This document shows positions 1-64,000 of a stretch of DNA of 64,000 nt, piece after piece. Each line of letters starts with the position of its first letter. Positions within the stretch are counted from its first letter, which is position 1. The position numbers were made by a program, and so were the translations under genes. The stretch is from the NCBI GenBank assembly GCA_022710645.1, contig JAKLGL010000001.1, positions 20,614-84,613 of the forward strand, in the 5' to 3' direction. The stretch comes from Patescibacteria group bacterium. GTDB taxonomy: Bacteria > Patescibacteriota > Patescibacteriia > Magasanikbacterales > GWA2-37-8. Below the pieces are notes generated by a model, which saw nothing but the letters and a program-made list of their open reading frames with translations, did not search any database and was not told the origin of the DNA.

Positions 1-185
1 CAAGCGTCGGATTTTTGAACACAACTCCTCATCTCTGGGCGCGAAATACACTCGCGCGCGTCGTCCGGTGAAACTCGTTTGGTCAAAAAAATTCAAAACC
101 AGATCTTTGGCTTGCAAAACGGAATGGAAAATAAAACAGATGAAAAGGGGAGAGAAAATGAAATTAATTAAAACGATAAAATAAA

Positions 186-215
186 CACTTCAGCCAGCGG
201 GTTGAAGTGTTTTTG
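186..215 (+). terminator. Rho-independent terminator (hairpin cacttca...tgaagtg followed by a T-run) ending an upstream plus-strand unit
   Basis: Inverted repeat followed by TTTTT, read directly from the sequence. Confidence 0.5.
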
Positions 216-218
216 GTA

Positions 219-248
219 TTGACAAAATCGTTAAAATATGCTATAATT
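219..248 (+). promoter_or_regulatory. sigma70-like promoter TTGACA-18-TATAAT
   Basis: TTGACA at 219-224 and TATAAT at 243-248. It lies upstream of the ORF at 309, whose RBS is AAGGAGG. Confidence 0.55.
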
Positions 249-308
249 AGCTGTCATTTTAGTTCTTTCAAATAAATAAACGTTTATTATCGTTATAAGG
301 AGGATGTC

Positions 309-971
309 ATGTTTTTATTTTTTCTTGTACTCGTACTCAATGTCGTGATTTCTGTCTGGAATTGCTATGCAGTAGGGATAGCTTGGAAGGACACGATGGC
401 TTTCGGTGGATGGTTCAATAAAACTCTTCTCTGGTCAGGGGTTATCCAGTCGGGTGTAGGATTTTCTATGCCGATAATGCTCATCTTGGGTTTTGGCGCT
501 TCTTTCTTCCTGTCATCCGGAGAAAACCCGATGTTCACACTGGAAGAAGCTGATCAAATCCTGCAGGGAATGTTTTCTCTCTGGTATGTTCTGGTAATTT
601 TTCCTGTCCTTGGATCAGGGTTGGCTATCTGGGCGCATTCGCTCCGTGAAGCTTATCGCAGGCGCGATTTCGGCAGTATTGCGGTAGCCGGATACAACAG
701 CTTTGCCCAGATTCACAACATGGTCAGCGCAGCCAATAACCTTGGCGGAGCGTTTGGAAATGTTGGCGAATTGTTTGGCAAGGCTTTGGATTCCAAAGGG
801 GGAAAAGGGAAAGATAAATTATTCATTCTCTTGATAATCCTGGTTATTGTAGCAATTATTGCCGGTTTCATGATCGCTTTTGCGTTGGTAAGGCATTACG
901 CCTCCAACACCGATTCCAGAATAGAGGAATATGGCGATCAGATTGAAAGGCAAAGATATGCCAACAGATAG
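309..971 (+). CDS. hypothetical integral membrane protein
   Basis: ORF of 220 aa with several hydrophobic segments. It has an AGGAGG RBS and a terminator hairpin at 991-1017. Confidence 0.5.
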   Translation: MFLFFLVLVLNVVISVWNCYAVGIAWKDTMAFGGWFNKTLLWSGVIQSGVGFSMPIMLILGFGASFFLSSGENPMFTLEEADQILQGMFSLWYVLVIFPVLGSGLAIWAHSLREAYRRRDFGSIAVAGYNSFAQIHNMVSAANNLGGAFGNVGELFGKALDSKGGKGKDKLFILLIILVIVAIIAGFMIAFALVRHYASNTDSRIEEYGDQIERQRYANR

Positions 972-1120
972 GGATAATAAACCTTTTCACAGCGGGGCTT
1001 TTGGCTCCGCTTTTTTTATATCATTTTATCTAATATAAATCCTTGCTTTTTTTCTCCAAGCCTGTTATGGTTTAAGCGGGTTCTTTATAAAATTATTAAC
1101 GGATTATATGGGAGTGTATC

Positions 1121-1720
1121 ATGAATTTCACACCTTTGGTTCAAAAAGCGATTGACATGTCCGCCAGATTGCACAACGGACAAAATCGCAAGAATGACGA
1201 AACTTTGCCTTATGTCAGTCACTGTTTTTCAGTAGCGTGCATTTTGAGTCAATACACAGGTAAACCCGAAGTCATCGCCGCCGGACTTCTGCATGATGTT
1301 CTGGAAGATGTCAAAGGGTACACTTACTATGACTTGTTGAGAGACTTTGGTCCGGAAGTGGCCAATCTCGTCAAAGCAGTATCCGAAGATAAGGATCCCA
1401 ATGCCAAAACGGACAAGCGGGCTTCTTGGATGAAGAGGAAAAAGGGATATCTGGAAAATCTGCAGAAACACGGCTCGGGAGCAATGCTCATTTGTGCCGC
1501 GGACAAGATTAACAACCTGAGATCTGTTACAGCTTGGTATTTAGAGACAGGGGAGAAAACTTGGGAAAAGTTTAATTCCTCGGTCAAAAATCAGATTTGG
1601 TATTATCAGGAAGTCTTGAGGATTTTGAAAATCGGTCTCCGCGGTAACACTATTATAAGTTCGCTGGAGAAAGAAATTGAAAGATTCCTTGATGTCTTGT
1701 TAAAAAGCAAATCCATTTAA
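1121..1720 (+). CDS. HD-domain phosphohydrolase, RelA/SpoT-type (p)ppGpp hydrolase-like (small alarmone hydrolase)
   Basis: The motif AGLLHDVLEDVK and the N-terminal 'LHNGQ.R..DETLPYVSH' match the SpoT/RelA HD hydrolase domain. At 199 aa it lacks a synthetase domain. Confidence 0.65.
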   Translation: MNFTPLVQKAIDMSARLHNGQNRKNDETLPYVSHCFSVACILSQYTGKPEVIAAGLLHDVLEDVKGYTYYDLLRDFGPEVANLVKAVSEDKDPNAKTDKRASWMKRKKGYLENLQKHGSGAMLICAADKINNLRSVTAWYLETGEKTWEKFNSSVKNQIWYYQEVLRILKIGLRGNTIISSLEKEIERFLDVLLKSKSI

Positions 1721-1789
1721 CATTTTTTCCGTCCTCAGTGGCGGATTTTTTTATCTTTTATTTAGCTGGTTTTAGCGAAAAATTATTTA

Positions 1790-1818
1790 TTGCAAAAGAA
1801 GAAGAATTGGAGTAAAAT
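1790..1818 (+). promoter_or_regulatory. sigma70-like promoter TTGCAA-17-TAAAAT upstream of hsdM
   Basis: Hexamers and spacing read from the sequence. Confidence 0.45.
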
Positions 1819-1843
1819 ATAGTCATCTTATTTAATAAAAATT

Positions 1844-3307
1844 ATGTTTGAACAATCATTAAAAAATATAGACGATATTCTTCACCAAGATTCTGGTTGT
1901 GCTACTGAACTTGATTATATTGAACAAACCTCATGGATTTTATTTTTGAAATATTTGGATGATTTGGAAAAAGATAGAGAAACCTCGGCAAAATTGGCAG
2001 GTAAAAAATATGAATATATTATTGACCCTCAATATCGTTGGGAAAAATGGGCGATGCCAAAAAATAAAGATGGCAAAATTGATCACAACACTGCTTTGTC
2101 AGGGGATGATTTGAAAGATTTTGTTAATGGTAAATTATTTCCTTATCTTAAAAAATTTAGAGCAGATGCATCAAGTCCGGATACGATTGAATATAAAATT
2201 GGGGAAATTTTTAGTGAATTAAAAAATAGAATAGAGAGCGGTCACAGACTTCGTGAAATTTTGGAAATAGTGGACGCGCTACATTTTCGTACTGATGCGG
2301 AAAAACACGAACTTTCTCATCTTTATGAAAGCAAAATTGCCAAAATGGGCAATGCTGGACGTAATGGTGGGGAATATTACACTCCAAGACCGCTTATTCG
2401 CACGATTGTAAAAATTGTCGCGCCGAAAATTGGAGAGAAAATTTACGACGGAGCATGTGGCAGCGCCGGCTTTTTGGTGGAAGCTTTTGATTATCTCAAA
2501 TCTGAAAATAAAGATCGTTCTACAAAAAATGATGAAATTTTGCAAAAGAAAACTTTTTACGGCAAAGAAATAAAATCCCTGGCTTATATCATCGGCACAA
2601 TGAATATGATCTTGCATGGCATTGAAGCGCCAAACATCACTCATACCAATACCTTGGCGCAAAATATCAATGATATTCAAGAAAAAGACAGGTTTGATGT
2701 TATCCTTGCCAATCCGCCATTTGGCGCAGGTATTGGCCGAGAAATTCAACAAAACTTTCCCATCAAAACAGGTGAGACTGCTTTTCTTTTTCTTCAACAC
2801 TTTATCAAAATTCTCAAAGCCGGTGGGCGAGCGGGTATTGTTATCAAAAATACTTTTCTTTCCAATACCGACAATGCTTCGGTTAGTTTGCGTAAACTAC
2901 TTTTAGAAAATTGTAATTTGCATACGATTTTAGATTTACCAGGTGGCGCTTTTCAAGGCGCTGGTGTAAAAACTATAGTTTTATTTTTTGAAAAAGGAAA
3001 ACCAACGAAAAATGTTTGGTATTACCAACTCAGCCTTGATCGAAATCTTGGCAAAGGTAATCCACTTAACGAAAATGACTTAGCGGAATTTGTAAAATTG
3101 CAAAAAACAAAAGCAGACAGTGAAAACTCTTGGAGTTTAGATGTGTCTAAAATTGATCAAAATACTTTTGATTTATCAGTTAAAAATCCGAATAAAAAAG
3201 AGGAAAATGTTTTGAGAGAACCGAAGGAGATTTTGGAGGAGATGGAAGAAATAGACGAGGAAAACAAAATAATATTTAAAAAAATCAAAAATTTAGTACA
3301 TGACTAA
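1844..3307 (+). CDS. hsdM: type I restriction-modification system, DNA methyltransferase subunit M
   Basis: HsdM-like N-terminal domain. The N6-adenine methyltransferase motif NPPFG is present, as is an AdoMet-binding DGACGSAGFL motif. Confidence 0.9.
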   Translation: MFEQSLKNIDDILHQDSGCATELDYIEQTSWILFLKYLDDLEKDRETSAKLAGKKYEYIIDPQYRWEKWAMPKNKDGKIDHNTALSGDDLKDFVNGKLFPYLKKFRADASSPDTIEYKIGEIFSELKNRIESGHRLREILEIVDALHFRTDAEKHELSHLYESKIAKMGNAGRNGGEYYTPRPLIRTIVKIVAPKIGEKIYDGACGSAGFLVEAFDYLKSENKDRSTKNDEILQKKTFYGKEIKSLAYIIGTMNMILHGIEAPNITHTNTLAQNINDIQEKDRFDVILANPPFGAGIGREIQQNFPIKTGETAFLFLQHFIKILKAGGRAGIVIKNTFLSNTDNASVSLRKLLLENCNLHTILDLPGGAFQGAGVKTIVLFFEKGKPTKNVWYYQLSLDRNLGKGNPLNENDLAEFVKLQKTKADSENSWSLDVSKIDQNTFDLSVKNPNKKEENVLREPKEILEEMEEIDEENKIIFKKIKNLVHD

Positions 3308-4802
3308 TGCTGATATTAAAATTTATTTTTCTGATTTTTTTGAAGTAGATCATAATAAATTAGAAAGTTATGGCGCTCTTGATATCTCGTTATTGTCAGA
3401 TAATCCAGCTTTTATTGACCCATTTTTAATATTTTATAGTAAAAATAAAGATTATCAACAATTACACCAATCTATTGTCAATTATTTAATCTTTTTAAAA
3501 AAACAAAGTGACGAAGGTAATTTTTCTAATTTATTTTATACATTTCCAGAAGTAAATGAAGTTTGGCTTGGTTTTTCAAAAAGTGGTAATAAAGGACTCG
3601 GTTTAGGACCATATTTTGCTAATGAATTAAATGAAAATCTAATCAATATTTTTAAGGGTAATAAAAATAAAATTACAAAAAGTACACACATTGAAAAACT
3701 TTGTATTATTGGAGAGCGAATTGGAGCGGATAAAATAAGTGATTTTACACTAAATTTGATAAAACATTATTTAGTAAAGTATACTGAAAAATTTGCCATT
3801 GAAAATTTAGACAATAAATACATTTCAAAATTTAGAATATCAAAATTATTTTTTGATTTCGAAAAAAGTAATTGGGTTGATGGTGAAGCTGTCCTTCCAA
3901 TAAATCCGCATGATAAGTCGAACTATGTTTTATTAACACCAAAAGATATTCTAGTGAAAGAGGAAGGGTGGATTTCAGTTAATGATTTTTTAAATAATGA
4001 CGGTTTAATTATAAGTAATATTTCAAATGATGATTTGCGTTATAAAATAAACCAATACTTTCTTTCTTTGATTCCTGATAAGCGTAATAGAAATGGTAAA
4101 CCTGAAAAAGACTTATCGAAGAAAAATACGAGAAATGCAATGAAAGAAACGGCAAAGAAATATCCCGAATTAATCGATTATTTTATTAAATGTAAAGAAG
4201 AAAACGGGCAGGGTGCGGTTGAAGCTAGTTTAGTTGATAATGACTTTTTGAAACAAGTGTTCTATCTTGGTATTAAAGCTATTACTAAAAATTTAAAAAT
4301 TGAAGGTTTTTATAAAACAAATATAAAAGACAATTCATTTTTAGAAACAATAGATAAAATTAAAAAATTTAAGTATGTAATGGAAAAAAGAGATGGGTAT
4401 ACTGTATTTTGGGATGATAAAAAATTAAGAAAATTTAAAGAGCCAGATGTAGACAAAATGATTGATTTAGTTTTCGCTTCTTCTGATTTTTCCATAGATA
4501 AACAAGTTAATAACGGAAGAGGCTCGTCGGATATTAAGGTTTCAAAAGGATCCGCTGATTGTACTATTATAGAAACAAAACTTGCAAAAAACCCTCAATT
4601 AGAAAATAATTTACAAAAACAGTTAAATATTTATAAAGAAGCAAATAATACAACAAATGGTGTTTATGTAATTTTATATTTTAATGAAGATGAATTTAAA
4701 AAGGTGCAAAAAATATTCAAAAAATTAGGAATAGATGATTGTGTTGACAAATGGATATTTTTAATTGATTGTAGAAAGAAAATATCCGCCTCAAAGGCTT
4801 AA
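3300..4802 (+). CDS. uncharacterised 500-aa protein embedded between hsdM and hsdS, with a C-terminal PD-(D/E)xK-like motif (putative nuclease-fold defence protein)
   Basis: It overlaps the hsdM stop by 8 bp, which suggests translational coupling. The C-terminus has '...EPDVDKMIDLVF...(about 30 aa)...CTIIETKLA', a D...ExK pattern. There is no Walker A. Confidence 0.55.
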   Translation: MTNADIKIYFSDFFEVDHNKLESYGALDISLLSDNPAFIDPFLIFYSKNKDYQQLHQSIVNYLIFLKKQSDEGNFSNLFYTFPEVNEVWLGFSKSGNKGLGLGPYFANELNENLINIFKGNKNKITKSTHIEKLCIIGERIGADKISDFTLNLIKHYLVKYTEKFAIENLDNKYISKFRISKLFFDFEKSNWVDGEAVLPINPHDKSNYVLLTPKDILVKEEGWISVNDFLNNDGLIISNISNDDLRYKINQYFLSLIPDKRNRNGKPEKDLSKKNTRNAMKETAKKYPELIDYFIKCKEENGQGAVEASLVDNDFLKQVFYLGIKAITKNLKIEGFYKTNIKDNSFLETIDKIKKFKYVMEKRDGYTVFWDDKKLRKFKEPDVDKMIDLVFASSDFSIDKQVNNGRGSSDIKVSKGSADCTIIETKLAKNPQLENNLQKQLNIYKEANNTTNGVYVILYFNEDEFKKVQKIFKKLGIDDCVDKWIFLIDCRKKISASKA

Positions 4803-4809
4803 TATTTTT

Positions 4810-5922
4810 ATGAAAAATATTATTACTGATAAAAATAATTGGCAAACAAAAAAACTTGGTGAACTTTGCGATATTACAACTGGCAATTCAAATACAGTCG
4901 ATGCTGTCAGTGATGGTCAATATGCTTTTTTTGATCGATCGAAAATAATTAAAAGGAGTCATAATTTTTTGTTTGATTCGGAAGCGTTGATTATTCCAGG
5001 AGAAGGTGCTGAATTTTTCCCTAGATATTATTCAGGAAAATTTAATTTACACCAAAGAGCTTATGCTTTGTTAAATTTTAATAAAAATACAAATGTTAAA
5101 TTTGTAGAATATTTTTTAATTTTTGAACACAAATATTTTGAAAGGGTTGCAGTTGGAGCTACTGCAAAGTCTTTAAGAAGAAGACATTTTGAAGATTTAG
5201 AAATTCCGCTTCCACCCCTCCCCGAACAACATCGCATCGTAAAAATTTTAGATGAAGTTTTTGAAAATATTACGGAAGCGAAAGAAAACGCTGAAAAAAA
5301 TCTTCAAAATTCAAAAGATCTTTTTGAATCGTATTTACAGAATGTATTTGCGAAAAAGGGGAATGGTTGGGAGGAAAAGACTTTAGGCGAGGTGTGTAGA
5401 TATGATAAAACACCATATAAAAAAAGTAATTTACCCTATGTTGGACTTGAAGATATAGAATCAAATTCAGGTAAATTTTTAGGTTCTTTGGATTCAAAAA
5501 AAGTAAAAAGTAATACTTTTCATTTTACACCAGAACATGTTTTATATGGCCGTTTAAGACCTTATTTAAATAAAGTGTTACTTCCAGATTTTGAAGGTCA
5601 TTGTTCAACAGAGATTTTTCCTATAAAGCCCAGCAAAGATTTATATAGAGGGTTTTTATTTTTTTGGCTTATTTCTAAAAAAATAGTTAAAAAAATAAAT
5701 GCCACTTGGACTGGAGCTCGAATGCCTAGGGCAAACATGAATGAAGTATTAGATTTTATAATCCCAATACCATCAATATCCGAACAAAAATCCATCGTTG
5801 CCAAACTTGACGCGCTTTCGGAACAAACTAAAAAACTGGAAGAAATTTATAAACAAAAATTAGCGGATTTGGAGGAATTAAAAAAGTCGGTGTTGAAAAA
5901 GGCTTTTAGCGGGGAATTATGA
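4810..5922 (+). CDS. hsdS: type I restriction-modification system, specificity subunit S
   Basis: Two target-recognition-domain halves separated by the conserved central 'LPPLPEQHRIVKILDEVF' helix, with a C-terminal 'LEELKKSVLKKAFSGEL'. The start was chosen at MKNIITD; the ORF track's 4765 start overlaps the preceding gene. Confidence 0.85.
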   Translation: MKNIITDKNNWQTKKLGELCDITTGNSNTVDAVSDGQYAFFDRSKIIKRSHNFLFDSEALIIPGEGAEFFPRYYSGKFNLHQRAYALLNFNKNTNVKFVEYFLIFEHKYFERVAVGATAKSLRRRHFEDLEIPLPPLPEQHRIVKILDEVFENITEAKENAEKNLQNSKDLFESYLQNVFAKKGNGWEEKTLGEVCRYDKTPYKKSNLPYVGLEDIESNSGKFLGSLDSKKVKSNTFHFTPEHVLYGRLRPYLNKVLLPDFEGHCSTEIFPIKPSKDLYRGFLFFWLISKKIVKKINATWTGARMPRANMNEVLDFIIPIPSISEQKSIVAKLDALSEQTKKLEEIYKQKLADLEELKKSVLKKAFSGEL

Positions 5923-6473
5923 AAGCCAGTGAATATCAAAATCAAATCGCAGAACTTTTAAAACAAATTTTTCCGGCTGAATTGGTAAAAAAGGAATGGG
6001 ATTCGTCTGTGACTTTTAATGACTTGTCTCATAATAAAATGGTTTATGCTCCACGTATAGATGTTGCAATTGGCCCGTTTAATAATCGTTTTAATTTAGA
6101 TGTTGGAGAAATGCCGAGCGATTTGATGAAAAAACATCCTTTTACTAGAATGATGTTTGAAAGGCATTATAATGATATAGATGATTTTGATAAGGTATGG
6201 AATAGTTTTTCTCGTTGTTATTTAGCGATCGAAGTGGAGTTTAGTGGTTCAGCAAAACATATTTTTGGTAGCATAATTAATGCAGTTACAAATGGATCTT
6301 TAGCTTTTATTATTACAAATAAAGAAAATTACAGTAAAGTAGATCGAATTATTAAGTATATTTGGCGACAAGAAAATCAAGAGGTAATAGAATTAAATAC
6401 TTTGAAAAATTTATTGGTATTTGAGGAAGGGGAATTTTTGGAAGTATTGAGGGAATATTTAAAAAAAGTATAA
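5919..6473 (+). CDS. hypothetical protein translationally coupled to hsdS (ATGA overlap), with a possible restriction-endonuclease-like fold
   Basis: 184-aa ORF whose start overlaps the hsdS stop by 4 bp. It has 'YAPRIDVAIGP' and 'LAIEVEFSGSAKH' acidic motifs. The fold assignment is speculative. Confidence 0.5.
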   Translation: MKASEYQNQIAELLKQIFPAELVKKEWDSSVTFNDLSHNKMVYAPRIDVAIGPFNNRFNLDVGEMPSDLMKKHPFTRMMFERHYNDIDDFDKVWNSFSRCYLAIEVEFSGSAKHIFGSIINAVTNGSLAFIITNKENYSKVDRIIKYIWRQENQEVIELNTLKNLLVFEEGEFLEVLREYLKKV

Positions 6474-6557
6474 AATAGGTATAACTAGACTTATTTAAGA
6501 AATTTTATACAAGAGAATTGTAAACAATTTATCTATAATTAGCCAAAAAAAGCAGTA

Positions 6558-6617
6558 TTGACATTACTTATATAATGTAATATACTAGTAATATAACATA
6601 CTAGTATAATCTAATAT
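6558..6617 (+). promoter_or_regulatory. Promoter region (TTGACA-17-TATACT, with a second TATAAT at 6605-6610) carrying two copies of the 8-bp palindrome TACTAGTA
   Basis: TTGACA at 6558-6563. The palindromes are in 'tatactagtaatataacatactagtataat'. The ATG at 6618 has no RBS and sits about 7 nt after the TATAAT, so the mRNA may be leaderless. Confidence 0.45.
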
Positions 6618-8051
6618 ATGAATCAAGAATTAATACAATATTTACAAAAACAAATAAGAACAGTTGAAGATAGGTTATATAAATATACTCACAATACCCA
6701 AGGAGGTAAATTACCTCAACGTTTTTTGTTTGTTAAAATTCAAAAATATCTCAATGATTTTTTAGGTAAAATTTCAGAAAACAGATTAATTATTATTCCT
6801 GGATTACGAGGTGTAGGTAAAACTACTTTGATGGCTCAAATTTGTAGTGATTTAATTGTAAATAAAAAAAATGTAAAAACATTATTCCTGTCATTAGATG
6901 AAGTAAAAAATCTTTTTAATGTTGGGATATCTGAAGTTATGCAAGCATATGAAGAAATTTTAGGTGAAGATTTGGAAAGTTTATCAGAAAATGTTGTTAT
7001 TTTTTTCGATGAAGTGCAAAGTGATCCAACCTGGGCAAAAGCATTGAAAATACTTCATGATAAAACATCCAAAATATTCTTTTGTTGTACAGGATCTTCA
7101 GCAGTAGTATTGCAATCAACCCCAGATATAGCTAGAGGTAGGGCTATATTTGAAAGAATGACCCCGATGTGTTTTATGGAATTTGAAATGGTTAAAGACA
7201 AAGTTTTTCCTACAAAACAATTAAAAAAAGATATATGGGATGCTGTTTATTTTTCCAAAGATGCTGTAGAGGTTTATGATAAATTATCAAAACTACAAAG
7301 TTTGGTAAATAATTATTGGAGCAAGGTGGATAGAAGAGATATGGAGAAATTTTTAGCATATGGATCTTTGCCATTTACTTTACAACTTCCAAACGAAACT
7401 ATTATTAATGATTCTATTTCTTTGTTATTGGATGGAATTATTAAAAAAGATTTACCGATGCTGAATGGTTTTGATGTTAAAACGTTATCACAAGTCAAAA
7501 GATTACTTTTTATTCTTGCTGAAAATGACACGACCAGTATCAATAAATTAGAGGAAATATTAGGTATTGATAGACTAACTATAGCGAGTTTATTGGATGC
7601 TTTAGAAAAAGCAGAATTGATTATAAAAATTTCGGCTTATGGTTCCAATATGTCGGTGGCAAAAAAACCAGCAAAATATCTTTTTATGTCTTCAGCTGTG
7701 CGTATGTCATTTTTTTCAATATCTGGAAATGAAAATACTTTTTCTACAAGAAAAGGAAAGCTCTTGGAAGATTCTGTAGGTACACATTTATATAGAGAAT
7801 TTATACTTAAAAATGATGGCGCTTTACGATATGATAGTTCGCAGAATGGCGCAGATTTTATTTTGCAAATTGCTAATAAAAAACAGATAATAATTGAAGT
7901 TGGTTTGGGTAAAAAAGACAGAAAACAAATTTTAAATAGCATGGAAAGAATTGATTCAGATTATGGCATAGTTTTTTCAAGTAATCCTTTAGTTATTGAT
8001 CAAGATAAAAAAATAGTCAATGTACCTTTGGATTATTATTTTTTAATGTAA
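6618..8051 (+). CDS. AAA+ ATPase of the AAA_14/DUF4143 (COG1373-like) type, embedded in the type I R-M locus
   Basis: Walker A 'GLRGVGKTTL' and Walker B 'VIFFDEVQ'. The C-terminal region 'NGADFILQ...IIIEVGLGKK' resembles the DUF4143 nuclease-like module. Confidence 0.7.
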   Translation: MNQELIQYLQKQIRTVEDRLYKYTHNTQGGKLPQRFLFVKIQKYLNDFLGKISENRLIIIPGLRGVGKTTLMAQICSDLIVNKKNVKTLFLSLDEVKNLFNVGISEVMQAYEEILGEDLESLSENVVIFFDEVQSDPTWAKALKILHDKTSKIFFCCTGSSAVVLQSTPDIARGRAIFERMTPMCFMEFEMVKDKVFPTKQLKKDIWDAVYFSKDAVEVYDKLSKLQSLVNNYWSKVDRRDMEKFLAYGSLPFTLQLPNETIINDSISLLLDGIIKKDLPMLNGFDVKTLSQVKRLLFILAENDTTSINKLEEILGIDRLTIASLLDALEKAELIIKISAYGSNMSVAKKPAKYLFMSSAVRMSFFSISGNENTFSTRKGKLLEDSVGTHLYREFILKNDGALRYDSSQNGADFILQIANKKQIIIEVGLGKKDRKQILNSMERIDSDYGIVFSSNPLVIDQDKKIVNVPLDYYFLM

Positions 8052-8055
8052 TCGT

Positions 8056-10395
8056 ATGAATGAATCAGAAACACGAGCTGAACTCATTGATCCCAAACTG
8101 AAAGCTAGTGGTTGGGGAGAAATAGAGGGCTCAAAAATTTTACGTGAATTTCGAATTACTGATGGACGTATTCAAACAGGTGGCACACGCACAAAGCCGG
8201 AAATAGCCGACTATATTTTGGTTTATAAAAATCAAAAGCTTGCGGTGATTGAAGCAAAAAAAGAAAGTTTGTCGGCTAGCGAGGGTGTAGCTCAAGCTAA
8301 AACTTATGCGGAAAAATTACAGATTGATTTTACTTATTCCACCAATGGCAAAGCAATTTACGAAATTTCAATGAAAACAGGTAAAGAAGGATTAGTGCGA
8401 GATTTTCCGACCCCCGACGAATTATGGAATAGAGTAAATGCAAAATCAAATGAATGGAAAGAAAAATTTGCAACTGTGCCAAACGAGGGAGATTATGGTA
8501 GTCGTTATTATCAAGAGATTGCGATAAACAATGTTTTGAATGCTGTGGCTGAAGGTAAAAATAGAATTCTTTTGACTATGGCAACTGGTACGGGTAAAAC
8601 CGCGGTAGCTTTTCAAATTGCTTGGAAACTTTTTCAAACGCGTTGGAATTTACAAAGAAATGGCGAACGCCGACCGAGAATTTTGTTTTTAGCTGATAGA
8701 AATATTTTGGCCGACCAAGCTTACAATGCTTTTTCTGCTTTTAAAGAAGACGCGCTTGTTCGAATTAATCCACTTGATATTCGTAAAAAGGGCAAAGTGC
8801 CAACTGGTGGAAGTATCTTTTTTACAATTTTTCAAACTTTCATGAGTGGTCCGAATAATACTTCATATTATGGAGATTATCCAGCGGACTTTTTTGATTT
8901 TATTATTATTGATGAGTGCCATCGTGGTGGAGCAAATGACGAAAGTAATTGGCGAGGAATTATGGAATATTTTGCTCCAGCAGTTCAACTTGGTTTAACC
9001 GCTACCCCACAAAGACGAGACAACGTTGATACCTATAGATATTTTGGGGAACCAGTTTATATTTATTCCCTCAAAGAAGGCGTAAACGATGGATTTTTAA
9101 CCCCGTTTAAAGTAAAAAGAATCAAAACTACCTTAGATGACTATGTTTATACGGTAGAAGATCAGATTGTGGAAGGGGAAGTTGAAGAAGGAAAAATTTA
9201 TGAAGAAGAAGATTTTAATAGAATTATAGAAATTCAAGAAAGAGAAGCAAAACGTGTAAAAATCATGTTTAGTGAAATAAATCAAAATGAAAAAACCATT
9301 GTGTTTTGTGCTACTCAAAGTCATGCTGCGGCTGTTCGCGATTTGATCAACCAATTGAAAGAAAATAAAGATCCAAATTATTGCGCTCGTGTAACAGCCA
9401 ATGATGGCGCGCGAGGAGATCAATTTTTACGTGATTTTCAAGATAATGAAAAAACTATTCCAACAATTTTGACCACTTCGCAAAAACTCTCAACTGGTGT
9501 GGATGCTCGCAATGTTCGCAATATTGTGTTGATGCGACCGGTAAATTCCATGATTGAATTTAAACAAATTATTGGACGCGGAACTCGTCTTTTTGATGGA
9601 AAAGAATTTTTTACTATTTTGGATTTTGTAGATGCTTATAAAAATTTTTCTGATCCAGCTTGGGACGGAGATCCTGTAGAAGTGATTGAAGAAAAACCTA
9701 CTAAAAAGAAGGTTGATAAAATAAAAGAGCCCAAAGCAAAATACGAACCGATTAGCGAAGAAGGAGAAGGCGAAGAACCAAAAAAGAAATTGGTTATTAA
9801 ATTAAGAAATGGAAAAGAACATGAAATTCAACACATGGTCTCAACTTCTTTTTGGAGTGCAGATGGCAAACCAATCACTTTGCAAGAATTATTAAATAGT
9901 ATGTATGAAAAATTGCCAGAATTTTTCAAAAATGAAGACGATTTACGTAGAATTTGGTCTAACCCTATTACTCGTAAAGCATTATTAGAAAAAATAGCTG
10001 ATGCAGGATATGGAAGAGAAGAATTGGAAACATTGCAAAAAATGATTGATGCAGAAAATAGCGATTTATTTGATGTTTTGTCTTTCTTTTTATATTCAGT
10101 TAAACCGATCACTAGAGAACAAAGAGTGGAAAAATCAAAGAAAACCATTTTTGATAAATTAGACAATGAACAAAAAGAATTTTTAGAATTTGTTTTGCAA
10201 AAATATATTGATAATGGCGTGGAAGAGTTGGAAGAAGAAAAATTACCTTTGTTGTTGAATTTAAAATATCATGCGATTGCCGATGCTATTAATCAGCTTG
10301 GTGATGTGGATAAAATTCGTTCGGTATTTTTTAGTTTCCAAAAGGAACTATATACTAAAGAAAAAATTAGTAATTTGTTTAGATGTTTTATTTAA
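8056..10395 (+). CDS. hsdR: type I restriction enzyme, R subunit (EcoEI-like short form)
   Basis: N-terminal 'ETRAELIDPKLKASGWG' HsdR_N motif. SF2 helicase motifs 'MATGTGKT' and the DECH box 'IIDECHRGG'. The C-terminal domain is EcoEI-R-like. Confidence 0.9.
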   Translation: MNESETRAELIDPKLKASGWGEIEGSKILREFRITDGRIQTGGTRTKPEIADYILVYKNQKLAVIEAKKESLSASEGVAQAKTYAEKLQIDFTYSTNGKAIYEISMKTGKEGLVRDFPTPDELWNRVNAKSNEWKEKFATVPNEGDYGSRYYQEIAINNVLNAVAEGKNRILLTMATGTGKTAVAFQIAWKLFQTRWNLQRNGERRPRILFLADRNILADQAYNAFSAFKEDALVRINPLDIRKKGKVPTGGSIFFTIFQTFMSGPNNTSYYGDYPADFFDFIIIDECHRGGANDESNWRGIMEYFAPAVQLGLTATPQRRDNVDTYRYFGEPVYIYSLKEGVNDGFLTPFKVKRIKTTLDDYVYTVEDQIVEGEVEEGKIYEEEDFNRIIEIQEREAKRVKIMFSEINQNEKTIVFCATQSHAAAVRDLINQLKENKDPNYCARVTANDGARGDQFLRDFQDNEKTIPTILTTSQKLSTGVDARNVRNIVLMRPVNSMIEFKQIIGRGTRLFDGKEFFTILDFVDAYKNFSDPAWDGDPVEVIEEKPTKKKVDKIKEPKAKYEPISEEGEGEEPKKKLVIKLRNGKEHEIQHMVSTSFWSADGKPITLQELLNSMYEKLPEFFKNEDDLRRIWSNPITRKALLEKIADAGYGREELETLQKMIDAENSDLFDVLSFFLYSVKPITREQRVEKSKKTIFDKLDNEQKEFLEFVLQKYIDNGVEELEEEKLPLLLNLKYHAIADAINQLGDVDKIRSVFFSFQKELYTKEKISNLFRCFI

Positions 10396-10398
10396 AAT

Positions 10399-10764
10399 AT
10401 GTCTAATAATAAACTAAAAATAACCATTGCTAGTGTATTTTTATTTATTATTTTTTCTTTTTATTCCTATTCCGACATCTGTTGTATGTTCGGCGCGACG
10501 AGATATTATGGTTGGCCTTTTTCCTTTATTTCTTTGAATAAAACCGTAGAAACTTATGAAGAGGCGAGTAGGATAAAAACCGATTGGTTTTGGAATTTGA
10601 AAAAAGACGGGTGGGAGTTTTCTTTTTCCGCTAACCCTATTTCACCAAAACCTTTTCAAGCCATCGCCTTGAATAATCCGGTGATAGGTATGGTATTTGA
10701 TGTAGGTTTGAGTTTTTTGTTGGTGTGGGGAATAAATAAAATTTATAAAAAATTTTTAAATTAA
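10399..10764 (+). CDS. hypothetical small membrane protein, 4 bp downstream of hsdR
   Basis: 121 aa with an N-terminal TM helix. It is tightly linked to hsdR. Confidence 0.4.
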   Translation: MSNNKLKITIASVFLFIIFSFYSYSDICCMFGATRYYGWPFSFISLNKTVETYEEASRIKTDWFWNLKKDGWEFSFSANPISPKPFQAIALNNPVIGMVFDVGLSFLLVWGINKIYKKFLN

Positions 10765-10774
10765 TTTTTATTTT

Positions 10775-11410
10775 ATGAATGGAAAAAATATTTTAATTAT
10801 TATTGGGGCTACTGCTTTGCTTGGTGCTGGAGTCTATGCTGGTTCAGAATTCATAGATTGGAAAGCAGAACACGATAAAATGGCGCAAGATATAGCAGAT
10901 AAAAATTTTTGGCAAGATAAACAAACTGAGTGGGAAGAAGATTTGGCTCGTAAAAATAATAAGGAAGAAATAAATTGGGATGAAGAAGGCGCGCAAATGA
11001 TGTATGAATTGTCAGATGAATCAGCTTTGGGAAAATATTTAGAAATAGATTGGGAAAAAGAAACAGATAAAATGTCTGATGATTTAAAAATTAAACTTTA
11101 CTCTGGTGTTTGGGAACAAATTGCTACTTATATGAATGGTGAATTGCAAGCAGATAGCGCTAAAGCAACTCTTGTTTTGAGTAAAGATAGTTATGAATCC
11201 AAAACCAGTTGCGTCTCTACCGGAGGTTTGAAAATTTTGGATGAAGTGATGGCAATGACAGTGAAAACAAATACTTGTTATGCTGGCATGATAGGTAGTA
11301 CTGTTGACTATAGTTACGAACTTTCCAAAGACGCGCAGATTTTAGTTTTGAATTATAGTCAAGGAGATTTTTCTATGCGTGAGGTTTTCAAAAGAGTGAA
11401 AAATAAATAA
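10775..11410 (+). CDS. hypothetical secreted protein (signal peptide)
   Basis: The N-terminal 'ILIIIGATALLGAGVYA' looks like a signal sequence. The rest is acidic and repetitive (W/E-rich). Confidence 0.45.
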   Translation: MNGKNILIIIGATALLGAGVYAGSEFIDWKAEHDKMAQDIADKNFWQDKQTEWEEDLARKNNKEEINWDEEGAQMMYELSDESALGKYLEIDWEKETDKMSDDLKIKLYSGVWEQIATYMNGELQADSAKATLVLSKDSYESKTSCVSTGGLKILDEVMAMTVKTNTCYAGMIGSTVDYSYELSKDAQILVLNYSQGDFSMREVFKRVKNK

Positions 11411-11413
11411 AGT

Positions 11414-12022
11414 TTGTATATGAAAAAACAAATCATCGTCATCCACGGCGGAGATAGTTTCAACAGTTACAAACAATATTTTTCCAATTTAAAAAACATC
11501 AAAATCAATTTTGAGAAAATGTTTCGTAAAGGTTGGAAAGATGGTCTCCCCAAAATGCTTGGCAAAAACTATCAAGTAATAATGCCGAGCATGCCCAATA
11601 AATCCAATGCCCGTTTTGAGGAATGGAAGATTTGGTTTGAAAAATTGTTCCCATTTTTGAATAGAGAAGTTGTGTTGGTCGGTCATTCGCTTGGCGCGAG
11701 TTTTTTATTGCGTTATTTATCCGAAAATAAATTCCCGAAAAAAATCAAAGCGACTTTTTTGGTTTCCGCGCCATATCAACAAAAGGGGATGCGTACCGAT
11801 TTGGGCGATGATTTTCGTTTTGGCCAAGATATGAGTTTGTTAATCAAACAATCCCCGAGGCTGGTTTTTTATCAGAGTCAAGACGATAAGGTCGTGCCTG
11901 TCTCCGATTTTGAAAAATTCAAAGATCTTTTTCCCGGCGCTTGTTTTGTAGAGTTCAAAGATAGAGGACATTTTGGTCAAGAAAATTTCCCGGAAATAGT
12001 CAGGGATATAAAGAAAATATAA
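11414..12022 (+). CDS. alpha/beta-fold serine hydrolase (YdeN/RBBP9-like)
   Basis: Nucleophile elbow 'VGHSLGAS' with downstream Asp and His candidates, in about 200 aa. Confidence 0.6.
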   Translation: MYMKKQIIVIHGGDSFNSYKQYFSNLKNIKINFEKMFRKGWKDGLPKMLGKNYQVIMPSMPNKSNARFEEWKIWFEKLFPFLNREVVLVGHSLGASFLLRYLSENKFPKKIKATFLVSAPYQQKGMRTDLGDDFRFGQDMSLLIKQSPRLVFYQSQDDKVVPVSDFEKFKDLFPGACFVEFKDRGHFGQENFPEIVRDIKKI

Positions 12023-12078
12023 TAAAGAGGATACTGGATATTAAAACCCCGGCTGAAAGGCCGGGTTTTATAATAGGA

Positions 12079-12107
12079 TTGACTTTTGTTAAATTTTATG
12101 TTATAAT
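12079..12107 (+). promoter_or_regulatory. sigma70-like promoter TTGACT-17-TATAAT for the GC-rich DUF218 gene
   Basis: Read directly from the sequence. It is preceded by the terminator hairpin ccggc...gccgg at about 12045-12068. Confidence 0.55.
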
Positions 12108-12159
12108 CTCGAGTTAGTGTTCTTTTTATTATAAATCCAAAATATCATGGAGGTGGCTC

Positions 12160-12786
12160 ATGCCGAGAGAAGGAAATGTTACGCGGGTGATTTTTGTCCC
12201 CGCTGAACAGATTGAAAAAGAAAATCGTCTTTCAGTGAGAACGACGATGCGTCTTGAACGAGCCCTGGCTCTTTTTAAGACGGGAGAGTATGATCTGATT
12301 ATTCTTTCGGGAGGTATTTTCAATCCTCTCGAAGTGCAGACAGTTTCTGCAGCCAGACTGATGAAGACCTGGCTTTTGCAGAAAGAGGTGAAAAGAGAGT
12401 GTATTATTACAGAGAATCATTCTCTCGACACCTACGAGAATATAAAGTTTTCATTCGGGCATCTCTGGTCGTGTTTCAAAGAAAAATATTCTCCCTTTTC
12501 CGGAGTTGTCGGTTGTGGCGCTGACCGTGCATCAATCATAGAGGGGAGCTTCAGGGGAGAAATCACCCTGATAAGTGACTACTGGCATTTAGAACGCTTT
12601 AAGGTTATTGTCGCACATTCGACATCTGTTTTTGCCACAATGCCGTGGATCTACGAAGATTCCGGCTATAAGCTTGATTTTATCGGGAGGATCAAGGAGA
12701 AAATTTTTCTCCTTATCACCAAAAATGACCCCGAAGGCACAGGGTGGTTGGCAAGGTTTAACCGCTATTGCCGCCGCCAACTATAA
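12160..12786 (+). CDS. DUF218 (YdcF/ElyC/SanA-like) domain protein with anomalously high GC
   Basis: 'LIILSGG...' and 'HSLDTYEN' motifs are typical of DUF218. Local GC is near 48% against a background near 35%. Confidence 0.65.
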   Translation: MPREGNVTRVIFVPAEQIEKENRLSVRTTMRLERALALFKTGEYDLIILSGGIFNPLEVQTVSAARLMKTWLLQKEVKRECIITENHSLDTYENIKFSFGHLWSCFKEKYSPFSGVVGCGADRASIIEGSFRGEITLISDYWHLERFKVIVAHSTSVFATMPWIYEDSGYKLDFIGRIKEKIFLLITKNDPEGTGWLARFNRYCRRQL

Positions 12787-12921
12787 AATTTTGTTTTTTG
12801 GATTTTTATAACCGTCTTGGCTTTATGTCACGACGGTTTTTTATTACTTGTATGCATTGATTTTTTCTCTTTTATTTTTAATCAAAAAATGTTATAATTT
12901 CTTCAAATAAAACTATTTATT

Positions 12922-13614
12922 ATGACCAAACCTCGTCGTGTTGCCATTTTTGACATTGACGGAACGATATTTCGCTCCAGTTTGTTGATAGAAGTGACGG
13001 AAGAATTAATAGAACAAGGAATATTTCCGACTAAGGTCAGAAATATTTATATGAAGCCTTATAAAAATTGGTCCAATCGTCGCGATACCTACGAAAAATA
13101 TATTGATTCGGTAGTTGTGGCTTTCATGAAAAATATCAAAGGCGTGGATTATAAAGCTTTTGCTAAAGTAGCAAACAAGGTGATAAACGCCAAAAAAGAC
13201 CGAGTTTATCGTTACACTCGCGATTTGGTGTATGAATTGAAAAAGAAAGGATTTTTCCTTTTAGCTATTTCTCAATCTCCCAAAGAATTGGTTCAAAATT
13301 TCGGTTATAAAATGGGTTTTGATAAAGTTTACGGTCGAGATTATGAAGTTGGTAAAAATGGTAAGCTTACCGGCAAAGTTTTGTTTTTGGATTTGATAGA
13401 AGATAAAGCCAATGTTTTGAAACGCGCGGTGGAAAGAAATAACCTGACTTTGAGAGGGTCTTACGGAGTCGGGGACAGCGAGGGTGATATTACTTTGTTG
13501 CAAATGGTAGAAAATCCTATTTGTTTCAATCCCAATAATAAACTATACCAACACGCCAAAAAACACGGTTGGGCTGTGGTGGTGGAGAGAAAAGATAATA
13601 TATATAAATTATGA
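12922..13614 (+). CDS. HAD-superfamily hydrolase (HAD-IB/phosphoserine-phosphatase-like)
   Basis: Motif I 'IFDIDGTIF' and a C-terminal 'GVGDSEGDITLL' motif IV. Confidence 0.75.
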   Translation: MTKPRRVAIFDIDGTIFRSSLLIEVTEELIEQGIFPTKVRNIYMKPYKNWSNRRDTYEKYIDSVVVAFMKNIKGVDYKAFAKVANKVINAKKDRVYRYTRDLVYELKKKGFFLLAISQSPKELVQNFGYKMGFDKVYGRDYEVGKNGKLTGKVLFLDLIEDKANVLKRAVERNNLTLRGSYGVGDSEGDITLLQMVENPICFNPNNKLYQHAKKHGWAVVVERKDNIYKL

Positions 13615-13715
13615 TACTTACTATATTAATAATATTGGTTTTGGTGATTATCGGAGTGGTGAGTCGGTATTTTATTGATTAATCAAATTAAAAAATAATT
13701 TATTAATAAAATTTT

Positions 13716-14165
13716 ATGACCAAAAAATTATCATTATTACTCGGGATTGTTATTGTCTTGGCCGGGGCAAGTGTTTTTTTGACACTTTATCCGGAAAAAA
13801 TCAGTAATCGTAATTTTGTAGATGAAGGACAAAAACAACCTGTCGGCATGGCTAATCCGGCGAGTGTAAATTGCGCGGAAAAGGGCGGAACTTTGGAAAT
13901 CAAAGAAAACGGTGTCGGACAATATGGATTATGTTTTTTTGATGATAATCGAGCTTGCGAAGAGTGGGCTTTGATGCGAGGCGAATGTCCGCTTGGCGGG
14001 ATGAAAACTACGGGATATGACACTGAAGAACAAAGATATTGCGCTTGGGTAGGAGGACATACGACGACTAACGAAGGTGGTGTTTGTACTTTTGATGACG
14101 GATCAACCTGCGCGCTTGATAAATTATATAAAGCGGAATGCAAAAGAGGTGAAATGAAAAATTAA
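13716..14165 (+). CDS. secreted DUF333 ('putative hemolysin') domain protein
   Basis: Signal peptide. Two repeats of 'NPASV.C...GG.......G..G.C.F.D...C..W....G.C' with conserved cysteines. Confidence 0.55.
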   Translation: MTKKLSLLLGIVIVLAGASVFLTLYPEKISNRNFVDEGQKQPVGMANPASVNCAEKGGTLEIKENGVGQYGLCFFDDNRACEEWALMRGECPLGGMKTTGYDTEEQRYCAWVGGHTTTNEGGVCTFDDGSTCALDKLYKAECKRGEMKN

Positions 14166-14168
14166 GTT

Positions 14169-15554
14169 ATGCACAAATATTCGATTAGACGAAAAAAAAG
14201 CGACGAACAAAAATTTACAGAAAAAAAAGACGATAAAAATCGTTTTTCTAATATTGAAATAAATGATGAATTTGCGGAAGCTCTGGATATTTTGGAAAAT
14301 CGCCGCGACCATATTTTTTTGACCGGTAAAGCCGGAACGGGCAAATCCACATTGCTTGAGTATTGGCGCGCCAAAACCGGACAAAATATCGCCGTGTTGG
14401 CGCCAACCGGCGTGGCTGCGCTCAATGTTCGCGGACAAACTATCCATTCTTTTTTTGGTTTTCGTCCGGGGATAACCCCGAATATGGTTCGTAAGCACGG
14501 ACAAGCCGGAGCCAATTCACTTTATGGTAAATTGGATGCATTGGTAATAGACGAGATTTCCATGGTGCGTGCCGATCTTTTGGATTGTATTGATAAGTTT
14601 ATGCGACTGAACGGCAAAGATCCGCGAAAACCTTTTGGCGGAACCAGAATGATATTTTTGGGAGATCTATATCAACTTCCGCCCGTGGTGACTGATGATG
14701 AAAAAGATTATTTCAACGATTATTACGCTTCACCGTATTTTTTCTCCGCCAAAGTTCTCAACGACAAAAGATTGCTTGGTGATGATTTTACTTTTAGGAT
14801 ATTAGAACTAAATAAAATTTACCGACAAAAAGACGGGGGATTTATAAAATTACTCAATCGGGTGCGAGAAAATTTGGTTGAAGAAGAGGATTTGAAATTA
14901 CTCAATAAACGCGTTGATCCGAATTTTGTCTGTCCGGAAGATGATTTCTATATTTATCTTACCGCTACCAATGCGCTCGCCGCGCAAATAAATGAAAATC
15001 GTTTACGAAAACTGCCGGATGCGGAAAGAACTTTCAAAGGTAAGATGGAAGGTGATTTTGAAGATCGGGTAATTCCGGCGGAAAATCTCCTCAAACTCAA
15101 AGTCGGCGCGCAAGTAATGTTGCTCAATAATGACAAAGAAAGTCGTTGGGTCAACGGCACTGTGGGAAAAGTGGTTGATATTGGTAGAGAAATAAAAGGC
15201 GCCAAAATTTCAGTGGAACTTGATGGGGGAGATATAGTGGAAGTTTTACCTTACACTTGGCACAATTACAAACATTTTTTGGATAAAGGAAAAAATAAAG
15301 TGGAAACCGAAATTGTCGGTACTTACACTCAATATCCACTCAAGCTCGCTTGGGCCGTGACTATTCACAAAGCGCAAGGCAAAACTTTTCAAAAAGCTAT
15401 CCTGGATATCGGTTGGGGAACGTTCGCGCACGGACAACTCTATGTTGCGCTTTCTCGTTGTTCCAATTTATCCGGACTTGTTCTCAAACAACCGCTTCTC
15501 AAACGACATGTTATCACCGATCCGGCTGTTACTGATTTTTTAAAAAATCAGTAA
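14169..15554 (+). CDS. PIF1/RecD2-like SF1 DNA helicase
   Basis: Walker A 'GKAGTGKSTLL' and 'LVIDEISMV'. C-terminal 'AVTIHKAQGKTF' and 'VALSRCSNLSGLVL', typical of the PIF1/RecD family. Confidence 0.8.
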   Translation: MHKYSIRRKKSDEQKFTEKKDDKNRFSNIEINDEFAEALDILENRRDHIFLTGKAGTGKSTLLEYWRAKTGQNIAVLAPTGVAALNVRGQTIHSFFGFRPGITPNMVRKHGQAGANSLYGKLDALVIDEISMVRADLLDCIDKFMRLNGKDPRKPFGGTRMIFLGDLYQLPPVVTDDEKDYFNDYYASPYFFSAKVLNDKRLLGDDFTFRILELNKIYRQKDGGFIKLLNRVRENLVEEEDLKLLNKRVDPNFVCPEDDFYIYLTATNALAAQINENRLRKLPDAERTFKGKMEGDFEDRVIPAENLLKLKVGAQVMLLNNDKESRWVNGTVGKVVDIGREIKGAKISVELDGGDIVEVLPYTWHNYKHFLDKGKNKVETEIVGTYTQYPLKLAWAVTIHKAQGKTFQKAILDIGWGTFAHGQLYVALSRCSNLSGLVLKQPLLKRHVITDPAVTDFLKNQ

Positions 15555-15645
15555 ATTAGCCAATTTCAAAATTACAAGATTTAAAGATTAAGCCGCCTTA
15601 TTGGCGGTTTTTTTATTTTTTATTTTAAAAATGGTATAATAATTC

Positions 15646-15700
15646 TGTCATTCTGAGTGAAACGAAGAATCCCTTCAATAAAACTTCAGAATAACGAAAA
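15646..15700. repeat. Dispersed imperfect-palindrome repeat, copy A (partly degenerate right arm)
   Basis: 'tgtcattctgagtgaaacgaagaatccc...cttcagaataacga' matches the left arm of the repeats at 17433, 20121 and 53766. Confidence 0.5.
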
Positions 15701-15742
15701 ATTTGTAATCTTTAAATCTTTTAATCTTTAAATAAATTTTGT

Positions 15743-16240
15743 ATGTCAAAATTTGTTAAATATTTTATAGCCATTGCTATTCCTTTATTAGCCAGTGGAA
15801 TAGGTTCTTTATTTACCACCCCGAGCATTCCAGGTTGGTATACAACGTTGGTTAAACCGAGTTTCAATCCGCCAAGTTGGGTATTCGGACCGGTTTGGAC
15901 GATACTTTTCATCATGATGGGTGTGGCGTTTGCTCTTATTTGGATGAATAAACAAGGAAATTGGTTTACCAGATTATTCAAAAAGGAACATTTTAGACAA
16001 TGGGCTTTTACCGCTTATTTTGTTCAATTGACGTTAAATGTTTTTTGGTCGATTTTTTTCTTCGGCCTTCATAATCCGCTTTTGGCTTTTATAGATATAG
16101 TATTTTTATGGTTTGCCATTGCTACCAATATTTATTTCTTTTATAAAATCAACAAAACAGCGGGTTATTTACTTATTCCTTATTTACTTTGGGTAAGTTT
16201 TGCTAGCGTACTTAACTTAACAATCGTACTAATTAACTAA
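15743..16240 (+). CDS. tspO: TspO/MBR family tryptophan-rich sensory protein
   Basis: Five TM helices with Trp-rich conserved segments 'PSWVFGPVWTILFIMMG' and 'LLIPYLLWVSFA'. Confidence 0.8.
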   Translation: MSKFVKYFIAIAIPLLASGIGSLFTTPSIPGWYTTLVKPSFNPPSWVFGPVWTILFIMMGVAFALIWMNKQGNWFTRLFKKEHFRQWAFTAYFVQLTLNVFWSIFFFGLHNPLLAFIDIVFLWFAIATNIYFFYKINKTAGYLLIPYLLWVSFASVLNLTIVLIN

Positions 16241-16309
16241 ATAATGATTACAAAAATTGCAAAAATTACAGAGATTGAAAATTCAATGTAAATTGTAAAT
16301 TAAAAATTT

Positions 16310-16783
16310 ATGAAAATATTGATTGTATATTTTAGTCGAACAGGGATGACGAAAAAAGTTGCGGAGGAGTTGAAAAATAAACTTGGCGCCGATATCGAGG
16401 AGATAACAGACCCGACGGACAGGCGTGGTGTGCTCGGATATTTCAAATGTGGAAAAGAAGCAATGCAAAAAATATCTGCACCGATTAACCCGATAAAATC
16501 GGATTTTAACGTCTATGATTTGGTGATCGTCGGTACTCCGGTTTGGGGTTGGAATATTTGTTCTCCGATCAGAGGTTTGATGGTTAAATATGGACAAGTT
16601 ATGAAGAAAATAGCTGTTTTTTGCACTCAGGGAGGCTCTGGAGCGGAGATTGCCGTAAAAACGATAGAAGAGCTGTCCGGCAAGAAAACCATCGCCAGTG
16701 TGGCGATAAATAACAAGGAAATGCAGAGTGCGGGGTTTGACAAAATATTGAACGATTTCGTGGAAAAAGTTACAATGAAGTAA
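16310..16783 (+). CDS. flavodoxin-family protein
   Basis: N-terminal 'MKILIVYFSRTGMTKKVAEEL' FMN-binding loop, in about 157 aa. Confidence 0.6.
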   Translation: MKILIVYFSRTGMTKKVAEELKNKLGADIEEITDPTDRRGVLGYFKCGKEAMQKISAPINPIKSDFNVYDLVIVGTPVWGWNICSPIRGLMVKYGQVMKKIAVFCTQGGSGAEIAVKTIEELSGKKTIASVAINNKEMQSAGFDKILNDFVEKVTMK

Positions 16784-16900
16784 GGGTGATGATTGAAAAA
16801 TTACAAGATTACAAGATTGCAAGATTCCTTTTGCAACTTTGTGTTTCGTTGTTTAATCTTTCAATCTTTAAATTTTTTAATTATCTAATTTTAAAAAAGT

Positions 16901-17425
16901 ATGGGTCCAAAAACAAAGAAAAACTTGGAAGAAGCTTTTTGCGGAGAAAGTAAAGCAAGAAATAAATATACTTATTATTCTTCCGTTGCTCGCAAAGCAG
17001 GTTATATCCAAATTGCAAATATTTTTGAAGAAACTGCTAATAACGAAAAAGAACATGCCAAACTCTGGGCTAAAGCTCTGGGAATGGTAAAAGATTTACC
17101 AGATGATCTCAAAGACGCTATTGAGGGTGAACTTTATGAAACCAATGAAATGTATCCGCGCATGGAAAAAGAAGCAATAGAAGAAGGAGAGACGGAAATC
17201 GCCAAAATGTTCAAAGAAGTCGGTGAAGTAGAAGAAAAACATGCTATTCGCTATCAAAAATTGTTAGAAAATTTAGAAAAAGGCGAAGTATTTAAAAAAG
17301 AAGATTCAAAACGTTGGAAATGTAACAATTGCGGATATATCCATGAAGGCGATGAAGCTCCGGATAAATGCCCGGCTTGTTCCCATCCGCAAGGATATTT
17401 TGAAGTATTTGTAGAGACCTACTAA
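16901..17425 (+). CDS. rbr: rubrerythrin
   Basis: Ferritin-like diiron ExxH motifs (EKEHAKLW, EEKHAIRY) and a C-terminal rubredoxin-like CNNCG...CPACS. Confidence 0.9.
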   Translation: MGPKTKKNLEEAFCGESKARNKYTYYSSVARKAGYIQIANIFEETANNEKEHAKLWAKALGMVKDLPDDLKDAIEGELYETNEMYPRMEKEAIEEGETEIAKMFKEVGEVEEKHAIRYQKLLENLEKGEVFKKEDSKRWKCNNCGYIHEGDEAPDKCPACSHPQGYFEVFVETY

Positions 17426-17432
17426 ATTTAAC

Positions 17433-17510
17433 TGTCATCCTGAGTGTAACGAAGGATCTGTAAGAAAAGATTTTGCCTGTTGCAGATTCTTCACTTCGTT
17501 CAGAATGACA
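17433..17510. repeat. Dispersed imperfect-palindrome repeat, copy B (between rbr and the dfx start)
   Basis: Left arm tgtcatcctgagtgtaacgaaggatctg and right arm cagattcttcacttcgttcagaatgaca are near reverse complements. Confidence 0.6.
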
Positions 17511-17518
17511 CCAATACT

Positions 17519-17893
17519 ATGGCTAGAATAAACGAAATTTATAAGTGTGCGACTTGCGGCAATATTGTCGAAGTCACACACGGAGGTGCCGGACAATTGG
17601 TTTGCTGCGGCAAGCCGATGCTTTGGATGGAGGAAAATACCATAGACGCGAGTTTGGAAAAACACGTGCCGGTGATTGAAATTTCGGAAGGAAAGATAAA
17701 AATCAAAGTCGGCACTGTGGAACATCCTATGACTGAGGAACATTATATTGAATGGATAGAATATGTCACAGCGGAAAAAGTAGATAGAAAATATCTCAAA
17801 CCCGGAGACAAGCCCGAAGCGGAATTCGGTTTGACTGATGATGGTTTTGCCAGAGCTTATTGCAATTTACATGGACTGTGGAAATCGAAATAA
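17519..17893 (+). CDS. dfx: desulfoferrodoxin / superoxide reductase (2Fe-SOR)
   Basis: N-terminal desulforedoxin 'YKCATCGNIVEV...LVCCGKPM' and a SOR domain 'EKHVPVIE...HPMTEEHYIEWIE'. Start chosen at MARINE; the ORF track's TTG-start extension runs through the repeat. Confidence 0.85.
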   Translation: MARINEIYKCATCGNIVEVTHGGAGQLVCCGKPMLWMEENTIDASLEKHVPVIEISEGKIKIKVGTVEHPMTEEHYIEWIEYVTAEKVDRKYLKPGDKPEAEFGLTDDGFARAYCNLHGLWKSK

Positions 17894-17937
17894 ATTGCAG
17901 AAATTACAGAGATAGCAAAGATTGCAGAAATTAAAAA

Positions 17938-17992
17938 ACCGCTGATGAAGCGGTTTTTTAATAAAAAAATCCGTTCACATTGCTGTGAACGG
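17938..17992. terminator. Two adjacent hairpins (ccgctgatgaagcgg+T7 and ccgttcacattgctgtgaacgg) forming a bidirectional terminator between dfx and the convergent minus-strand operon
   Basis: Inverted repeats with T-runs, read from the sequence. Confidence 0.55.
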
Positions 17993-18005
17993 AAGGAAAA
18001 GAACT

Positions 18006-18173
18006 TTATTCTTCGTTATCTTCGGATAAAGCGGTGATAACGGTCGCGCCGATTACTATCATAATAATAGCGACCGGCAATAGAATAGGATATTTAATAG
18101 GTTTAGGAAGTTTATCAAGCCAGTTGAAGAATTTTTCCAGGAGATATTCCCGGGAATTCATGGTCTCGGTCAT
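18006..18173 (-). CDS. unannotated small membrane peptide (55 aa)
   Basis: Below the 60-aa ORF-track cutoff. It has an ATG with a GGAG RBS ('ttttaaggag', 6 nt upstream) and a hydrophobic core 'PILLPVAIIMIVIGATVITAL'. It lies downstream of the 110-aa gene in the same orientation. Confidence 0.35.
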   Translation of the reverse strand: MTETMNSREYLLEKFFNWLDKLPKPIKYPILLPVAIIMIVIGATVITALSEDNEE

Positions 18174-18184
18174 AATACCCCTCC

Positions 18185-18514
18185 TTAAAAGTAACTGATG
18201 TTTTCCTCTTCAAAAAGACGGATGCTATTGAAAGCGTCAATGAACCAGGAGAGATGCGAGAAGAGAGGATTTTTTTTGAAATCTTCTTCTGTCTTGGTAA
18301 GCGCGATTTCCAGATCGGAAACCGTACTGACCAGTTTCTTGGCCAGGTAATGGTTGTCGGCACCTTGTGAAAACAGTCGGCTCATCAGAGCCGTTCTGCG
18401 TTTGACACAGGTGATTCGATAGCTGATGATAGCCGGAAGTTTTGTTTCTTCCGTTTTTTCCAAAAAAGAAACGAATTCTTTCATGGTTTTTGCGCTTTCT
18501 TCCTTCCAGTTCAT
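18185..18514 (-). CDS. hypothetical protein (110 aa)
   Basis: The internal Met start 'MNWKEESAK' is preceded by an AAGAGGAAGG RBS. The minus-strand promoter TTGACA-17-TATATT lies at plus 18573-18601. Confidence 0.45.
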   Translation of the reverse strand: MNWKEESAKTMKEFVSFLEKTEETKLPAIISYRITCVKRRTALMSRLFSQGADNHYLAKKLVSTVSDLEIALTKTEEDFKKNPLFSHLSWFIDAFNSIRLFEEENISYF

Positions 18515-18572
18515 GGCCTTCCTCTTTAAAAAGTGGATAAACACACTTTGTTGTCAAAAGAACGGATTAATA

Positions 18573-18601
18573 AATATACCAAAATTATCGGTTTTTGTCA
18601 A
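18573..18601 (-). promoter_or_regulatory. sigma70-like promoter TTGACA-17-TATATT (minus strand)
   Basis: Reverse complement of plus 18573-18601. Confidence 0.5.
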
Positions 18602-18608
18602 TATAAAA

Positions 18609-18640
18609 CTGTCCGCTTCAGACGGACAGTTTTTTAATAC
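18609..18640 (-). terminator. intrinsic terminator downstream of asnS
   Basis: Hairpin ctgtccg-cttcaga-cggacag flanked by T/A runs on both strands. Confidence 0.55.
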
Positions 18641-18654
18641 TTTATTATTGGGTG

Positions 18655-20052
18655 TTAAAAGATAATGTTATTGGGTGTTCGCGGATAGGTGATTACATCA
18701 CGCACGTTTTTCATCCCTGTGAAATACATTATAGCGCGTTCAAAGCCCAGTCCGAATCCGGTATGAGGGAAAGTGCCGAATTTGCGAGAATCCAAATACC
18801 AAGAATAATCATCCGGATTGAGGCCGTGATCTTTTAATTTTTGCGTTAAAATATCCAAACGTTCTTCACGTTGCGATCCGCCGATGATTTCACCGATTCC
18901 CGGCACGAGCAAGTCAGTGGCAGCCACGGTTTTGCCGTCATCGTTGAGGCGCATATAAAACGCTTTTATTTCTTTCGGATAGTTGTAGACAAATACCGGT
19001 TTTTTATAAACGGTTTCTGCAAGATATCTTTCATGTTCGCTTTGCAAACCATCTTCCCATTTTACCGGGTATTCAAATTTTACTTTGGCTTTTTTGAGAA
19101 TTTCAATCGCTTCCGTATAAGTAATTCTGGCAAAATCATCTTTTAGAATATTTTCCAATTTTTCTATCAATCCCGGTTCGATGAATTCGTTGAAAAATTT
19201 CATTTCATCCGGCGCTTTTTCTAATAAATCTTTGATAAGATATTTGACAAATTCTTCGGCCAAATCCATATCATCAAACAGATCGGCAAAAGCTATCTCC
19301 GGTTCAATCATCCAAAATTCATTGGCGTGACGAGCGGTATTGCTATTTTCCGCGCGAAATGTCGGCCCGAAAGTATAGACATTACGATAAGCAAAACACA
19401 TTGATTCCACGGCCAATTGTCCGGAAACGGTAAGATAAGCTTCTTTTCCGAGTAATTCTTCGGAATAATTGATTTTCCCTTCAGCGGTTTTGGGAAGTTT
19501 GTTCAGGTCAAGTGTAGTGACGCGAAACATTTCACCTGCGCCTTCAGCGTCGTTACTCGTGATTATCGGAGTGTGAATATAAGTAAAACCTTTGTTTTCA
19601 AAAAAACGATGGATAGCTTGCGCTACTATGGAACGCGCGCGGAAAGTAGCCATAAAAGTATTGGTGCGCGGACGTAGGTGGGGGACAGTGCGTAAAAATT
19701 CAAAAGAATGACGTTTGGTTTGGATGGGATTACTCAAATCAGAGACGCCGACGATTTCAATACTCTTGGCTTGAACTTCAAAAGCTTGTTTTTCACCTTC
19801 GGACTTCACCAATTTACCCTCAACAATGAGAGATGAACCGGTATAAATATTTTCCAATTCGGAAAAATTTGGCAATTTATCGGTTAAAACGATTTGAATA
19901 TTTTTGTAACATGAACCGTCGTTAAATTCGATAAAGGCAAATGTTTTGGAAGAACGGGAAGTGCGGACCCAACCGGAAAGGCGCACTTCTTTGTCCAAGA
20001 ATTTTTTTGGGTTTTCCCAAATTTGTTTTACTAAGACGTTATTTTTTGACAT
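18655..20052 (-). CDS. asnS: asparaginyl-tRNA synthetase
   Basis: Class IIb aaRS with an N-terminal OB fold. '[21 protein letters not shown]' is diagnostic of AsnRS rather than AspRS. Length 465 aa. Confidence 0.9.
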
Positions 20053-20120
20053 AAGCGGATGAAGTTTAGTTGAAAATTACCTGTTAATTATACAACAATT
20101 CATTATAAGATTGCAAGAAA

Positions 20121-20218
20121 TGTCATCCTGAACGCAGTGAAGGATCTGTAAGTAAAATAATTACTTTTTGCAGACCTACCTGCCGGTAGGCAGGTTCTTC
20201 GCTTCGCTCAGAATGACA
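20121..20218. repeat. Dispersed imperfect-palindrome repeat, copy C, with the embedded 20-bp palindromic module cctacctgccggtaggcagg (20175-20194)
   Basis: The same arms as copies B and D. The inner module is shared with 53723-53742. Confidence 0.6.
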
Positions 20219-20265
20219 ATAAAATTATTTCACGGGGTAAAAAAAAGACCCCGCAGGGTCTTGGG

Positions 20266-20679
20266 TTAATTGAAAGAAAAAATACGATTTTCTTTCGGAG
20301 GAGTGCTTACCGGAATTACCTGGTTTTTTTTCAGGTAACCGTAAATAAGAACTCCTTCCTTATTTGACCAACACTTCAAAGAAGCACAGCCGATGATTTT
20401 AGTCATCTCGATTTCTTTTTGGTGAAAGGTTTTTTTCTCGCAGATTACGCAAATGTTTTTTGGTAGTTTTTCGATATCCGTTTTTCTGTACAACGCGTAC
20501 AAAGTAACAGGTTCGCCTTCGACAAGCGGATTGTGACACCAAGGACACACAAAATGACTTGTCGTTACTACTTCTTTTTTTCTTCTCTGGAAAAATTTTT
20601 CCAAGAATTTTTCGAAAAAATTTCTCATGATATGCTCCGTATTGAAAGTTTGATAATAAAGAACGACTGCAGTATACAT
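20266..20679 (-). CDS. hypothetical Cys-rich (zinc-finger-like) protein
   Basis: CPWC...CVIC...C..C cysteine pairs. The terminator hairpin gaccccgcagggtc+T8 lies just downstream at 20240-20262. Start may be the internal M at 20626. Confidence 0.4.
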   Translation of the reverse strand: MYTAVVLYYQTFNTEHIMRNFFEKFLEKFFQRRKKEVVTTSHFVCPWCHNPLVEGEPVTLYALYRKTDIEKLPKNICVICEKKTFHQKEIEMTKIIGCASLKCWSNKEGVLIYGYLKKNQVIPVSTPPKENRIFSFN

Positions 20680-20710
20680 TCAACCGGTGTAAATGTAAAG
20701 GATGTTGAAG

Positions 20711-21016
20711 ATTAATAAAGGCGCGTGTACGGTCACGCGCCAAGGTGTTGATCTTTGCGTTTGTTTGTTCGATTGCCATGGCATAGGGTTGATCCTGGTT
20801 TTCGCATGTAAACAGAGTTCACATCTACTTGCCATCAGGAGGGCTCGAAAGAAACCGTATTCTTTCGGACAAACCAGCGGGCCCCCAAGAAGAGAGCTGC
20901 GCTGGGAGAATGGCCTCCCGGTTTTCACAGATAACGAATCGGCGACGATAATGTGGCGGATTTACCGCGGAGAAAAGAACCGTCGCCCCCTACTCAATCG
21001 CAAACACAAAGAACAA
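20711..21016 (-). ncRNA. candidate ~300-nt structured RNA or cis-regulatory leader in a GC-rich island (unclassified)
   Basis: Perfect TTGACA-17-TATAAT on the minus strand (plus 21047-21052 and 21023-21028). A strong terminator hairpin ggcgcgtg-tacggt-cacgcgcc plus a U-run lies at plus 20711-20741. GC is near 50%. ORFs overlap in three frames with no plausible protein. Confidence 0.4.
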
Positions 21017-21054
21017 CAGATGATTATAGCATAAAACAGAAGATTTGTCAATAT

Positions 21055-21083
21055 TTGCTTTATTATCAACCTTTGACTATAAT
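21055..21083 (+). promoter_or_regulatory. sigma70-like promoter TTGCTT-17-TATAAT, divergent from and back-to-back with the minus-strand ncRNA promoter
   Basis: Read from the sequence. It drives the 84-aa zinc-ribbon gene, whose RBS is GGGGGAGG. Confidence 0.5.
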
Positions 21084-21142
21084 ACAAACAGAAGGAAAAA
21101 GGCCAAAATAGGCCCTTTACCAACTTTCCGGGGGAGGATAAA

Positions 21143-21397
21143 ATGCCGGAAAACAACAAAAGTTGTCCTTTATGCGGCGGACAACTGAAAAAAAGCCGTG
21201 TAGGCAGTGTTGTCAACATCATGGTGGGCGAAATTCAACACCTTTTCGCCAAAGGGTTGACAATGGAAAAAAAACCGTTCCTTTCATTTAGGTGTTGGGG
21301 CTACCAATGTCAGAATTCTCAATGCGGAAATATCTTTTCCGCAAGACAACTTGAGCAAGAGAAGGAGGAGTATCTTCACCAAACAGCATGCGGGTAG
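21143..21397 (+). CDS. small zinc-ribbon protein (84 aa)
   Basis: CPLCGG...CWGYQCQNSQCG cysteine motifs. Strong RBS, and a terminator hairpin at about 21400-21470. Confidence 0.5.
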   Translation: MPENNKSCPLCGGQLKKSRVGSVVNIMVGEIQHLFAKGLTMEKKPFLSFRCWGYQCQNSQCGNIFSARQLEQEKEEYLHQTACG

Positions 21398-21523
21398 CTT
21401 TTGCCCAAAGGCGGTTCTTCTTTAACAGCGTTCGCGCTGTAAACTGAAGACCGCCTTTACTTTTTTTATAATTTATTTTAATATTTTAAAAGAACTTTTG
21501 ATAAACAGGAGGAAAGAGGAAAA

Positions 21524-21691
21524 ATGGAAAAGTTTTGTTCTCTAACCGGAGATATTGTTGGCGGTTGTGTGATAGTTTTTGTCATCGCCGTATCTCTGGT
21601 TATTGTTACAACGCCGGTGATTATCTGTCGCGGCGGCCTGGAAATTTTCTGGTTTTTTCAAACCAAAAAATACAAGGCAAAACAAGGCTCT
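21524..21691 (+). CDS. unannotated small membrane peptide (55 aa)
   Basis: RBS 'caggaggaaagagg' before the ATG. Hydrophobic core 'GCVIVFVIAVSLVIVTTPVII'. The terminator ccctttcgcgcgaaaggg+T follows immediately. Confidence 0.4.
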
Positions 21692-21740
21692 TTTTAACCC
21701 TTTCGCGCGAAAGGGTTTTTTATTATATTATTATATATAG

Positions 21741-21769
21741 TTGACAAAACCGCTATTATGTTCTATGAT
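21741..21769 (+). promoter_or_regulatory. sigma70-like promoter TTGACA-17-TATGAT
   Basis: Read from the sequence. It lies upstream of the 112-aa zinc-ribbon ORF, whose RBS is GGAGG. Confidence 0.5.
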
Positions 21770-21829
21770 TAGCTGTTCTTTAAAAATAAAATTATTCCCG
21801 ATTTTTTAATAAATAATGGAGGAAAAAGA

Positions 21830-22168
21830 ATGAATGGCTTCGATTATTTTAAAGGAATTGACCCAACAATCCCGGTGGAAAAGTGCAAAAAATGCGGAAG
21901 AGGGTTCATGATGCTTTTTGGAGAAATTCCGAGAGTAGATTATCCTTTCATTCCGCCAAATGAAGAGGATCCCGTTCTTGTCAATCTCTCGTTGAGAAAA
22001 CCAGGAGAAGACAAGGAAAAGTTAATTGCCGGAATAATCCGTCTTTTTTACAGGTGCAACTGTTGCGGTAACAAAGAAAACACCGCTACTGGCAGAGAAA
22101 AAAACGAGACGGAAATTATCGGTAAACATGGAACCACCCAACCCGGTGATAGCCTGGAAATGGAATAG
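21830..22168 (+). CDS. small zinc-ribbon protein (112 aa)
   Basis: CKKCGRG...CNCCGN motifs. It has its own promoter, RBS and terminator-like hairpin. Confidence 0.5.
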   Translation: MNGFDYFKGIDPTIPVEKCKKCGRGFMMLFGEIPRVDYPFIPPNEEDPVLVNLSLRKPGEDKEKLIAGIIRLFYRCNCCGNKENTATGREKNETEIIGKHGTTQPGDSLEME

Positions 22169-22289
22169 TTTTTTATTCAACCAAAGGCCTTGATCTCAAG
22201 GTCTTTTTTTATTTTGTTTTTTGTTTTAGCCAGGGTTGTCTTTTTTCTTCTTTTACGTTATGATAAAGACACTAAAATTAATAAATTTA

Positions 22290-25222
22290 TGTCAAAAAAC
22301 ACTTTAAATAAAGCGCAAAAAACAGCTATTGAATATGTTGATGGTCCGCTCATGATAGTGGCTGGCGCCGGTACGGGCAAAACTACGGTGATTACCAAAA
22401 AAATAGCCCACATTTTGGAAAACAAATTGGCAACTCCCGAACAAATTTTAGCTTTGACTTTCAATGAAAAAGCGGCGGCTGAAATGCAAGAGAGATTAGA
22501 TGAGATGCTATCTATCGGTTATACGGAAATGCAAATTTCCACTTTTCACGCTTTTGCGGAAAAGATTTTGGAAAACTACGGTTTGGATATCGGGCTTTCC
22601 AATCAGTTCAAAATTTTGACTGAAACTGACGCTTGGTTATTGATGAAAAAAAATTTGGACAAGTTTAATCTGGATTATTATCGTCCTTTGGGCAATCCGG
22701 TGCGTCATATTCACGAACTCATCAAACATTTCAGCAAGTGCAAAGATGAATTGATAACTCCGGAAAAATATCTGGAATACGCGGAAAATTTAAAATTGGA
22801 TAAAGATAACGTTGAAATCGAAGAAAAAACCCGATTGAGCGAGGTGGCCAACGCTTATCATGTTTACAATCGTCTTTTGCTGGATAGTAATGCTTTGGAT
22901 TTCGGAGATTTGATTTATTACAGCGTGGAATTATTGAAAAAAAGAAAAAATATTTTGCAACAATTTCATCGCCGATTCAAATATATTTTGGTGGATGAAT
23001 TTCAAGATGTGAATTACGCGCAATATGAATTGGTCAAAATATTGGTTGAAGGTGGCGCGCAATTGACCGTGGTCGGAGACGATGATCAGAGTATCTACGC
23101 TTTCCGTGGCGCCAATGTGAGTAATATTTTGCGTTTTAAAGAAGATTTCAAAAATTGCAAGGAAGTTGTTTTGACGGAAAATTATAGAAGCGGACAAGAA
23201 ATACTCGATGTTGCTTATAAAAGCGTTGCAAATAACAATCCGGATAGATTGGAAGTAAAATTAAATATTGATAAAAGACTCGTCGCTTCCGGAGAGATAA
23301 AAACAGGAGAAGTTATTCACGCTCATTTGGAAACTCTGGACGATGAAGCCAAATTTGTCATTGATGAAATAAAGAAAATAAAAGAAAAAAACAAAGATGT
23401 CACTTGGGACGATTTTGCCATTTTGGTGCGTGCCAATTCTCATGCCGACCCTTTTATAAATTTATTGCAAAATTTCGGCATCCCTTACGAATTTTTGAGC
23501 AGTAGCGGATTGTTTCGTCAAGAAGTTGTTTTGGATTGTTATAATTTTTTCAAAGCTATAGACGGTTATCATGAAAATACCGCAATTTATAGAATATTAC
23601 GTTTGCCGTTTTTGGAGGTAAGTGAAAATGATTTGCAAAAAATGCTTTTATTTGCCAAACGTAAAACCGTATCTTATTACGAAGCTCTGAAACGCGGCAA
23701 AGAATACGGACTCGGTAAAGAAGGCGAGAAAATTTTTGCGGAAATCCTCGATTTTTTACACGAGGGGATGAAACAACAGAAAAGCGAAAAACCCACCAGA
23801 ATTTTGTATAATTTTTTGGAAAATAGCGGTTATTTGAAATTTTTGGCGCGCGGCGAACAAGAAGGAAACAGAGAAGTTATTCGTCGAATTTATCAATTGA
23901 AGCAATATTTTGATTACGTGCAAAATTTCGAAAAAATGGTTCCGGGAGCCAAAGTTTCCGATTTTGTCGCGCATTTTGCCGATGTACTGGATGCCGGAGA
24001 TTTGGGTGTTCTCAAACAACCGCAAGAAAGTCCGGATTCGGTCAATATCATGACTGTACACATGTCCAAAGGTTTGGAATTCAAATATGTTTTTGTGGTT
24101 AATTTGGTGGAAGATAGATTTCCGACTAGAAAAAGAAATGAAGGTATAGATATGCCAATACCTCTTCTTCACGAACAGATGCCCGAAGGGGATTATCATC
24201 TGCAAGAAGAAAGAAGGTTGTTTTATGTGGCAATTACTCGCGCCAAAGAAAAACTTTATTTATTGTCCGGAAAAAATTACGGCGGATCTCGTGATAAAAA
24301 AATCAGTCGATTTTTGAACGAGCTCGGATATACGGTCGGTAAATATGACAAGAAAAAATCCACAAGCGCTTTACCAAAATTGGAAAAAGTCAACGAAGAA
24401 AAAGGTAAGTTTATTTATGATTTACCGAAAAGTTTTTCTTTTTCTCAAATCAGTTCTTATGAAGATTGTCCTTACCAATATAAATTGAAAAATATTTTGC
24501 AATTGCAGATTAAAGGCGGTCCGCAATTTTCTTTCGGCCAAAGTATGCATTCCACTTTGCAAAAATTTTATATCCGCATCAAAGACTTGAATTCCGCTAA
24601 ACAAGAAAGTTTATTTGGTTTACCGGAAAAAAATTCGAAAATCGACGGTGAAATAAAGGTTCCGACTTTGGAAGAATTGTTGAAAATGTATGAAGAATCG
24701 TTTATCGATGATTGGTATAATAGTGCCAAACAACGCGAAGATTATTTTTTGCGAGGTAAAGAAATATTGCGTGATTATTATCGTGTTAACGAAGGTAAAT
24801 GGACCGTGCCGGTAGCCTTGGAGCAAAGATTCAAATATAAATTGGGAAAGTATCTGATTTCCGGACGAATTGACAGGATAGATATGACACCGGATAAAAA
24901 ATTAAAAATCGTGGATTATAAAACCGGAAATCCAAAAGAAAAGCTGGAGACCGAAGATAAAAATCAATTGTTAATATATCAATTGGCGTTATCCTCTTTG
25001 CCGGAATTTAAAAATCTCGGAGAAGTGAACGCTTTGACCTATCTTTATTTGTCCGATCAAAGCGAACTGACTTTTATCGGCACGGAAAAAGAATTGGAAA
25101 AAATAAAAGAGAAAATCACGGAAATTATCGATGCTATAAATTCCGGTAATTTTGAAGCCGAGCCGAGTAAATTTACTTGCGCGCGTTGCGATTTTCGAGA
25201 TATTTGCGAATTCAGAGAATAA
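22290..25222 (+). CDS. UvrD/PcrA-family SF1 helicase fused to a C-terminal Cas4/AddB-like PD-(D/E)xK Fe-S nuclease domain
   Basis: Walker A 'AGAGTGKTTVI', then 'LVDEFQD' and 'VGDDDQSIY'. The C-terminus has 'IDRIDMT...IVDYKTG' and a 'C...CARCDFRDIC' cysteine cluster. Start at MSKNTLNK; the ORF-track 22190 extension is hydrophobic junk. Confidence 0.85.
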
Positions 25223-25514
25223 TATGAAATCACTTTTTTCTATTTTAAAAGAAAAAATTCAAGATACGCCGGTATTGCGCAGCGCCAATGCTTCTTTAAC
25301 TGTTGAAGAAGCCAATAAAATATTGGGTGAAATTTTCGGTCAAGAAGCCATGTCTTTTTTGCAAGCGCGTTATATCAAAAACGATATTTTACACATCTGG
25401 TGTCAAAGTCCGACCGTAGCCAGTGAAATACGACTTAATGAAAATGAAATTTTGGCTAAAATAAGAGAAAAAAATACTTCAGCTAAGATTATCAGAATAA
25501 AAACCATAGTTTAG
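25215..25514 (+). CDS. DUF721 (DciA-like) protein
   Basis: About 100 aa with 'LHIWCQSPTVASEIRLNENEILAKI', the typical DUF721 core. Confidence 0.45.
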   Translation, partial: ENNMKSLFSILKEKIQDTPVLRSANASLTVEEANKILGEIFGQEAMSFLQARYIKNDILHIWCQSPTVASEIRLNENEILAKIREKNTSAKIIRIKTIV

Positions 25515-25554
25515 CTTGCCAAAAGGGCTTTTCTTCTGTTAAAATCAATTTACT

Positions 25555-25941
25555 ATGAACTTAAAAGAATATCTATTTTCCATAGGTTTGGGCTCTTTAC
25601 TTTGTATTACGATTTGTATTTTGGTGGTCATGAATTTTGATCCGGAAATTAACGCTACTTTGCCTTTGGTTTTCTTTTATTCCAGTTTATTTATGGGAAT
25701 TTTTAGCGGTTTTTCTTTTTTTGCTATTTTGGCGAAAAAGATAAAATATCGCGAAGATGAAATAGTGTTTCGTCAAATCAAAAAAGTTTTTCGCCAAGCA
25801 TTGATTTTTTCTTGTTTAGTGTCCGGAATCTTATATTTGGCGCATATGGATTTGCTCAACTGGTTAACATTTTTACTTATAATTTTCTTTTACTTAATTT
25901 TTGAGGGGGTAATTTTCAGCAAGGGGGAGATGCAACAATAG
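25555..25941 (+). CDS. hypothetical membrane protein
   Basis: Four predicted TM helices. No recognisable motif. Confidence 0.4.
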   Translation: MNLKEYLFSIGLGSLLCITICILVVMNFDPEINATLPLVFFYSSLFMGIFSGFSFFAILAKKIKYREDEIVFRQIKKVFRQALIFSCLVSGILYLAHMDLLNWLTFLLIIFFYLIFEGVIFSKGEMQQ

Positions 25942-25944
25942 AAT

Positions 25945-26994
25945 ATGTTAGATAAAATTTTTAACAAATTTAGAAAAGATATCGGTATAGATTTAGGGAC
26001 CGCCAACACCTTGCTTTATTTCAAAGGGCGAGGAATTGTGATTAATGAACCCAGTGTGGTAGCCGTCAACACCAAGACTGAACAGATTTTGGCCGTCGGT
26101 AACGAAGCCAAAGATATGATCGGAAAAACTCCGCCTCATATTTTAACCACCAAACCTCTGACCAATGGTATTATTTCCGATTTTGAAGTTACGGAAAAAA
26201 TGATTACTTACTATATTGAAAAAATTAATGCCGGTAGTGTGGGTTTTGTCGCGCGACCGAAAGTGGTTATTGGCGCCCCGCTTGATTTGACGGAAGTGGA
26301 ACGTAAAGCGGTGAGCGATGCTGTTTTAAATTCCGGAGCTTCCAAAGTTTTTATCGTGGAAGAACCGATGTTGGCGGCCATAGGTTCTCGTATGCCGGTA
26401 AAAGATCCTGTCGGTAATTTCATCATTGATATCGGCGGTGGAACTACTGAAATCGCGGTTATTTCTTTGTCGGGTATAGTCAAAAGCAAATCTATCAAAA
26501 TAGCCGGCGATGAATTTAATCAAAATATCATGCAATACGCTCGTGATAATTTCAATTTATTGGTCGGTGAAAGACAAGCCGAAGAAATTAAAATTAAAAT
26601 CGGTTCGGCTGTAGAATTGCCTGAAAGAATGGAATTTCCTATGCGCGGTCGCGATATGGTCACCGGGTTGCCTAAAGAAGTTATCATCAACGACAAACAG
26701 GTGCGTGAAGCTCTTTCTCGTTCGCTCAAAGCTATTATAGACGATATAAAAGCAACGGTGGAAATAACCCCGCCGGAACTTATTGCTGATATTCATGAGC
26801 GAGGGATTTTGCTTACCGGAGGTGGAGCTTTGTTGCGAGGTATTGACCAGTTGGTTTCTCGAGCCACGGAATTGCCGGTGCGTGTGGCTGATGATCCGCT
26901 AACGGCCGTGGTACGCGGTTGCGGTATGTTGCTCGATGATGAAGAATTGTTGCAAAACGTGGCGGTATTTCCGACTCAAGACAATATAGATTAA
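25945..26994 (+). CDS. mreB: rod shape-determining protein MreB
   Basis: Actin-like ATPase with 'IGIDLGTANTLLY', 'DIGGGTTEIAVIS' and 'LTGGGALLRGI'. Confidence 0.9.
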   Translation: MLDKIFNKFRKDIGIDLGTANTLLYFKGRGIVINEPSVVAVNTKTEQILAVGNEAKDMIGKTPPHILTTKPLTNGIISDFEVTEKMITYYIEKINAGSVGFVARPKVVIGAPLDLTEVERKAVSDAVLNSGASKVFIVEEPMLAAIGSRMPVKDPVGNFIIDIGGGTTEIAVISLSGIVKSKSIKIAGDEFNQNIMQYARDNFNLLVGERQAEEIKIKIGSAVELPERMEFPMRGRDMVTGLPKEVIINDKQVREALSRSLKAIIDDIKATVEITPPELIADIHERGILLTGGGALLRGIDQLVSRATELPVRVADDPLTAVVRGCGMLLDDEELLQNVAVFPTQDNID

Positions 26995-26998
26995 AATT

Positions 26999-27802
26999 AT
27001 GCGTAAAAGTAATTGGCAAAAAACGACTATTTTGATCGGGGGAATAATTTTATTCCTCGTTTTTTTTAATTATCTTGGCTGGTTTGATTTCGGAAAAAAA
27101 GTATTACGTCAATTATTTGTGCCGTTTATCAGACAAAGTGGCGATTTCAGTGTCAAAATAAAAGACGATTATGAATTTTTTCAAAATCGTGAACAATTTT
27201 TCAATGCTTATCGCGCCGCACAATTATCTTTGCAAAAAAAAGACGAGAACGAAGCAAAGCTGAAATTATTGGAAGAAGAGAATAGTGAATTAAAAAAACA
27301 ACTGGGATTTAAAGATAAAACACATTACAACGTCGTGTTGACCAAAGTTATAGGTAATAATTTGGAAGGAACGGAAAAAACCATCATTATTGACAGGGGA
27401 GAAAATGAAGGGATAAAAGTGGGGGATCCGGCGGTGGTGGACGAGGGTGTGTTGGTGGGAAAAGTTATTAAAACCGAAAAAGATATATCTATAATTCGGT
27501 TGCTTAGCGACAATCAAAGTAAAGTAGCCTCAACCATCATCAATCGTGAAAAAAGTTTGGGCGTGGTCGAAGGTGGTTATGGTTTGTCGGTAAAAATGAA
27601 CTTTATTCCTCGCAACGAAGTGGTGCAAATAGGTGATTTGGTGGTTACTTCCGGGTTGGAGGAAGATACGCCCCGAGGTTTACTCATCGGAAAAGTGGCG
27701 GCCATAGAAAACGAAGCTTACCAACCTTTTCAACAAGCCATATTGACTCCGAGCGCCGATTATAATCGTTTTGTTTATATTAGTATCATCTTAACGCAAT
27801 AA
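26999..27802 (+). CDS. mreC: rod shape-determining protein MreC
   Basis: N-terminal TM, a coiled-coil and a C-terminal beta-barrel with 'GDLVVTSGLEE...P.GLLIGKV'. It follows mreB. Confidence 0.8.
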   Translation: MRKSNWQKTTILIGGIILFLVFFNYLGWFDFGKKVLRQLFVPFIRQSGDFSVKIKDDYEFFQNREQFFNAYRAAQLSLQKKDENEAKLKLLEEENSELKKQLGFKDKTHYNVVLTKVIGNNLEGTEKTIIIDRGENEGIKVGDPAVVDEGVLVGKVIKTEKDISIIRLLSDNQSKVASTIINREKSLGVVEGGYGLSVKMNFIPRNEVVQIGDLVVTSGLEEDTPRGLLIGKVAAIENEAYQPFQQAILTPSADYNRFVYISIILTQ

Positions 27803-27804
27803 TT

Positions 27805-28341
27805 ATGTTTAAGTTGATAATGTCTTTTTTGTTTAAAGCTGTATTGTTGGCCGGAATTTTTATCGCGCATATTTGGGTAAACAATGTATTGCCTTATCCT
27901 TTTGAACATATTAATTTGATTTTTGCTTTTCTTTTTATTTATTTATTAACCGATGAAAACGCTCAGGCGCTATGGTATGCTCTGATTCTCGGCCTTTTTT
28001 TGGAACTTTTTGTTTCCGCTTCTTTTGGTGTGACGATGTTATCTCTTTATTTTTGTATTTTATCCACTTCTTGGCTTTTAACTTATTTTTTGACCAATCG
28101 CAGTTTTTATATCGTTACTTTGGCCGCCGCGATAAGTATGTTCATTTATAGGATTTATTTTTTGGGATTAAATTCTATTTTTAACTTTTTTTTCAAAAGA
28201 AATTTTTTATATACTTCGCGTACAGCCGCGGATTATGCCTATGAGATGGCTCTGACCGCGCTTTTTGTCATGTTGGTTTACCTGTTGCTGTCGCGCATCA
28301 TAAAAAAATTAAACCCGAAATATTTGGGAAAATATGAGTAA
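27805..28341 (+). CDS. mreD: rod shape-determining protein MreD (putative)
   Basis: Polytopic small membrane protein sitting immediately between mreC and PBP2. Confidence 0.55.
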   Translation: MFKLIMSFLFKAVLLAGIFIAHIWVNNVLPYPFEHINLIFAFLFIYLLTDENAQALWYALILGLFLELFVSASFGVTMLSLYFCILSTSWLLTYFLTNRSFYIVTLAAAISMFIYRIYFLGLNSIFNFFFKRNFLYTSRTAADYAYEMALTALFVMLVYLLLSRIIKKLNPKYLGKYE

Positions 28342-30304
28342 AGAAGTTTTTGAATTTTTTGATAAAAGCGAAGGTGATCTCAGTGGTAAATATCGTCAAA
28401 CTTGGGTGGAAGAATCTTTCAGTTTTGAACAACAAACCGGAAAACAAAGAATTTTTTCCGCTACCAAAGATCACCTCGGCCCCTCGTTAAACGCCAAAAA
28501 AATATTTTATTTTTTTCTGGCGATTGTTTTTGGTGTTTTAATTTTAGTTTCCCGAGTTTTATTTTTACAAGCTGTCAAAGGTGAAGAATACCGCTTGCTT
28601 GCGGAGAATAATCGCGCTCGTATTCGTCCTATTCCGGCGGAACGCGGTATTATCTATGATCGTTTTCAAACACAATTAGTGCAAAATATCCCCAGTTTTT
28701 CTCTTTCCATAGTTCCTCAAGATTTTCCCAAAGATAAAGAATTGGCAAAAAAAACCATGGAGCGATTATCTTTTATGACGGGAGTTAAACAAGAAGAAAT
28801 AGAACGTCTTTTGGAAAAATATGGTTCATACAGTTATGAATCTTTGGTAATAAAAGAAAATCTTGATTATGAAACAGCTCTCAAGCTCTATATTGAAAAC
28901 GCCGATTTACCGGGAATTCTGATAGAGAAAGGCACAAAAAGACTTTATTTGAATCGTGATCCTGCCGAAAAAGAAGGAACTTTGAGTTTATCTCATTTAC
29001 TCGGATATTTGGGTAAACTCAATGATGATGATTTGACGCGACTTAAAAGCAAAGGTTATTTAACTACGGATAATTTGGGGAAAGCGGGCATTGAAAAAAC
29101 TTACGAAGAAGTCTTGCGCGGAGTTTATGGGAAGAAAAAAGTGGAAGTGGACGCTTTGGGTAAAGAGCAAAATGTTTTAGCCGAAGAACCGCCGACTCCG
29201 GGAAAAAATCTGGTTTTATCGCTTGATGCGCAGGCTCAAGTTAAATTGGAAAAATTATTAAGCGCACAATTAAAGAAAATAGGTAAAAGTAAAGGATCAG
29301 CTATAGCTATGAATCCGGAGACTGGAGAAATTTTGGCTATGGTTTCTTTACCGTCTTTTGATAATAATGATTTCTCCGGCGGTATTTCCACAGAACGATA
29401 TCGTCAATATCTTTATGACAAAAACAAACCTTTGTTTAATCGCGCTATCGGCGGCGCTTATCCTTCCGGTTCAACCGCCAAATTGGTGGTAGCGGCCGCA
29501 GCTTTGCAAGAACATGTAGTTTCTCGCACTACGGCTTTTCTTTCTACCGGAGGATTGGAAGTCGGAAATTGGTTTTTCAAAGATTGGCAAGCCGGAGGTC
29601 ATGGTATAACCAACGTGGTCAAAGCACTAGCCTGGTCGGTAAATACTTTCTTTTATTATGTAGGCGGCGGGTATAATAATTTCTCCGGTTTGGGAGCGGA
29701 CAAGATTATTCAATATATGAAAGAGTTTAATCTTGGAAAAAGCACAGGCATAGATTTACCAGGAGAAAATACCGGTTTTGTTCCGAGTAAACAATGGAAA
29801 CAAGAAACTAAAAATGAACGCTGGTATGTCGGAGATACATACAATCTGGCTATCGGGCAAGGGGATTTATTGGTGACTCCGTTGCAAGTAGCAGTTTGGA
29901 CCGGAGCGGTTGCTAATGGAGGTAAAGTGATAAAACCTCATCTGGCAAAATATGTTGTCGATACTTCCGAAAAAACAGCTTATGAAATTTCCACACAAGT
30001 CATCAATAGTGGATTTGTCTCTGAAAATAATATCAATATTGTTCGTGAAGGTATGCGTGAATGCGTGAAAACCGGCAGTTGTAAATTGTTGAATTCTTTG
30101 CCATTTTTGGCGGCTGGCAAAACCGGAACCGCTCAATGGAGTAAAAAAGCCGATCCGCACGCTTGGTTTACGGGTTTTGCGCCATATAATAACCCCAAAA
30201 TCGTCATTACTGTGCTTATAGAGGAGGGAAAAGAGGGTTCTACAGCCGCCATGCCGGTAGCCAACGAATTCTTACGTTGGTGGGGTCAAAAATACTTGAA
30301 ATAA
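28334..30304 (+). CDS. mrdA: penicillin-binding protein 2 (elongation transpeptidase)
   Basis: N-terminal TM and a PBP dimerisation domain. Transpeptidase motifs include 'SGSTAK' and 'KTGTAQ'. It sits in the mre context. Confidence 0.85.
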   Translation: MSKEVFEFFDKSEGDLSGKYRQTWVEESFSFEQQTGKQRIFSATKDHLGPSLNAKKIFYFFLAIVFGVLILVSRVLFLQAVKGEEYRLLAENNRARIRPIPAERGIIYDRFQTQLVQNIPSFSLSIVPQDFPKDKELAKKTMERLSFMTGVKQEEIERLLEKYGSYSYESLVIKENLDYETALKLYIENADLPGILIEKGTKRLYLNRDPAEKEGTLSLSHLLGYLGKLNDDDLTRLKSKGYLTTDNLGKAGIEKTYEEVLRGVYGKKKVEVDALGKEQNVLAEEPPTPGKNLVLSLDAQAQVKLEKLLSAQLKKIGKSKGSAIAMNPETGEILAMVSLPSFDNNDFSGGISTERYRQYLYDKNKPLFNRAIGGAYPSGSTAKLVVAAAALQEHVVSRTTAFLSTGGLEVGNWFFKDWQAGGHGITNVVKALAWSVNTFFYYVGGGYNNFSGLGADKIIQYMKEFNLGKSTGIDLPGENTGFVPSKQWKQETKNERWYVGDTYNLAIGQGDLLVTPLQVAVWTGAVANGGKVIKPHLAKYVVDTSEKTAYEISTQVINSGFVSENNINIVREGMRECVKTGSCKLLNSLPFLAAGKTGTAQWSKKADPHAWFTGFAPYNNPKIVITVLIEEGKEGSTAAMPVANEFLRWWGQKYLK

Positions 30305-30319
30305 TGCTATAATATATCC

Positions 30320-31045
30320 ATGTCCTATTATAATACTTATCTCAAAAAATTGAACTCTGTCTGTAAACGGAAAAAACTTGATTTGATAGAAATCGGTAGA
30401 GTTGGATTTAAAAAAGAATATCCGATTTATAAAATCGTTATCAATCCGCTTAAAAAGGGGAGAGTTGTTTGTTTTTCCGCCGGAATTCACGGATATGAAA
30501 TCGCCGGACCTTGGGCGGTTTTGGAATTTTTGAAAAAACTGAATGTTGAAAAATTAAAAAACAAACTAATCATTTTTCCAGTTGCCAATCCGTCCGGCTT
30601 TGACAAAAACATAAGACATAATTGGCAAAGAAAAAATCTGAACGCTTTATTTTGCAGTAAAAAAATGCCGGAAGAAAATAAAATTTTGTTGAATGCCTTA
30701 AAAAATGAAAAGGTACGCTTTTTCCACGCTTTACATGAAGATGTAGAAGAAAAATCTTTTTATCTGTATAATTTTGAGAAAAAGCCGGAGAAAATTTATC
30801 GTGATATTATCAAGCTTGCCAAAAAATACTTTCCAATAAATTTGGCAAAAGAAATTTATGGTGATAAATCTGTCGGAGGATTAATAATTAATCGAGCAGA
30901 TGGTTCTTTTGAAGATAGATTGTTTCGCGAAGGCACGCCATATAGTATGTGTACGGAAACTCCGGGAAAACACTCTCTTAAAAAACGCGTTGAATTAAGT
31001 GTAGTAATAATGGAAAAAGTGATTAAATTTATTAATAAAAAATAA
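30320..31045 (+). CDS. M14-family zinc carboxypeptidase-like protein (MpaA / succinylglutamate-desuccinylase-aspartoacylase superfamily)
   Basis: 'FSAGIHGYEIAG' is the HxxE zinc motif, and 'FHALHEDVE' holds a second His. Adjacent to PBP2. Confidence 0.5.
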   Translation: MSYYNTYLKKLNSVCKRKKLDLIEIGRVGFKKEYPIYKIVINPLKKGRVVCFSAGIHGYEIAGPWAVLEFLKKLNVEKLKNKLIIFPVANPSGFDKNIRHNWQRKNLNALFCSKKMPEENKILLNALKNEKVRFFHALHEDVEEKSFYLYNFEKKPEKIYRDIIKLAKKYFPINLAKEIYGDKSVGGLIINRADGSFEDRLFREGTPYSMCTETPGKHSLKKRVELSVVIMEKVIKFINKK

Positions 31046-31054
31046 ATAATTGTT

Positions 31055-31315
31055 ATGACTTTAAATGAATCATTTAAAAAAGCGGAAGAAATATTAGGCC
31101 CAACCAAAAAAGACATTGATACTGCAATTTTAAGTTTACAAGAATCTGCTACTAAAATTTGGCAGGCTGTGGAAAATGATCAAAAAGACAAAATAAATAC
31201 TCGCGCGGCGAACGCTTTGATTTCTGTATTTTATGTTATGCGTGAACTTGGAATTAATGATCCGGAAAATTGTTTGTCCATGAGATTTGAAGAAATTAAA
31301 AACGAAAATAAATAA
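31055..31315 (+). CDS. hypothetical small protein
   Basis: 86 aa with no diagnostic motif. Confidence 0.35.
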   Translation: MTLNESFKKAEEILGPTKKDIDTAILSLQESATKIWQAVENDQKDKINTRAANALISVFYVMRELGINDPENCLSMRFEEIKNENK

Positions 31316-31317
31316 TA

Positions 31318-31676
31318 TGATTAATATAAGTCCCATTAAAAAAATCATTGAAAATAACGCCGTGGCTTTTGCAACAGTTAATAGATTTGGCAAGCCGAAT
31401 GTTATCGGTACGGCCTGTCTTAAAGTTGTATCCAAAAATCAGGTTTTGATTACCGACAATTACATGAAACAAACAAAAGCCAATATAATGAAAAATAATA
31501 ATGTTTGTTTGGCGGTTTGGGATAAAAATTGGAAGGGCTTTAAAATTATCGGTAAAGCCAATTACTATTCCGTCGGCAAATGGAAAGAATTTGTTAAGGA
31601 AATGCCGGAAAACAAGGGAATGCCAGCCAAAGGCGCCATAATTATTACCGTTTCCAAAATAATTAAACTTGGATAA
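31318..31676 (+). CDS. pyridoxamine 5'-phosphate oxidase-like FMN-binding (split-barrel) protein
   Basis: 'AVAFATVNRFGKPNV...VCLAVWD' is typical of the PNPOx-like family. Start at MINISP. Confidence 0.6.
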
Positions 31677-31775
31677 AATAATATAATTTTTAACTTCATT
31701 GGTAAATTTAAACATCCCGATAAAACTACGGGGTGTTTTTTTTGGCTAATATTAGTACAAACCCTCATTAAACTA

Positions 31776-31804
31776 TTGACAAATTACCATTTTTGTGCTA
31801 TAAT
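31776..31804 (+). promoter_or_regulatory. consensus sigma70 promoter TTGACA-17-TATAAT
   Basis: Exact consensus hexamers with a 17-nt spacer. It lies upstream of the GC-rich 290-aa gene, whose RBS is AAGAGGTG. Confidence 0.6.
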
Positions 31805-31863
31805 CAACGGTTATTTCAAAATAACACAGTTCTTTTTATAAACAGTCCAAAAAGAGGTGTCTC

Positions 31864-32736
31864 ATGAACAACCAGAGCATTCAAAACCTGGAAAATCTTT
31901 TCCGGGAGGAACTTTCGAAGATGAATCTCGACGGCCGGCTCATGGATGAAAATCTGTGCGCTTTACTTAGCAACCAGGAGGAGGTTCGGAAAGAAATTGT
32001 CTATACCTTACTCAAACACCGGTTCTGCACGAAGTTCGGCTATGACCGCGAATACTTGGCCATAGTCAACAAAGATCACGAACAGCAGGTTGAATTGGGA
32101 AAGAAGAGGCTGGAAATGGTTCTTACATATTTCCCCGAACTCAAATTCGTCGACAACCATATCTTCGACCGACCGCTGGGGCTGGCCGAAGGTTACTTCG
32201 TCTTCCCTAAATGGGAAAAAATCGCGGGTTCGCCTTCCGTCGCGGCAAAGCGGATCGATGTCGTGTTGGAGGAAACCAAGCAAGCCAGTTGCTGTTCCTT
32301 CCATAATCTCGAACTCCGAGTCAACGAGAGAACCAGGGAGATGTACAAGAAACTGTGCGAACAGCAAAAAGGCGATGTTCTCATCGTGCCCGCACAACTG
32401 GGTGGAAAGCATCGTGACATTTCCGTCGTATCGGCCAGAGACAAATTCGCCGACAACGAGTTCGGTCTTATGCTCTACATGGGTGGCCTTTCCATGCTCA
32501 CCACTCCCGAACTGACAAAGCCCGCGACTCTTTTTCTGAACTATTATATCTGCTGCGGGGAAAATTATCTGGACGGAGAGATGGGCCTCAACTCCTGGAA
32601 CCACTCGCCGATATATTTCCAGCAGGAAATGGGCGGCAGACTCAGGATGACCCTGGGAGGAATTGCCCACGAAATTTCCAAAAACGGCGATTATCATGAA
32701 CGCTACGGCTGTATGACTGGATTTGTCCCGGAATAA
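31864..32736 (+). CDS. hypothetical protein (290 aa) on a GC-rich island
   Basis: GC is above 50% against a background near 35%. It has a dedicated consensus promoter and a strong terminator at 32763-32791. No motif recognised. Confidence 0.55.
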   Translation: MNNQSIQNLENLFREELSKMNLDGRLMDENLCALLSNQEEVRKEIVYTLLKHRFCTKFGYDREYLAIVNKDHEQQVELGKKRLEMVLTYFPELKFVDNHIFDRPLGLAEGYFVFPKWEKIAGSPSVAAKRIDVVLEETKQASCCSFHNLELRVNERTREMYKKLCEQQKGDVLIVPAQLGGKHRDISVVSARDKFADNEFGLMLYMGGLSMLTTPELTKPATLFLNYYICCGENYLDGEMGLNSWNHSPIYFQQEMGGRLRMTLGGIAHEISKNGDYHERYGCMTGFVPE

Positions 32737-32762
32737 TATCTCGCCCGGACTGTTTTTCCAAA

Positions 32763-32791
32763 GGGCATTCGCAAACGGATGCCCTTTTTTT
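32763..32791 (+). terminator. intrinsic terminator (gggcat...atgccc followed by T8)
   Basis: Read from the sequence. The next promoter, TTGACA-17-TACAAT at 32793-32821, follows immediately. Confidence 0.6.
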
Positions 32792-32887
32792 CTTGACACT
32801 GTTTTATTAAAAAGGTACAATAAAATAAACATATTCCGAAAACTTTCGGAATCTTATTTTTTACTAAAATTGAATTTAAAAAGAAAT

Positions 32888-33352
32888 ATGGCGGACAAAA
32901 TCCACTATTTAAGCAAAGAAAGTTTGGAAGCTCTGAAAAAAGAGTATGATGATGTCAAATACAATCAAATTCCCGCTGTAGCCAACAAAATAAATGAGGC
33001 TAAACAACAGGGTGATTTGTCTGAAAATGCCGAATATCATCAAGCCAAAGAAGAAATGGCCTGGGCGCAAGGTCGTCTTTTGGAATTGGACACAATAATC
33101 AACAACGCTCAGATCATAGAAAAAGAAAAAACCGGAGGAAAAATCGAAATAGGCAGTACGGTAAAAATAAAAATAAATAACACGGAAAAAACCTATCAAA
33201 TTGTCGGGGCTCAAGAAGCCGACCCTCTAAACGGCAAGATTTCCAATGAATCACCGCTTGGAAACGCTTTTTTGGGACATAAAGCCGGCGATAAAGTGGA
33301 AGTTCGCACACCAGCGGGTTTGCAAAATTACGAGATAAAAGAGGTTATTTAA
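32888..33352 (+). CDS. greA: transcription elongation factor GreA
   Basis: N-terminal coiled-coil 'LSKESLEALKKEYDDVKY...GDLSENAEYHQAKEEMAWAQGRLLEL' and a C-terminal FKBP-like domain. Start at MADKIHY. Confidence 0.85.
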   Translation: MADKIHYLSKESLEALKKEYDDVKYNQIPAVANKINEAKQQGDLSENAEYHQAKEEMAWAQGRLLELDTIINNAQIIEKEKTGGKIEIGSTVKIKINNTEKTYQIVGAQEADPLNGKISNESPLGNAFLGHKAGDKVEVRTPAGLQNYEIKEVI

Positions 33353-33452
33353 TACGAAATACCAGGAATCCCGTCTTTAACAGGCGGGATTCTTTACTTT
33401 TTGGGCAATTTTAGCTATAATTTTATTATAAAAATATAATTAAAATTTCAAT

Positions 33453-34919
33453 ATGACTGATAAAAATTTAAGCGAAGAAGCGGTCCGAACAGGCCGACTT
33501 GAAGAACTACAGCAACAAGGCATAAATCCTTATCCGAGTTCATGTAAAATGTCTCATTCTATCGCAGAGGCCAGAGCTTTGCCTATGGATAGTACTGTTA
33601 CATTGGTCGGTCGTTTAGTCGGCAGACGTGAAATGGGGAAATTGTGTTTCGCTCATTTGAAAGATTTTAGCGATAAAATTCAATTGGCCATATCGGAAAA
33701 AGATTTGGGTAAAGAAAAATTTAAATTTTTTACCAAAAATTTTGATATTGGTGATTTTCTAGAAATAACCGGGAAAATATTCACCACGCACAAAGGTGAG
33801 GTTTCTGTTTTAGTTGAAGAATACAGGCTTTTAACCAAAGCTTTATTGCCGATGCCGGAAAAATTTCACGGATTAAACGATATTGAAGTGCGCTACAGAC
33901 AACGTTATTTGGATTTATTGGCTAATGAAGAATCCATGAAGATTGCGATTGCTCGCAGTTTGCTGGTCAAAGAATTACGTAATTATTTCAATGAATTGGG
34001 TTTTTATGAAGTGGAAACTCCGATTTTGCAATCACTTTACGGAGGAGCCAACGCCAAACCTTTTACTACACATCATAATGCGCTCGGAGCGGATTTATAT
34101 TTACGTATCGCTCCGGAACTTTATTTAAAAAGATTGATTGTCGGTGGTTTTGAAAAAGTTTATGAAATCGCCAAATGTTTTCGCAATGAAGGTATAGACA
34201 ACAACCATAATCCGGAATTTACACAAATAGAATTTTATTGGGCTTATGCCAACTATCAAGATTTGATGAAATTGATGGAAGATTTATTGCCGAGACTTAT
34301 TAAAGCGATGAATTTACCGCTCAAGATGACTATTGGGGAGCAAGAAGTGGATTTTACTCCGCCTTATTCACGTTTAACCATGAGGGAAATCATTAAACAA
34401 TACGTCAAAATAGATATCGAGGATTATCCGGATCAAGCCTCTCTTTTCAAAAAAGCCGTTGAACTCAAAGTGGAAGGGATAGATAAAAATACCGGCCGAG
34501 GAAAATTGATTGATGAAATTTATAAAACTTACGCCAGACCGAAAATCATTAATCCTGTTTTTATGATTGATCATCCGGTAGAACTATCTCCTTTGGCTAA
34601 ACGCAAAACTGATAATCCAAATTATGCGGAAAGAATGCAATTGGTTTGTGTCGGTGGTAATGAATTGTGTAACGCTTTTTCCGAGCTTAATGATCCGCTT
34701 GATCAAGAAGCTCGTTTCAAAGAACAAGAAAAACTTCGTACAGCAGGGGATGATGAAGGTATGCGATATGATGCAGATTTTATCACCGCGCTCAAACACG
34801 GTATGCCGCCGACTGCCGGACTTGGTATGGGAATTGATCGTTTGGTAAAACTCCTGATGAACACCGACAATCTCAAAGAAGTGATTTTATTTCCCACTTT
34901 AAAACCTGAAGAAAAATAA
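33453..34919 (+). CDS. lysS: lysyl-tRNA synthetase (class II)
   Basis: OB-fold N-domain and class II motifs ('FRNEGID...', 'GMGIDRLVKLL'). Confidence 0.9.
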   Translation: MTDKNLSEEAVRTGRLEELQQQGINPYPSSCKMSHSIAEARALPMDSTVTLVGRLVGRREMGKLCFAHLKDFSDKIQLAISEKDLGKEKFKFFTKNFDIGDFLEITGKIFTTHKGEVSVLVEEYRLLTKALLPMPEKFHGLNDIEVRYRQRYLDLLANEESMKIAIARSLLVKELRNYFNELGFYEVETPILQSLYGGANAKPFTTHHNALGADLYLRIAPELYLKRLIVGGFEKVYEIAKCFRNEGIDNNHNPEFTQIEFYWAYANYQDLMKLMEDLLPRLIKAMNLPLKMTIGEQEVDFTPPYSRLTMREIIKQYVKIDIEDYPDQASLFKKAVELKVEGIDKNTGRGKLIDEIYKTYARPKIINPVFMIDHPVELSPLAKRKTDNPNYAERMQLVCVGGNELCNAFSELNDPLDQEARFKEQEKLRTAGDDEGMRYDADFITALKHGMPPTAGLGMGIDRLVKLLMNTDNLKEVILFPTLKPEEK

Positions 34920-34929
34920 TTTTTAAAAT

Positions 34930-36186
34930 ATGTTAGACATTAAATTCATTCGCGAAAATAAAGAATTGGTAAAACAAAATTGTCTTGACCGTCGTGCCAA
35001 AGCCGATATTGATTTGGTTTTATCTCTTGACGAAGCAAGAAAAAATTTATTGAAACAAGCGGAGGAATTACGCGGTTTACGCAACGCAAAATCCAAAGGC
35101 AAACCTACGGATGAAGAAATCGCGAAAATGCGCGAGGTGGGGGATAATATCGCAAAAATTGAAAAAGAATTAGGAGAAGTGGAAAAAAGATATTTGGAAG
35201 AAATGATGAAAATTCCCAATTTGACTCATCCGGAATCTCCGATTGGTGAAGAAGCTGATTTCAAAATAGTTTATAAAAATTTCGAACCGAAAGATTTTTC
35301 TTTCAAACCGCTTGATCACGAAGAATTGATGATCAAAAATGATTTGATAGATTTTGAAAGAGCCACCAAAACCAGCGGGGCTAAATTTTATTTTTTAAAA
35401 AATAATCTGGTTCGCCTGAATCAAGCGTTATTGAATTATGGTATGGATATTGCCGTGAAACACAGCTTTGTTTTATTGGAAACCCCGGACATGGCCAAAA
35501 ATGAAATTTTGCAAGGTATAGGTTTCAATCCGAGAAGCGGGGAAGAAACTCAGATTTATTCCATAGAAAATTCTGATTTGAGTTTGATAGGCACGGCGGA
35601 AATTACCGTCGGAGGATATCATTCCAACGAAATTTTGGATTTGAAAGACGGACCGAAAAAATACATCGCTTTATCTCATTGTTTTCGCACCGAGGCCGGA
35701 GCTTATGGTAAAACCAGCAAAGGACTTTATCGCGTTCATCAATTCACCAAATTGGAAATGTTTGTCTTTTGTAAACCGGAAGACAGTGAAAAATATCATG
35801 CAGAAATTTTGAAAGTAGAAAAAGAAATTATGGACGGATTGGAAATTCCGTATCAAGTCATAGATATTGCCAGTGCCGATTTGGGCGGTCCCGCTTATCG
35901 CAAATTTGATATAGAAGGGTATATGATTATGAAAGGCGACGATAAACATCAAGGTGGTTATGGAGAACTGACATCTTGTTCCAACTGTACCGATTATCAA
36001 GCCAGACGATTGAATATCAAATATAAAAAAGATGACGGTTCCAACGCCTTTGTACACACGTTAAACGGCACTGCCGTAGTACTAAGTCGTTTTCCGATAG
36101 TTATAGCGGAAAATCATCAACAAGCGGACGGAACTATAGAAGTGCCGAAAGCTCTCCAAAAATATTGCGGATTCAAAAAAATATAA
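34930..36186 (+). CDS. serS: seryl-tRNA synthetase
   Basis: N-terminal coiled-coil arm 'MLDIKFIREN' and class II catalytic motifs ('FRTEAG', 'TLNGTAVV.SR'). Confidence 0.9.
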   Translation: MLDIKFIRENKELVKQNCLDRRAKADIDLVLSLDEARKNLLKQAEELRGLRNAKSKGKPTDEEIAKMREVGDNIAKIEKELGEVEKRYLEEMMKIPNLTHPESPIGEEADFKIVYKNFEPKDFSFKPLDHEELMIKNDLIDFERATKTSGAKFYFLKNNLVRLNQALLNYGMDIAVKHSFVLLETPDMAKNEILQGIGFNPRSGEETQIYSIENSDLSLIGTAEITVGGYHSNEILDLKDGPKKYIALSHCFRTEAGAYGKTSKGLYRVHQFTKLEMFVFCKPEDSEKYHAEILKVEKEIMDGLEIPYQVIDIASADLGGPAYRKFDIEGYMIMKGDDKHQGGYGELTSCSNCTDYQARRLNIKYKKDDGSNAFVHTLNGTAVVLSRFPIVIAENHQQADGTIEVPKALQKYCGFKKI

Positions 36187-36189
36187 TTT

Positions 36190-37251
36190 ATGACTTCGGG
36201 AGGAAAAAGACCGTATCTTGATTTTAAAAAATACAGATACGACGAAGAAAAACGTCCGATTTTTTCTTTTCCCAAAAAACCGGCGATTAAACAAATCAAA
36301 AGTTTTGAAGCTGCGACCCCCGTCGAATCGGTTAATTTTATCGTTGGTAACAATCCTTTTCGCAAAGAGCCGAAAAAAAAGATTAATTATAAAAAGTTTT
36401 TCTTCGGTTTTTTCATTTTTTTCTTTTTAGCCGCGTGGTTTTGGCTTATTTTTTATTTACCTTATTTTGATATTGAAAATATTTATTATTCAGGCATAAA
36501 AACAACGAATGAGGCGACTTTAAAAACCTATGTCTACGACAATTTCATCAAATCCGGTAAATATTGGCATAGAAATAATTATTTTGTCACTGACGCGGAA
36601 GAGATCGTTATAGGTATAAAAAATAATTTTGATTTAAGCGATGTCAAAGTGACCAAGATTTTTCCCGATAAATTACAGATTGATGTGATAGAGAAGAGTC
36701 ACAGTATGGTTTTGTGCACGCAACGAGGTTATTATCTACTAGACAGCGATGGTGGTGTAATAAAGATTTTTTGGGAAAAAGAATTTACTAGCACAAGTAT
36801 TTTTACCACAGGAACCGTTCAAAATGAAGTTAACGGACCGACATCAACCACATCGAGCATGCCGGTAGCTGAAGAAATATTCAAACCGACAAGACAAAAA
36901 ATAGATAAAGAATATCAAAATTTACCACTGTTTTGCATTGACGAAGAAAAAAAACTATCTTTAGTCAATAAAAATGTCGTTTCCGAAGCTTTTCTCAAAA
37001 ACATCATTGATTGGCATGAAGCTTTAATCAAGGAGGGGATAGGATCTCCGGAATATTTTCTGGGACAGCTCAATCAATGGACCGGCTTTGAAGCTTATTT
37101 CAAAGATAAGAAATGGCATTTAAAATTATCTCCGGAAAATATCCAATCGCAAATTATAAAAATCAAAGCTGTTATTGAAAGTAAAGAAAGCATATCTCAA
37201 ATCAAAGAATATATAGATGTTCGCTTTGGAGATAGAGTGACTTGGAAGTAA
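36190..37251 (+). CDS. FtsQ/DivIB-like (POTRA-domain) membrane-anchored protein
   Basis: Single N-terminal TM, followed by a POTRA-like 'YWHRNNYFVTDAEEIVIGIKNNFDLSDVKVTKIFPDKLQIDVIEKSHSMVL'. Confidence 0.45.
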   Translation: MTSGGKRPYLDFKKYRYDEEKRPIFSFPKKPAIKQIKSFEAATPVESVNFIVGNNPFRKEPKKKINYKKFFFGFFIFFFLAAWFWLIFYLPYFDIENIYYSGIKTTNEATLKTYVYDNFIKSGKYWHRNNYFVTDAEEIVIGIKNNFDLSDVKVTKIFPDKLQIDVIEKSHSMVLCTQRGYYLLDSDGGVIKIFWEKEFTSTSIFTTGTVQNEVNGPTSTTSSMPVAEEIFKPTRQKIDKEYQNLPLFCIDEEKKLSLVNKNVVSEAFLKNIIDWHEALIKEGIGSPEYFLGQLNQWTGFEAYFKDKKWHLKLSPENIQSQIIKIKAVIESKESISQIKEYIDVRFGDRVTWK

Positions 37252-37335
37252 GAGAAGCGGTGATTTGCAAGATTTTAAACAATGTGAAATAATATACCTA
37301 ACTTCGTATAACAGAGGATAACCGAAGTAAAGACT

Positions 37336-38307
37336 ATGCAAAAATCAAATACATCGCTAATAAAGCATATCCCAACCTTTTTGGAATACTGTGAGGTAGA
37401 AAAAGGTCTTTCTCCCGTATCCTCCAAAAACTATCACAATTTTTTAAAAGTTTTTATTGAATGGCTTGATAAATCCAAATTAAACAATCTCTTACCACAC
37501 GAATTGACACCTGAACATATTTGGAGTTACCGCCTCTTTTTATCTCGTAAACAGGACTACAAGGGCGCCTATCTCAAAAAGACTTCTCAGAGCTATTATC
37601 TTCGAGCTTTACGAAATTTCCTGAAATATCTGACAGACAAAGACATTGTCACATTACCGTCGGAAAAAATAAAATTACCAAAATTGACTGATAAAGACAA
37701 ACAAATTAAATTTTTGAGTTTTGATCAGGTAGAAAAACTACTATCCATGCCAGACACTTCAAATACCGAAGGGTTACGCGATAGAACCATCCTTGAAGTA
37801 CTCTTCTCCACTGGTATGCGTGTCTCAGAGCTTACTTCGCTTAACCTAAAACAGTTTAATGTTAATGATTTAATAGCTGGAAAAATTCCAGATTTTACCG
37901 AACTTAATATTATAGGTAAAGGCGGTAAGATGCGCACGGTTTATTTTTCCAAAAGATCCCTGGAATGGTTGGCTAAATATCTCAAAGAACGCAAAGATAT
38001 GCTCCCTCCCCTGTTTATCAATTACTTCAAAGCTGCCAAAGACGAGGATGCCAGACGTTTATCACCCAGATCGGTTGAAAGTATCGTGCGTAAATATACG
38101 ATGATGGCCGGATTGCCGGTAGAAGCCACACCACATACTCTGAGACACAGTTTTGCCACTGATTTACTCTCCCACGGCGCTGATTTACGTTCAGTCCAGG
38201 AACTCTTGGGTCATAGCAATGTTGCCACTACTCAAATCTATACTCACGTAACCAACGCCGGATTAAAAAATGTTTATAAAAGCTTTCATAGTGGAGCGAA
38301 GAAATAA
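37336..38307 (+). CDS. xerD: tyrosine site-specific recombinase XerC/XerD
   Basis: Catalytic residues in context 'TPHTLRHSFATDLLSHGADLRSVQELLGHSNVATTQIYTHV'. Core-binding N-domain present. Confidence 0.85.
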   Translation: MQKSNTSLIKHIPTFLEYCEVEKGLSPVSSKNYHNFLKVFIEWLDKSKLNNLLPHELTPEHIWSYRLFLSRKQDYKGAYLKKTSQSYYLRALRNFLKYLTDKDIVTLPSEKIKLPKLTDKDKQIKFLSFDQVEKLLSMPDTSNTEGLRDRTILEVLFSTGMRVSELTSLNLKQFNVNDLIAGKIPDFTELNIIGKGGKMRTVYFSKRSLEWLAKYLKERKDMLPPLFINYFKAAKDEDARRLSPRSVESIVRKYTMMAGLPVEATPHTLRHSFATDLLSHGADLRSVQELLGHSNVATTQIYTHVTNAGLKNVYKSFHSGAKK

Positions 38308-38309
38308 AT

Positions 38310-38795
38310 ATGAAATTTCTGTCCGATCAAGAAGAAAAACAAGCACTGGATTATATTGAAAAAGCGGCTAAAATAGCTCTCTATTCAACCTGTGAACGTG
38401 CTCGTTGCGGTTGTGTAATAATAAAAGACAATAAAATCATCGGCGAAGGATTCAATAATCCGCCCCAAAATAAAATTGAACAAAAAAGATGTTCTATTTC
38501 TAAAGATACTTACCATAAAAAGGTTACGGATAAAACTTGTTGCGTCCACGCTGAACAACGAGCAATTATGGATGCATTAAGAAATAATCCAAATGAACTG
38601 AACGGATCAAGATTGTATTTTGTTCGATTAGATAAAGACGGTAATTCTCAAAAAGCCGGCAAACCTTATTGTACTATTTGCAGTAAAATGGCGTTGGATG
38701 TTGGAGTAGTTGAATTTGTTTTATGGCATGACCAGGGTGTATGCGTTTATAATACCGATGAATACAATCTTCTTTCGTATCAATACCAAGATTAA
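38310..38795 (+). CDS. dCMP/cytidine deaminase family zinc enzyme
   Basis: 'CVHAEQRAIMDAL' (H-A-E) and 'PYCTICSKMA' (PCxxC) zinc motifs. Confidence 0.75.
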   Translation: MKFLSDQEEKQALDYIEKAAKIALYSTCERARCGCVIIKDNKIIGEGFNNPPQNKIEQKRCSISKDTYHKKVTDKTCCVHAEQRAIMDALRNNPNELNGSRLYFVRLDKDGNSQKAGKPYCTICSKMALDVGVVEFVLWHDQGVCVYNTDEYNLLSYQYQD

Positions 38796-38849
38796 TTGAA
38801 AGACTAATAAAAACGCCCTGATAAAACAGGGTGTTTTTTTATTTATATT

Positions 38850-40085
38850 TTAATCTTTCAAATATCCCGTAGGATCTACCGGGATGCCGCTTTTACGAAC
38901 TTCAAAGTGCAAATGAGGGCCGGTGGTGAAAGGTCCGGCGCCAACAGTGCCAGGTTTACCGCCGGAATAACCTATGATATCACCCCTGTTTACAAAATCA
39001 TCTTCATTAACGGAAATAGAGCTTAGATGACCGTATACAGTAGATAAGTTTCCGGTATGAATAAGTAAAACATAACTATAACAAGATGAAGAGGTGCATC
39101 TTTTGGTGCGCCCGACATATCCCGCAGTTGCGGCGCGAACCGCTGTTCCTTGAGAAGCGCGGATATCTATAGCATTATGTTCAAAAACATTTCTGAAAGA
39201 ATAGGTAGAATCATGAAAAGACGCGGTAATATAATGCGAAGGAACTGGCCAACTTAATTCTCCGGATCCGCTCAAATTTTTGAATTTTTCCTGTTCAGCA
39301 AGTTTTTTGCGCACCTGTTCTTCGTAAGATCGAACTTCCCCTTCTATTACTTGATATTGTCTTTTCAAACTTTCAAGCAAAGTTTGATATTTCATTTCCG
39401 AAGCTCTGGTTTCGGCCAAAAGATCTTGTTTATCTCCGGATTGTTCTTTGAAATCAAGTTTTTTATTTTCTAAAGCAAATTTCTGTTCTTCATAAATTTT
39501 CTTTTTGGCTTCCACTTGAGATTTTTTATCAGCCAGATCTTCCGCAGTTACGCGCAAATTCTTGACCGACCTTCCTAAATCCACATAAATACTTTCAAGG
39601 TATTGGACTTGATTGTAGAAATCGGCAAAAGTATCGTTAGTAAGCAGTATTTCCAAATAATTTTTCTGATCATTGGCGTGGATATTGCGTATAATCTGAG
39701 AAATGATGACTTTTTGTCTATCCATGGCTTTTTGTTTATCTTCAATAGACAATTGTAAAGCCTCTATCTCCAACTTGGTTTCATCGATTTTCAATTGAAT
39801 CATTTTGATTTCAGCTTCGGTTTGCTTGATTTTATTCTCCAAAATACTAAGCTGGTTTTTCAAAGATACGGCTTCGGTTTGTTTCTGACTGATATTTTTC
39901 TTATAAACACTTATGGTATCTTCCAGTTGTTTGATTTTATCTTTGCGGGCACTAATCTCTTTATTTAAAGATTCTATTTCATCCTTATTGCTGGCCAAAT
40001 TGGCGGTTTGCGAATAAACAAAAATCGGCGCCAAAAACAATGTCGCGATAAAACAAACTATAAATAATTTTAAACTTTTAGGCAT
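38850..40085 (-). CDS. M23 (LytM) peptidoglycan endopeptidase with an N-terminal coiled-coil (EnvC-like)
   Basis: Signal peptide and long heptad-repeat region. The C-terminus has 'HTGNLSTVYGHL...GPHLHFEV', the M23 HxxxD/HxH motifs. Confidence 0.8.
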   Translation of the reverse strand: MPKSLKLFIVCFIATLFLAPIFVYSQTANLASNKDEIESLNKEISARKDKIKQLEDTISVYKKNISQKQTEAVSLKNQLSILENKIKQTEAEIKMIQLKIDETKLEIEALQLSIEDKQKAMDRQKVIISQIIRNIHANDQKNYLEILLTNDTFADFYNQVQYLESIYVDLGRSVKNLRVTAEDLADKKSQVEAKKKIYEEQKFALENKKLDFKEQSGDKQDLLAETRASEMKYQTLLESLKRQYQVIEGEVRSYEEQVRKKLAEQEKFKNLSGSGELSWPVPSHYITASFHDSTYSFRNVFEHNAIDIRASQGTAVRAATAGYVGRTKRCTSSSCYSYVLLIHTGNLSTVYGHLSSISVNEDDFVNRGDIIGYSGGKPGTVGAGPFTTGPHLHFEVRKSGIPVDPTGYLKD

Positions 40086-40178
40086 GACAATATTATAACA
40101 TATTTTGGAATTTGTGCGAAGAACAAAAAATACCCGCTTTTGGCAAGGTATTTTTTGTTAGAAATTATTTTTATAAAA

Positions 40179-41663
40179 CTACATTTTGGCTATTGCCAAT
40201 TCAATTCTACTAACAGTTTCTTCTTTTCCCAAAACTTCGGCGATTTCAAACGGTGGCGGAGATTTTTCCATTCCCGACAAAGCCACACGCATTGGCCAGA
40301 GCACACTGCCGTTGCTATAACCTTTTTCTGTTATCCACTCCCCTATCTTTTCTTGTAAATTTTTAGATTCAAATTCTTGAACACTAAAATTGTTCAATAA
40401 TTCTTTCAATTCAGGTAATACTTTCTTGACTTCTTCCAAACTACCTTTTTTCCAGACTAAAAGCTCTTTTTGATAATCCGGGACTTGCAACAAAAATCCT
40501 ATACTTTGTGCCAATTCAACCAAAGTATTTACTCTGCCTTTTTCCAAATTCAAAGCTTTCACCAACCATTCTTCTTTACCAGACAACTGTTTTTCCGTCA
40601 TTACACCGGAAGACAAGATAAAAGGAACGGTCAAATTAACCAATTCTTTTTCATTAAGTTTGGAAATATATTGTGAATTGTACCAATCCAATTTTTCCAG
40701 ATTGAAAACCGCACCTGACTTACCTATTTTTTCCAAAGAAAATTCTTTTGTTAATTCTTCCAATGTAAATATTTCTCGTTCGTCGCCCGGATTCCAACCC
40801 AAAAATACGACAAAATTAATCATTGCTTCCGGTAAATAACCTTTTTTACGATAATCTTCCACAGAAACATCACCTTGACGTTTGCTAAGTTTACTTTTGT
40901 CAGAATTAAGAAGTAGTGGCAAATGAGCCATTTTCGGAGCTTCCCAGCCGAACATTTTATAAAGATTAATATGTTTTGGAACACTACTTATCCATTCATC
41001 ACCGCGAATAATATGGGTTATTCCCATATAATGATCATCCACCACTACCGCTAAATGATAAGTGGGAAATCCGTCGGATTTCAATAAAACTTGATCATCC
41101 ACTAATTCGTTTTTTATTCTAACTTCCCCTTTAACTTCGTCAAAAAACACAGTTTCCCCCGTTAACGGCATTTTCATACGAACCACGTATTTTTCTCCGG
41201 CCGCGATTCTTTTTTTGGCCTCTTCTATAGAAATATCGCGACAATGTCTATCATAGCCTGTAGGTAATTTATTCAGCTGTTGAAATTGACGCAATTCTTC
41301 CAACCTTTCTCCGGTACAAAAACAATAATAAGCATGGCCTTTTTCAACCAATTCATCTATGTGTTTTTTGTAAATTTCCAAACGTTCCGATTGTATATAA
41401 GAGCCTCCGCAATCTCCTGTCTGATAAATATCTCCGTTTTCTTTTCTTTGCACACCTTCATCGGGAATAACACCAGCCCAATAAAGAGATTTCAAAATAT
41501 TGGCGATACCGTCGGCGACATATCTTTCTCTGTCCGTATCTTCAATACGCAAAACAAATTTACCCTCATTTTTTTTAGCAAATAGATACGAATATAGGGC
41601 TGTTCTTAAACCTCCCACATGCAAATAACCTGTCGGGCTTGGAGCAAATCTAGTTTTTATCAT
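40179..41663 (-). CDS. gltX: glutamyl-tRNA synthetase
   Basis: N-terminal 'RFAPSPTGYLHVGGLRTALY' HIGH region, 'KLSKR' KMSKS, and a GluRS anticodon-binding domain. Confidence 0.9.
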   Translation of the reverse strand: MIKTRFAPSPTGYLHVGGLRTALYSYLFAKKNEGKFVLRIEDTDRERYVADGIANILKSLYWAGVIPDEGVQRKENGDIYQTGDCGGSYIQSERLEIYKKHIDELVEKGHAYYCFCTGERLEELRQFQQLNKLPTGYDRHCRDISIEEAKKRIAAGEKYVVRMKMPLTGETVFFDEVKGEVRIKNELVDDQVLLKSDGFPTYHLAVVVDDHYMGITHIIRGDEWISSVPKHINLYKMFGWEAPKMAHLPLLLNSDKSKLSKRQGDVSVEDYRKKGYLPEAMINFVVFLGWNPGDEREIFTLEELTKEFSLEKIGKSGAVFNLEKLDWYNSQYISKLNEKELVNLTVPFILSSGVMTEKQLSGKEEWLVKALNLEKGRVNTLVELAQSIGFLLQVPDYQKELLVWKKGSLEEVKKVLPELKELLNNFSVQEFESKNLQEKIGEWITEKGYSNGSVLWPMRVALSGMEKSPPPFEIAEVLGKEETVSRIELAIAKM

Positions 41664-41665
41664 AA

Positions 41666-42403
41666 TTATTTTATAAATTTATTTTTTATAACAATATAAG
41701 GAAATATCGTGATCGCATTCCAAATTCTTTGAATACGACTCGGTTGTTTTATGAGACGATACAACCATTCTAAACCGATTTTGCGTAAAAAACAAGGGGC
41801 GCGACGCACAGTTCCGGAAAGATAATCAAATGACCCCCCTACCCCCATCGCTATTTTAATGTTTGGCATTTTACTCAAATTTTCCGATATCCATCGTTCT
41901 TGTTTATTCATTCCGAAAGCGACAAAGAGAATACCTGCCTTTGATTCATTTATACTTTGAATTGTCCTTTCATTTTCTTCCTTATCATAGGATAATATTG
42001 AATTGATTTGAATTCCTTTATTATAACCGGTGATTTCCAAACCCGGAATTTGTATTTGCAAATTTTCTGCGGTTTTTTTCACAACTTCATCATTTCCAGA
42101 ACCCAACAAATAAACATTGATATTTTTCTCTGCGGAAATTTTACAAATCTCTATCATAAAATCCACTCCAGTAATCCGGGGACAACCGGAAAATAAACTG
42201 AGGCCGAACCCGTCGCAAATATTCAAATCTCCGGCATTCAAAATATTTTTAAAATCATCGTCTTTTTGGGCTTGCACGATAAATTCCGGATTTGGAGTAA
42301 AAATTTTATATTGTTTTGTCGAACTCAAAAAATCACCAACTCTATCTTTGGCTTGTTTTAAATCCAAACCGTCTAATTTTACATTGCAAAAAACCATAGA
42401 CAT
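41666..42403 (-). CDS. tagA: WecB/TagA/CpsF-family glycosyltransferase
   Basis: 'IAMGVGGSFDYLSGTVRRAP...WLYRL' conserved C-terminal block. Start chosen at MSMVF. Confidence 0.7.
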   Translation of the reverse strand: MSMVFCNVKLDGLDLKQAKDRVGDFLSSTKQYKIFTPNPEFIVQAQKDDDFKNILNAGDLNICDGFGLSLFSGCPRITGVDFMIEICKISAEKNINVYLLGSGNDEVVKKTAENLQIQIPGLEITGYNKGIQINSILSYDKEENERTIQSINESKAGILFVAFGMNKQERWISENLSKMPNIKIAMGVGGSFDYLSGTVRRAPCFLRKIGLEWLYRLIKQPSRIQRIWNAITIFPYIVIKNKFIK

Positions 42404-42981
42404 TACTTTTCTCTGAAAGTCGTAGATGTAAAAATATAAATATCGCTGTTTTTTTCCATCCAAGCATTGGCCGGCAAACCGGCTTTTTCAATACACAGAG
42501 CTTCGAGCATCGTGCCTAAATCCCAATTTTCTCTTTTAGCCACTTCAGGCAAAAATACCCCGCTTTTTTTACCTTGTATTATCATTACTCCGTGTTTATC
42601 CAATTCTATTTCTTGTATATTTTTTATTTTATGCAACGGAGAAAGAATGGAAATTTCTATTTTAATCTCCGGCAATTCATTTAAAACCAAAGGTTTAAAT
42701 CGATTATCTTTGACTGCTGCTTCTATCGCCATATCTACCACTGTTTCATTCAGGGGTTTATCAGTTTCCATCAACCCTATACAACCGCGCAACTCATTAC
42801 TCTTCCATAACGTAACAAAAATACCGACTTTTCTTTTTAACATCTGATTGTTGGTGATAGCCTGAATAACCCAACCTTCTTGTAAGTATGTCTCTATAGC
42901 TACTCTGGCCCATTCTAACAGTTGTTTTTTCTCATTTTCATTATATATCGGCTCAGAAAGTAAAACGTTCTTTTTAATCAT
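42403..42981 (-). CDS. AMMECR1-domain protein
   Basis: 'GIFVTLWKSNELRGCIGLME' is the AMMECR1 signature. Start chosen at MIKKNVLL to avoid overlapping the upstream ABC gene. Confidence 0.75.
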   Translation of the reverse strand: MIKKNVLLSEPIYNENEKKQLLEWARVAIETYLQEGWVIQAITNNQMLKRKVGIFVTLWKSNELRGCIGLMETDKPLNETVVDMAIEAAVKDNRFKPLVLNELPEIKIEISILSPLHKIKNIQEIELDKHGVMIIQGKKSGVFLPEVAKRENWDLGTMLEALCIEKAGLPANAWMEKNSDIYIFTSTTFREK

Positions 42982-42985
42982 ATTT

Positions 42986-44758
42986 TTACACGATAAAACC
43001 CCCGGCTTGTATATGCCAAAGTTTAGCATAAAGACCGTTTGCTTTGATCAAATCACTATGGTTTCCTTCTTCGATTATTTTTCCTTCTTCCATAACAATA
43101 ACTCTATCCATTTTGGCAATGGTTGATAATCGATGAGCGACAACTATCACTGTTTTTTCTTTCATCAAATTTTCCAAAGCTTTTTGAATCAACTGTTCAG
43201 ACTCGGAATCAAGCGAAGAAGTGGCTTCGTCCATTATCAAAATAGGCGCGTTTTTCAAAATCGCTCGAGCAATAGCCACGCGTTGTCTTTCACCACCGGA
43301 AAGCTTGATACCTCGTTCACCGACTTCAGTATTATAACCTTCCTTTAATTTAATGATAAAATCATGAGCATAAGCTTTTTTGGCCGCTTCTTCAACTTCT
43401 TCTTTGGTAGCACCTTTCTTACCATAAGCAATATTTTCAAAAAGTGATCGGTGAAACAAAGCCGGATCTTGAGGAACGAATGAAATATTTTCCCATAAAC
43501 TTTCTTTGGTAACTTTGGAAATATCTTGTCTGTCAATATTTATTTTTCCTTTATTCAAGTTATACATGCGTAATAGGAGTTTTATTACTGTAGATTTTCC
43601 AGAACCGCTTGGACCGACTAAAGCAAGTTTTTCATTATCTTTAACCGTTAAAGAAAAATTTTCAAATATTTTATTATTTTCTTTATAACCGAAATTTACT
43701 TTATCAAATACTATTTCTCCTTTGGTAACTTTGATATTTTTGGCATTTTCAATATCCTTAACCTCGGTTTCTTTGGTAATTATCGCAGTCATTTCTGTAG
43801 CATCGGCCATGGATTCATAAAGTCGTTGAATGGATCTTCCCAACCCCCAAACATTCATCATAATCATCACCACATAAGCTTGAATCATCACAAAATCACC
43901 GATGGTCAAGATATCTTTTTGAAAAAATCCGATAGCCAAATAATTGATACCAACTTCCAATAAAATAAACAAGAAACCTTGAATAGCAAAAAACAAAATA
44001 CTATAACGCCAACTTTTCAAATTGAGTAAGCGAATAGTTTCATTTTTATTTTCTAAATTTTTTATTTCTTCTTCCGTTTTTCCAAAAAGTTTAACATTGG
44101 AGTAGTTAGCGAAAACGTCAGCCGCATATCCGGTAGTCTTATTACCTTCTTTGTTGCTTTCAATATCTATTTTCATTTTTCCTTTTAACACTAGTAAATT
44201 CAACAAAATAAAGAATAACAACCAAACCAAAACACTGTAAGCCAAAATCGGATTACGTCCATATAAAACCACACAAATACCGCCGGTGCCTATAAATAAA
44301 TTACTTAATTCAAAAAATATAATATCATTAAGTGTAAAAAACGCTCCAGCAAATTTGTTTATTTTTCGAACCAAAGATCCGATAAATTGATCATTAAAAA
44401 AAGAAAAAGAATGTTCCAACATGCGAATGACGCAAAATTGTTGAATATCTTTATCACCATATGTTTCAAAATAACTAACAACAAAAAAATACGCTCGTTG
44501 AAAAATGAAAGATACTAATTTCAGAACAAAAACAATTAATAAAACTTTTATTGCAGTATCAAAAATACCAACAGACAAGAAATCAACTATCTTTTTATAA
44601 TAAATCGGAACAATAATTTCCAAAACCTGGTTAATGACGGTAAAAATAACCATCAATACCAAAAATTGCCATCTTTTTTTGTAGAAAGAGGCAAAAATCC
44701 TCAGGGTTTGTTTTACCAAACCGAAATCCAATTTTTCTTGTTTTTCTTGTTCTTCCAT
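42986..44758 (-). CDS. ABC exporter, fused permease/ATPase (MsbA/MdlB-like)
   Basis: Six-TM N-domain. C-terminal NBD with Walker A 'GPSGSGKST', signature 'LSGGERQRVAIARA' and Walker B 'ILIMDEATS'. Confidence 0.85.
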   Translation of the reverse strand: MEEQEKQEKLDFGLVKQTLRIFASFYKKRWQFLVLMVIFTVINQVLEIIVPIYYKKIVDFLSVGIFDTAIKVLLIVFVLKLVSFIFQRAYFFVVSYFETYGDKDIQQFCVIRMLEHSFSFFNDQFIGSLVRKINKFAGAFFTLNDIIFFELSNLFIGTGGICVVLYGRNPILAYSVLVWLLFFILLNLLVLKGKMKIDIESNKEGNKTTGYAADVFANYSNVKLFGKTEEEIKNLENKNETIRLLNLKSWRYSILFFAIQGFLFILLEVGINYLAIGFFQKDILTIGDFVMIQAYVVMIMMNVWGLGRSIQRLYESMADATEMTAIITKETEVKDIENAKNIKVTKGEIVFDKVNFGYKENNKIFENFSLTVKDNEKLALVGPSGSGKSTVIKLLLRMYNLNKGKINIDRQDISKVTKESLWENISFVPQDPALFHRSLFENIAYGKKGATKEEVEEAAKKAYAHDFIIKLKEGYNTEVGERGIKLSGGERQRVAIARAILKNAPILIMDEATSSLDSESEQLIQKALENLMKEKTVIVVAHRLSTIAKMDRVIVMEEGKIIEEGNHSDLIKANGLYAKLWHIQAGGFIV

Positions 44759-44824
44759 ATATAAAATAGATTAACTGACTTATTTTACCTTAAATTAAGA
44801 AAAAATTCAAATAAATAAAGGTAT

Positions 44825-44852
44825 TTGACAAAATTTTAGTCTATGCTACAAT
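44825..44852 (+). promoter_or_regulatory. sigma70-like promoter TTGACA-16-TACAAT upstream of clpB
   Basis: Read from the sequence. The CIRCE-like element follows immediately. Confidence 0.5.
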
Positions 44853-44853
44853 A

Positions 44854-44880
44854 TTATCACTCTACTCTATGGAGTGATAA
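44854..44880 (+). promoter_or_regulatory. CIRCE-like inverted repeat TTATCACTC-N9-GAGTGATAA (putative HrcA operator)
   Basis: A perfect 9-bp inverted repeat with a 9-nt spacer. It matches the CIRCE consensus TTAGCACTC-N9-GAGTGCTAA at 7 of 9 positions per arm. It sits between the promoter and clpB. Confidence 0.55.
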
Positions 44881-44948
44881 TAGCTCGTCCTGGAGTTTTT
44901 CTGTCCCTTATGGACTTTATGGACTTTATAGACTTTTAACTTATTTAT

Positions 44949-47582
44949 ATGTTTCCAAACAATTTTACCCACAAATCTCAAGAAATAATTCAACTTGCAG
45001 CACAAATTGCCGGGGCTAACGGACAACCTCAAGTGGAACCCCCTCATTTAATATTAGCCATGTTGCAAGATGAAGAAGGTATAGTGTCTTCGATTTTTAG
45101 CAAATTAAACATTTCTCTTGCCAATATTCATGCAGATATGGAAAAATTGGTAAACAAATTACCAAAAAATCCCGGCGCTTCTCCCCTGCTTAACAACGGT
45201 CAATTGATGTTGTCACAAGCTATGGTTTTTATCATGCAAAATTCCGCAGAAATCGCCAAAAAAATGGGTGACGATTATATTAGTGTGGAACATTTATTTT
45301 TATCTCTTTTGAGCGGAAAAAATCCCATAAGCGAGCTATTGTCGGTTTATAAAATAAACTATGATGAAATTTTAAAAGTATTGGCTTCTATCCGTGGAAA
45401 TCAAAAAGTAGATTCTCCCGAACCGGAAAGCAAATACAACGCTTTGCAAAAATATGGAAAAAATTTAACCGAACTTGCACGAAAAGAAAAAATAGATCCG
45501 GTGATAGGTCGTGACGATGAAATTCGTCGTGTGATGCAAATACTCACTCGCCGGACCAAAAATAATCCCGTATTAATCGGCGAACCAGGCACGGGAAAAA
45601 CAGCTATTGCCGAAGGTCTGGCTCAAAGAATCATCAATAACGATGTTCCCGAATCGTTAAAAAATAAAGAATTGATAACACTGGATATTTCCGCTTTGGT
45701 TGCCGGGTCTAAATTTCGCGGTGAGTTTGAAGATCGTCTCAAAGCCGTATTGAAAGAAGTTAATGCCGCAAACGGTAAAATAATTTTGTTTATTGATGAA
45801 TTGCACACTATTGTCGGAGCCGGAAGTTCCGAAGGTTCTATTGATGCGGCCAATATGCTCAAACCCATGCTTGCTCGCGGCGAATTACGCGCTATCGGCG
45901 CCACCACTCTCAAAGAATATCAAAAATATATTGAAAAAGATGCGGCTTTAGAACGTCGTTTTCAACCGGTAATAGTAGTCGAACCCAATGAAGAAGACGC
46001 TATCGCTATCTTACGCGGAATTAAAGAAAAATACGAAGTTCATCATGGTGTCCGTATTACCGATTCGGCGATTGTTTCCGCTGTAAAACTTTCGGAACGT
46101 TATATCTCCGATCGTTTTTTACCGGATAAAGCCATTGATTTGGTAGACGAAGCCGCTTCCGCTTTGCGTTTACAAGTAGAATCAATGCCCGAAGAGTTAG
46201 ATCGTCTGAAACGTCAAATAATGAAATTGGAAATTGAAAAAAGGGCTTTAGCGAATGAAAAGACCGAAGATGTCAAGGAACAACTTTTCAAATTGGAAAA
46301 AGAACTTGCCGAAACAAAAGAAAAAGCTACAGAACTTGAAGCCAAATGGAAAAATGAAAAGGAGGCTATTGAAAAAATTCACGATTTAAAAAAAGAAATA
46401 GACAAAACTAAACAACAAGCCGATATTGAGGAACGTAAAGGCGATCTGCAAAAAGTCGCCGAGTTGCGTTATGGAAAAATTCCGGAATTGGAAAAAGAAG
46501 TTAAAAATAGCGAAAAAAAATTACGTGAAATGCAAAAAAATCGCGGCATCTTAAAAGAAGAAATTACGGAAAACGATATAGCAACCGTAGTCGCCCGTTG
46601 GACCGGTATTCCGGTAACCAAAATGTTACAAAGCGACACGGAAAAACTTGCTCACATGGAAGAAGAGCTGAAAAAACGTGTTATCGGACAAGACGAAGCC
46701 GTTTCCGCGGTTTCTCGAGCTATTCGTCGTTCTCGAGCCGGAATCTCCGAACCAAACAAACCTATAGGATCGTTTATTTTCTTGGGTCCGACAGGGGTAG
46801 GTAAAACGGAATTAGCAAAGACTTTGGCGGAATTTCTATTTGATACACCGGAAGCTCTGGTGCGCGTGGACATGAGCGAATATATGGAAAAACATAGCGT
46901 TAGTAAAATCATAGGTTCTCCGCCGGGATATGTGGGTTATGACGAAGGCGGACAGTTAACGGAAATAGTTCGTCGTCGACCATATAGTGTAATTTTGTTT
47001 GATGAAATCGAAAAAGCTCATGGGGATATTTTCAATATCATGTTACAGATACTTGACGATGGACATATAACCGATGCTAAGGGACGTACGGTTAACTTCA
47101 AAAATACGGTTATTATTATGACAAGCAATATCGGAAGCGAATCAATATTAAATTTACGCAAAAACAGCGAATTTGGATTTACTTCCAACAATAAAAACCG
47201 ACAAAATGAAGAAAATAAAATAAAAGAAAAAATAACCGATTCTTTACGGGACCATTTCAAACCGGAATTTCTCAATCGTATTGATGAAACGATAATTTTC
47301 CATTCTCTAAACGAAAAAGATATAGAAAAAATAGTGGAATTACAACTTCTTCAAGTGGAAAAACGTCTGGCGGAAAAGAAAATCTATCTTGCTTTTGATG
47401 AAAAAATCAAAAAACATCTGACTGAAAAAGGTTATGATGTAAACTATGGAGCCAGACCTCTCAAACGAGTCGTTCAAAACGAACTCTTGGACAAACTTTC
47501 TTTATTGATTATCGAGGGTAAAATCAAAGAAGGACAAAAAGTCAAAATATCTCTGAACAAAAATGAAATCACGATAAAATAA
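44949..47582 (+). CDS. clpB: ATP-dependent chaperone ClpB
   Basis: Clp N-domain, two AAA+ modules ('[10 protein letters not shown]', '[11 protein letters not shown]') and an intervening coiled-coil M-domain. Length 877 aa. Confidence 0.9.
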
Positions 47583-47660
47583 ATCCGGTTACAATCACTG
47601 AAAAAATATAAAACAACCTCTTTAAAAGGGGTTGTTTTATATTTGAAAAAATGTTAAAAT

Positions 47661-50069
47661 ATGACTGGAGAAAAATTCAATAAAACAATTATGAAACTAT
47701 TACGTATTATAGTCTTTTTTGCTTATATTTTTGGTCTTCTTTTACCGGGACTTTCTTTAGCGCAAGCCGATTTCAATCCAAATCTCATCATTACCGACGA
47801 AGAAATGCAGATGTGTTCGGCTTTAGGTGTAAATGAGATTCAGAAATTCCTGGAAGCCAAGGGTAGTTATCTGTCAACTTACTCGGCTTTAGATATAGAT
47901 AATGCTTATAAATCCGCCGCGCAAATAATTTACGAAGCTGCTCAACGAAATAAGATAAATCCCAAATTTCTTTTGGTAACTTTGCAAAAAGAACAAAGTT
48001 TGATTACCGATGATTCCCCTACTCAAAAACAACTTGATTGGGCGACCGGGTATGCTGTTTGCGATTCTTGTTCCATGAATGATCCGAAAATTCAAAAACA
48101 TAAAGGATTTGCCAATCAGGTTGACAATGCAGCCGGTATAATTCGTTGGTATTATGAAAACACCAATAACGGTATTGTCAAAAAAATAAATTCTCCGGTA
48201 TTTATAGACAATCAACAAGTCGTACCTCAAAGTTGGGCGACCGCTTTTCTTTATACTTATACCCCTCATCTTCACGGCAATAAAAATTTCTGGCGTATTT
48301 GGAATACTTGGTTTGCCGGTGTTTATCCCAATGGTACTATTTTATTATCAGCTTCTTCTTCGCAATATTATTTAGTATCCGATGGTAAAAAAAGACTGTT
48401 TAAAAACAAAAATGTATTAATTTCCAGAATTGACCCTAGTCTGGCGGTCGTTATTTCCGATATTGATTTGAATAATTATTCCGACGGTACACCGATATCT
48501 TATCCAAACTATTCCATACTGAAAACCGAATCCGGTTATTATTTATTGGACTATGATACCCTGCGTCCTTTTGCGGATGAACAAACGGTTAAAAAATTAG
48601 GTTATAATCCTCAAGAAATATTGGAAGCCTCGGATGCCGATTTTGTCGGTTATGAAATAGGTCAAACCATAACCGCATCGACCACAAACCCTCAAGGTAT
48701 AATCTACAAAATTACCGATGCGCAGAATGCTCATTTTTTATTGAAAGACGGCACTTTATTTCCTCTTCTTTCCGCCGAAGTGGCCAAAACAAACTTTCCC
48801 GGATTATCAATTGAAAATCACCTGAAAAAAGAAATTCTTAAATATCCTATTTCGGATAAACTTATCACTTTTACAGATGGGACTTTACTCAAAATGAAGG
48901 ATAGTAAAACTTTATATGTAGTTGATAAAAATAAAAAAAGAAAAATCAGCGACGAAGAAACTTTTTCCGCCATGGGTTATAATGTAAAAAATTTAATAAC
49001 TGTAGAACTTTCCACGCTTTTGGCTATGGCTGAAGGAGAACCTCTGTACGTGAACAACAGTTTGGCCTCTTCACAAAATAAATTTTTAGGTGATAGCGAA
49101 GTACCGGTCGAAGACCTGTATAGAAGCAATCTCCCTTCTTATTTAGTCGCCGAATATCCGAGTGGACGTATCATTTCCGGTAAAAATATTGATACGCAAA
49201 GACCCATAGCTTCATTAACTAAAATCATAACGGCTTATGAAGCTTTGTCATCTGATTTTAATTTGACAAAAACTTCAATATTTAACAGCAAAACACAGAC
49301 AGCCGAAGGAAATCCTTTGAAATTAACCAATGGCGATAAAATTAAAAATAAAGATTTACTTTATGGCATGCTTGTCGGTTCGGCCAATAATGCTTCCAGA
49401 ATGATTGCTCAAAACAGCGGGGTCGCTGAAAATGTTTTCATACAAAACATGAACGCGCGATTGCAAAATTGGGGCGCTGACAATACAACTTTAAACGACA
49501 CTTCCGGATTAAGTGAAAAAAACGTTTCCACCGCCCGCGATCTTTTGAAAATTTTCACCAAAGTTTTGGATAAAAAAGAAATCAAAGAAGCTCTAAGTTT
49601 AAAAACTTACAAATTTTCCAAAACTTCCGGTAAAACGACTAATTATTTAACCTTATCCAACACTAATAAACTTTTGGATTCAACGAAAAATTTATACAAA
49701 ATCACTGCCAGTAAAACCGGTTATACGCAAGAAGCAGGATCGACTTTAATCATGCTTATCGAGGCGCCAAGTAAAGATAAAATAAGTTTATTGTCTGAAA
49801 AATTAAAGTTCGGAGAACGAAGTTCCAAAGTGAAAGAACTACAAGGACTACTTCGTACAGCCGGATTTTTTAAGCACCCCTCCGATTCCGGTTATTATGG
49901 CACAGTTACCAAAGAAGCTTTGGATAAATATTTAAAATCTTTGAATAAAAAACAATTTATAGTAATCACGTTGGGAAATCCGGATTATAACAACCGGTTT
50001 GTCGAACCTGACAAAATTGCTCAATGGGCGGCGGCTGAAAAATACGCTCAACTCGCCTCTCAAAAATAA
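47661..50069 (+). CDS. secreted protein with an S11 D-Ala-D-Ala carboxypeptidase (PBP5-like) domain, a C-terminal peptidoglycan-binding domain and a large uncharacterised N-terminal region
   Basis: Signal peptide. 'ASLTKIITAYEAL' (SxxK), 'SANNAS' and 'SKTGYT' (KTG). C-terminal 'VKELQGLLRTAGFF...GYYGTVTKEALDKYL' is PG_binding_1-like. The first ~450 aa are unassigned. Confidence 0.6.
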   Translation: MTGEKFNKTIMKLLRIIVFFAYIFGLLLPGLSLAQADFNPNLIITDEEMQMCSALGVNEIQKFLEAKGSYLSTYSALDIDNAYKSAAQIIYEAAQRNKINPKFLLVTLQKEQSLITDDSPTQKQLDWATGYAVCDSCSMNDPKIQKHKGFANQVDNAAGIIRWYYENTNNGIVKKINSPVFIDNQQVVPQSWATAFLYTYTPHLHGNKNFWRIWNTWFAGVYPNGTILLSASSSQYYLVSDGKKRLFKNKNVLISRIDPSLAVVISDIDLNNYSDGTPISYPNYSILKTESGYYLLDYDTLRPFADEQTVKKLGYNPQEILEASDADFVGYEIGQTITASTTNPQGIIYKITDAQNAHFLLKDGTLFPLLSAEVAKTNFPGLSIENHLKKEILKYPISDKLITFTDGTLLKMKDSKTLYVVDKNKKRKISDEETFSAMGYNVKNLITVELSTLLAMAEGEPLYVNNSLASSQNKFLGDSEVPVEDLYRSNLPSYLVAEYPSGRIISGKNIDTQRPIASLTKIITAYEALSSDFNLTKTSIFNSKTQTAEGNPLKLTNGDKIKNKDLLYGMLVGSANNASRMIAQNSGVAENVFIQNMNARLQNWGADNTTLNDTSGLSEKNVSTARDLLKIFTKVLDKKEIKEALSLKTYKFSKTSGKTTNYLTLSNTNKLLDSTKNLYKITASKTGYTQEAGSTLIMLIEAPSKDKISLLSEKLKFGERSSKVKELQGLLRTAGFFKHPSDSGYYGTVTKEALDKYLKSLNKKQFIVITLGNPDYNNRFVEPDKIAQWAAAEKYAQLASQK

Positions 50070-50078
50070 TTTTACATT

Positions 50079-50870
50079 ATGTCTTTAGTTTTTGCCGGCA
50101 TTACGCCTCATCCGCCAATGCTTTTACCCACCATAGGAAAAGATGAAACGAAAAAAATAGATAAAACCAAAAAAGCTTTTTCCGTCATGGAACAAAGATT
50201 GTACGCTTCACACCCCGATGTGATTATCATTATTTCCCCTCACGGAAGTTATTTTGTAGATGCTTTTACGGTAAATTCTTGTCCTGAATACGAAACCGAT
50301 TTCAAAGAGTTCGGGGATATTTCAACCAAAATAAAATTCAAAGGAGAAACATCTTTGGCTTACAAAATACGCAAAGCTGCGTTTTCTCAAAATTTACCGA
50401 CCGCAACCATCAGTGAATTCAAATTGGATCACGGTAGCGGCGTGCCGCTTTATTTTCTAACCTCTCACTTAAAAAACTTCAGCTTGCTACAATTGGGATT
50501 CTGCGATCTATCCCACAAAAATCATGTGGAATTTGGAAATGTACTACAAGAATTGATCCTAAGTAGCAACAAAAGGATCGCTGTGATAGCTTCCGGAGAC
50601 ATGTCTCACTCTCTAACTTCCGATTCTCCGGCCGGTTTTTCTCCGGAAGGAAAGAAATTTGATGCAAAAATACAAGAACTGCTTTCTCAACAAAGCATTT
50701 CTGGGTTTTTGCAACTTTCGCCTGATTTTATCAATGCCGCAGCCGAATGCGGTTTACGCTCTCTGCTTATATTATTGGGTATTATTCAGGGTGTCAGATG
50801 TTCATATCACCAACTCAATTACGAAGCGCCTTTCGGTGTCGGTTATCTGACGGCTTTTTACGAATTTTAA
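50079..50870 (+). CDS. Memo-like / LigB-superfamily (class III extradiol dioxygenase fold) protein
   Basis: 'IIISPHGSY' and 'ASGDMSHSL' resemble the MEMO1 'GPSHH' and 'SSDFSHYG' motifs. The assignment is tentative. Confidence 0.45.
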   Translation: MSLVFAGITPHPPMLLPTIGKDETKKIDKTKKAFSVMEQRLYASHPDVIIIISPHGSYFVDAFTVNSCPEYETDFKEFGDISTKIKFKGETSLAYKIRKAAFSQNLPTATISEFKLDHGSGVPLYFLTSHLKNFSLLQLGFCDLSHKNHVEFGNVLQELILSSNKRIAVIASGDMSHSLTSDSPAGFSPEGKKFDAKIQELLSQQSISGFLQLSPDFINAAAECGLRSLLILLGIIQGVRCSYHQLNYEAPFGVGYLTAFYEF

Positions 50871-50876
50871 AAAAAT

Positions 50877-52745
50877 ATGAGGGCTCAAATCATACTCTTT
50901 CGGAGGATGCCGCCAAAAATCTCCCATTTTGATTATTTGGTCCCGGAAAATTTAAAAAAAGAAATTAAAGTCGGACAATTGGTGGAAGTTCCCTTTCGCT
51001 CCGGTAACGAATACGGCTTGGTCCATTCGTTGGATCAAAAAACACTTCTGAATTCCAAAACAAAATTACGCTATTTAAATCGCATTTGTTTTTCGAATTG
51101 TTTTTTACCCGACAACACATCATATTTTTTTAAAGAAATTTCCGAATTTTACGGTACTGATTTGGGTTTTATTTATAAATTCAGCTTGCCAAAATTCACC
51201 AAAAAATTTATTGCAAGTTTAACTTCTGCGGATTTTCCTTTGGAAAAAACAAAAAGAGAAACCGAAAAACCGCAAACGATTGTTTTACAAAATGAAAAAC
51301 ACAAAGATGACTTTTTAAACAAAATATTATCAAATTCCGCACAACATCTTATTTTAGTTCCGGAAAAATCCGATATTGCTCCGCTTTATGAAAATTTAAA
51401 AAAAGTTTTTCCGATAGAAATTCTTTCCAGCGAAATTACGGATAAAAACACAACCGCGCTCTGGCGAAAAATAAGACACGGTGAAAATATCGTAATCATA
51501 GGTACGCGCAAAGCTTTGTTTTTACCTTGGACAAATTTAAAAACAATCACCATTATTGATGAAGGTAATGAAAATTACAAATCTTTTGATATGGCTCCGC
51601 GTTATCACACTCGAGACGCCGCTCTGCTACTCTCCTCTTTTTGCAAATGCGCAGTTTATCTCGTTTCTCACACGCCTTCCGTATCTTCTTTTTATTTCAG
51701 TAAACAAAAAATATACAACATTGTCGGAGAACCGACCAAAATAAAAAATTCTTTTAAAATTATAGACCTTAATTTGGAAAAACGCGCCAAAAACTATTCT
51801 CCTTTGAGTTTTGAATTATCCGAAGAACTAAAAGGTTTACAAAGAAACGAATCGGCTTTTTTATTTTTAAACAAAAAAGGAAGCGCCGGTTATTTATTTT
51901 GCGGAGATTGTAAAAAGCCTTTTGTGTGTTCTACTTGCGGGCGGCCACTGTCTTATTTTGCCTCCAAAAAAGAATTACGTTGTAATTTTTGCGAAACCGT
52001 TCAACCTCTTTTTGATTCCTGTCCCAATTGTCAAAGTTTAAATATGAAAATGCGCAACCCTGGCACTGAAAGTGTGGAAAAAGAATTGCGCAAAGAAAAG
52101 GCACTACAACATTTTCAAATAGTTCGTCTTGATTCTGAAAATGAAGAAAATTATTCTTTCGTACGAAAACCCGGTACTATCTATATAGGAACAGAGATGG
52201 CTTGGGGACTGATACCTTGGAGAGAAATTAAGCTCGTAGGTTTTCTTAACACCGATTCTTCTCTTGTTTCTTCCGAATACAAAAATTTGGAGCATTTATG
52301 GCAAAAAATACGGGATTCTTTTTATAAAAGCGACATTGAAACAAAAATTATTTTACAAACATCACACCCCGATCATTATCTGTTTTCAGCTTTAAACGAA
52401 CCAAATATTTTTTACGAAAATCAATTAAAAGAAAGATCTTTATTTCAATATCCACCCTTCAATTTTTGGCTAAAAATAGCTATTTTGTCTCCAAACGCAA
52501 ATTCCGCCATAAGAGAAGCTACAGACTTGAAAAATCGTCTTTCATCCTTGACAAACAGCTTAAAAAACGCTAAGATAAGCGGTCCTCATCAAGCAACTCC
52601 TTTTTTACAAAAAGGAAAATACCGTTATATTTTACTTATACGTCTCGGATATGAAAATTATCGTTCTTCGGTCAAAGAAATAAACAAACTTATTCCAAAT
52701 AATTGGAAGATTGATCCAAACCCAAATACACTACTTTCCGTATAA
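50877..52745 (+). CDS. priA: primosomal protein N' (PriA)-like, lacking Walker A and DExH helicase motifs
   Basis: PriA 3'-DNA-binding N-domain. The segment 'LILVPE...IVIIGTRKALFLP...IIDEGNENYKSFD..PRYHTRDAA' is colinear with PriA helicase domain 1, but GxGKT is absent and DEEH is DEGN. A 4xCys zinc-binding region follows (CGDC...CSTC...CNFC...CPNC). Confidence 0.65.
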   Translation: MRAQIILFRRMPPKISHFDYLVPENLKKEIKVGQLVEVPFRSGNEYGLVHSLDQKTLLNSKTKLRYLNRICFSNCFLPDNTSYFFKEISEFYGTDLGFIYKFSLPKFTKKFIASLTSADFPLEKTKRETEKPQTIVLQNEKHKDDFLNKILSNSAQHLILVPEKSDIAPLYENLKKVFPIEILSSEITDKNTTALWRKIRHGENIVIIGTRKALFLPWTNLKTITIIDEGNENYKSFDMAPRYHTRDAALLLSSFCKCAVYLVSHTPSVSSFYFSKQKIYNIVGEPTKIKNSFKIIDLNLEKRAKNYSPLSFELSEELKGLQRNESAFLFLNKKGSAGYLFCGDCKKPFVCSTCGRPLSYFASKKELRCNFCETVQPLFDSCPNCQSLNMKMRNPGTESVEKELRKEKALQHFQIVRLDSENEENYSFVRKPGTIYIGTEMAWGLIPWREIKLVGFLNTDSSLVSSEYKNLEHLWQKIRDSFYKSDIETKIILQTSHPDHYLFSALNEPNIFYENQLKERSLFQYPPFNFWLKIAILSPNANSAIREATDLKNRLSSLTNSLKNAKISGPHQATPFLQKGKYRYILLIRLGYENYRSSVKEINKLIPNNWKIDPNPNTLLSV

Positions 52746-52748
52746 AAT

Positions 52749-53201
52749 ATGTCAACAAATTACGATAATTATCAAATTTCATTAAAACTTATTCTTCAAA
52801 ATAAAGAGAATAAATTTTTATTGTTAAAAGTTGAGGACGGAGGCGGATATCACGGATATTATGATTTTCCCGGAGGCAGAATTAACGAGGAAGAATTTAC
52901 TGTCGGACTATCTGAAATTTTAAAACGTGAAACAAGTGAAGAAATAGGAACTACGATAAAATACGAATTAATATCCAAAACACCGATTGCTTATGGAAGA
53001 CACAAATGGTTTTCAAAAAGACAAAATAAATTAGCAAATTGTTTTTATCTCGTCTTTGAAGGAAAACTCTTGGAAGGAGATGTAAAAATAAGCAACGAAC
53101 ATGCTTCATACGTTTGGATGTCTTATGAAGATATAAAAAATAATTTAGAAACATTATTTGTTTCAGGAATTTTAGAATGCGCTAAAATGTATTTTAAATA
53201 A
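52749..53201 (+). CDS. NUDIX hydrolase
   Basis: Nudix box 'GGRINEEEFTVGLSEILKRETSEEIGT'. Confidence 0.7.
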   Translation: MSTNYDNYQISLKLILQNKENKFLLLKVEDGGGYHGYYDFPGGRINEEEFTVGLSEILKRETSEEIGTTIKYELISKTPIAYGRHKWFSKRQNKLANCFYLVFEGKLLEGDVKISNEHASYVWMSYEDIKNNLETLFVSGILECAKMYFK

Positions 53202-53202
53202 T

Positions 53203-53691
53203 ATGTTATTACAAATATTGACGGAACCGAATAAAATCTTGCGTCAAGTCGGAAAAAAATTGACGTTAGAAGAAATCGGTTCCAAAAAGTTCAAAAAATT
53301 CATCAAAGATTTAACCGAGACCATGTATATTCGCGACGGTGTCGGTATTGCCGCTCCACAAGTCGGAGAATCGGTTATGTTTTGCGTTATTGCCAAAGAT
53401 TTTACTCCGACCAAAGAGAAAGATTTGATTTTGATAAATCCTGTTTGGGAGAAAAAAAGCATAACCAAGCTAATTGATGAAGAAGGTTGTTTATCCGTAC
53501 CCGGAATTTACGGGTTGGTAAAACGTTATAAAAAAATAAAAGTTAAAGCACTCGATGAAAACGGTAAAGAAATTTGTTTTGAGGCTGAAAACTTCCCCGC
53601 TCGCGTTATACAACATGAAATCGACCACCTTAACGGAATTTTATTTATAGATAAGGCCACAAAATTAAGACAAGCGGAAAAAACGCTTTAA
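53203..53691 (+). CDS. def: peptide deformylase
   Basis: 'GVGIAAPQVG', 'EGCLSVPG' and 'QHEIDHLNG' are the three Def motifs. Confidence 0.9.
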   Translation: MLLQILTEPNKILRQVGKKLTLEEIGSKKFKKFIKDLTETMYIRDGVGIAAPQVGESVMFCVIAKDFTPTKEKDLILINPVWEKKSITKLIDEEGCLSVPGIYGLVKRYKKIKVKALDENGKEICFEAENFPARVIQHEIDHLNGILFIDKATKLRQAEKTL

Positions 53692-53722
53692 TAAAATTGA
53701 AAAGATTACAAAAATTACAGAG

Positions 53723-53742
53723 CCTACCTGCCGGTAGGCAGG
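53723..53742. repeat. 20-bp palindromic module cctacctgccggtaggcagg (second copy)
   Basis: Identical to 20175-20194. It lies 25 bp upstream of repeat copy D. Confidence 0.55.
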
Positions 53743-53765
53743 ATTTCAAAGATTATTACATTTAT

Positions 53766-53845
53766 TATCATCCTGAGTCGTAGACGAAGGATCTGCAAAA
53801 AGCAATAATGCTACTTACAGATTCTTCACTTTGTTCAGAATGACA
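53766..53845. repeat. Dispersed imperfect-palindrome repeat, copy D (between def and fmt)
   Basis: Arms atcatcctgagtcgtagacgaaggatctg and cagattcttcactttgttcagaatgaca, the same family as 17433 and 20121. Confidence 0.6.
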
Positions 53846-53857
53846 ACCAAAATATAT

Positions 53858-54751
53858 ATGACAAAAATAGTTTTCTTCGGAACACAGGAATTTGCCAAAG
53901 GAATATTGGAATCATTATTGAACGATTCTGATTTTGAAGTTGTTGGCGTATTTACTCAACCTGATAAACCGGTCGGACGTAAACAAGAAATACAGATGTC
54001 ACCGGTAAAAATTTTAGCCTTGGAAAAAAACATTCCTATTTTTCAACCTGAGAGTTTAAAAAATTATGAAATGCCAAATTTGGGTGCGGATTTAAATATT
54101 GTTTGCCAATATGGTTTGATAATTCCACAAACAGTTTTGGACTCAGCAAAACACGGAAGTATAAATATTCACACATCATTACTTCCAAAATATCGTGGCG
54201 CCTCCCCTATCCAATCCGCTATTTTAAATGGTGAGAAAGAAACCGGCACAACCATCATGCTCATGGACAGTAAAATGGATCACGGTCCGATTTTGATGCA
54301 AGAAAAAATTACTATTGATCCGGATGATACTTATTTGACATTAAGCGACAAAATGTTGCCAACAGCTTCAACTTTGCTTTTAAATACTATCAAAGATTAT
54401 TTGAAAGGAATTGTAAAACCTCAAGAACAAGATCATGACAAAGCTATACTTTGCAAAATGTTTACACGTGAAGATGGAAAAATAGATTTCAATAAATCGG
54501 CACAAGAAATTTACAACCAATTCCGCGGATTTTATGTCTGGCCCGGAGTGTTTACTTTTTTTGGAGATAAAAGGGTAAAACTTTTGAATATCAAACCAGT
54601 TGAAAAAAAATCAGAACCGGGAAAATTCATTACTGAAAACGGAAGATTATTTATCGGATGTGCAGACGGAGCGATAGAAATTTTCAAACTTCAACCTGAA
54701 GGCAAAAATCCCATGACTGCCGAGGCGTTTGTGAATGGATACATTAAATAA
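53858..54751 (+). CDS. fmt: methionyl-tRNA formyltransferase
   Basis: N-terminal 'IVFFGTQEFA' and 'HTSLLPKYRGASPIQSAILNGEKETGTTIM' formyltransferase core. It follows def. Confidence 0.85.
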   Translation: MTKIVFFGTQEFAKGILESLLNDSDFEVVGVFTQPDKPVGRKQEIQMSPVKILALEKNIPIFQPESLKNYEMPNLGADLNIVCQYGLIIPQTVLDSAKHGSINIHTSLLPKYRGASPIQSAILNGEKETGTTIMLMDSKMDHGPILMQEKITIDPDDTYLTLSDKMLPTASTLLLNTIKDYLKGIVKPQEQDHDKAILCKMFTREDGKIDFNKSAQEIYNQFRGFYVWPGVFTFFGDKRVKLLNIKPVEKKSEPGKFITENGRLFIGCADGAIEIFKLQPEGKNPMTAEAFVNGYIK

Positions 54752-54856
54752 TTTTCAATTTAAAATTTACAATTTTTAATAAATTTTCAATTATCCAATT
54801 ATCAATTGTAAATTGAAACATTGTAAATTCAATGAAAATTAAAAATTAAAAATTTC

Positions 54857-56221
54857 ATGTTTTCTTCTTACCCCACATATTTACTCTTACTCGACTACGC
54901 ATTACTGCGTATTTTTTCCTTTTATTTTCAACCAGGTTCGTTGTTAAATACTGTTTTGACCATTTTCTTTTTGAGTGTAACTGTCGCTTTACTTATTGCT
55001 CGTCGTAAAGAAGGCTGGTATTTTATCGCATTTGAAATTATTTTAGGTGGAGCTGGAGGGTTTTTATCCGCTTTTGGATTATCGCTTCGTACTTTGCTTT
55101 TACTTTCTTCAGCTTTGATTTTTATTACTCAAAAAATAAAAAGTAAAAAAATACTTCCTTTGCTAAAAGAAAATAAAATTATCAATATAATTTTTGGTCT
55201 ATTACTTCTTTTTGCCGGTATTTCTGCTCTTGTCGGATTTAAAAACGGCCATAGTTTGAATTTGATTTTTGCCGATGCTCTTCCCTATTTTTTTATTTTT
55301 TATTATTTCCCGCTCAAAGATCTTTTATTGGATTCAGAATTTGCACCTTTTGCCAAAAAAATGATTTTGACCGCAATTATCGGCAACGCGCTTTTCATCT
55401 TAATAACTTTTATCGGTTATTCCTCCGGATCTTTGGTAATGTTTGATCCATATTACCATTGGTATCGCGATATCGCTCTTGGAAAAATCACCGAGATGGG
55501 CGGAAATTTCTTTCGCCTGGTTCTCAACGAACAATTACTTCTCGCGCCAGTTTTGCTTTATTGGCTTTATAAAACCATCAAAGAAAAAATCACTTGGCAA
55601 AATATTGCCGTATTATCTGCTTTGCTTTTTGTCCTCGGGATAAATTTCACACGTATTTATCATCTGGCTATAATTTTCGGCGCTTTATTTTTAATCACCA
55701 AACTAAATTGGAAAAAAGCTTTTTCTGTATTTTTTATTTCCGCATTTATTTATTTATTTATTTTTTGCAGTACAAATTTAATTATCTCCAGTGGTAAAGA
55801 CACGGGGTTAAATTTACTTCTTGGTCGCGCTCAAAGTGTGATTGATCCAAATTCAGAAAACAGTTCTCTTTCCCGCATAATGTTATTGCCAAAAATTTGG
55901 GAAAAAATAAAAGCTAGTCCAATTATCGGCAACGGTTTGGGTGATACTCTCACGGTTTATTCTCCGGTTTTCAAAAAAGAAATTACTACATCACATTATG
56001 ATTGGGGCTATTTGGAAATTATTGGCGAAACCGGAATTATCGGACTGATTATCTGGCTCGTATTGATTTGGATATTACTCAAACAAACAAAAAACGACAA
56101 ACTTTCTCTGTCGCTTCTAATTTCTCTTTTGATTATCAATATTACCTCCCCGGCTTTGTTTCATGTGATGGGAATGATTCTGATAATTTTTCTTCTAAAC
56201 AAAAAACATCACTTAGATTAA
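54857..56221 (+). CDS. O-antigen ligase/polymerase (Wzy_C)-family polytopic membrane protein
   Basis: About 12 TM helices with a large loop. It heads a glycosyltransferase/flippase cluster. Confidence 0.55.
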   Translation: MFSSYPTYLLLLDYALLRIFSFYFQPGSLLNTVLTIFFLSVTVALLIARRKEGWYFIAFEIILGGAGGFLSAFGLSLRTLLLLSSALIFITQKIKSKKILPLLKENKIINIIFGLLLLFAGISALVGFKNGHSLNLIFADALPYFFIFYYFPLKDLLLDSEFAPFAKKMILTAIIGNALFILITFIGYSSGSLVMFDPYYHWYRDIALGKITEMGGNFFRLVLNEQLLLAPVLLYWLYKTIKEKITWQNIAVLSALLFVLGINFTRIYHLAIIFGALFLITKLNWKKAFSVFFISAFIYLFIFCSTNLIISSGKDTGLNLLLGRAQSVIDPNSENSSLSRIMLLPKIWEKIKASPIIGNGLGDTLTVYSPVFKKEITTSHYDWGYLEIIGETGIIGLIIWLVLIWILLKQTKNDKLSLSLLISLLIINITSPALFHVMGMILIIFLLNKKHHLD

Positions 56222-56917
56222 GTGATGTTTTTTGTAGATAATCTCTTTCGCTTCTTCGTACTTTTTCACTTCTTTGCTTTTCCACGGTAGTTTATAAAAA
56301 AACTTCGGTAACCAAGAACTGATTCCTTTTCGTCCACGGACGATTTTTTTGTACAAAATTTCATTTATCCATTCTCCTTTTTTCCCCGCTAACGCGAGCC
56401 CTAACCAAAAATCCCAATCTTGGAATTTTTTCAAACTCTCATCAAACGGAACAAAATCTTTTCTTCTTATCAAACTGGTAATATCTATAAAATTAAATTT
56501 TTTCAATTTTTCCAGATTAAACGGACAATTTTTAAAAGTCTTCCAGCCGAATTTAAATCCGCTATAAACAAAACTGATTTCCGGCTTTTTTTCCAAAATT
56601 TTCACCATTTTAGCAACCATTGTCGATTCCCCGATAGTATCAGCATCCCAAAAGATAACATACTCTCCGGAAGAGGCCAAAAAACCCTCATTTCTGGCCT
56701 TTGGAGCCCCGAAATTAGCCTGATTGAGTATTTTTACGCTCACCCCGTTTATAACACCAATTTGGACCAATTTTGGTACTATTTCCTCAAACCCATCGGT
56801 ACTACCGTCATTTACAATTATTACTTCCAAAGGACGATAATTTTGCCCCATAATTGACTCTAAAGCCGGGATAATTGTGTGTTTGTGATTAAAGATTGGA
56901 ATTATTACCGAGACCAT
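56213..56917 (-). CDS. family 2 glycosyltransferase
   Basis: 'VSVIIPIFNHKHTI...IIVNDGSTDG' and 'WDADT' (DxD-like). Confidence 0.8.
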   Translation of the reverse strand: MVSVIIPIFNHKHTIIPALESIMGQNYRPLEVIIVNDGSTDGFEEIVPKLVQIGVINGVSVKILNQANFGAPKARNEGFLASSGEYVIFWDADTIGESTMVAKMVKILEKKPEISFVYSGFKFGWKTFKNCPFNLEKLKKFNFIDITSLIRRKDFVPFDESLKKFQDWDFWLGLALAGKKGEWINEILYKKIVRGRKGISSWLPKFFYKLPWKSKEVKKYEEAKEIIYKKHHLI

Positions 56918-56920
56918 AAA

Positions 56921-58033
56921 TTATTCTAGTTTTGCAATTTGTTTCTCCCAGTTGAATTCTTGAATTATGCGTCGCCTTCCCGCCTCTCCCATCTGCTTGG
57001 CATAATCGGAATTTTTCAAAATTTCAGTTATTGCCGAAATCACTCCTTGATCTTGATAAACATCCACCAAAATTCCCGTAACCAGATTTTCCACCACTTC
57101 TTCCACTCCGCCCACACGGCCAGCGATGACCGGTAAACCGGAAGCTGAAGCTTCCAAAAAAGCCGTTCCCCAACCTTCTTCACTTTCTTCGTCTTTGTGA
57201 GTTAACAAAACAAAAGCATCGGCAAGTTGATAATATTTAGGTAATTCGTTTAACGGAATGAATCCCAAGATACGTACGACATTTTGCAAATAATTCTTCT
57301 GTATATTCTTGATTATATCTTCCTTTTTCGGACCATCGCCGATAATAATCCAGACTAAATTCGGAACCTTTTCCAAAATTTTCGGTAACAATCTTACCAT
57401 ATGCGGAAAACCTTTGCCGTCCGCCATTCTACCGACGGAAATCAAAACTTTTTTTCCTTTTAACGCCAGTTTAGCTCGTAAAATTTCCAATTCTTCTTCT
57501 TTATTTTTTTTCAAAAAGAAATCCGACGGACAAGGATGTAAAACAACTATTTTATTTTCCAATTCTTCAAACTTAGCAGATAATTTATTTTTCAAAAAAT
57601 CTCCGCTAACTACGATTTTTTCCGCATTATTGCAAACCATTTTTATTTTACCGGCTTTTCTTTTCAGTCCTACAACCAAATCCGTTCCGTGAAAAAAAAT
57701 CGTATAAGGAATTTTAAAAAACTTTTTGCATAAATACGCGACATAACCGGACGGCAAAGCGTGATGAACATAAATTTTTTCCACTTTTTCTTTTTTTATA
57801 ATCTTACGCACCTGCCAAAACATTTTTAACCATCTGGGCCAAATAACTTTGAAATAAGGGTTGTAACGATATGTTTTCCAATCGTTTTTGGCGTCAAATT
57901 CTTTATCACCTTGTTGTTTGGGCGCGTAAACGCAAATTTCTTCCGAATCAAAATGAGCGGCAAAATTATAAGTATAAGAAGCGATACCGCCGATTTTTGG
58001 CGGATACTCCAAGGTTATCAGTAAAATTTTCAT
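56921..58033 (-). CDS. family 4 (GT-B) glycosyltransferase
   Basis: C-terminal 'EGWGTAFLEASASGLPVIAGRVGGVEEVV' is the GT4 signature. Confidence 0.8.
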   Translation of the reverse strand: MKILLITLEYPPKIGGIASYTYNFAAHFDSEEICVYAPKQQGDKEFDAKNDWKTYRYNPYFKVIWPRWLKMFWQVRKIIKKEKVEKIYVHHALPSGYVAYLCKKFFKIPYTIFFHGTDLVVGLKRKAGKIKMVCNNAEKIVVSGDFLKNKLSAKFEELENKIVVLHPCPSDFFLKKNKEEELEILRAKLALKGKKVLISVGRMADGKGFPHMVRLLPKILEKVPNLVWIIIGDGPKKEDIIKNIQKNYLQNVVRILGFIPLNELPKYYQLADAFVLLTHKDEESEEGWGTAFLEASASGLPVIAGRVGGVEEVVENLVTGILVDVYQDQGVISAITEILKNSDYAKQMGEAGRRRIIQEFNWEKQIAKLE

Positions 58034-59454
58034 ATTAGTTTTTTAACATTCAAATCGTCGCGAGTTAAACCGCCAAACACAAACACGGCGGCAAGATAGA
58101 CAAAAATTCCCGCAACAATACACAAAATAAAATGCCAATAATTTTGCAAATAAATAACTACCGCAGCCATAATCACCGACGGCCAAAAACATTTATCAAC
58201 TAACAATATTATTTCTTTTATCGGGAGTAAAATCACTTTTCGCACTCGCCACAAAGTAAAAGCAAACAAAATTCCATTACTCAGAAGCGCGGAAACGGCC
58301 GCACCCATTACGGCAAACTTGGGTAACAACCACAAATTCAAACACACACTCAAAATCAAAGCGAAAAATAAAAGTAAAGTCTGTTCTGTTTGTTTATTCA
58401 CCGCATTGAGTAGTGCCGCCATAGTATAATTGAGATAACTGAAAATCAAACTAAAAATCAAAACTTTAAGCACAGCAGCAGACGGCGCATAGGCGGAGGT
58501 GTAAAAAGAAACTATAAAATTATCGGCAATCGCATAAATTCCAAACATCAAAGGCATGACAATAAGCAAAAGATATCGCCAACCTTTGAGTAATAGCTCT
58601 GCTATACGTTCTTTATTTTCACCGGTGTGCAAGGCGGAAATTACCGGATACAAACTGGCGGTTAAAGCCGTCGGAATAAACTGAAAGGCGAAAACTATTT
58701 TATACGGGACACTCCAATATCCGAGCTGAGTTTTATCCAAGATTTTACTCATTAACAAAGAATCACTGAAAGAATACAGTTTACCGATAATCGCAGCGGC
58801 AAAAAAAGGCAAAGCCATCAAAAAGAAAGGTTTCAAAATTTCTTTTTGCCAAACGGGACGAAAACGCCAATTGACGTTTTTGGCGGTAAAATATCCGGCA
58901 TAAAATACACTCAAGAAACTCGGAATCGTATAAGCTAAAATCAAAAAATATAGAGGCCACTGCAAAATCAATGCGGTCGTGCCTATAATCATAGTCAAAA
59001 CTTGGGACATAAATATACCCAATGCTTCATATTTCAGTTTTTCCGCCGCTCGTAAAGAAGCGTAGAAAAGATTTTGCAAACTATCAAAAATTACCGTGAT
59101 TCCGGCAACATAAATCAATTGTTTGGTATTTTCAGCATACCCGAGAATATTGGCAAACAAAATTATCAAGACATATGAAAAAATTCCTAGAATGAATTTC
59201 AAACTAAGCAAACTGTTGAGATAATTATTTCCTTTTTCTTGATCGCGCGCCAATTCGCGAACCAAAACATTATTCAAACCAAAATCAGCCACTACCAAAA
59301 ATATGGTGGAAAAAGACAAAGCGAAAAAGTAATCGCCTGTGTTCTCTACCCCGATGATTCGCGCGATAATGATGAAGTAAACAAAAGAAACGACTCTCTG
59401 AGCTATAGAGGCCGCGGTCATAAAAGTCGTATTTTTTGCCACACTTGAAGCCAT
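58030..59454 (-). CDS. oligosaccharide flippase (Wzx/MOP superfamily) polysaccharide biosynthesis protein
   Basis: About 14 TM helices, 474 aa, in a glycosyltransferase context. Confidence 0.7.
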   Translation of the reverse strand: MASSVAKNTTFMTAASIAQRVVSFVYFIIIARIIGVENTGDYFFALSFSTIFLVVADFGLNNVLVRELARDQEKGNNYLNSLLSLKFILGIFSYVLIILFANILGYAENTKQLIYVAGITVIFDSLQNLFYASLRAAEKLKYEALGIFMSQVLTMIIGTTALILQWPLYFLILAYTIPSFLSVFYAGYFTAKNVNWRFRPVWQKEILKPFFLMALPFFAAAIIGKLYSFSDSLLMSKILDKTQLGYWSVPYKIVFAFQFIPTALTASLYPVISALHTGENKERIAELLLKGWRYLLLIVMPLMFGIYAIADNFIVSFYTSAYAPSAAVLKVLIFSLIFSYLNYTMAALLNAVNKQTEQTLLLFFALILSVCLNLWLLPKFAVMGAAVSALLSNGILFAFTLWRVRKVILLPIKEIILLVDKCFWPSVIMAAVVIYLQNYWHFILCIVAGIFVYLAAVFVFGGLTRDDLNVKKLI

Positions 59455-59543
59455 AAATATATTTTATCTCATTATATCAGCAAATTCGGCTTTTTACAAA
59501 CAAAAAACACCCCCGAATTGAGGGTGCTTTTTTGAAGTATTTT

Positions 59544-59972
59544 TTAACGTTTGCTCCATTGCGGTGCTCTGCGGGCTTTTTTGAGACCCGGTTTCTTTCT
59601 TTCTTTGATACGAGGATCGCGAGTTAATAAACCAGCGACTTTCAAAGATTTTTTGAAATCAATATTCCATTTTACCAAAGCGCGAGCGATGCCGTGTTGT
59701 ACAGCTTTTGCTTGACCGTTTTTTCCTCCGCCGTTAACTTTGGCGGAAATATTCAAATCTTTTTCTTTACCCAAAATTTTCAAAGGAACCAAAACGATTT
59801 CTTGTTCGGAAAGAGTGAAATATTGTTTAAGCTCTTTTCCGTTAACAATAATTTTTCCTTCGCCTTTGTCCAAACGCACGCGAGCGGTAGCCATTTTACG
59901 GCGTCCGACAGCGCGGTTTTCTTCTTTTTTCTCTTTTACGCTTTTAAGCGCGGTTTTAACTGTTTTTACCAT
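59544..59972 (-). CDS. rpsI: 30S ribosomal protein S9
   Basis: C-terminal 'KKARRAPQWSKR' and 'GGGKNGQAKAVQHGIARAL'. Confidence 0.9.
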   Translation of the reverse strand: MVKTVKTALKSVKEKKEENRAVGRRKMATARVRLDKGEGKIIVNGKELKQYFTLSEQEIVLVPLKILGKEKDLNISAKVNGGGKNGQAKAVQHGIARALVKWNIDFKKSLKVAGLLTRDPRIKERKKPGLKKARRAPQWSKR

Positions 59973-59978
59973 AGAGGA

Positions 59979-60326
59979 TTATTTAAAAGATATTCTTAAC
60001 AATCTGCCGTCGCGTAGTTTATTTTTCGGCAACATTTTGGTTACCGCAAGAATCACCACTTTTTTTGGATCTTCTTTCATCACTTTTTTAGCCGGAGTTT
60101 CTTTCAAACCACCCGGATAATTACTGTGATGGCGATAAACTTTTTGATCGAGTTTTTTGCCGGTAAATTTTATTTTATCGACATTTAAGATAGCAACCTT
60201 GTCGCCTTTATCCAAACGCGGCTCATAACCGACTTTGTGTTTACCCATCAAAATCATCGCGATTTTGGTGGCCAAACGTCCGGGAGCCATGCCGGCGGCG
60301 TCAATTTCAATTTTCTTTCTGTTCAT
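59979..60326 (-). CDS. rplM: 50S ribosomal protein L13 (compact form)
   Basis: 'IDAAGMAPGRLATKIAMILMGKHK' and 'YRHHSNYPGGLKE' match L13. At 115 aa it is shorter than typical. Confidence 0.8.
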   Translation of the reverse strand: MNRKKIEIDAAGMAPGRLATKIAMILMGKHKVGYEPRLDKGDKVAILNVDKIKFTGKKLDQKVYRHHSNYPGGLKETPAKKVMKEDPKKVVILAVTKMLPKNKLRDGRLLRISFK

Positions 60327-60337
60327 AACGCAAAAAA

Positions 60338-60688
60338 TTAAATAAATTCAACAACCGCTTCTTCGGCTCCATCGCCTTTACGGTTTTTTAAAGCGGTTAT
60401 GCGAGTATATCCGCCTTTGATTTCTTTATATTTCGGGCCGTATACTTCCATCATTTTTTTGACGGCATTTTCAGTATAAAGAGTTTTAGAAATTTGACGA
60501 CGAGCGGTCAAATTATTTTTTCCGGCCACTGTCACCAATTTCTCAACCAAAGAACGTACGGCTTTGGCTTTGGCTTTGGTAGTTTTGATTTTTCCGTAGA
60601 TAATCAAACTTTCCGCCAAATTAGCGAGCAAAGAGCGACGTCCGGCTGTTTTTCTATCCAATGTAATTTTTTTACTTTGATGTCTCAT
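60338..60688 (-). CDS. rplQ: 50S ribosomal protein L17
   Basis: 'MRHQSKKITLDRKTAGRRSLLANLAESLIIYGKIKTTKAKAK' is a typical L17 N-terminus. Confidence 0.9.
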   Translation of the reverse strand: MRHQSKKITLDRKTAGRRSLLANLAESLIIYGKIKTTKAKAKAVRSLVEKLVTVAGKNNLTARRQISKTLYTENAVKKMMEVYGPKYKEIKGGYTRITALKNRKGDGAEEAVVEFI

Positions 60689-60696
60689 ATAGGGGT

Positions 60697-61527
60697 TTAC
60701 TTACTTTTTTTACTGACTTTCTTAACTTTTTTTGCGACTTTTTCTTCCCCCTTTTTAGTTTTAATTGTATCTTCTTCGTCAATACCTTCGATTTCTTTTT
60801 CCGCGGAAATTTCCGGTTCACGCATCATTTCTTCTTCGGTTTTAATACCGGAAGCCACAATGCGGAAATGTTCCATCAAAATATCGTTGGCTTGTTGTAT
60901 GGCGTATTTGGGAGAAATAGAGCCATTGGTTTCAATGGTCAATGTCAATTTTTCATAGTTGGTGATATCGCCCACGCGAGTATATTCGACATGGTAACCG
61001 ACATCTTTGACCGGAGTATAAATGGAATCTATCAAGATAGTTCCCAAATCTACAGCTTGTTTATCTTTTTCTTCCACAGTGCGAAAACCGCGACCGACAC
61101 CGACAGTAATTTCCATTTCAAAAGTTTTGTTGGAAGTCAAATTGGCAATAACCAAATCCGAATTGATAATTTCCACCGCGGAATTTTTTTCAAAATCTCC
61201 GGCTTTTACTTCACCCGGACCTTTTTTGGTCAAAGACAAAGTAACCGGTTCTTCAGAATAAACTTTTACCACCAATTGTTTGAGATTTAACATTACTTCC
61301 ACTGCATCTTCTTTCATTCCTTCCATGGTCGAAAATTCATGTTGTATACCTTTAATTTTAAAGGATTCTACAGCCGCACCTGGTAAAGAAGATAAAAGTA
61401 CTCGACGCAAAGCGTTACCCAGAGTTGTGCCGTAACCGTAATAACACGGACTTACGGTAACCACCCCGATATTACCTTGTTCGCCTTCTTTAAATTCCAC
61501 TTTTGACGGTAATAATAAGTTCTCCAT
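60697..61527 (-). CDS. rpoA: DNA-directed RNA polymerase alpha subunit (short form)
   Basis: Alpha-NTD dimerisation and beta-binding motifs ('TLGNALRRVLLSSLPG'). The Lys-rich C-tail replaces a canonical alpha-CTD. Length 276 aa. Confidence 0.85.
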   Translation of the reverse strand: MENLLLPSKVEFKEGEQGNIGVVTVSPCYYGYGTTLGNALRRVLLSSLPGAAVESFKIKGIQHEFSTMEGMKEDAVEVMLNLKQLVVKVYSEEPVTLSLTKKGPGEVKAGDFEKNSAVEIINSDLVIANLTSNKTFEMEITVGVGRGFRTVEEKDKQAVDLGTILIDSIYTPVKDVGYHVEYTRVGDITNYEKLTLTIETNGSISPKYAIQQANDILMEHFRIVASGIKTEEEMMREPEISAEKEIEGIDEEDTIKTKKGEEKVAKKVKKVSKKSK

Positions 61528-61549
61528 ATGGTTTTAAATTAAAAAATTT

Positions 61550-62176
61550 TTAGCGTGAATAATACTCAATGATAGATTTGGCGTTAAAGCCCGGATCTTC
61601 AACTTGAGGAACGTTTAAAACCTTTGCGGAGATATCTTTGCTGTTTACAGCCAACCAAGCCGGAGCTTCTATTTTGGAAAGTCTTTCGGAAATATTTTCA
61701 AAACCTTTTTTATTTTTTCCTTTAGCGCTCAAAGCCACAACATCACCTATTTTGGTATTGAAAGACGGTACATCGACTTTTTTACCGTTAACAACAATCA
61801 ATCCGTGGGAAACTATTTGACGAGCTGCCAAACGAGATTTTCCCAAACCCATACGATAAACAACATTGTCCAAACGACTTTCTAAAGCGGCTAATAAAAT
61901 TTTGGAAGTATCGCCGACTTTTTTGGAAGATTTTTCCACGTAATTGGCAAATTGTCTTTCTATCAAACCGTAAACTCTTTTAGCTTTTTGTTTTTCACGC
62001 AACTGAGCACCGTATCCGGAAAGTTTTCCGCGACGAGAATCAGGTCCGTGTTGACCGGGAGCGTAACTGCGTTTGGCAAAAGGACATTTTGGACCCAAAC
62101 ATTTATCTCCTTTGAGCAATAATTTTACTCCGGCACGACGACATTTGGCGCAATTTGTATTAATTTTTTTAGACAT
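61550..62176 (-). CDS. rpsD: 30S ribosomal protein S4
   Basis: N-terminal zinc ribbon 'CAKCRRAGVKLLLKGDKC' and an S4 RNA-binding domain. Confidence 0.9.
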   Translation of the reverse strand: MSKKINTNCAKCRRAGVKLLLKGDKCLGPKCPFAKRSYAPGQHGPDSRRGKLSGYGAQLREKQKAKRVYGLIERQFANYVEKSSKKVGDTSKILLAALESRLDNVVYRMGLGKSRLAARQIVSHGLIVVNGKKVDVPSFNTKIGDVVALSAKGKNKKGFENISERLSKIEAPAWLAVNSKDISAKVLNVPQVEDPGFNAKSIIEYYSR

Positions 62177-62203
62177 ATCTATAATTTAAAGATTTCAGAA
62201 GTA

Positions 62204-62605
62204 TTAAACGCGACGCGGCTTCGGAGCGCGGCAGCCGTTGTGAGGAATCGGAGTTACATCGTTGATAGAAATCACATTGATGCCATTGGTATGAAAAGCG
62301 CGAATAGCACCTTCACGTCCTTGACCGATACCTTTGATAAATACAGTAACTTCTTTTACTCCGTAATCCGCGATTTTGTCAGTTAAATTTTTGACTACCA
62401 CGGAAGCGGCGTAAGGAGTTGCTTTTTTCGGACCTTTAAAACCAGCCATACCGGCGGAAGCCCAACCAAGAGCATTACCGTTCGGATCAGTGACTGTAAT
62501 AATAGTATTATTATAAGAAGCCAAAATATGCGCTACGGCGCGCGGTACTTGTTTGACAACTTTTTTCTTTTTAGCTTTTACAGCTTTAGCTTGTTCTTGA
62601 GCCAT
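62204..62605 (-). CDS. rpsK: 30S ribosomal protein S11
   Basis: 'VTDPNGNALGWASAGMAGFKGPKKATPYAA'. Confidence 0.9.
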   Translation of the reverse strand: MAQEQAKAVKAKKKKVVKQVPRAVAHILASYNNTIITVTDPNGNALGWASAGMAGFKGPKKATPYAASVVVKNLTDKIADYGVKEVTVFIKGIGQGREGAIRAFHTNGINVISINDVTPIPHNGCRAPKPRRV

Positions 62606-62620
62606 ATATCAAATTAATTA

Positions 62621-63007
62621 TTATGTTTTAATACCGGATTTGGCGCGACCGCTACCCATAGTCTTTCTGGTATTACCACGAACGGTGCGAGAATTTGTTT
62701 TGGTGCGTTGTCCGCGAACCGGCAAATGGCGCATATGACGCACGCCACGGTAACATTTAATATCTTTGAGACGTTTGATGTTAGCTCCGATTTCACGACG
62801 TAAATCGCCTTCGGTTACATGTTCTTTTTCCACCAAAGCGCGAATTTTGTCTTCTTGTTCCGGAGTCAAATCTTTGGTGCGAAGTTCACCGTCAACTTTG
62901 GCTTGTTTTAATATTTTTTCCGCCAAAGTAGGACCGACGCCGAAAATATAACGCAAAGAAATACGAATTTTCTTTTCTTTGGGTATATTGGTACCTGCTA
63001 TACGCAT
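62621..63007 (-). CDS. rpsM: 30S ribosomal protein S13
   Basis: 'MRIAGTNIPKEKKIRISLRYIFGVG'. Confidence 0.9.
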   Translation of the reverse strand: MRIAGTNIPKEKKIRISLRYIFGVGPTLAEKILKQAKVDGELRTKDLTPEQEDKIRALVEKEHVTEGDLRREIGANIKRLKDIKCYRGVRHMRHLPVRGQRTKTNSRTVRGNTRKTMGSGRAKSGIKT

Positions 63008-63035
63008 AATATATGTACATTACTTAAAAAATAAA

Positions 63036-63149
63036 TTAACCTTGACGCTGTTTATGCTTTTTGTTTGCACAAATCACATAGACCCTTCCTTTGCGTCTGA
63101 CCACTTTACATTTTTGGCAAATTTTCTTTGCCGATGGACGTACTTTCAT
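63036..63149 (-). CDS. rpmJ: 50S ribosomal protein L36
   Basis: Not in the ORF track because it is under 60 aa. The minus-strand translation is [37 protein letters not shown], with a C..C...C..H zinc motif. Confidence 0.8.
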
Positions 63150-63258
63150 AAAACATTTTAAATTACACAAAAACATCAACCACTGCCGCGATATCGACGC
63201 TCGACTCTATTGTCAAGCTACACCGCAGTGGTTGATATTTCTTTTTTAATTATATTTT

Positions 63259-63474
63259 TTAAAACCGATAAGTAATTCTGCCTTTAGTCAAATCGTAAGG
63301 AGTCATTGCGATTTTAACTTGATCGCCAAGACTCAAACGAATTTTGTTGAGGCGCATTTTACCGGACAAGTGAGCCAAAACCATTTGACCGCTTTCAAGT
63401 TTAACTTTGAAAGTCCCAGCTGGTAAAAGCTCTTCAATTGTCCCTTTTATCTCAATAGCATCGTTATTCGCCAT
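63259..63474 (-). CDS. infA: translation initiation factor IF-1
   Basis: S1-like OB fold '[45 protein letters not shown]'. Confidence 0.9.
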
Positions 63475-63571
63475 TTGAAAAGGATTATTTATATGAATAT
63501 ATTAAACTATTTTTTAAAATTAGTCAAGGGTTAGCCAAAAACCAGTTACTTACTTATTATTTTGGCTAATA

Positions 63572-63937
63572 TTAGCTATTTTGGTCATTAACCATTGGAA
63601 TTTGGTCATTCTTCACTTTATACACCCATTCTTTATACAACAAAAAATTCCAAGAAACTGCCAAAGCAATATTAGCCATTCTGACCAGTAAATAATTAAA
63701 TCCGAATTTATGATTAAATAGCCACATCCAAAAAACCGCAAAAATATAATTTCCCAAAGCGACTGTCAAAAATTTTATCATTTGTTTATGCGCTTCTCCG
63801 CCGGCTTTAAAACTCATTTTCTTATTCATCAAAAATACATAAAGCAAAATAAAAGCTTGATTAACAACTACCGCTACCACTGGTAATAAACCGAAAAATT
63901 CTTTCAAAATCCACAGAGACAACATATCAAAAAACAA
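63572..63937 (-). CDS. GtrA-family membrane protein (polysaccharide synthesis associated)
   Basis: Four TM helices over about 120 aa, with a C-terminal 'NFLLYKEWVYK' typical of GtrA-like proteins. Confidence 0.5.
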   Translation of the reverse strand: MFFDMLSLWILKEFFGLLPVVAVVVNQAFILLYVFLMNKKMSFKAGGEAHKQMIKFLTVALGNYIFAVFWMWLFNHKFGFNYLLVRMANIALAVSWNFLLYKEWVYKVKNDQIPMVNDQNS

Positions 63938-64000
63938 AGCGGAAATTCCAACACTGAAATATCTGACAAATTGACCTCGATGAAACCAAAGATATGTTAA

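What the first reader, a model, noticed from the sequence alone, without database searches (positions are those of the whole stretch)
1790..10764. Type I R-M locus with three embedded non-canonical genes (hsdM-X-hsdS-Y-Z-hsdR)
The canonical M, S and R subunits are all present and intact, but the locus is interrupted. (i) A 500-aa ORF is translationally coupled to hsdM, with an 8-bp overlap. (ii) A 184-aa ORF is coupled to hsdS by an ATGA overlap. (iii) A 477-aa AAA/DUF4143 ATPase has its own promoter. Two tightly linked small membrane or secreted ORFs follow hsdR. Type I loci are known hotspots for embedded anti-phage modules, of which PrrC and RloC are established precedents. None of X, Y or Z resembles those known modules by motif, and two or three of them carry nuclease-fold-like D...ExK signatures. 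This is the most system-like accessory region in the window and could be an undescribed R-M-associated defence module.
Basis: partly seen in the sequence, partly recalled or inferred. Interest (0 to 1): 0.78.

Follow-up and report, generated by a model that had tools for sequence, protein, structure and literature searches.

The report
Restriction operon carrying three hitchhiking nuclease genes
An intact Type I restriction-modification operon in a tiny candidate-phyla-radiation (CPR) bacterium has three unrelated predicted DNA-cutting genes inserted between its subunit genes; these are independent, swappable passengers of a kind already catalogued as candidate anti-phage genes, not one new three-gene system.

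Summary
The gene order hsdM-X-hsdS-Y-Z-hsdR sits at 1844-10395, with the stated overlaps and a promoter-like site before Z.

The "one undescribed module" reading is not supported.
- The same hsd backbone (HsdM 63-86% and HsdR 63-82% identical) occurs elsewhere with no cargo, with X only, with Y+Fic, with Z, or with other genes.
- The gaps between M and S and between S and R therefore behave as two variable cargo slots.
- X, Y and Z never recur as a trio in the loci I fetched.

Each of the three is a predicted PD-(D/E)xK nuclease.
- **X** (500 aa) is Pfam DUF8370+DUF8371. It has an N-terminal region with no relative among solved structures and a C-terminal nuclease domain. It occurs in at least 566 species. 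It is mostly solitary in defence or mobile contexts, but it is repeatedly coupled by overlapping start and stop codons to DNA methyltransferase genes.
- **Y** (184 aa) matches no library family. It has a minimal restriction-endonuclease fold and belongs to a family of about 400 clusters. It is usually the tail gene of methyltransferase or ATPase defence operons.
- **Z** is AAA_14+DUF4143, which is PADLOC candidate PDC-S01. It travels with its own conserved promoter and palindrome.

This is the known "guilt-by-embedding" phenomenon (Payne et al. 2024). No anti-phage activity has been shown for any of the three. Interest is moderate.

The parts
1728..1745 (+). Terminator-like hairpin ending the upstream HD-domain gene; left edge of the unit
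   Evidence: 6-bp stem, 4 GC pairs, T run; HD_4 gene at 1121-1720
1790..1818 (+). Weak promoter-like site upstream of hsdM (TTGCAA-17-TAAAAT, 9 of 12)
   Evidence: consensus match only, not distinguishable from chance
1844..3307 (+). hsdM, Type I N6-adenine DNA methyltransferase (487 aa)
   Evidence: Pfam N6_Mtase 2.5e-66 and HsdM_N; PADLOC MTase_I 1.7e-161; NPPF at residue 290
3300..4802 (+). X: DUF8370+DUF8371 protein (500 aa). N-terminal region without a solved structural relative plus a C-terminal PD-(D/E)xK nuclease domain (about aa 380-495; D411, E425, K427). 8-bp overlap with hsdM
   Evidence: PADLOC PDC-M36A 5e-23 over aa 10-234 only
4810..5922 (+). hsdS, specificity subunit with two target-recognition domains (ORF listed from TTG 4765; ATG 4810 is the likely start)
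   Evidence: Methylase_S 1.5e-34, 2 stretches
5919..6473 (+). Y: 184-aa stand-alone restriction-endonuclease-fold protein (D48, E105, K113 invariant); ATGA overlap with hsdS
   Evidence: no hit in Pfam, NCBIfam, PADLOC or PHROGs
6558..6619 (+). Promoter-like site TTGACA-17-TATACT (6558-6586) overlapping an inverted repeat (arms 6570-6590 and 6599-6619); travels with Z
   Evidence: conserved upstream of Z homologues in L169, L170 and L171
6618..8051 (+). [not shown]
   Evidence: DUF4143 listed in the PD-(D/E)XK superfamily
8056..10395 (+). hsdR, Type I restriction subunit (779 aa), starting 4 nt after Z
   Evidence: ResIII 1.4e-39, EcoEI_R_C, HSDR_N; PADLOC REase_I 3e-141; GTGKT 178, DECH 286, N-terminal D..EAK
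10399..10764 (+). 121-aa ORF with two hydrophobic segments, 3 nt after hsdR; whether it belongs to the unit is uncertain
   Evidence: no family hit; not found next to the same hsd backbone elsewhere
10775..11410 (+). 211-aa ORF with an N-terminal hydrophobic segment; whether it belongs to the unit is uncertain
   Evidence: no family hit
11414..12022 (+). alpha/beta-hydrolase gene, tightly packed after the small ORFs; probably a host gene co-transcribed with them
   Evidence: Abhydrolase_1 and Ser_hydrolase
12048..12065 (+). First strong terminator-like hairpin downstream (7-bp stem, 6 GC pairs); right edge of the tightly packed gene run

Best explanation
The locus is a functional-looking Type I restriction-modification operon from a Candidatus Magasanikbacteria (CPR) genome. 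It serves as a scaffold for three independently acquired, single-gene nuclease cargoes.

The hsd backbone has two cargo slots, one between M and S and one between S and R. In related genomes these slots are empty or hold different genes. Here the M|S slot holds X, and the S|R slot holds Y and Z.

Each cargo is predicted to be a Mg2+-dependent PD-(D/E)xK nuclease with its own control part.
- X pairs a nuclease domain with a large conserved N-terminal region, which I infer to be a sensor or regulator.
- Y is a bare nuclease core that depends on its operon partners or on its own specificity.
- Z pairs a nuclease domain with an AAA_14 ATPase and a winged helix, and brings its own promoter and palindrome. 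Because hsdR starts 4 nt after Z, that promoter probably also feeds hsdR.

The most likely role is additional, autonomous anti-phage or anti-plasmid defence layers. These would be co-inherited and co-expressed with the restriction system, following the published "guilt-by-embedding" pattern.

**Shown here:** gene order, couplings, folds, invariant catalytic residues, cargo variability, and defence or mobile-element neighbourhoods.

**Inferred:** nuclease activity, the defence role, sensing by the X N-terminal region, and autoregulation of Z.
For: **Intact RM genes and couplings:**

**Same backbone, different cargo.** HsdM is 63-86% and HsdR 63-82% identical to the window's proteins in L081, L087, L088, L158 and L169. 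Their gene orders are:
- L158: M-S-R, with no embedded gene and Y about 2.7 kb downstream.
- L088: M-X-S-R.
- L087: M-X-221aa-S-[HTH/SocA_Panacea,130,78]-R.
- L081: M-[100,159]-S-Y-Fic-R.
- L169: M-DUF3800-[132,196]-S-Z-R.

**X.**
- More than 1177 homologues and at least 566 species genomes.
- Only 12 of 78 loci have an hsdM within 10 kb, and there is no conserved partner.
- Immediate neighbours are enriched in Type I, Type III and Type IIG RM genes, GmrSD, AAA_15/21, integrases and transposases.
- It also occurs on conjugative plasmids.
- D411, E425 and K427 are invariant in 25 diverse sequences.

**Y.**
- 401 clusters at 50% identity.
- D48, E105 and K113 are invariant in 60 sequences.
- The upstream neighbour is co-directional in 59 of 67 loci. 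Those neighbours include Eco57I/MmeI-type methyltransferases, SMC/AAA_21 ATPases, reverse transcriptases and AIPR.
- Y-Vsr-Dcm-HATPase_c_3 operons also occur.

**Z.**
- PDC-S01 at 2.5e-32.
- Walker A and B motifs and D413...E427...K433 are invariant.
- The S-Z-R position, with the same 4-nt Z/hsdR gap, recurs in L169. A Z-hsdM arrangement occurs in L171-173.
- The promoter and inverted repeat are conserved in four contexts.

**Composition:** the cargo region is 26-31% GC against 34-41% elsewhere in the window.

**Concept published:**
Against: - No activity has been shown for any of the three.
- One PDC-S01 representative was tested in E. coli B against T4, T5 and T7. It was not among the four candidates that protected.
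- The tight translational coupling of X to methyltransferase genes in several unrelated RM types fits functional dependence on the RM system at least as well as autonomy.
- Conserved overlaps could also be a by-product of genome compaction in CPR genomes.
- The defence-island context is correlative.
- The neighbour annotation used my own crude ORF calls.
Confidence: 0.6

Rival explanations
1. RM-coupled guard (PrrC-like logic). X, and possibly Y, is a latent nuclease held in check by the methyltransferase complex it is co-translated with. It would be released when a phage anti-restriction protein disables the Type I enzyme, giving a second line of defence that depends on the RM system.
For: X starts inside or right at the stop codon of a DNA methyltransferase gene in several RM lineages:
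- hsdM in the window, L087, L088, the JGI contig, L009 and L176.
- An MmeI-type enzyme in L177.

On a Paenarthrobacter plasmid, X closes a methyltransferase-helicase-GIY-YIG operon.

The M-X-S order holds in two hsd lineages that are only about 38% identical and have different gene orders.

The hsdS-Y 4-bp overlap recurs in L081.

PrrC is an established embedded precedent.
Against: - Most X homologues (66 of 78 loci) have no hsdM within 10 kb, so the family must be able to work alone.
- X, Y and Z show no similarity to PrrC or RloC models.
- Most Y loci are not RM-linked.
- There is no evidence of a physical interaction.
Confidence: 0.18
2. Selfish mobile nuclease genes (free-standing homing-endonuclease-like). 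X, Y and Z would spread by cutting cargo-free copies of conserved loci such as hsd operons and being copied in during repair. Their presence would then reflect their own mobility, not host defence.
For: - All three inserts are PD-(D/E)xK nucleases.
- They show a presence/absence pattern at precise gene junctions of an otherwise conserved backbone.
- X sits beside Tn3 and IS elements on a plasmid.
- The cargo has low GC.
Against: - The same slots also hold non-nucleases such as Fic, DUF3800 and a SocA/Panacea pair.
- Each family occurs in many different contexts rather than at one target site.
- X and Z are large multidomain proteins, unlike typical homing enzymes.
- No flanking repeats, tRNA gene or integrase are present here.
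Confidence: 0.12
3. Non-defence housekeeping or regulatory roles. For example, Z could be a transcription or replication-associated ATPase that controls hsdR expression, and X or Y could be DNA-repair nucleases that happen to lie in the operon.
For: - Z has a MarR-like winged helix and a conserved palindrome over its promoter, and it lies directly upstream of hsdR or hsdM.
- A Y homologue follows a DNA ligase gene.
- The one tested PDC-S01 representative gave no protection.
Against: - Distribution is patchy and the cargo is replaceable within one backbone.
- Neighbourhoods are dominated by defence and mobile-element genes.
- The compact M-S-R operon exists without any of the three.
- No housekeeping family matches in Pfam or NCBIfam.
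Confidence: 0.08

Closest known systems
Genes embedded in Type I RM, BREX, DISARM and Hachiman systems ("guilt-by-embedding"; PADLOC PDC/HEC candidates; Payne et al. 2024, bioRxiv 10.1101/2024.01.29.577857)
   Same: Non-hsd genes lie on the same strand, nested between the hsd genes. The cargo is variable. Z matches PDC-S01 over its whole length, and the N-terminal half of X matches PDC-M36A.
   Different: X as a whole (N-terminal region plus PD-(D/E)xK domain, single gene) is not a PADLOC model. PDC-M36 is a three-gene cassette whose other members are absent here. Y matches no model. Three separate cargoes sit in one operon of a CPR bacterium.
PrrC/EcoprrI and RloC (anticodon nucleases embedded in Type I RM loci)
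   Same: A latent nuclease gene sits inside an hsd operon. PrrC is almost always found embedded in this way.
   Different: No sequence match to PrrC or RloC models. The nuclease fold is PD-(D/E)xK rather than an ABC-ATPase with an anticodon-nuclease domain. Most X, Y and Z homologues are not embedded.
AAA_14/DUF4143 (COG1373) family = PADLOC PDC-S01
   Same: Z has both domains, a Walker A/B ATPase, and the C-terminal D...E...K motif. The family is described as an ATPase fused to a PD-(D/E)xK domain.
   Different: Nothing structural differs. Noted here for this CPR clade are a conserved promoter and palindrome, and recurrent placement directly upstream of hsdR or hsdM.
Single-protein nuclease defences with a sensor or control domain plus a PD-(D/E)xK effector (Shedu SduA, Cap4, Can2, NucC, HamA)
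   Different: These matches rank no higher than ordinary restriction enzymes and Holliday-junction resolvases. No DUF4263, SAVED or CARF match was found. The N-terminal region of X has no solved relative.
Minimal Type II restriction endonucleases of the BglII/BamHI/BstYI group, and the R.BspD6I small subunit
   Same: Y has a comparable or smaller size, the same fold, and a D...ExE...K-type active site. It is often adjacent to DNA methyltransferase genes: Dcm+Vsr, Eco57I-like, or hsdM/S.
   Different: There is no sequence-level relationship. Its partners are heterogeneous and include ATPases and reverse transcriptases. No cognate methyltransferase is uniquely paired with it.

Membership tests
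Type I restriction-modification system | HsdM with an N6-adenine methyltransferase domain and the NPPF catalytic motif | tested here: met
   N6_Mtase 2.5e-66 and HsdM_N; NPPF at residue 290
Type I restriction-modification system | HsdS with two target-recognition domains | tested here: met
   Methylase_S, 2 stretches; PADLOC Specificity_I 5e-62
Type I restriction-modification system | HsdR with an N-terminal PD-(D/E)xK nuclease and an SF2 helicase motor | tested here: met
   HSDR_N, ResIII, Helicase_C, EcoEI_R_C; GTGKT, DECH, D..EAK
Type I restriction-modification system | Restriction and modification activity | not testable with these tools
   needs methylome data or enzymology
PADLOC PDC-S01 (AAA_14 + DUF4143) | Near full-length match to a PDC-S01 model, with both Pfam domains | tested here: met
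   PDLC04787 2.5e-32, profile positions 14-398 of 412; AAA_14 and DUF4143 above their cut-offs
PADLOC PDC-S01 (AAA_14 + DUF4143) | Anti-phage activity | not testable with these tools
   One representative tested elsewhere was not among the protective candidates; most PDCs are unvalidated
PADLOC PDC-M36 (three-gene cassette A>>B>>B) | Full-length M36A plus two M36B-family genes | tested here: not met
   X matches only profile positions 8-225 of 457; the cassette is FAM_01399>>FAM_00303>>FAM_00303; no other gene here hits a PDC-M36 model
Pfam DUF8370 + DUF8371 | Matches to PF28123 and PF28130 | tested here: met
   Precomputed hits on the identical protein P0001 and on all 120 listed homologues; names given. 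The local Pfam copy lacks these models
PD-(D/E)xK nuclease superfamily (X C-terminal domain, Y) | alpha-beta-beta-beta-alpha-beta core, with an acidic residue at the start of strand 2 and E-x-K (or a variant) in strand 3 | tested here: met
   [not shown]
PD-(D/E)xK nuclease superfamily (X C-terminal domain, Y) | Metal-dependent phosphodiester cleavage | not testable with these tools
   needs biochemistry
PrrC / RloC anticodon nucleases | ABC-type ATPase head plus a C-terminal anticodon-nuclease domain | tested here: not met
   No PrrC or RloC model hit for X, Y or Z at E<=0.01; the folds differ
Shedu (DUF4263) | DUF4263 nuclease domain | tested here: not met
   [not shown]

The most novel reading that the evidence does not exclude
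X (DUF8370/DUF8371) could be a methyltransferase-coupled guard nuclease. It would be co-translated with, and held inactive by, the modification complex of Type I, Type IIG or Type III systems. It would be released through its structurally novel N-terminal region when phage anti-restriction factors disable that complex. Y could be a trans-acting minimal nuclease subunit that different methyltransferase- or ATPase-based systems recruit. That would make this operon a layered, interdependent immune unit rather than a set of passengers.
Probability: 0.15. Interest if true: 0.7.

Novelty: new member of a known kind. Interest (0 to 1): 0.42.

Why it matters
The locus gives a clean natural example of how restriction operons act as exchange platforms for other immune genes. 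One hsd backbone is seen with at least six different cargo sets.

It also points to two uncharacterised nuclease families that are worth testing.
- **X** is widespread (at least 566 species). It has a large conserved region with no solved structural relative, and it is repeatedly co-translated with DNA methyltransferases.
- **Y** is absent from all annotation libraries searched.

CPR bacteria have very small genomes, so carrying four nucleases in one operon suggests strong pressure from phages. If X or Y depended on the RM complex, that would be a new example of guard-type immunity. If not, they are further single-gene candidates for defence catalogues.

Tried and rejected
- **One conserved X-Y-Z module:** rejected, because the cargo differs in every relative examined.
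- **A conserved partner gene for X or Y:** none found by clustering neighbours.
- **Phage origin of X:** the IMG/VR pattern scan and a tblastn search of 50,697 phage records found nothing. PHROGs does hold a full-length family, phrog_30194 at 3e-23, which is probably of prophage origin.
- **Solved relatives by sequence:** none for X or Y.
- **AFDB search:** this could have characterised the X N-terminal region, but the library was unavailable.
- **Weak Pfam hits at E<=10 for the X halves and Y:** none.
- **Literature on PDC-M36 and DUF8370/DUF8371:** none.
- **Island borders:** no tRNA gene, integrase or meaningful flanking repeats.
- **Paralogues of X, Y, Z or the hsd genes elsewhere in the window:** none.
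- **Labelling bug:** the table labelled every hit "Y". This was corrected, and only one search is used.

Full report
**1. Observation**

The ORF map and the family scans confirm a co-directional run of genes.

| Gene | Coordinates | Size |
|---|---|---|
| hsdM | 1844-3307 | 487 aa |
| X | 3300-4802 | 500 aa |
| hsdS | 4810-5922 (ORF listed from TTG 4765) | 385 aa as listed from TTG 4765 |
| Y | 5919-6473 | 184 aa |
| hsdR | 8056-10395 | 779 aa |

X begins inside ATGACTAA, an 8-bp overlap with hsdM. Y begins in an ATGA overlap with hsdS. hsdR starts 4 nt after Z.
- hsdS most likely starts at the ATG at 4810, 7 nt after the X stop codon.
- The three hsd products look intact. HsdM has NPPF. HsdR has GTGKT, DECH and an N-terminal D..EAK. 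HsdS has two Methylase_S stretches.
- The only real intergenic gap, 6474-6617, holds the best sigma-70-like match of the 11-kb region: TTGACA-17-TATACT at 6558-6586. It overlaps an inverted repeat.
- After hsdR come a 121-aa ORF with two hydrophobic segments, a 211-aa ORF with one, and an alpha/beta hydrolase gene. All are separated by 3-10 nt, and a strong terminator-like hairpin follows at 12048.
- The organism is a Candidatus Magasanikbacteria (CPR) bacterium. Identical proteins lie on a 562,946-bp contig.
- The X-to-Z stretch is 26-31% GC, against 34-41% in the rest of the window.

**2. What each embedded gene is**

*X*
- X has no hit in the local Pfam or NCBIfam copies. The precomputed annotation of the identical protein and of all listed homologues gives PF28123 (DUF8370) plus PF28130 (DUF8371).
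- PADLOC's PDC-M36A model matches residues 10-234 only. PDC-M36 is a three-gene cassette that is not present here.
- Foldseek finds nothing significant for the whole chain, and there is no sequence relative in PDB.
- In an alignment of 25 sequences down to 41% identity, D411, E425 and K427 are invariant. They sit where the catalytic residues of this fold belong.
- The first ~370 residues have many invariant polar residues (D34, D40, H56, E84, H130, K133, D144, D148) and a conserved glycine-rich loop that is predicted disordered (residues 86-100). I read this region as a ligand-binding or regulatory module. That is an inference.

*Y*
- Y matches nothing in Pfam, NCBIfam, PADLOC or PHROGs.
- The word-indexed search found 8 homologues. 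An exhaustive profile search found 401 clusters at 50% identity.
- D48, E105 and K113 are invariant in 60 sequences.
- A few family members are fused to a GNAT acetyltransferase or to a winged helix.

*Z*
- Walker A, Walker B and a C-terminal D413...E427...K433 are invariant.
- DUF4143 is listed in the PD-(D/E)XK superfamily survey. PDC-S01 is described as an ATPase fused to that fold.

**3. Are they a system?**

No. I fetched relatives of each gene.

*X*
- The closest X relatives (70-86% identity) all sit right after hsdM in the same backbone, but the rest of the operon differs:
  - L088: M-X-S-R.
  - L087: M-X-221aa-S-[HTH/SocA_Panacea,130,78]-R-GmrSD.
  - A JGI contig: M-X-S-Fic-R-integrase.
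- A 55% relative sits in an R-M-X-S operon of a different hsd lineage, with 4-bp overlaps on both sides (HsdM of that lineage is about 38% identical).
- A 49% relative overlaps the stop codon of an MmeI-type enzyme gene.
- On a Paenarthrobacter plasmid, X closes a methyltransferase-helicase-GIY-YIG operon.
- Across 78 species-level loci, only 12 have an hsdM within 10 kb, and no partner is conserved.
- Immediate neighbours are rich in Type I, Type III and Type IIG RM genes, GmrSD, Schlafen-like helicases, AAA_15/21 ATPases, integrases and transposases.

*Y*
- A 59% relative repeats the hsdS-Y overlap in M-[100,159]-S-Y-Fic-R.
- Other relatives follow a reverse transcriptase or a DNA ligase gene.
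- In the Y-family loci examined (80 from the metagenome scan plus three from earlier look-ups), the upstream gene is co-directional in 59 of 67. It is often an Eco57I/MmeI-type methyltransferase, an SMC/AAA_21 ATPase, a reverse transcriptase or AIPR.
- Several loci are Y-Vsr-Dcm-HATPase_c_3 operons.
- Only three loci are Type I or MTase-linked.

*Z*
- A 78% relative occupies the same S-Z-R position, with the same 4-nt gap before hsdR, in M-DUF3800-[132,196]-S-Z-R.
- A 75% relative sits immediately upstream of the hsdM of a different Type I system, which itself embeds Dcm+HATPase_c_3.
- A 77% relative is not RM-linked at all.

*Backbone*
- HsdM and HsdR in L081, L087, L088, L158 and L169 are 63-86% identical to the window's proteins.
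- L158 is the compact M-S-R form, with 4-bp overlaps and no cargo.
- So one backbone has two slots whose contents vary, and the window's combination was not seen again.

**4. A detail that supports Z as a self-contained cassette**

The ~100 nt upstream of Z align across the window, L169, L170 and L171, even though the flanking genes are unrelated (hsdS, a MopE-like gene, RadC). The -35 and -10 hexamers are conserved, and so is the ATATACTAG...CTAGTATA inverted repeat. Z has a MarR-like winged helix at residues 295-336. Autoregulation is therefore plausible but untested. Because hsdR follows Z by 4 nt, this promoter probably also supplies hsdR.

**5. Mechanism**

Best-supported view (confidence 0.6): the operon is an ordinary Type I system that has collected three independent single-gene nucleases. 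They are co-inherited and co-expressed with it and act as extra immune layers. This is the published "guilt-by-embedding" pattern.

The rivals are:
- A PrrC-like guard relationship for X, and perhaps Y. This is supported by repeated translational coupling to methyltransferase genes. It is weakened by the majority of solitary homologues.
- Selfish homing-type nuclease genes. This is supported by the all-nuclease cargo and the precise presence/absence pattern. It is weakened by non-nuclease cargo in the same slots and by the many different contexts.
- Regulatory or housekeeping roles.

Direct evidence of function is lacking. The one PDC-S01 gene tested elsewhere gave no protection against T4, T5 or T7.

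**6. Comparison with known systems, and novelty**

- The hsd genes meet every sequence criterion tested for a Type I system.
- X is a member of DUF8370/DUF8371 but not of PDC-M36.
- None of the three is PrrC, RloC or Shedu.
- Y is an unnamed family with a known fold.
- The finding is therefore a new instance of a known kind of arrangement, with two uncharacterised families worth experimental follow-up.
- It is neither a new type of system nor a conserved module.

**7. Limits**

- Neighbour analyses used simple ORF calling and greedy overlap removal.
- The estimate that Type I genes are enriched near X has no matched control.
- Many metagenome loci are short.
- The AFDB structure library was unavailable.
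- Structure predictions rest on alignments of 25 and 8 sequences.

Noticed in passing
window 6558-6619; L169, L170, L171 at 6850-7023: A promoter-like site and an inverted repeat (ATATACTAG..CTAGTATA) are conserved upstream of Z homologues in four unrelated genomic contexts. This suggests a self-regulated cassette whose promoter may also drive hsdR.
   Followed up: partly
L158, L088, L087, L081, L169 (related hsd operons): One hsd backbone (HsdM 63-86% and HsdR 63-82% identical) carries six different cargo sets in two slots. They include Fic, DUF3800 and an HTH/SocA_Panacea pair. L158 is the empty M-S-R form.
   Followed up: yes
L163 7206-11333; L171 10182-12906: A tight Y-Vsr-Dcm-HATPase_c_3 operon occurs in L163. 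The same Dcm+HATPase_c_3 pair is embedded in another Type I operon in L171. This hints that Y-family nucleases can belong to a Dcm-centred system.
   Followed up: partly
P0132, P0134, P0136, P0226 (Y-family proteins): Some Y-family members are fused to a GNAT acetyltransferase domain or to a winged-helix (HVO_A0114) domain.
   Followed up: no
L177 3335-7497; L175 1074-8449: X overlaps the stop codon of an MmeI-type RM gene in L177. In L175, on a conjugative Paenarthrobacter plasmid, X closes a methyltransferase-helicase-GIY-YIG operon. So X's coupling to methyltransferase-containing operons is not limited to Type I systems.
   Followed up: partly
L169 12535-13656; L170 8509-9633: A second, shorter AAA_14/DUF4143 paralogue lies near the Z homologue in two CPR contigs. 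The family is multi-copy in small genomes.
   Followed up: no
window about 36000-40000: Cumulative GC skew peaks near 36-38 kb, and long ORFs switch from the + strand to the - strand at about 38.8 kb. This looks like a replication terminus.
   Followed up: no
window 10399-12022: Two small hydrophobic ORFs without any family match, and an alpha/beta hydrolase gene, are packed 3-10 nt apart directly after hsdR, with no terminator until 12048. They are probably co-transcribed with hsdR. They are not found beside the same backbone elsewhere.
   Followed up: partly

What the first reader, a model, noticed from the sequence alone, without database searches (positions are those of the whole stretch)
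3300..4802. 500-aa unknown between hsdM and hsdS with a C-terminal PD-(D/E)xK-like motif
The C-terminal ~120 aa contain '...EPDVDKMIDLVFASSDF...(about 30 aa)...ADCTIIETKLAKN'. This places a hydrophobic beta-strand Asp before an E-x-K in a following strand, the hallmark arrangement of restriction-endonuclease-fold nucleases. The N-terminal ~350 aa have no recognisable ATPase or methylase motifs. The gene starts inside the last codons of hsdM, so its expression is coupled to the methylase. It is a candidate effector nuclease of an Abi or defence module, or possibly an accessory restriction component.
Basis: partly seen in the sequence, partly recalled or inferred. Interest (0 to 1): 0.7.

Follow-up and report, generated by a model that had tools for sequence, protein, structure and literature searches.

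The report
Sensor-nuclease defence gene inside restriction operon
The 500-aa gene wedged between hsdM and hsdS belongs to a large uncharacterised family (Pfam DUF8370+DUF8371) whose C-terminus is very probably an active restriction-endonuclease-fold nuclease and whose N-terminal module is elsewhere fused to TIR, SIR2, caspase and other immune "killer" domains, so it is most likely a stand-alone anti-phage protein riding in the restriction operon.

Summary

The N-terminal ~370 aa (DUF8370 plus a helical linker) have no solved structural relative, only weak helix-hairpin-helix-like hits. Relatives carry TIR, SEFIR, SIR2, CHAT, caspase, phosphorylase or EAD7 domains instead of, or after, the nuclease. 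All 16 proteins of 560 aa or more (at least 14 confirmed fusions) have lost the catalytic tetrad (Fisher p=8e-13), which is an effector swap.

The family occurs in at least 569 species. It has no conserved partner gene and lies in defence islands and mobile elements. Only 23% of loci are near type I R-M genes, although close CPR relatives keep the coupling to hsdM. The best reading is a single-chain sensor-nuclease defence gene embedded in the R-M operon. The trigger and the nuclease activity are untested.

The parts
3300..4802 (+). Complete ORF (500 aa + stop) of the DUF8370+DUF8371 protein ('X')
   Evidence: ORF list. It is 100% identical to a hypothetical protein of a Candidatus Magasanikbacteria MAG. 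The N-terminus aligns with the N-termini of homologues.
3300..3307 (+). 8-nt overlap of the X start codon with the hsdM stop (ATGACTAA), giving translational coupling
   Evidence: Sequence. Overlaps of 4-14 nt with an upstream N6-adenine methyltransferase gene recur in relatives at 83%, 72%, 71% and 50% identity.
3300..4019 (+). N-terminal module, residues 1-240 (Pfam DUF8370), the part shared by every architecture. Invariant D34, D40, E84, D144, S147, D148; near-invariant H56, H130, E132
   Evidence: Conservation. The PADLOC PDC-M36A match covers only residues 10-234. Forms without a nuclease retain only DUF8370. No PDB fold relative.
4029..4409 (+). Residues 244-370: mainly helical middle region linking the N-terminal module to the nuclease
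   Evidence: Secondary structure of the model. Conserved P289, E300, E362.
4422..4799 (+). Residues 375-500: PD-(D/E)xK (restriction-endonuclease-fold) nuclease domain, the predicted effector
4440..4442 (+). Codon of E381 (helix-1 acidic residue)
   Evidence: 165/165 conserved; coordinates.
4530..4532 (+). Codon of D411 (the 'D' of the PD motif, after the NNGRG loop)
   Evidence: 165/165 conserved. The loop is deleted in all effector-fusion variants.
4572..4580 (+). Codons of E425-T-K427 (the ExK motif)
   Evidence: E 165/165 and K 165/165 conserved; lies in strand 420-428.
4620..4634 (+). Codons of Q441-L-N-I-Y445 (QxxxY motif, as in RecB/Cas4-type nucleases)
   Evidence: Q 163/165 and Y 160/165 conserved; lies in helix 434-448. 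The link to the RecB/Cas4 motif comes from general knowledge.
4779..4793 (+). Invariant C-terminal tail K494-I-S496-A-S498, role unknown
   Evidence: S496 157/165 and S498 163/165 conserved. The tail is absent wherever the catalytic tetrad is lost.
1844..3307 (+). hsdM (host operon): type I N6-adenine methyltransferase
   Evidence: Pfam N6_Mtase 2.5e-66 and HsdM_N.
4810..5922 (+). hsdS (host operon): specificity subunit, starting 7 nt after the X stop
   Evidence: Pfam Methylase_S 1.5e-34; start site.
8056..10395 (+). hsdR (host operon): EcoEI-type restriction subunit, apparently intact
   Evidence: Pfam ResIII, EcoEI_R_C, HSDR_N.
1790..1818 (+). Promoter-like site before hsdM, preceded by a terminator-like hairpin at 1728-1745; probable start of the hsdM-X-hsdS transcript
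   Evidence: Consensus scan only; weak evidence.

Best explanation
X is a single-chain 'sensor-effector' immune protein that has been captured as cargo inside a type I restriction-modification operon.

Its conserved N-terminal module (DUF8370 plus a helical linker) is proposed to detect an infection-associated cue. The weak helix-hairpin-helix resemblance suggests a nucleic-acid or DNA-associated cue, and the module has an invariant acidic/His site. The C-terminal PD-(D/E)xK domain (E381, D411, E425-x-K427, Q441xxxY445) is proposed to be a divalent-metal-dependent DNase that is then unleashed on phage and/or host DNA, as direct interference or abortive infection.

In this genome and its close relatives the gene is translationally coupled to the 3' end of hsdM, so it is made whenever the methylase is made. 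It does not need the R-M system to work, because most family members are solo genes.

Shown: the fold, motif conservation, modular effector exchange, genomic contexts and the gene overlap. Inferred: nuclease activity, sensing by the N-terminal module, the nature of the trigger, and the anti-phage phenotype.

For: (2) The catalytic set is invariant in 165/165 homologues, down to about 25% identity.

(3) Effector swap. Relatives carry TIR, SEFIR, SIR2_2, CHAT, Peptidase_C14+EAD7, PNP_UDP_1 or EAD7 alone after the same N-terminal module. 0 of 16 proteins of 560 aa or more (at least 14 of them confirmed fusions) keep the nuclease tetrad, against 165 of 192 standard-length proteins (Fisher p=8e-13).

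(4) No conserved partner gene in 78 loci. Neighbours are R-M genes, GmrSD, Schlafen-type helicases, AAA_15/21 ATPases, RhuM, integrases and transposases. Plasmid and Tn3 cargo. Distant DUF8370 relatives sit beside Gabija, McrBC, AbiE and MazF.

(5) The distribution is patchy but very wide: at least 569 species genomes and 3546 clusters at 50% identity. GC is 25.6%, against 34-36% for hsdM, hsdR and the window.

(6) The N-terminal half matches PADLOC candidate PDC-M36A, a family nominated through 'guilt-by-embedding' in R-M/BREX/DISARM systems.

(7) The gene overlap with an upstream MTase gene is conserved in relatives.
Against: There is no experimental evidence for any member; all are annotated 'hypothetical protein' and no paper mentions the DUFs.

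The window protein matches no curated nuclease family at E<=1, and its profile finds no PDB sequence, so the nuclease call rests on a predicted structure plus motifs.

The N-terminal module is highly conserved and has an enzyme-like acidic/His constellation. It could be a second catalytic domain rather than a sensor. The EAD7-bearing variants could be read as effectors recruited by another sensor (PMC7159879).

Confidence: 0.6

Rival explanations
1. PrrC-like guard of the restriction system. X is a latent nuclease held inactive by contact with HsdM/HsdS (or an MmeI-type enzyme). It fires when a phage anti-restriction protein (Ocr, ArdA or Stp-like) disables the R-M complex, giving a second line of defence. 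This is a special case of the best explanation with a specific trigger.
For: X is embedded between hsdM and hsdS, much as prrC is embedded in the EcoprrI locus (general knowledge; PrrC is cited as almost exclusively R-M-embedded). A start-stop overlap with the upstream N6-adenine MTase gene is conserved in relatives at 83%, 72%, 71% and 50% identity, including an MmeI-type enzyme, while the other cargo changes. Among R-M-linked loci in other phyla the gene is often overlapped or abutted to hsdM, hsdS or hsdR.
Against: 53 of 69 loci (77%) have no HsdM/HsdS-like gene within 10 kb, and many are solo genes on plasmids or transposons. A general R-M guard mechanism therefore cannot apply to the whole family. 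No HsdM-X fusion proteins were seen among 150 representatives. There is no homology to PrrC or RloC: no ATPase and no HEPN-like domain.
Confidence: 0.15
2. Accessory or alternative restriction subunit. X is recruited by the methylase/specificity complex and cleaves unmethylated target DNA, supplementing or replacing HsdR.
For: Its position between hsdM and hsdS with translational coupling. It has a RE-fold nuclease domain. The MTase coupling is conserved in the CPR subclade.
Against: An apparently intact HsdR with its own nuclease and helicase domains is in the same operon. Most family members lack R-M neighbours. Replacement of the nuclease by TIR, SIR2, caspase, CHAT or phosphorylase domains makes no sense for a site-directed restriction subunit.
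Confidence: 0.07
3. Selfish or mobile-element function rather than immunity. X would be a toxin/addiction module or a nuclease that serves the maintenance or movement of the islands, plasmids and transposons carrying it.
For: Frequent neighbours are tyrosine and serine recombinases and transposases. It is Tn3/IS256-flanked on a Sinorhizobium plasmid. Its GC is low relative to neighbours.
Against: No conserved antitoxin-like partner exists. The gene is not linked to any one class of mobile element. The alternative effector set (TIR, SIR2, caspase, CHAT, EAD7) is the hallmark of immune/conflict systems. Embedding in R-M and location beside Gabija, McrBC and AbiE point to defence islands. It is rare in viral contigs (10 loci in 2.9 million) and absent from 50,697 phage genomes.
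Confidence: 0.08
4. The C-terminal domain is a non-catalytic RE-fold DNA-binding module, and the real activity, if any, resides in the acidic/His site of the N-terminal DUF8370 module.
For: The N-terminal module is the most conserved part, and its invariant D34/D40/E84/D144/D148 set is kept in all architectures. RE-fold domains are sometimes inactive binders (general knowledge).
Against: The full catalytic constellation E-D-ExK plus QxxxY is invariant in 165/165 standard-length homologues with an intact domain, and it decays precisely when another effector is present. That is the pattern expected of an active effector, not a binding scaffold.
Confidence: 0.05

Closest known systems
Pfam DUF8370 (PF28123) + DUF8371 (PF28130)
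   Same: The window protein and all full-length homologues carry exactly these two precomputed Pfam families. This is its formal family.
   Different: Both are 'domains of unknown function'. No function, fold assignment or literature was found. The local Pfam-A copy does not yet contain them.
PADLOC phage-defence candidate PDC-M36 (protein A), from Payne et al. 2024, bioRxiv 10.1101/2024.01.29.577857
   Same: Shares the N-terminal ~230-aa module (E=5e-23, residues 10-234). PDC candidates were nominated because they are embedded in type I R-M, BREX or DISARM systems, the same situation as here.
   Different: PDC-M36 is a three-gene cassette (FAM_01399>>FAM_00303>>FAM_00303) and is untested. The match stops before the middle and nuclease regions in every family member tested. 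X is a solo gene with its own nuclease domain.
PrrC / RloC anticodon nucleases embedded in type I R-M loci
   Same: A latent toxic nuclease gene nested inside an hsd operon and co-expressed with it. This is the paradigm of an R-M-embedded second-line defence (general knowledge).
   Different: There is no homology. PrrC is an ABC-ATPase plus an RNase acting on tRNA. X has no NTPase motifs and has a DNase-type PD-(D/E)xK domain. PrrC is almost always R-M-embedded, whereas X is R-M-linked in only about 23% of loci.
Single-protein or sensor-linked PD-(D/E)xK defence nucleases: Shedu SduA, CBASS Cap4, CRISPR ancillary Can1/Can2/Card1/Cdn1
   Different: None of their HMMs match (PADLOC and Pfam). 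The sensor domain here is not CARF, SAVED or DUF4263. No signal-generating enzyme gene is linked.
RecB/Cas4-type and BamHI/BglII/BstYI-type PD-(D/E)xK nucleases
   Same: Best structural matches are BstYI 8.0, BamHI 7.7, OkrAI 7.2, Cas4 SSO0001 7.1 and BglII 6.9. The motif order E...GxGxxD...ExK...QxxxY resembles RecB/Cas4 motifs (general knowledge).
   Different: Sequence identity is 5-15% with no profile-level match. There is no conserved Cys cluster as in Cas4 and no recognisable specificity elements of type II enzymes. The invariant K-x-S-A-S C-terminal tail is unique.
Modular conflict-system proteins with interchangeable effectors and EAD adaptors (Kaur et al. 2020, eLife, PMC7159879)
   Same: The same repertoire of effectors (REase-fold, TIR, SIR2, caspase/CHAT, nucleoside phosphorylase) and an EAD7 adaptor is attached to a constant module.
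   Different: Those systems are built around NTPase cores (MoxR-vWA, STAND, GTPases). Here the constant module is DUF8370, with no NTPase motif, and mostly no linked NTPase gene.

Membership tests
PD-(D/E)xK (restriction-endonuclease-like) nuclease superfamily | alpha-beta-beta-beta-alpha-beta core fold | tested here: met
PD-(D/E)xK (restriction-endonuclease-like) nuclease superfamily | Conserved acidic residue at the end of strand 2 and (D/E)xK in strand 3, plus a helix-1 Glu | tested here: met
   E381, D411, E425 and K427 are each 165/165 in standard-length homologues with an intact domain. They persist at 25-33% identity.
PD-(D/E)xK (restriction-endonuclease-like) nuclease superfamily | Significant profile match to a curated PD-(D/E)xK family | tested here: inconclusive
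   The window protein has no Pfam-A or NCBIfam hit at E<=1. 11 of 49 homologues hit PDDEXK_9 weakly (best E=9e-4) and 2 hit DpnII-MboI. The profile against PDB sequences finds nothing.
PD-(D/E)xK (restriction-endonuclease-like) nuclease superfamily | Divalent-metal-dependent phosphodiester cleavage | not testable with these tools
   Needs biochemistry.
RecB/Cas4-like clade | QxxxY motif in the helix after the ExK strand | tested here: met
   Q441 163/165 and Y445 160/165, in helix 434-448.
RecB/Cas4-like clade | Match to PDDEXK_1 / Cas_Cas4 profiles; a four-Cys Fe-S cluster (Cas4) | tested here: not met
   No such Pfam hits in the window protein or in 49 members. No conserved cysteines in the C-terminal domain alignment.
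Type I R-M system component (obligate subunit or accessory) | Consistent co-occurrence with hsdM/hsdS/hsdR across the family | tested here: not met
   16 of 69 loci (23%) have HsdM/HsdS-like genes within 10 kb, and 10 of 69 have an R-M gene adjacent. Co-occurrence is consistent only within the close CPR subclade.
PADLOC candidate PDC-M36 | Full-length match to the PDC-M36A profile, and presence of the two partner genes | tested here: not met
   The match covers only profile positions 8-225 of 457, and the same holds for 10 other relatives. PADLOC scans of the 184-aa ORF (which follows hsdS) and of the AAA_14 gene gave no PDC-M36B/C hit. No conserved neighbour exists.
Pfam DUF8370 + DUF8371 | Hits to PF28123 and PF28130 | tested here: met
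   Precomputed Pfam hits for the identical protein and for all 120 listed homologues.
Known nuclease-type defence systems (Shedu, Cap4, NucC, Can2/Card1, AbiEii and others in PADLOC) | Match to the system's HMM | tested here: not met
   PADLOC-DB scan at E<=1 returned only PDC-M36A.
PrrC/RloC | N-terminal ABC-type ATPase plus a C-terminal anticodon nuclease | tested here: not met
   No P-loop or ATPase family hit. The C-terminal domain is RE-fold.
Helix-hairpin-helix (HhH)2 DNA-binding domains (for residues ~101-169) | Two consecutive HhH motifs with G-h-G hairpins; structural or profile match | tested here: inconclusive

The most novel reading that the evidence does not exclude
DUF8370 is the sensor core of a previously unrecognised, very widespread family of single-chain prokaryotic immune receptors. 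The family spans at least 569 species and about 3500 clusters at 50% identity. It has no NTPase and no partner genes, and its fold is absent from the PDB. It couples one conserved, possibly DNA-binding and metal-dependent, sensing module to interchangeable effectors (PD-(D/E)xK nuclease, TIR/SEFIR, SIR2, caspase/CHAT, nucleoside phosphorylase, EAD7 adaptor). The 500-aa nuclease form is the commonest version. In CPR bacteria it is wired translationally to N6-adenine methyltransferase genes, perhaps to monitor the R-M system.
Probability: 0.45. Interest if true: 0.72.

Novelty: new variant of a known kind. Interest (0 to 1): 0.58.

Why it matters
If confirmed, this adds a large, phylum-spanning defence family that the PADLOC, Pfam-A and NCBIfam libraries scanned here do not identify; only a partial match to an untested candidate was found. 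It would supply a new sensor fold for studies of how bacteria detect infection. It is also a clean natural experiment: the same sensor module sits on seven or more effector types, with the nuclease active site decaying whenever another effector takes over.

It gives a concrete case in minimal-genome CPR bacteria of a type I R-M operon acting as a docking site for several extra defence genes (X, a PDC-S01-type ATPase, and in relatives Panacea TA, Fic and GmrSD). For annotation, DUF8371 can be relabelled as containing a PD-(D/E)xK nuclease domain with named catalytic residues.

Tried and rejected
1. Curated libraries. Pfam-A, NCBIfam and PDB-sequence searches with the protein and with profiles of the whole protein and of the C-terminal domain found nothing usable.

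2. A conserved partner gene. BLAST clustering of neighbours in 78 loci found none. A specific test of the recurrent ~200-aa same-strand downstream ORFs showed they are all unrelated to each other and to the window's 184-aa ORF. The two-gene idea was rejected.

3. X as an obligate R-M component. Rejected on co-occurrence.

4. A trans-encoded effector next to the short 'degenerate' forms (P0192, P0219, P0189, P0223). The contigs were too short, so this is inconclusive.

6. Literature. Searches for PF28130, PF28123, DUF8370, DUF8371 and PDC-M36 gave no paper. The supplements of Payne et al. name the PDC-M36 cassette but give no function.

7. Phage carriage. None in 50,697 phage genomes and only 10 loci in IMG/VR, so a phage-encoded counter-defence reading was dropped.

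8. My first column mapping of the catalytic residues was off by one and was redone.
Full report
**1. What is there**

The window carries a type I R-M operon on the + strand:
- hsdM, 1844-3307
- the 500-aa ORF 'X', 3300-4802
- hsdS, 4810-5922
- a 184-aa orphan ORF, 5919-6473
- an AAA_14/DUF4143 ATPase, 6618-8051
- an EcoEI-type hsdR, 8056-10395

The ATG of X overlaps the hsdM stop by 8 nt (ATGACTAA), and hsdS starts 7 nt after the stop of X. An identical protein and operon occur in a Candidatus Magasanikbacteria (CPR) MAG. X has the lowest GC of the operon: 25.6%, against 34.5% for hsdM, 34.3% for hsdR and 35.9% for the window.

**2. The C-terminal domain is a PD-(D/E)xK nuclease domain, with one correction**

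A 49-sequence alignment (41-83% identity to X) has these invariant residues: E381, N404, D411, S415, E425, K427, N437 and Q441. Y445 is conserved in at least 90% of sequences, and there is a C-terminal K494-x-S496-A-S498 tail.

An AlphaFold2 model (pLDDT 83.5) gives helix 381-391, strands 398-401, 412-416 and 420-428, helix 434-448, strand 453-460, helix 463-476 and strand 486-490. This is the classical restriction-endonuclease core.

At sequence level the window protein matches no curated nuclease family. When the 49 homologues are scanned one by one, 11 hit Pfam PDDEXK_9 weakly and 2 hit the DpnII/MboI REase family.

Among 192 proteins of standard length (430-559 aa), taken from the 120 listed homologues and the 147 proteins new, 165 have the full tetrad. 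Within those 165:
- E381, D411, E425 and K427 are each 165/165
- Q441 is 163/165
- Y445 is 160/165
- S498 is 163/165

The Asp it pointed to (D389 of 'MIDLVF') sits in helix 1 and is not conserved. The motif order E...GxGxxD...ExK...QxxxY resembles RecB/Cas4-type nucleases (my knowledge), but there is no Cys cluster and no profile match.

**3. The N-terminal 370 residues**

This part is the most conserved in the family. Its invariant residues are D34, P36, D40, P41, H56, E84, W89, N97, H130, D144, S147, D148 and N152.

It corresponds to Pfam DUF8370 plus part of DUF8371, both of unknown function. No literature mentions them.

The first ~230 residues match PADLOC candidate PDC-M36A (E=5e-23). 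PDC-M36 is an untested three-gene cassette nominated by 'guilt-by-embedding' in R-M, BREX or DISARM systems (Payne et al. 2024). All family members share only this N-terminal part with it.

**4. Family-level evidence for function**

A profile search of 1.84 billion representatives found 3546 clusters. A genome scan found the family in at least 569 species across nearly all bacterial phyla.

Some relatives carry a different effector, either in place of the nuclease region or after it:
- TIR_2 or SEFIR
- SIR2_2
- CHAT
- Peptidase_C14 + EAD7
- PNP_UDP_1 phosphorylase
- EAD7 alone

In every protein of 560 aa or more (16 of 16, at least 14 of them confirmed fusions) the catalytic tetrad is incomplete. 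The NNGRG-D loop, QxxxY and the SAS tail are missing in all of them, and the Glu of ExK is missing or substituted in about half. By contrast, 165 of 192 standard-length proteins are intact. Fisher's exact test gives p=8e-13.

This is the signature of effector exchange on a constant module. It argues that in the 500-aa form the nuclease is the active effector and that the family acts in biological conflict. EAD7 is described as an adaptor that recruits effectors in conflict systems (PMC7159879).

**5. Genomic context**

In 78 loci with up to 10 kb of flanking sequence there is no conserved partner gene. The frequent ~200-aa downstream ORFs are unrelated to one another.

The commonest neighbours are HsdM, HsdS and HsdR, tyrosine and serine recombinases, transposases, GmrSD, Schlafen-type helicases, AAA_15/21 ATPases and RhuM.
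- 16 of 69 loci (23%) have HsdM/HsdS-like genes within 10 kb.
- 10 of 69 have an R-M gene directly adjacent on the same strand, at varying positions: after hsdM, hsdS or hsdR.

On plasmids the gene is always annotated 'hypothetical protein'; on pSmeSM11a it lies between a Tn3 transposase/resolvase and an IS256. Distant DUF8370-only relatives lie beside Gabija + McrBC, Eco57I-type R-M + AbiE, and ImmA/IrrE + MazF. The family is absent from 50,697 phage genomes and rare in IMG/VR.

The close relatives of the window protein tell a more specific story. At 83%, 72% and 71% identity the order is kept: hsdM, then X overlapping it by 4-14 nt, then hsdS (with one extra 221-aa ORF before hsdS in L085), variable cargo and hsdR. 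The cargo between hsdS and hsdR changes each time: Panacea TA, Fic, none, or U184 + AAA_14 in the window. L085 also has a GmrSD gene just downstream of hsdR. At 50% identity, X overlaps the 3' end of an MmeI-type methyltransferase-endonuclease gene instead.

**6. Most likely mechanism**

X is a self-contained sensor-effector defence protein. The N-terminal DUF8370 module perceives an infection-linked cue, possibly on DNA. The C-terminal metal-dependent nuclease executes the response. In this lineage the gene is embedded in, and translationally coupled to, an R-M methylase gene, which ensures co-expression (confidence about 0.6).

Confidence that the C-terminal domain is a catalytically competent PD-(D/E)xK nuclease is higher, about 0.85.

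Rivals:
- A PrrC-like guard of the R-M complex (0.15; favoured by the CPR-specific MTase coupling, disfavoured by the 77% of solo loci).
- An accessory restriction subunit (0.07).
- A mobile-element or addiction function (0.08).
- A non-catalytic RE-fold domain, with the activity in the N-terminal module (0.05).

**7. Novelty and verdict**

The family is catalogued only as two DUFs, plus a partial match to an untested PADLOC candidate. No function, fold or catalytic residues have been published as far as the searchable literature shows.

The kind of thing, an R-M-embedded Abi-type nuclease or a sensor-nuclease immune protein, is well known. The sensor module and the breadth of its effector exchange appear to be new. 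I class it as a new variant of a known kind, with interest 0.58.

Its interpretation is supported.

Noticed in passing
window 5919-6473 (+): A 184-aa ORF overlaps the end of hsdS by 4 nt and has no match in Pfam, NCBIfam, PADLOC, PHROGs or PDB sequences. It contains 'PRIDVAIG' and 'LAIEVEFSGSAKH', which look like a second D...ExE/K restriction-fold motif. It is not found next to X in close relatives.
   Followed up: partly
window 6618-8051 (+), promoter-like site 6558-6586: An AAA_14 + DUF4143 ATPase with a winged-helix region matches PADLOC single-gene candidate PDC-S01 (E=2.5e-32). It has the best promoter-like site of the region (11/12) just upstream. This is a second candidate defence gene embedded between hsdS and hsdR.
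   Followed up: partly
L085, L086 and the P0015 contig (relatives of the window operon): The slot between hsdS and hsdR is a variable cargo bay. It holds HTH + SocA/Panacea toxin-antitoxin genes in L085 (with GmrSD just after hsdR), Fic in the P0015 contig, and nothing in L086. The hsdM-X junction stays constant.
   Followed up: partly
L087 4335-8497: In a 50%-identical relative, X overlaps by 4 nt the end of an MmeI-family (type IIL/IIG) methyltransferase-endonuclease gene. A DEAD-box helicase and a T5orf172 gene follow, and a serine recombinase and a PIF1 helicase lie nearby.
   Followed up: no
homologues P0030, P0196, P0204, P0212 (alignments A1, A2): Trp appears at otherwise invariant Gly positions (for example 'WRW' for 'GRG', and 'WLWFS' for 'WLGFS'). 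These proteins probably come from UGA=Gly (genetic code 25, Gracilibacteria/SR1) organisms translated with code 4. This mistranslation artefact in the public databases affects 8-9 of the 165 sequences.
   Followed up: partly
window 3001-8000 versus flanks: GC drops to 24-31% across X, hsdS, the 184-aa ORF and the ATPase gene, against 39-46% in parts of the flanks (positions 1-1500 and 11500-13000). This is consistent with horizontally acquired cargo inside the operon.
   Followed up: partly
window 1121-1720 (+) and about 14170 onward: The operon is flanked upstream by an HD_4 (RelA/SpoT-like HD hydrolase) gene and, several genes downstream, by a PIF1-family helicase gene. No link to the finding was established.
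   Followed up: no
proteins P0148, P0142, P0215: Further architectures on the same N-terminal module: DUF8370 + EAD7 adaptor only, DUF8370 + degenerate nuclease + caspase + EAD7, and DUF8370 + PNP_UDP_1 nucleoside-phosphorylase-like domain.
   Followed up: partly

What the first reader, a model, noticed from the sequence alone, without database searches (positions are those of the whole stretch)
6558..8051. AAA/DUF4143 ATPase inside the R-M locus behind a promoter with twin TACTAGTA palindromes and a possible leaderless start
The intergenic region has a TTGACA -35 followed by two copies of the 8-bp perfect palindrome TACTAGTA, spaced about 13 bp apart. Each palindrome overlaps a -10-like hexamer (TATACT and TATAAT), which is an operator-like geometry. 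A palindrome does sit over the -10, but no controller (C) protein is evident. The ATG at 6618 has no RBS and lies about 7 nt after the TATAAT, which suggests a leaderless mRNA. COG1373-type ATPases with DUF4143 are poorly characterised. Placement between hsdS and hsdR suggests a role in the R-M or defence module.
Basis: partly seen in the sequence, partly recalled or inferred. Interest (0 to 1): 0.55.

Follow-up and report, generated by a model that had tools for sequence, protein, structure and literature searches.

The report
Palindromic operator on a defence-ATPase promoter
The two small palindromes are real: they are the arms of a conserved inverted repeat around the start of a strong promoter for a candidate anti-phage ATPase-nuclease (PDC-S01) in a type I restriction locus, most likely a repressor site bound by the gene's own product, not evidence of a leaderless mRNA.

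Summary
The two TACTAGTA copies (6583-6590, 6599-6606) are 16 bp start-to-start, with an 8-bp gap, not about 13.

The gene (6618-8051) is a Patescibacteria clade of the PADLOC candidate PDC-S01. It has an AAA_14 ATPase, an Orc1/Cdc6-like winged helix and a DUF4143 PD-(D/E)xK domain. Its ATG is confirmed by an N-terminus conserved in over 100 homologues.

In 48 orthologous loci the upstream region is positionally conserved:
- TTGACA, a 17-bp spacer and TATACT form a near-consensus promoter.
- One 10-bp motif occurs in alternating orientation: in the spacer, over the -10, just after the predicted start site (about 6593), and degenerately over the ATG.
- These two arms change in concert between loci (C:G in 18 loci, G:C in 18).

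Paralogues in the same genome, or the same locus, keep this layout with unrelated motifs, and no partner gene is conserved. I therefore read it as an autoregulatory operator.

In this window the promoter probably also drives hsdR, which starts 4 nt after the ATPase stop.

A leaderless start is not favoured. Shine-Dalgarno sites are rare genome-wide, and the TATAAT is only partly conserved. Nothing here has been tested experimentally.

The parts
6618..8051 (+). PDC-S01-type gene (477 aa). AAA_14 ATPase at aa 55-189, with Walker A PGLRGVGKTT at aa 61-70 and Walker B DE at aa 131-132. Winged helix at about aa 287-356. DUF4143 / PD-(D/E)xK-like domain at about aa 372-477, with invariant E384, D385, D413, E427 and K433.
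   Evidence: Pfam. PADLOC. More than 1100 homologues, the listed 120 mostly full-length. Alignment A1. AF2 model with pLDDT 85.6. Foldseek top hits Orc1/Cdc6, ORC, CED-4, RFC and DnaA.
6558..6586 (+). Promoter P1: -35 TTGACA (6558-6563), 17-bp spacer, -10 TATACT (6581-6586). The predicted start site is about A6593.
   Evidence: 11/12 match, the best in the region. Among 48 orthologues the -35 matches TTGACN in 40, the -10 is TATACT in 44, and the spacer is always 17 bp. The start site is inferred, not mapped.
6565..6574 (+). Site 1 (forward copy of the 10-bp motif, TACTTATATA, degenerate) in the promoter spacer.
   Evidence: Inverted repeat I5 and direct repeat D1. Alignment columns 18-27 of A2.
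6581..6590 (+). Site 2 (reverse copy, TATACTAGTA).
6599..6608 (+). Site 3 (forward copy, TACTAGTATA). It lies at about +7 to +16 of the P1 transcript.
   Evidence: The pair of alignment columns 41 and 54 is C:G in 18 loci and G:C in 18.
6615..6624 (+). Site 4 (reverse copy, degenerate, TATATGAATC) overlapping the start codon. With site 3 it repeats the block from site 1 to the -10 as a 20-nt direct repeat (6565-6584 and 6599-6618, 85% identical).
   Evidence: Direct repeat D1 and the 21-nt inverted-repeat arms I1. L010, L014 and L050 have 20-23-nt direct repeats of the same kind.
6510..6551 (+). Conserved 5' part of the control region. CAAGAGAA (6510-6517) marks where similarity between loci begins. 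AGCCAAAAAAA (6541-6551) is an A-tract at about -52 to -42, resembling an UP element.
   Evidence: The UP-element reading is an inference.
6474..6500 (+). AAAATAGGTATAACTAGACTTATTTAA, a small inverted-repeat element. It is also present upstream of the cassette in L024, L026, L032, L042, L081 and L082. Its function is unknown.
8056..10395 (+). hsdR (EcoEI-type). It starts 4 nt after the ATPase stop, with no promoter or terminator between, so it is probably co-transcribed from P1.
   Evidence: Pfam and PADLOC. Promoter and terminator scan. The same junction occurs in L081, L086, L021 and L026, with decayed remnants in L032 and L009.
1844..6473 (+). The rest of the type I locus: hsdM (1844-3307), an embedded 500-aa gene (3300-4802, resembling the N-terminus of PDC-M36A), hsdS (4765-5922) and an embedded 184-aa gene (5919-6473, no family).

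Best explanation
The 144-bp gap (6474-6617) is the self-contained control region of a single-gene PDC-S01 cassette.

A near-consensus sigma-70 promoter (TTGACA, 17 bp, TATACT; predicted start about 6593) is embedded in a roughly 60-bp nested palindrome. The palindrome is built from four copies of one 10-bp motif in forward, reverse, forward, reverse order. The two TACTAGTA 'palindromes' are the cores of copies 2 and 3. These are the arms of an inverted repeat centred on the predicted start site and covering the -10 and about +7 to +16.

I propose that this is a DNA operator at which a repressor occludes the promoter. The most likely repressor is the gene's own product, acting through its Orc1/Cdc6-like winged-helix domain. 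This negative autoregulation would hold a potentially toxic ATPase-nuclease at a low level. In this locus it would also set the level of hsdR, which follows 4 nt after the stop codon.

The P1 mRNA would carry a 25-nt AU-rich, unstructured leader without a Shine-Dalgarno site, which is normal for this genome.

Shown: the sequence features, their conservation, the concerted changes in the arms, the domain architecture and the absence of a partner gene. Inferred: the start site, repression, and the identity of the binding protein.
For: 1. Promoter and motif array are conserved in 48 loci from many Patescibacteria lineages whose proteins are 57-81% identical. The -35 matches TTGACN in 40 of 48, the spacer is always 17 bp, and the -10 is TATACT in 44 of 48.

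2. The invariant C in TATACT is not what sigma-70 prefers. It is explained by the GTATA/TATAC repeat.

3. The arms of the repeat between sites 2 and 3 are 85.6% paired, against 19-55% when the partner columns are slid. One position is C:G in 18 loci and G:C in 18. A second, independent swap occurs in L083, whose protein is 81% identical to the window's.

4. Evidence for constraint at the DNA level rather than the RNA level:
- Site 1 lies in the untranscribed spacer.
- The predicted start site lies between the arms.
- Among 58 non-Watson-Crick cells, only 5 are G.U on the + strand, against 17 A.C.

5. The layout is the same but the motif is private to each paralogue:
- The clade 45% identical to the window's protein uses TTACTATATCA.
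- L053, from the same MAG as L001, uses TGGTATAATT/AAATATACCA over its -10.
- L086 carries, about 4 kb from its hsdS-ATPase-hsdR, an ordinary 373-aa PDC-S01 paralogue. Its promoter is TTGACT, 17 bp, TATATT, with TAGTAACCTAAATA, TATTTAGGTCATTA and TATTAACCTAAATA in the same positions.

6. No neighbouring gene is conserved across 80 loci, so the only factor that travels with the sites is the ATPase itself.

7. The protein has a winged helix:
- MarR hit over aa 295-336, E 4e-5.
- The AF2 model shows three helices followed by a beta hairpin.
- The fold resembles Orc1/Cdc6 bound to origin DNA (2qby) and DnaA.

8. The start of the recognition helix is (D/N)RLTI in all loci whose motif has the TAGTATA core and SRITI in L053 (GGTATA core). 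It is SVNTI in the TTACTATATCA clade and NKVTV in the L086 paralogue.
Against: - There is no experimental start site and no binding data.
- Half-site centres are 16-18 bp apart, which is unusual for a simple winged-helix dimer.
- Site 1 does not follow the swap at column pair 41:54. At the matching site 1-site 2 pair (columns 20:41), only 3 of the roughly 20 loci with C at column 41 have the matching G. L083 combines an ACTAGT-type site 1 with CTACAA/TTGTAG in sites 2 and 3.
- Five loci carry mismatched G/G intermediates.
- Residues that correlate with operator class are spread over the whole protein and track phylogeny. Three loci have one operator class with the other class's protein signature.
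- Concerted changes in DNA palindromes can also arise by template-switch mutation, without selection.
- The link between helix and motif rests on only four motif classes.
Confidence: 0.5

Rival explanations
1. First reader's model. The TATAAT at 6605-6610 is the working -10, and transcription starts at or next to the A of the ATG (6618). This gives a leaderless mRNA, with the palindromes acting as operators on that promoter.
For: There are 7 nt between TATAAT and ATG in the window. No Shine-Dalgarno site is present. Other genes in the window have TATAAT 6 nt before their ATG (30320 +, and 40085 - with TGTTATAAT), so leaderless starts may exist in this genome.
Against: - No -35 or TGn element serves this hexamer. 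The bases 17 bp upstream read ATACTA.
- The hexamer is TATAAT in only 16 of 48 orthologues and has C at its critical last position in 12 of 48.
- Its distance to the ATG is 9 nt in most loci and about 21 nt in L038 and L040.
- The clade 45% identical to the window's protein has a leader of about 45 nt.
- Lack of a Shine-Dalgarno site is the rule in this genome.
- A far better conserved promoter lies 24 bp upstream.
Confidence: 0.12
2. RNA-level device. In transcripts that read through from upstream genes, sites 2 and 3 pair, and sites 1 and 4 pair, forming a nested hairpin. The hairpin buries the AUG, so only P1-initiated mRNA is translated. Alternatively the hairpin acts as a processing or stability element.
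For: The whole region folds into the nested hairpin in the window, L010 and L024, at about -13 kcal/mol with z-scores of -1.8 to -3.0. The P1 transcript from 6593 is unstructured (-1.5 kcal/mol). The arms covary.
Against: - The conserved promoter starts transcription inside the loop.
- There is no excess of G.U pairs on the + strand (5 of 58 non-Watson-Crick cells).
- In many loci the copy in the spacer abuts site 2 with a 1-nt gap, which cannot form a hairpin.
- The region has no Rfam match.
- The stem is AU-rich, with only two G-C pairs.
Confidence: 0.12
3. The sites are bound by a separate trans-acting regulator. This could be a host global repressor or a small regulator linked to restriction-modification, of the C-protein or RptR kind, encoded elsewhere.
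For: Palindromes over the -10 of type I restriction-modification defence islands are bound by the 79-aa repressor RptR in Gammaproteobacteria (PMC12255303). C proteins control type II restriction genes in a similar way.
Against: - No small ORF fits in the intergenic gaps of the locus.
- No neighbour is conserved across 80 loci.
- Paralogues in one genome, or one locus, carry unrelated motifs, which a single host factor would not explain.
- The sites are not TAGCTA.
- By my own recollection, C-boxes read GACT-N3-AGTC, and these sites do not.
Confidence: 0.1
4. No regulatory function. The array is a by-product of a tandem duplication of the promoter segment, followed by homogenisation of a quasi-palindrome by template switching in AT-rich DNA.
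For: The blocks from site 1 to the -10 and from site 3 to the ATG are 20-23-nt direct repeats. Template switching can produce concerted changes without selection (my own knowledge).
Against: The architecture persists across clades down to 45% protein identity, and in an unrelated paralogue with a different motif. Positions are fixed relative to the -35 and -10 in 48 loci. The nearest orthologue keeps the arms exactly while the loop changes.
Confidence: 0.08

Closest known systems
PDC-S01 (PADLOC phage-defence candidate; COG1373; Pfam AAA_14 + DUF4143)
   Same: The domain content and single-gene organisation match, and the gene is embedded in a type I restriction-modification locus. The family is described as an ATPase fused to a PD-(D/E)xK domain, as the fourth most common defence candidate in prokaryotes, and as not yet validated (PMC12988326). 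The candidates were derived by 'guilt-by-embedding' (bioRxiv 10.1101/2024.01.29.577857). DUF4143 is listed among the PD-(D/E)xK families (PMC3424549).
   Different: This is a Patescibacteria clade of 473-477 aa with a conserved N-terminal extension of about 40 aa; the PADLOC profile begins to match at residue 42. The proteins are unusually similar, 57-81% identical across many lineages. A conserved promoter and operator of this kind has not, as far as I could find, been described for the family.
RptR repressor of type I restriction-modification defence islands (PMC12255303)
   Same: Short palindromic sites are repeated over the -10 of a promoter that drives a type I locus with embedded defence genes. 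The sites are conserved across genomes.
   Different: RptR is a separate 79-aa protein that binds three direct 9-bp repeats containing TAGCTA. Here there is no such gene, the motif is a 10-bp unit in alternating orientation, and the putative binder is the embedded ATPase-nuclease itself.
Controller (C) proteins of type II restriction-modification systems
   Same: Paired palindromic operators lie next to the promoter of the restriction gene. Some C-dependent transcripts are leaderless (my own knowledge). In the window the operator-bearing promoter probably also drives hsdR.
   Different: No small HTH C gene is present. No C-box consensus is present. This is a type I system. The element is also found in many loci without any restriction-modification genes.
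DnaA and archaeal Orc1/Cdc6 (AAA+ ATPases with a C-terminal DNA-binding domain that bind repeats next to their own genes)
   Same: The AF2 model's best PDB matches are Orc1/Cdc6 bound to origin DNA, ORC subunits and DnaA. Repeated, oppositely oriented sites lie immediately upstream of the gene. DnaA autoregulates its own promoter (my own knowledge).
   Different: There is no evidence of origin function. The gene carries an extra PD-(D/E)xK domain, and its context is defence.
PrrC and Rlo 'restriction-linked' genes between hsdS and hsdR
   Same: An NTPase gene sits between hsdS and hsdR of a type I locus, tightly linked to hsdR.
   Different: PrrC is an ABC-type ATPase fused to an anticodon nuclease. 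This protein is an AAA+/STAND-like ATPase with a winged helix and a PD-(D/E)xK domain. Most orthologues, about 65 of 80, are not next to restriction-modification genes.

Membership tests
PDC-S01 / COG1373 (AAA_14 + DUF4143) | AAA_14 P-loop domain above the Pfam threshold | tested here: met
   PF13173, 88.8 bits against a cut-off of 27, aa 55-189. Walker A GxxGxGKT and Walker B DE are invariant.
PDC-S01 / COG1373 (AAA_14 + DUF4143) | C-terminal DUF4143 (PD-(D/E)xK superfamily) domain | tested here: met
   PF13635, 46 bits against a cut-off of 28.1, aa 286-429. E384, D385, D413, E427 and K433 are invariant. The family is listed as PD-(D/E)xK in PMC3424549. Nuclease activity was not tested.
PDC-S01 / COG1373 (AAA_14 + DUF4143) | Match to the PADLOC PDC-S01 profiles | tested here: met
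   PDLC04787, E 2.5e-32, covering aa 42-467. Six further PDC-S01 profiles also match.
PDC-S01 / COG1373 (AAA_14 + DUF4143) | Single-gene system with no obligate partner | tested here: met
   The immediate neighbours in 80 loci share no family. The most frequent are N6_Mtase (4 loci) and DEAD (3 loci).
PDC-S01 / COG1373 (AAA_14 + DUF4143) | Protection against phage | not testable with these tools
   The literature states that validation is pending for most of the PDCs in the core defensome, the group that includes PDC-S01 (PMC12988326).
C-protein-controlled restriction-modification system | Small (about 80 aa) HTH controller gene upstream of the restriction gene | tested here: not met
   No such ORF lies in or beside the 144-bp gap, and the intergenic gaps of the locus are at most 150 bp. 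The unknown ORFs at 3300-4802 and 5919-6473 have no HTH family hit.
C-protein-controlled restriction-modification system | C-box operator (GACT-N3-AGTC pairs; consensus recalled from my own knowledge) | tested here: not met
   The sites read TATACTAGTA and TACTAGTATA. No GACT...AGTC pair is present.
RptR-type regulation | TAGCTA-type 6-bp palindromes in direct 9-bp repeats, together with an rptR gene | tested here: not met
   The promoter contains no TAGCTA, and the locus has no ORF of about 79 aa. RptR's sequence was not searched in the rest of the window.
Leaderless mRNA | -10 hexamer 6-8 nt upstream of the start codon | tested here: met
   In the window, TATAAT at 6605-6610 is followed by 7 nt and then the ATG.
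Leaderless mRNA | That -10 and its spacing are conserved in orthologues, with no better promoter upstream | tested here: not met
   The hexamer is TATAAT in 16 of 48 loci, with T at the last position in 35 of 48. The spacing is 9 nt in most loci and about 21 nt in two. An 11/12 consensus promoter, conserved in 40-44 of 48 loci, lies upstream.
Leaderless mRNA | Mapped 5' end at the start codon | not testable with these tools
   No transcript data are available.
Orc1/Cdc6-like AAA+ with winged helix | AAA+ base, lid and C-terminal winged helix in the ORC/Cdc6 arrangement | tested here: met
   Foldseek probability is 1.00 to 2qby_A/B, 8s0e_G, 7jgr_D and 1fnn_A over about 380-450 aligned columns. 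TM-scores are low (0.25-0.41) because of domain orientation. MarR hit over aa 295-336.
Orc1/Cdc6-like AAA+ with winged helix | Replication-origin function | not tested
   Nothing suggests it. The gene lies in chromosomal contexts of many kinds.

The most novel reading that the evidence does not exclude
PDC-S01 proteins are Orc1/Cdc6-like, sequence-specific DNA-binding ATPase-nucleases. Each recognises a private palindromic array laid over its own promoter. In copies embedded in type I restriction-modification loci, such as this one, the same operator-controlled promoter also drives hsdR. The ATPase would then act as a C-protein-like gatekeeper, or guard, of restriction: it would couple release from its operator (for example on infection or on entry into a new host) to a burst of both the nuclease and HsdR.
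Probability: 0.15. Interest if true: 0.7.

Novelty: new variant of a known kind. Interest (0 to 1): 0.45.

Why it matters
PDC-S01 is reported as one of the most common candidate defence genes in bacteria and archaea, yet nothing is known about how it works or how it is controlled.

This analysis gives the family a concrete handle that can be tested cheaply. There is a conserved promoter with a defined array of sites. The array's sequence differs between paralogues, while its layout and the protein's winged helix are kept.

If the protein binds these sites, three things follow:
- The DNA-binding specificity of the family becomes readable from genomes.
- Autoregulation would explain how a potentially toxic nuclease is tolerated.
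- In restriction-embedded copies, it would link the expression of HsdR to the state of the embedded gene.

It would also add to the sparse knowledge of promoters and translation starts in Patescibacteria. If the protein does not bind, the finding reduces to an ordinary, well-conserved promoter.

Tried and rejected
- **Co-variation between operator class and protein residues** (mutual information with G or C at column 41). The top positions are spread over the whole protein and follow one subclade. Three loci break the association, so the result is confounded by phylogeny and not usable.
- **Metagenome-wide scan for the dyad** TATACTASWA-N7-9-TWSTAGTATA, to see whether it marks a regulon. Of the 80 loci read, only 5 precede an ATPase homologue. 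The rest are unrelated AT-rich repeats or other families, so the scan says nothing about the host genome.
- **Search for further copies in the window.** None were found beyond the promoter.
- **Rfam search of 6300-6800.** No match.
- **Viral contigs.** No relative of the gene.
- **PDB by sequence.** Only a marginal P-loop hit.
- **Alternative start codons** (the AAGGAGG at 6700-6706 inside the ORF). Rejected: no start codon follows at a usable distance, and M1 with the first 40 residues is conserved in all full-length homologues.
- **Divergent promoter on the minus strand using the mirrored TATACT.** Rejected because there is no -35.
- **Replication-origin reading of the repeats.** Considered because of the Orc1/Cdc6 fold, but not pursued. 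The sites sit exactly on a consensus promoter, and the contexts are ordinary chromosomal loci.
- **Literature searches** for DUF4143, COG1373 and AAA_14. These gave no functional study.
Full report
**What is in the sequence**

The window comes from a Candidatus Magasanikbacteria (Patescibacteria/CPR) genome. The ATPase is 100% identical to a protein that NCBI names from that group. On the + strand the locus reads:
- hsdM, 1844-3307.
- A 500-aa gene whose N-terminus matches PADLOC PDC-M36A, 3300-4802.
- hsdS, 4765-5922.
- A 184-aa gene with no family, 5919-6473.
- A 144-bp gap.
- The ATPase, 6618-8051.
- An EcoEI-type hsdR, 8056-10395, which starts 4 nt after the ATPase stop.

- TTGACA at 6558-6563.
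- TACTAGTA at 6583-6590 and 6599-6606.
- TATACT at 6581-6586.
- TATAAT at 6605-6610.
- ATG at 6618, 7 nt after the TATAAT, with no Shine-Dalgarno sequence.

Two details need correction. The palindromes are 16 bp start-to-start (an 8-bp gap), not about 13. TTGACA is 17 bp from TATACT, which makes an 11/12 consensus promoter and the best in 5800-8300. It is 41 bp from the TATAAT.

TACTAGTA occurs nowhere else in the 64 kb, against an expected count of 0.2.

**The gene**

Pfam gives AAA_14 (E 3.8e-25) and DUF4143 (E 6.2e-12), with a near-threshold MarR hit at aa 295-336. PADLOC gives PDC-S01 (E 2.5e-32).

More than 1100 homologues were found. The best 120 are mostly 473-477 aa, are 59-100% identical, and come from many Patescibacteria lineages. 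M1 and the first 40 residues are conserved, so 6618 is the true start.

An AlphaFold2 model (pLDDT 85.6) has an AAA+ core, a helical lid and a winged helix: helices at 293-331 and a beta wing at 335-356. A C-terminal alpha/beta domain carries invariant E384, D385, D413, E427 and K433. Its best PDB matches are Orc1/Cdc6 on origin DNA, ORC subunits, CED-4, RFC and DnaA.

The literature describes PDC-S01 as an ATPase fused to a PD-(D/E)xK domain and as the fourth most common defence candidate in prokaryotes. It says experimental validation is still pending for most such candidates (PMC12988326). The candidates were found as genes embedded in BREX, DISARM and type I restriction-modification systems (bioRxiv 10.1101/2024.01.29.577857).

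**The control region in orthologues**

I fetched 80 loci from species-representative genomes and seven from the closest relatives.

In 48 loci of the close clade, the 70 nt before the ATG align almost without gaps. The -35 matches TTGACN in 40 of 48, the spacer is always 17 bp, and the -10 is TATACT in 44 of 48.

One 10-bp motif (consensus TTCTAGTATA) recurs in alternating orientation:
- Site 1 lies in the spacer (window 6565-6574).
- Site 2 is reversed and lies over the -10 (6581-6590).
- Site 3 lies just downstream of the predicted start site (6599-6608).
- Site 4 is a degenerate reversed copy over the ATG (6615-6624).

In the window this appears as 21-nt inverted-repeat arms (6570-6590 and 6599-6619) and as a 20-nt direct repeat (6565-6584 and 6599-6618). 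They look like separate palindromes only because ACTAGT is itself symmetric.

In other loci the core reads CTAGAA/TTCTAG or CTACAA/TTGTAG, and the two arms change together:
- The arms are 85.6% paired, against 19-55% when the partner columns are slid.
- One column pair is C:G in 18 loci and G:C in 18.
- Of the 48 loci, 17 have perfect 10-bp arms and 41 have two or fewer mismatches.
- The 92%-identical orthologue L081/L082 keeps both TACTAGTA copies exactly while the intervening bases differ.
- L083, 81% identical, has made the G:C to C:G swap independently.

The element is real.

**DNA or RNA?**

The conserved promoter puts the start site at about 6593, between the arms. The arms therefore cannot pair in the P1 transcript, whose 25-nt leader is unstructured (-1.5 kcal/mol).

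Site 1 lies in untranscribed spacer DNA. In many loci it abuts site 2 with a 1-nt gap, which no hairpin allows.

Among the non-Watson-Crick cells of the repeat, G.U on the + strand is not enriched: 5 cells, against 17 A.C and 36 others. The invariant C of TATACT is explained by the GTATA/TATAC repeat, not by sigma-70 preference.

A read-through transcript would fold into a nested hairpin that buries the AUG (about -13 kcal/mol, z-scores of -1.8 to -3.0). I keep that as a rival. The weight of evidence is for a DNA site.

**Who binds?**

No neighbouring gene is conserved. The immediate neighbours range from hsd genes to ribosomal proteins and tRNA synthetases.

The layout is kept while the motif changes with the paralogue:
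- The clade 45% identical to the window's protein uses TTACTATATCA.
- L053, a paralogue in the same MAG as L001, has TGGTATAATT/AAATATACCA over its -10.
- L086 carries, about 4 kb from its hsdS-ATPase-hsdR, an ordinary 373-aa PDC-S01 gene. Its promoter is TTGACT, 17 bp, TATATT, and it holds TAGTAACCTAAATA, TATTTAGGTCATTA and TATTAACCTAAATA in the same three positions.

A host factor would not change with the paralogue. The only thing that travels with each motif is the ATPase.

The start of its recognition helix is (D/N)RLTI wherever the motif has the TAGTATA core, and SRITI with the GGTATA core. It is SVNTI in the TTACTATATCA clade and NKVTV in the L086 paralogue. This is only four classes, so it is suggestive and no more.

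My best reading, at confidence 0.5, is negative autoregulation through the winged helix. This is comparable to DnaA at its own promoter (my own knowledge) and, in regulatory logic, to RptR on type I defence islands (PMC12255303).

Points against:
- Half-site centres are 16-18 bp apart.
- Site 1 often does not follow the swap (L083).
- A residue-level co-variation test was confounded by phylogeny.

**Relation to the restriction system**

About 15 of 80 loci have restriction-modification neighbours.

In homologous type I operons (HsdM about 76% identical) the cassette sits at different places. It lies right after hsdM in L017 and after hsdS in L042 and L086. It lies after an extra small gene in the window and in L081.

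The junction 'stop, 4 nt, ATG of hsdR (MNESETRAE...)' is shared by the window, L081, L086, L021 and L026. Decayed hsdR remnants follow the ATPase in L032 and L009. No promoter or terminator separates the two genes in the window. P1 therefore probably also drives hsdR here. That part is inference.

**Leaderless start**

Only about 6 of 40 long ORFs in the window have a Shine-Dalgarno-like sequence, so its absence is uninformative.

The TATAAT has no -35 or TGn element. It is exact in only 16 of 48 orthologues, has C at its last position in 12 of 48, and lies 9 nt from the ATG in most loci and about 21 nt in two. I rate a leaderless main transcript at about 0.12. Only 5'-end mapping can settle it.

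**Verdict**

- The gene is a new member of a known candidate family.
- The conserved four-site operator on its promoter, with a motif private to each paralogue, appears to be undescribed. It gives a direct experimental entry into an abundant but uncharacterised family.
- Interest: 0.45.

Noticed in passing
window 3300-4802 (+): A 500-aa gene lies between hsdM and hsdS. Its first 234 residues match the PADLOC candidate PDC-M36A (E 5e-23), and it has no Pfam hit. This is a second embedded defence candidate in the same type I locus.
   Followed up: partly
window 5919-6473 (+): A 184-aa ORF overlaps the hsdS stop by 4 nt and has no Pfam or PADLOC family. In L081 a different 171-aa gene (weak acetyltransferase hit) occupies the same slot between hsdS and the ATPase.
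   Followed up: partly
window 6474-6517; also L024, L026, L032, L042, L081, L082: Two further conserved elements lie upstream of the promoter. One is the small inverted repeat AAAATAGGTATAAYTAGACYTATTT, directly after the upstream stop codon. The other is CAAGARAA at about -110, which is exactly where similarity between otherwise unrelated loci begins. This may be the cassette's left boundary. The function of both is unknown.
   Followed up: partly
window 6703-6727 (+), inside the ATPase ORF: A terminator-like hairpin, GAGGTAAATTACCTC, is followed by AACGTTTTTT, about 85 nt into the coding region. In orthologues the stem comes mostly from the conserved Gly29 and Pro33 codons. Wobble positions pair somewhat more often than in shuffles (99 cells against 83 +/- 3.8). 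This is weak evidence and could be chance.
   Followed up: partly
window-wide; for example 30320 (+) and 40085 (-): Shine-Dalgarno-like sequences precede only about 6 of 40 long ORFs. At least two genes have TATAAT (one as TGTTATAAT) 6 nt before their ATG. These are candidates for truly leaderless mRNAs in this genome.
   Followed up: no
window about 36000-40000: GC skew changes sign from positive to negative (the cumulative skew peaks near 38 kb), and gene orientation switches from + to -.
   Followed up: no
L086 1-1072 and 11535-13411: The locus around the 78%-identical orthologue is a dense defence island. It holds AbiEi/AbiEii, a type I system with DUF3800 and two unknown embedded genes, the ATPase, hsdR, a HARE-HTH gene, a second PDC-S01 paralogue with its own three-site operator, and a PDDEXK_1 gene.
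   Followed up: partly
L090, L101, L103, L104, L125, L127, L143, L144, L146, L151, L157, L161: Twelve metagenome contigs, with GC-rich flanks, share a perfect dyad TATACTACAA-N9-TTGTAGTATA. None is next to a relative of the ATPase. This is probably an operator of some other, unidentified system.
   Followed up: no
L145 2820-2935: A copy of the cassette's promoter region (TAAGCCAAAA..., then TATACTAGAA-N8-TTGTAGTATA) has no ATPase homologue detected anywhere in the locus. It may be a remnant.
   Followed up: no
L010 and L015, upstream of the cassette: In two Peregrinibacteria loci a tRNA-like 3' end (GGTTCGATTCCC...CCA) lies 60-150 nt upstream of the promoter. This hints at insertion next to tRNA genes.
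   Followed up: no
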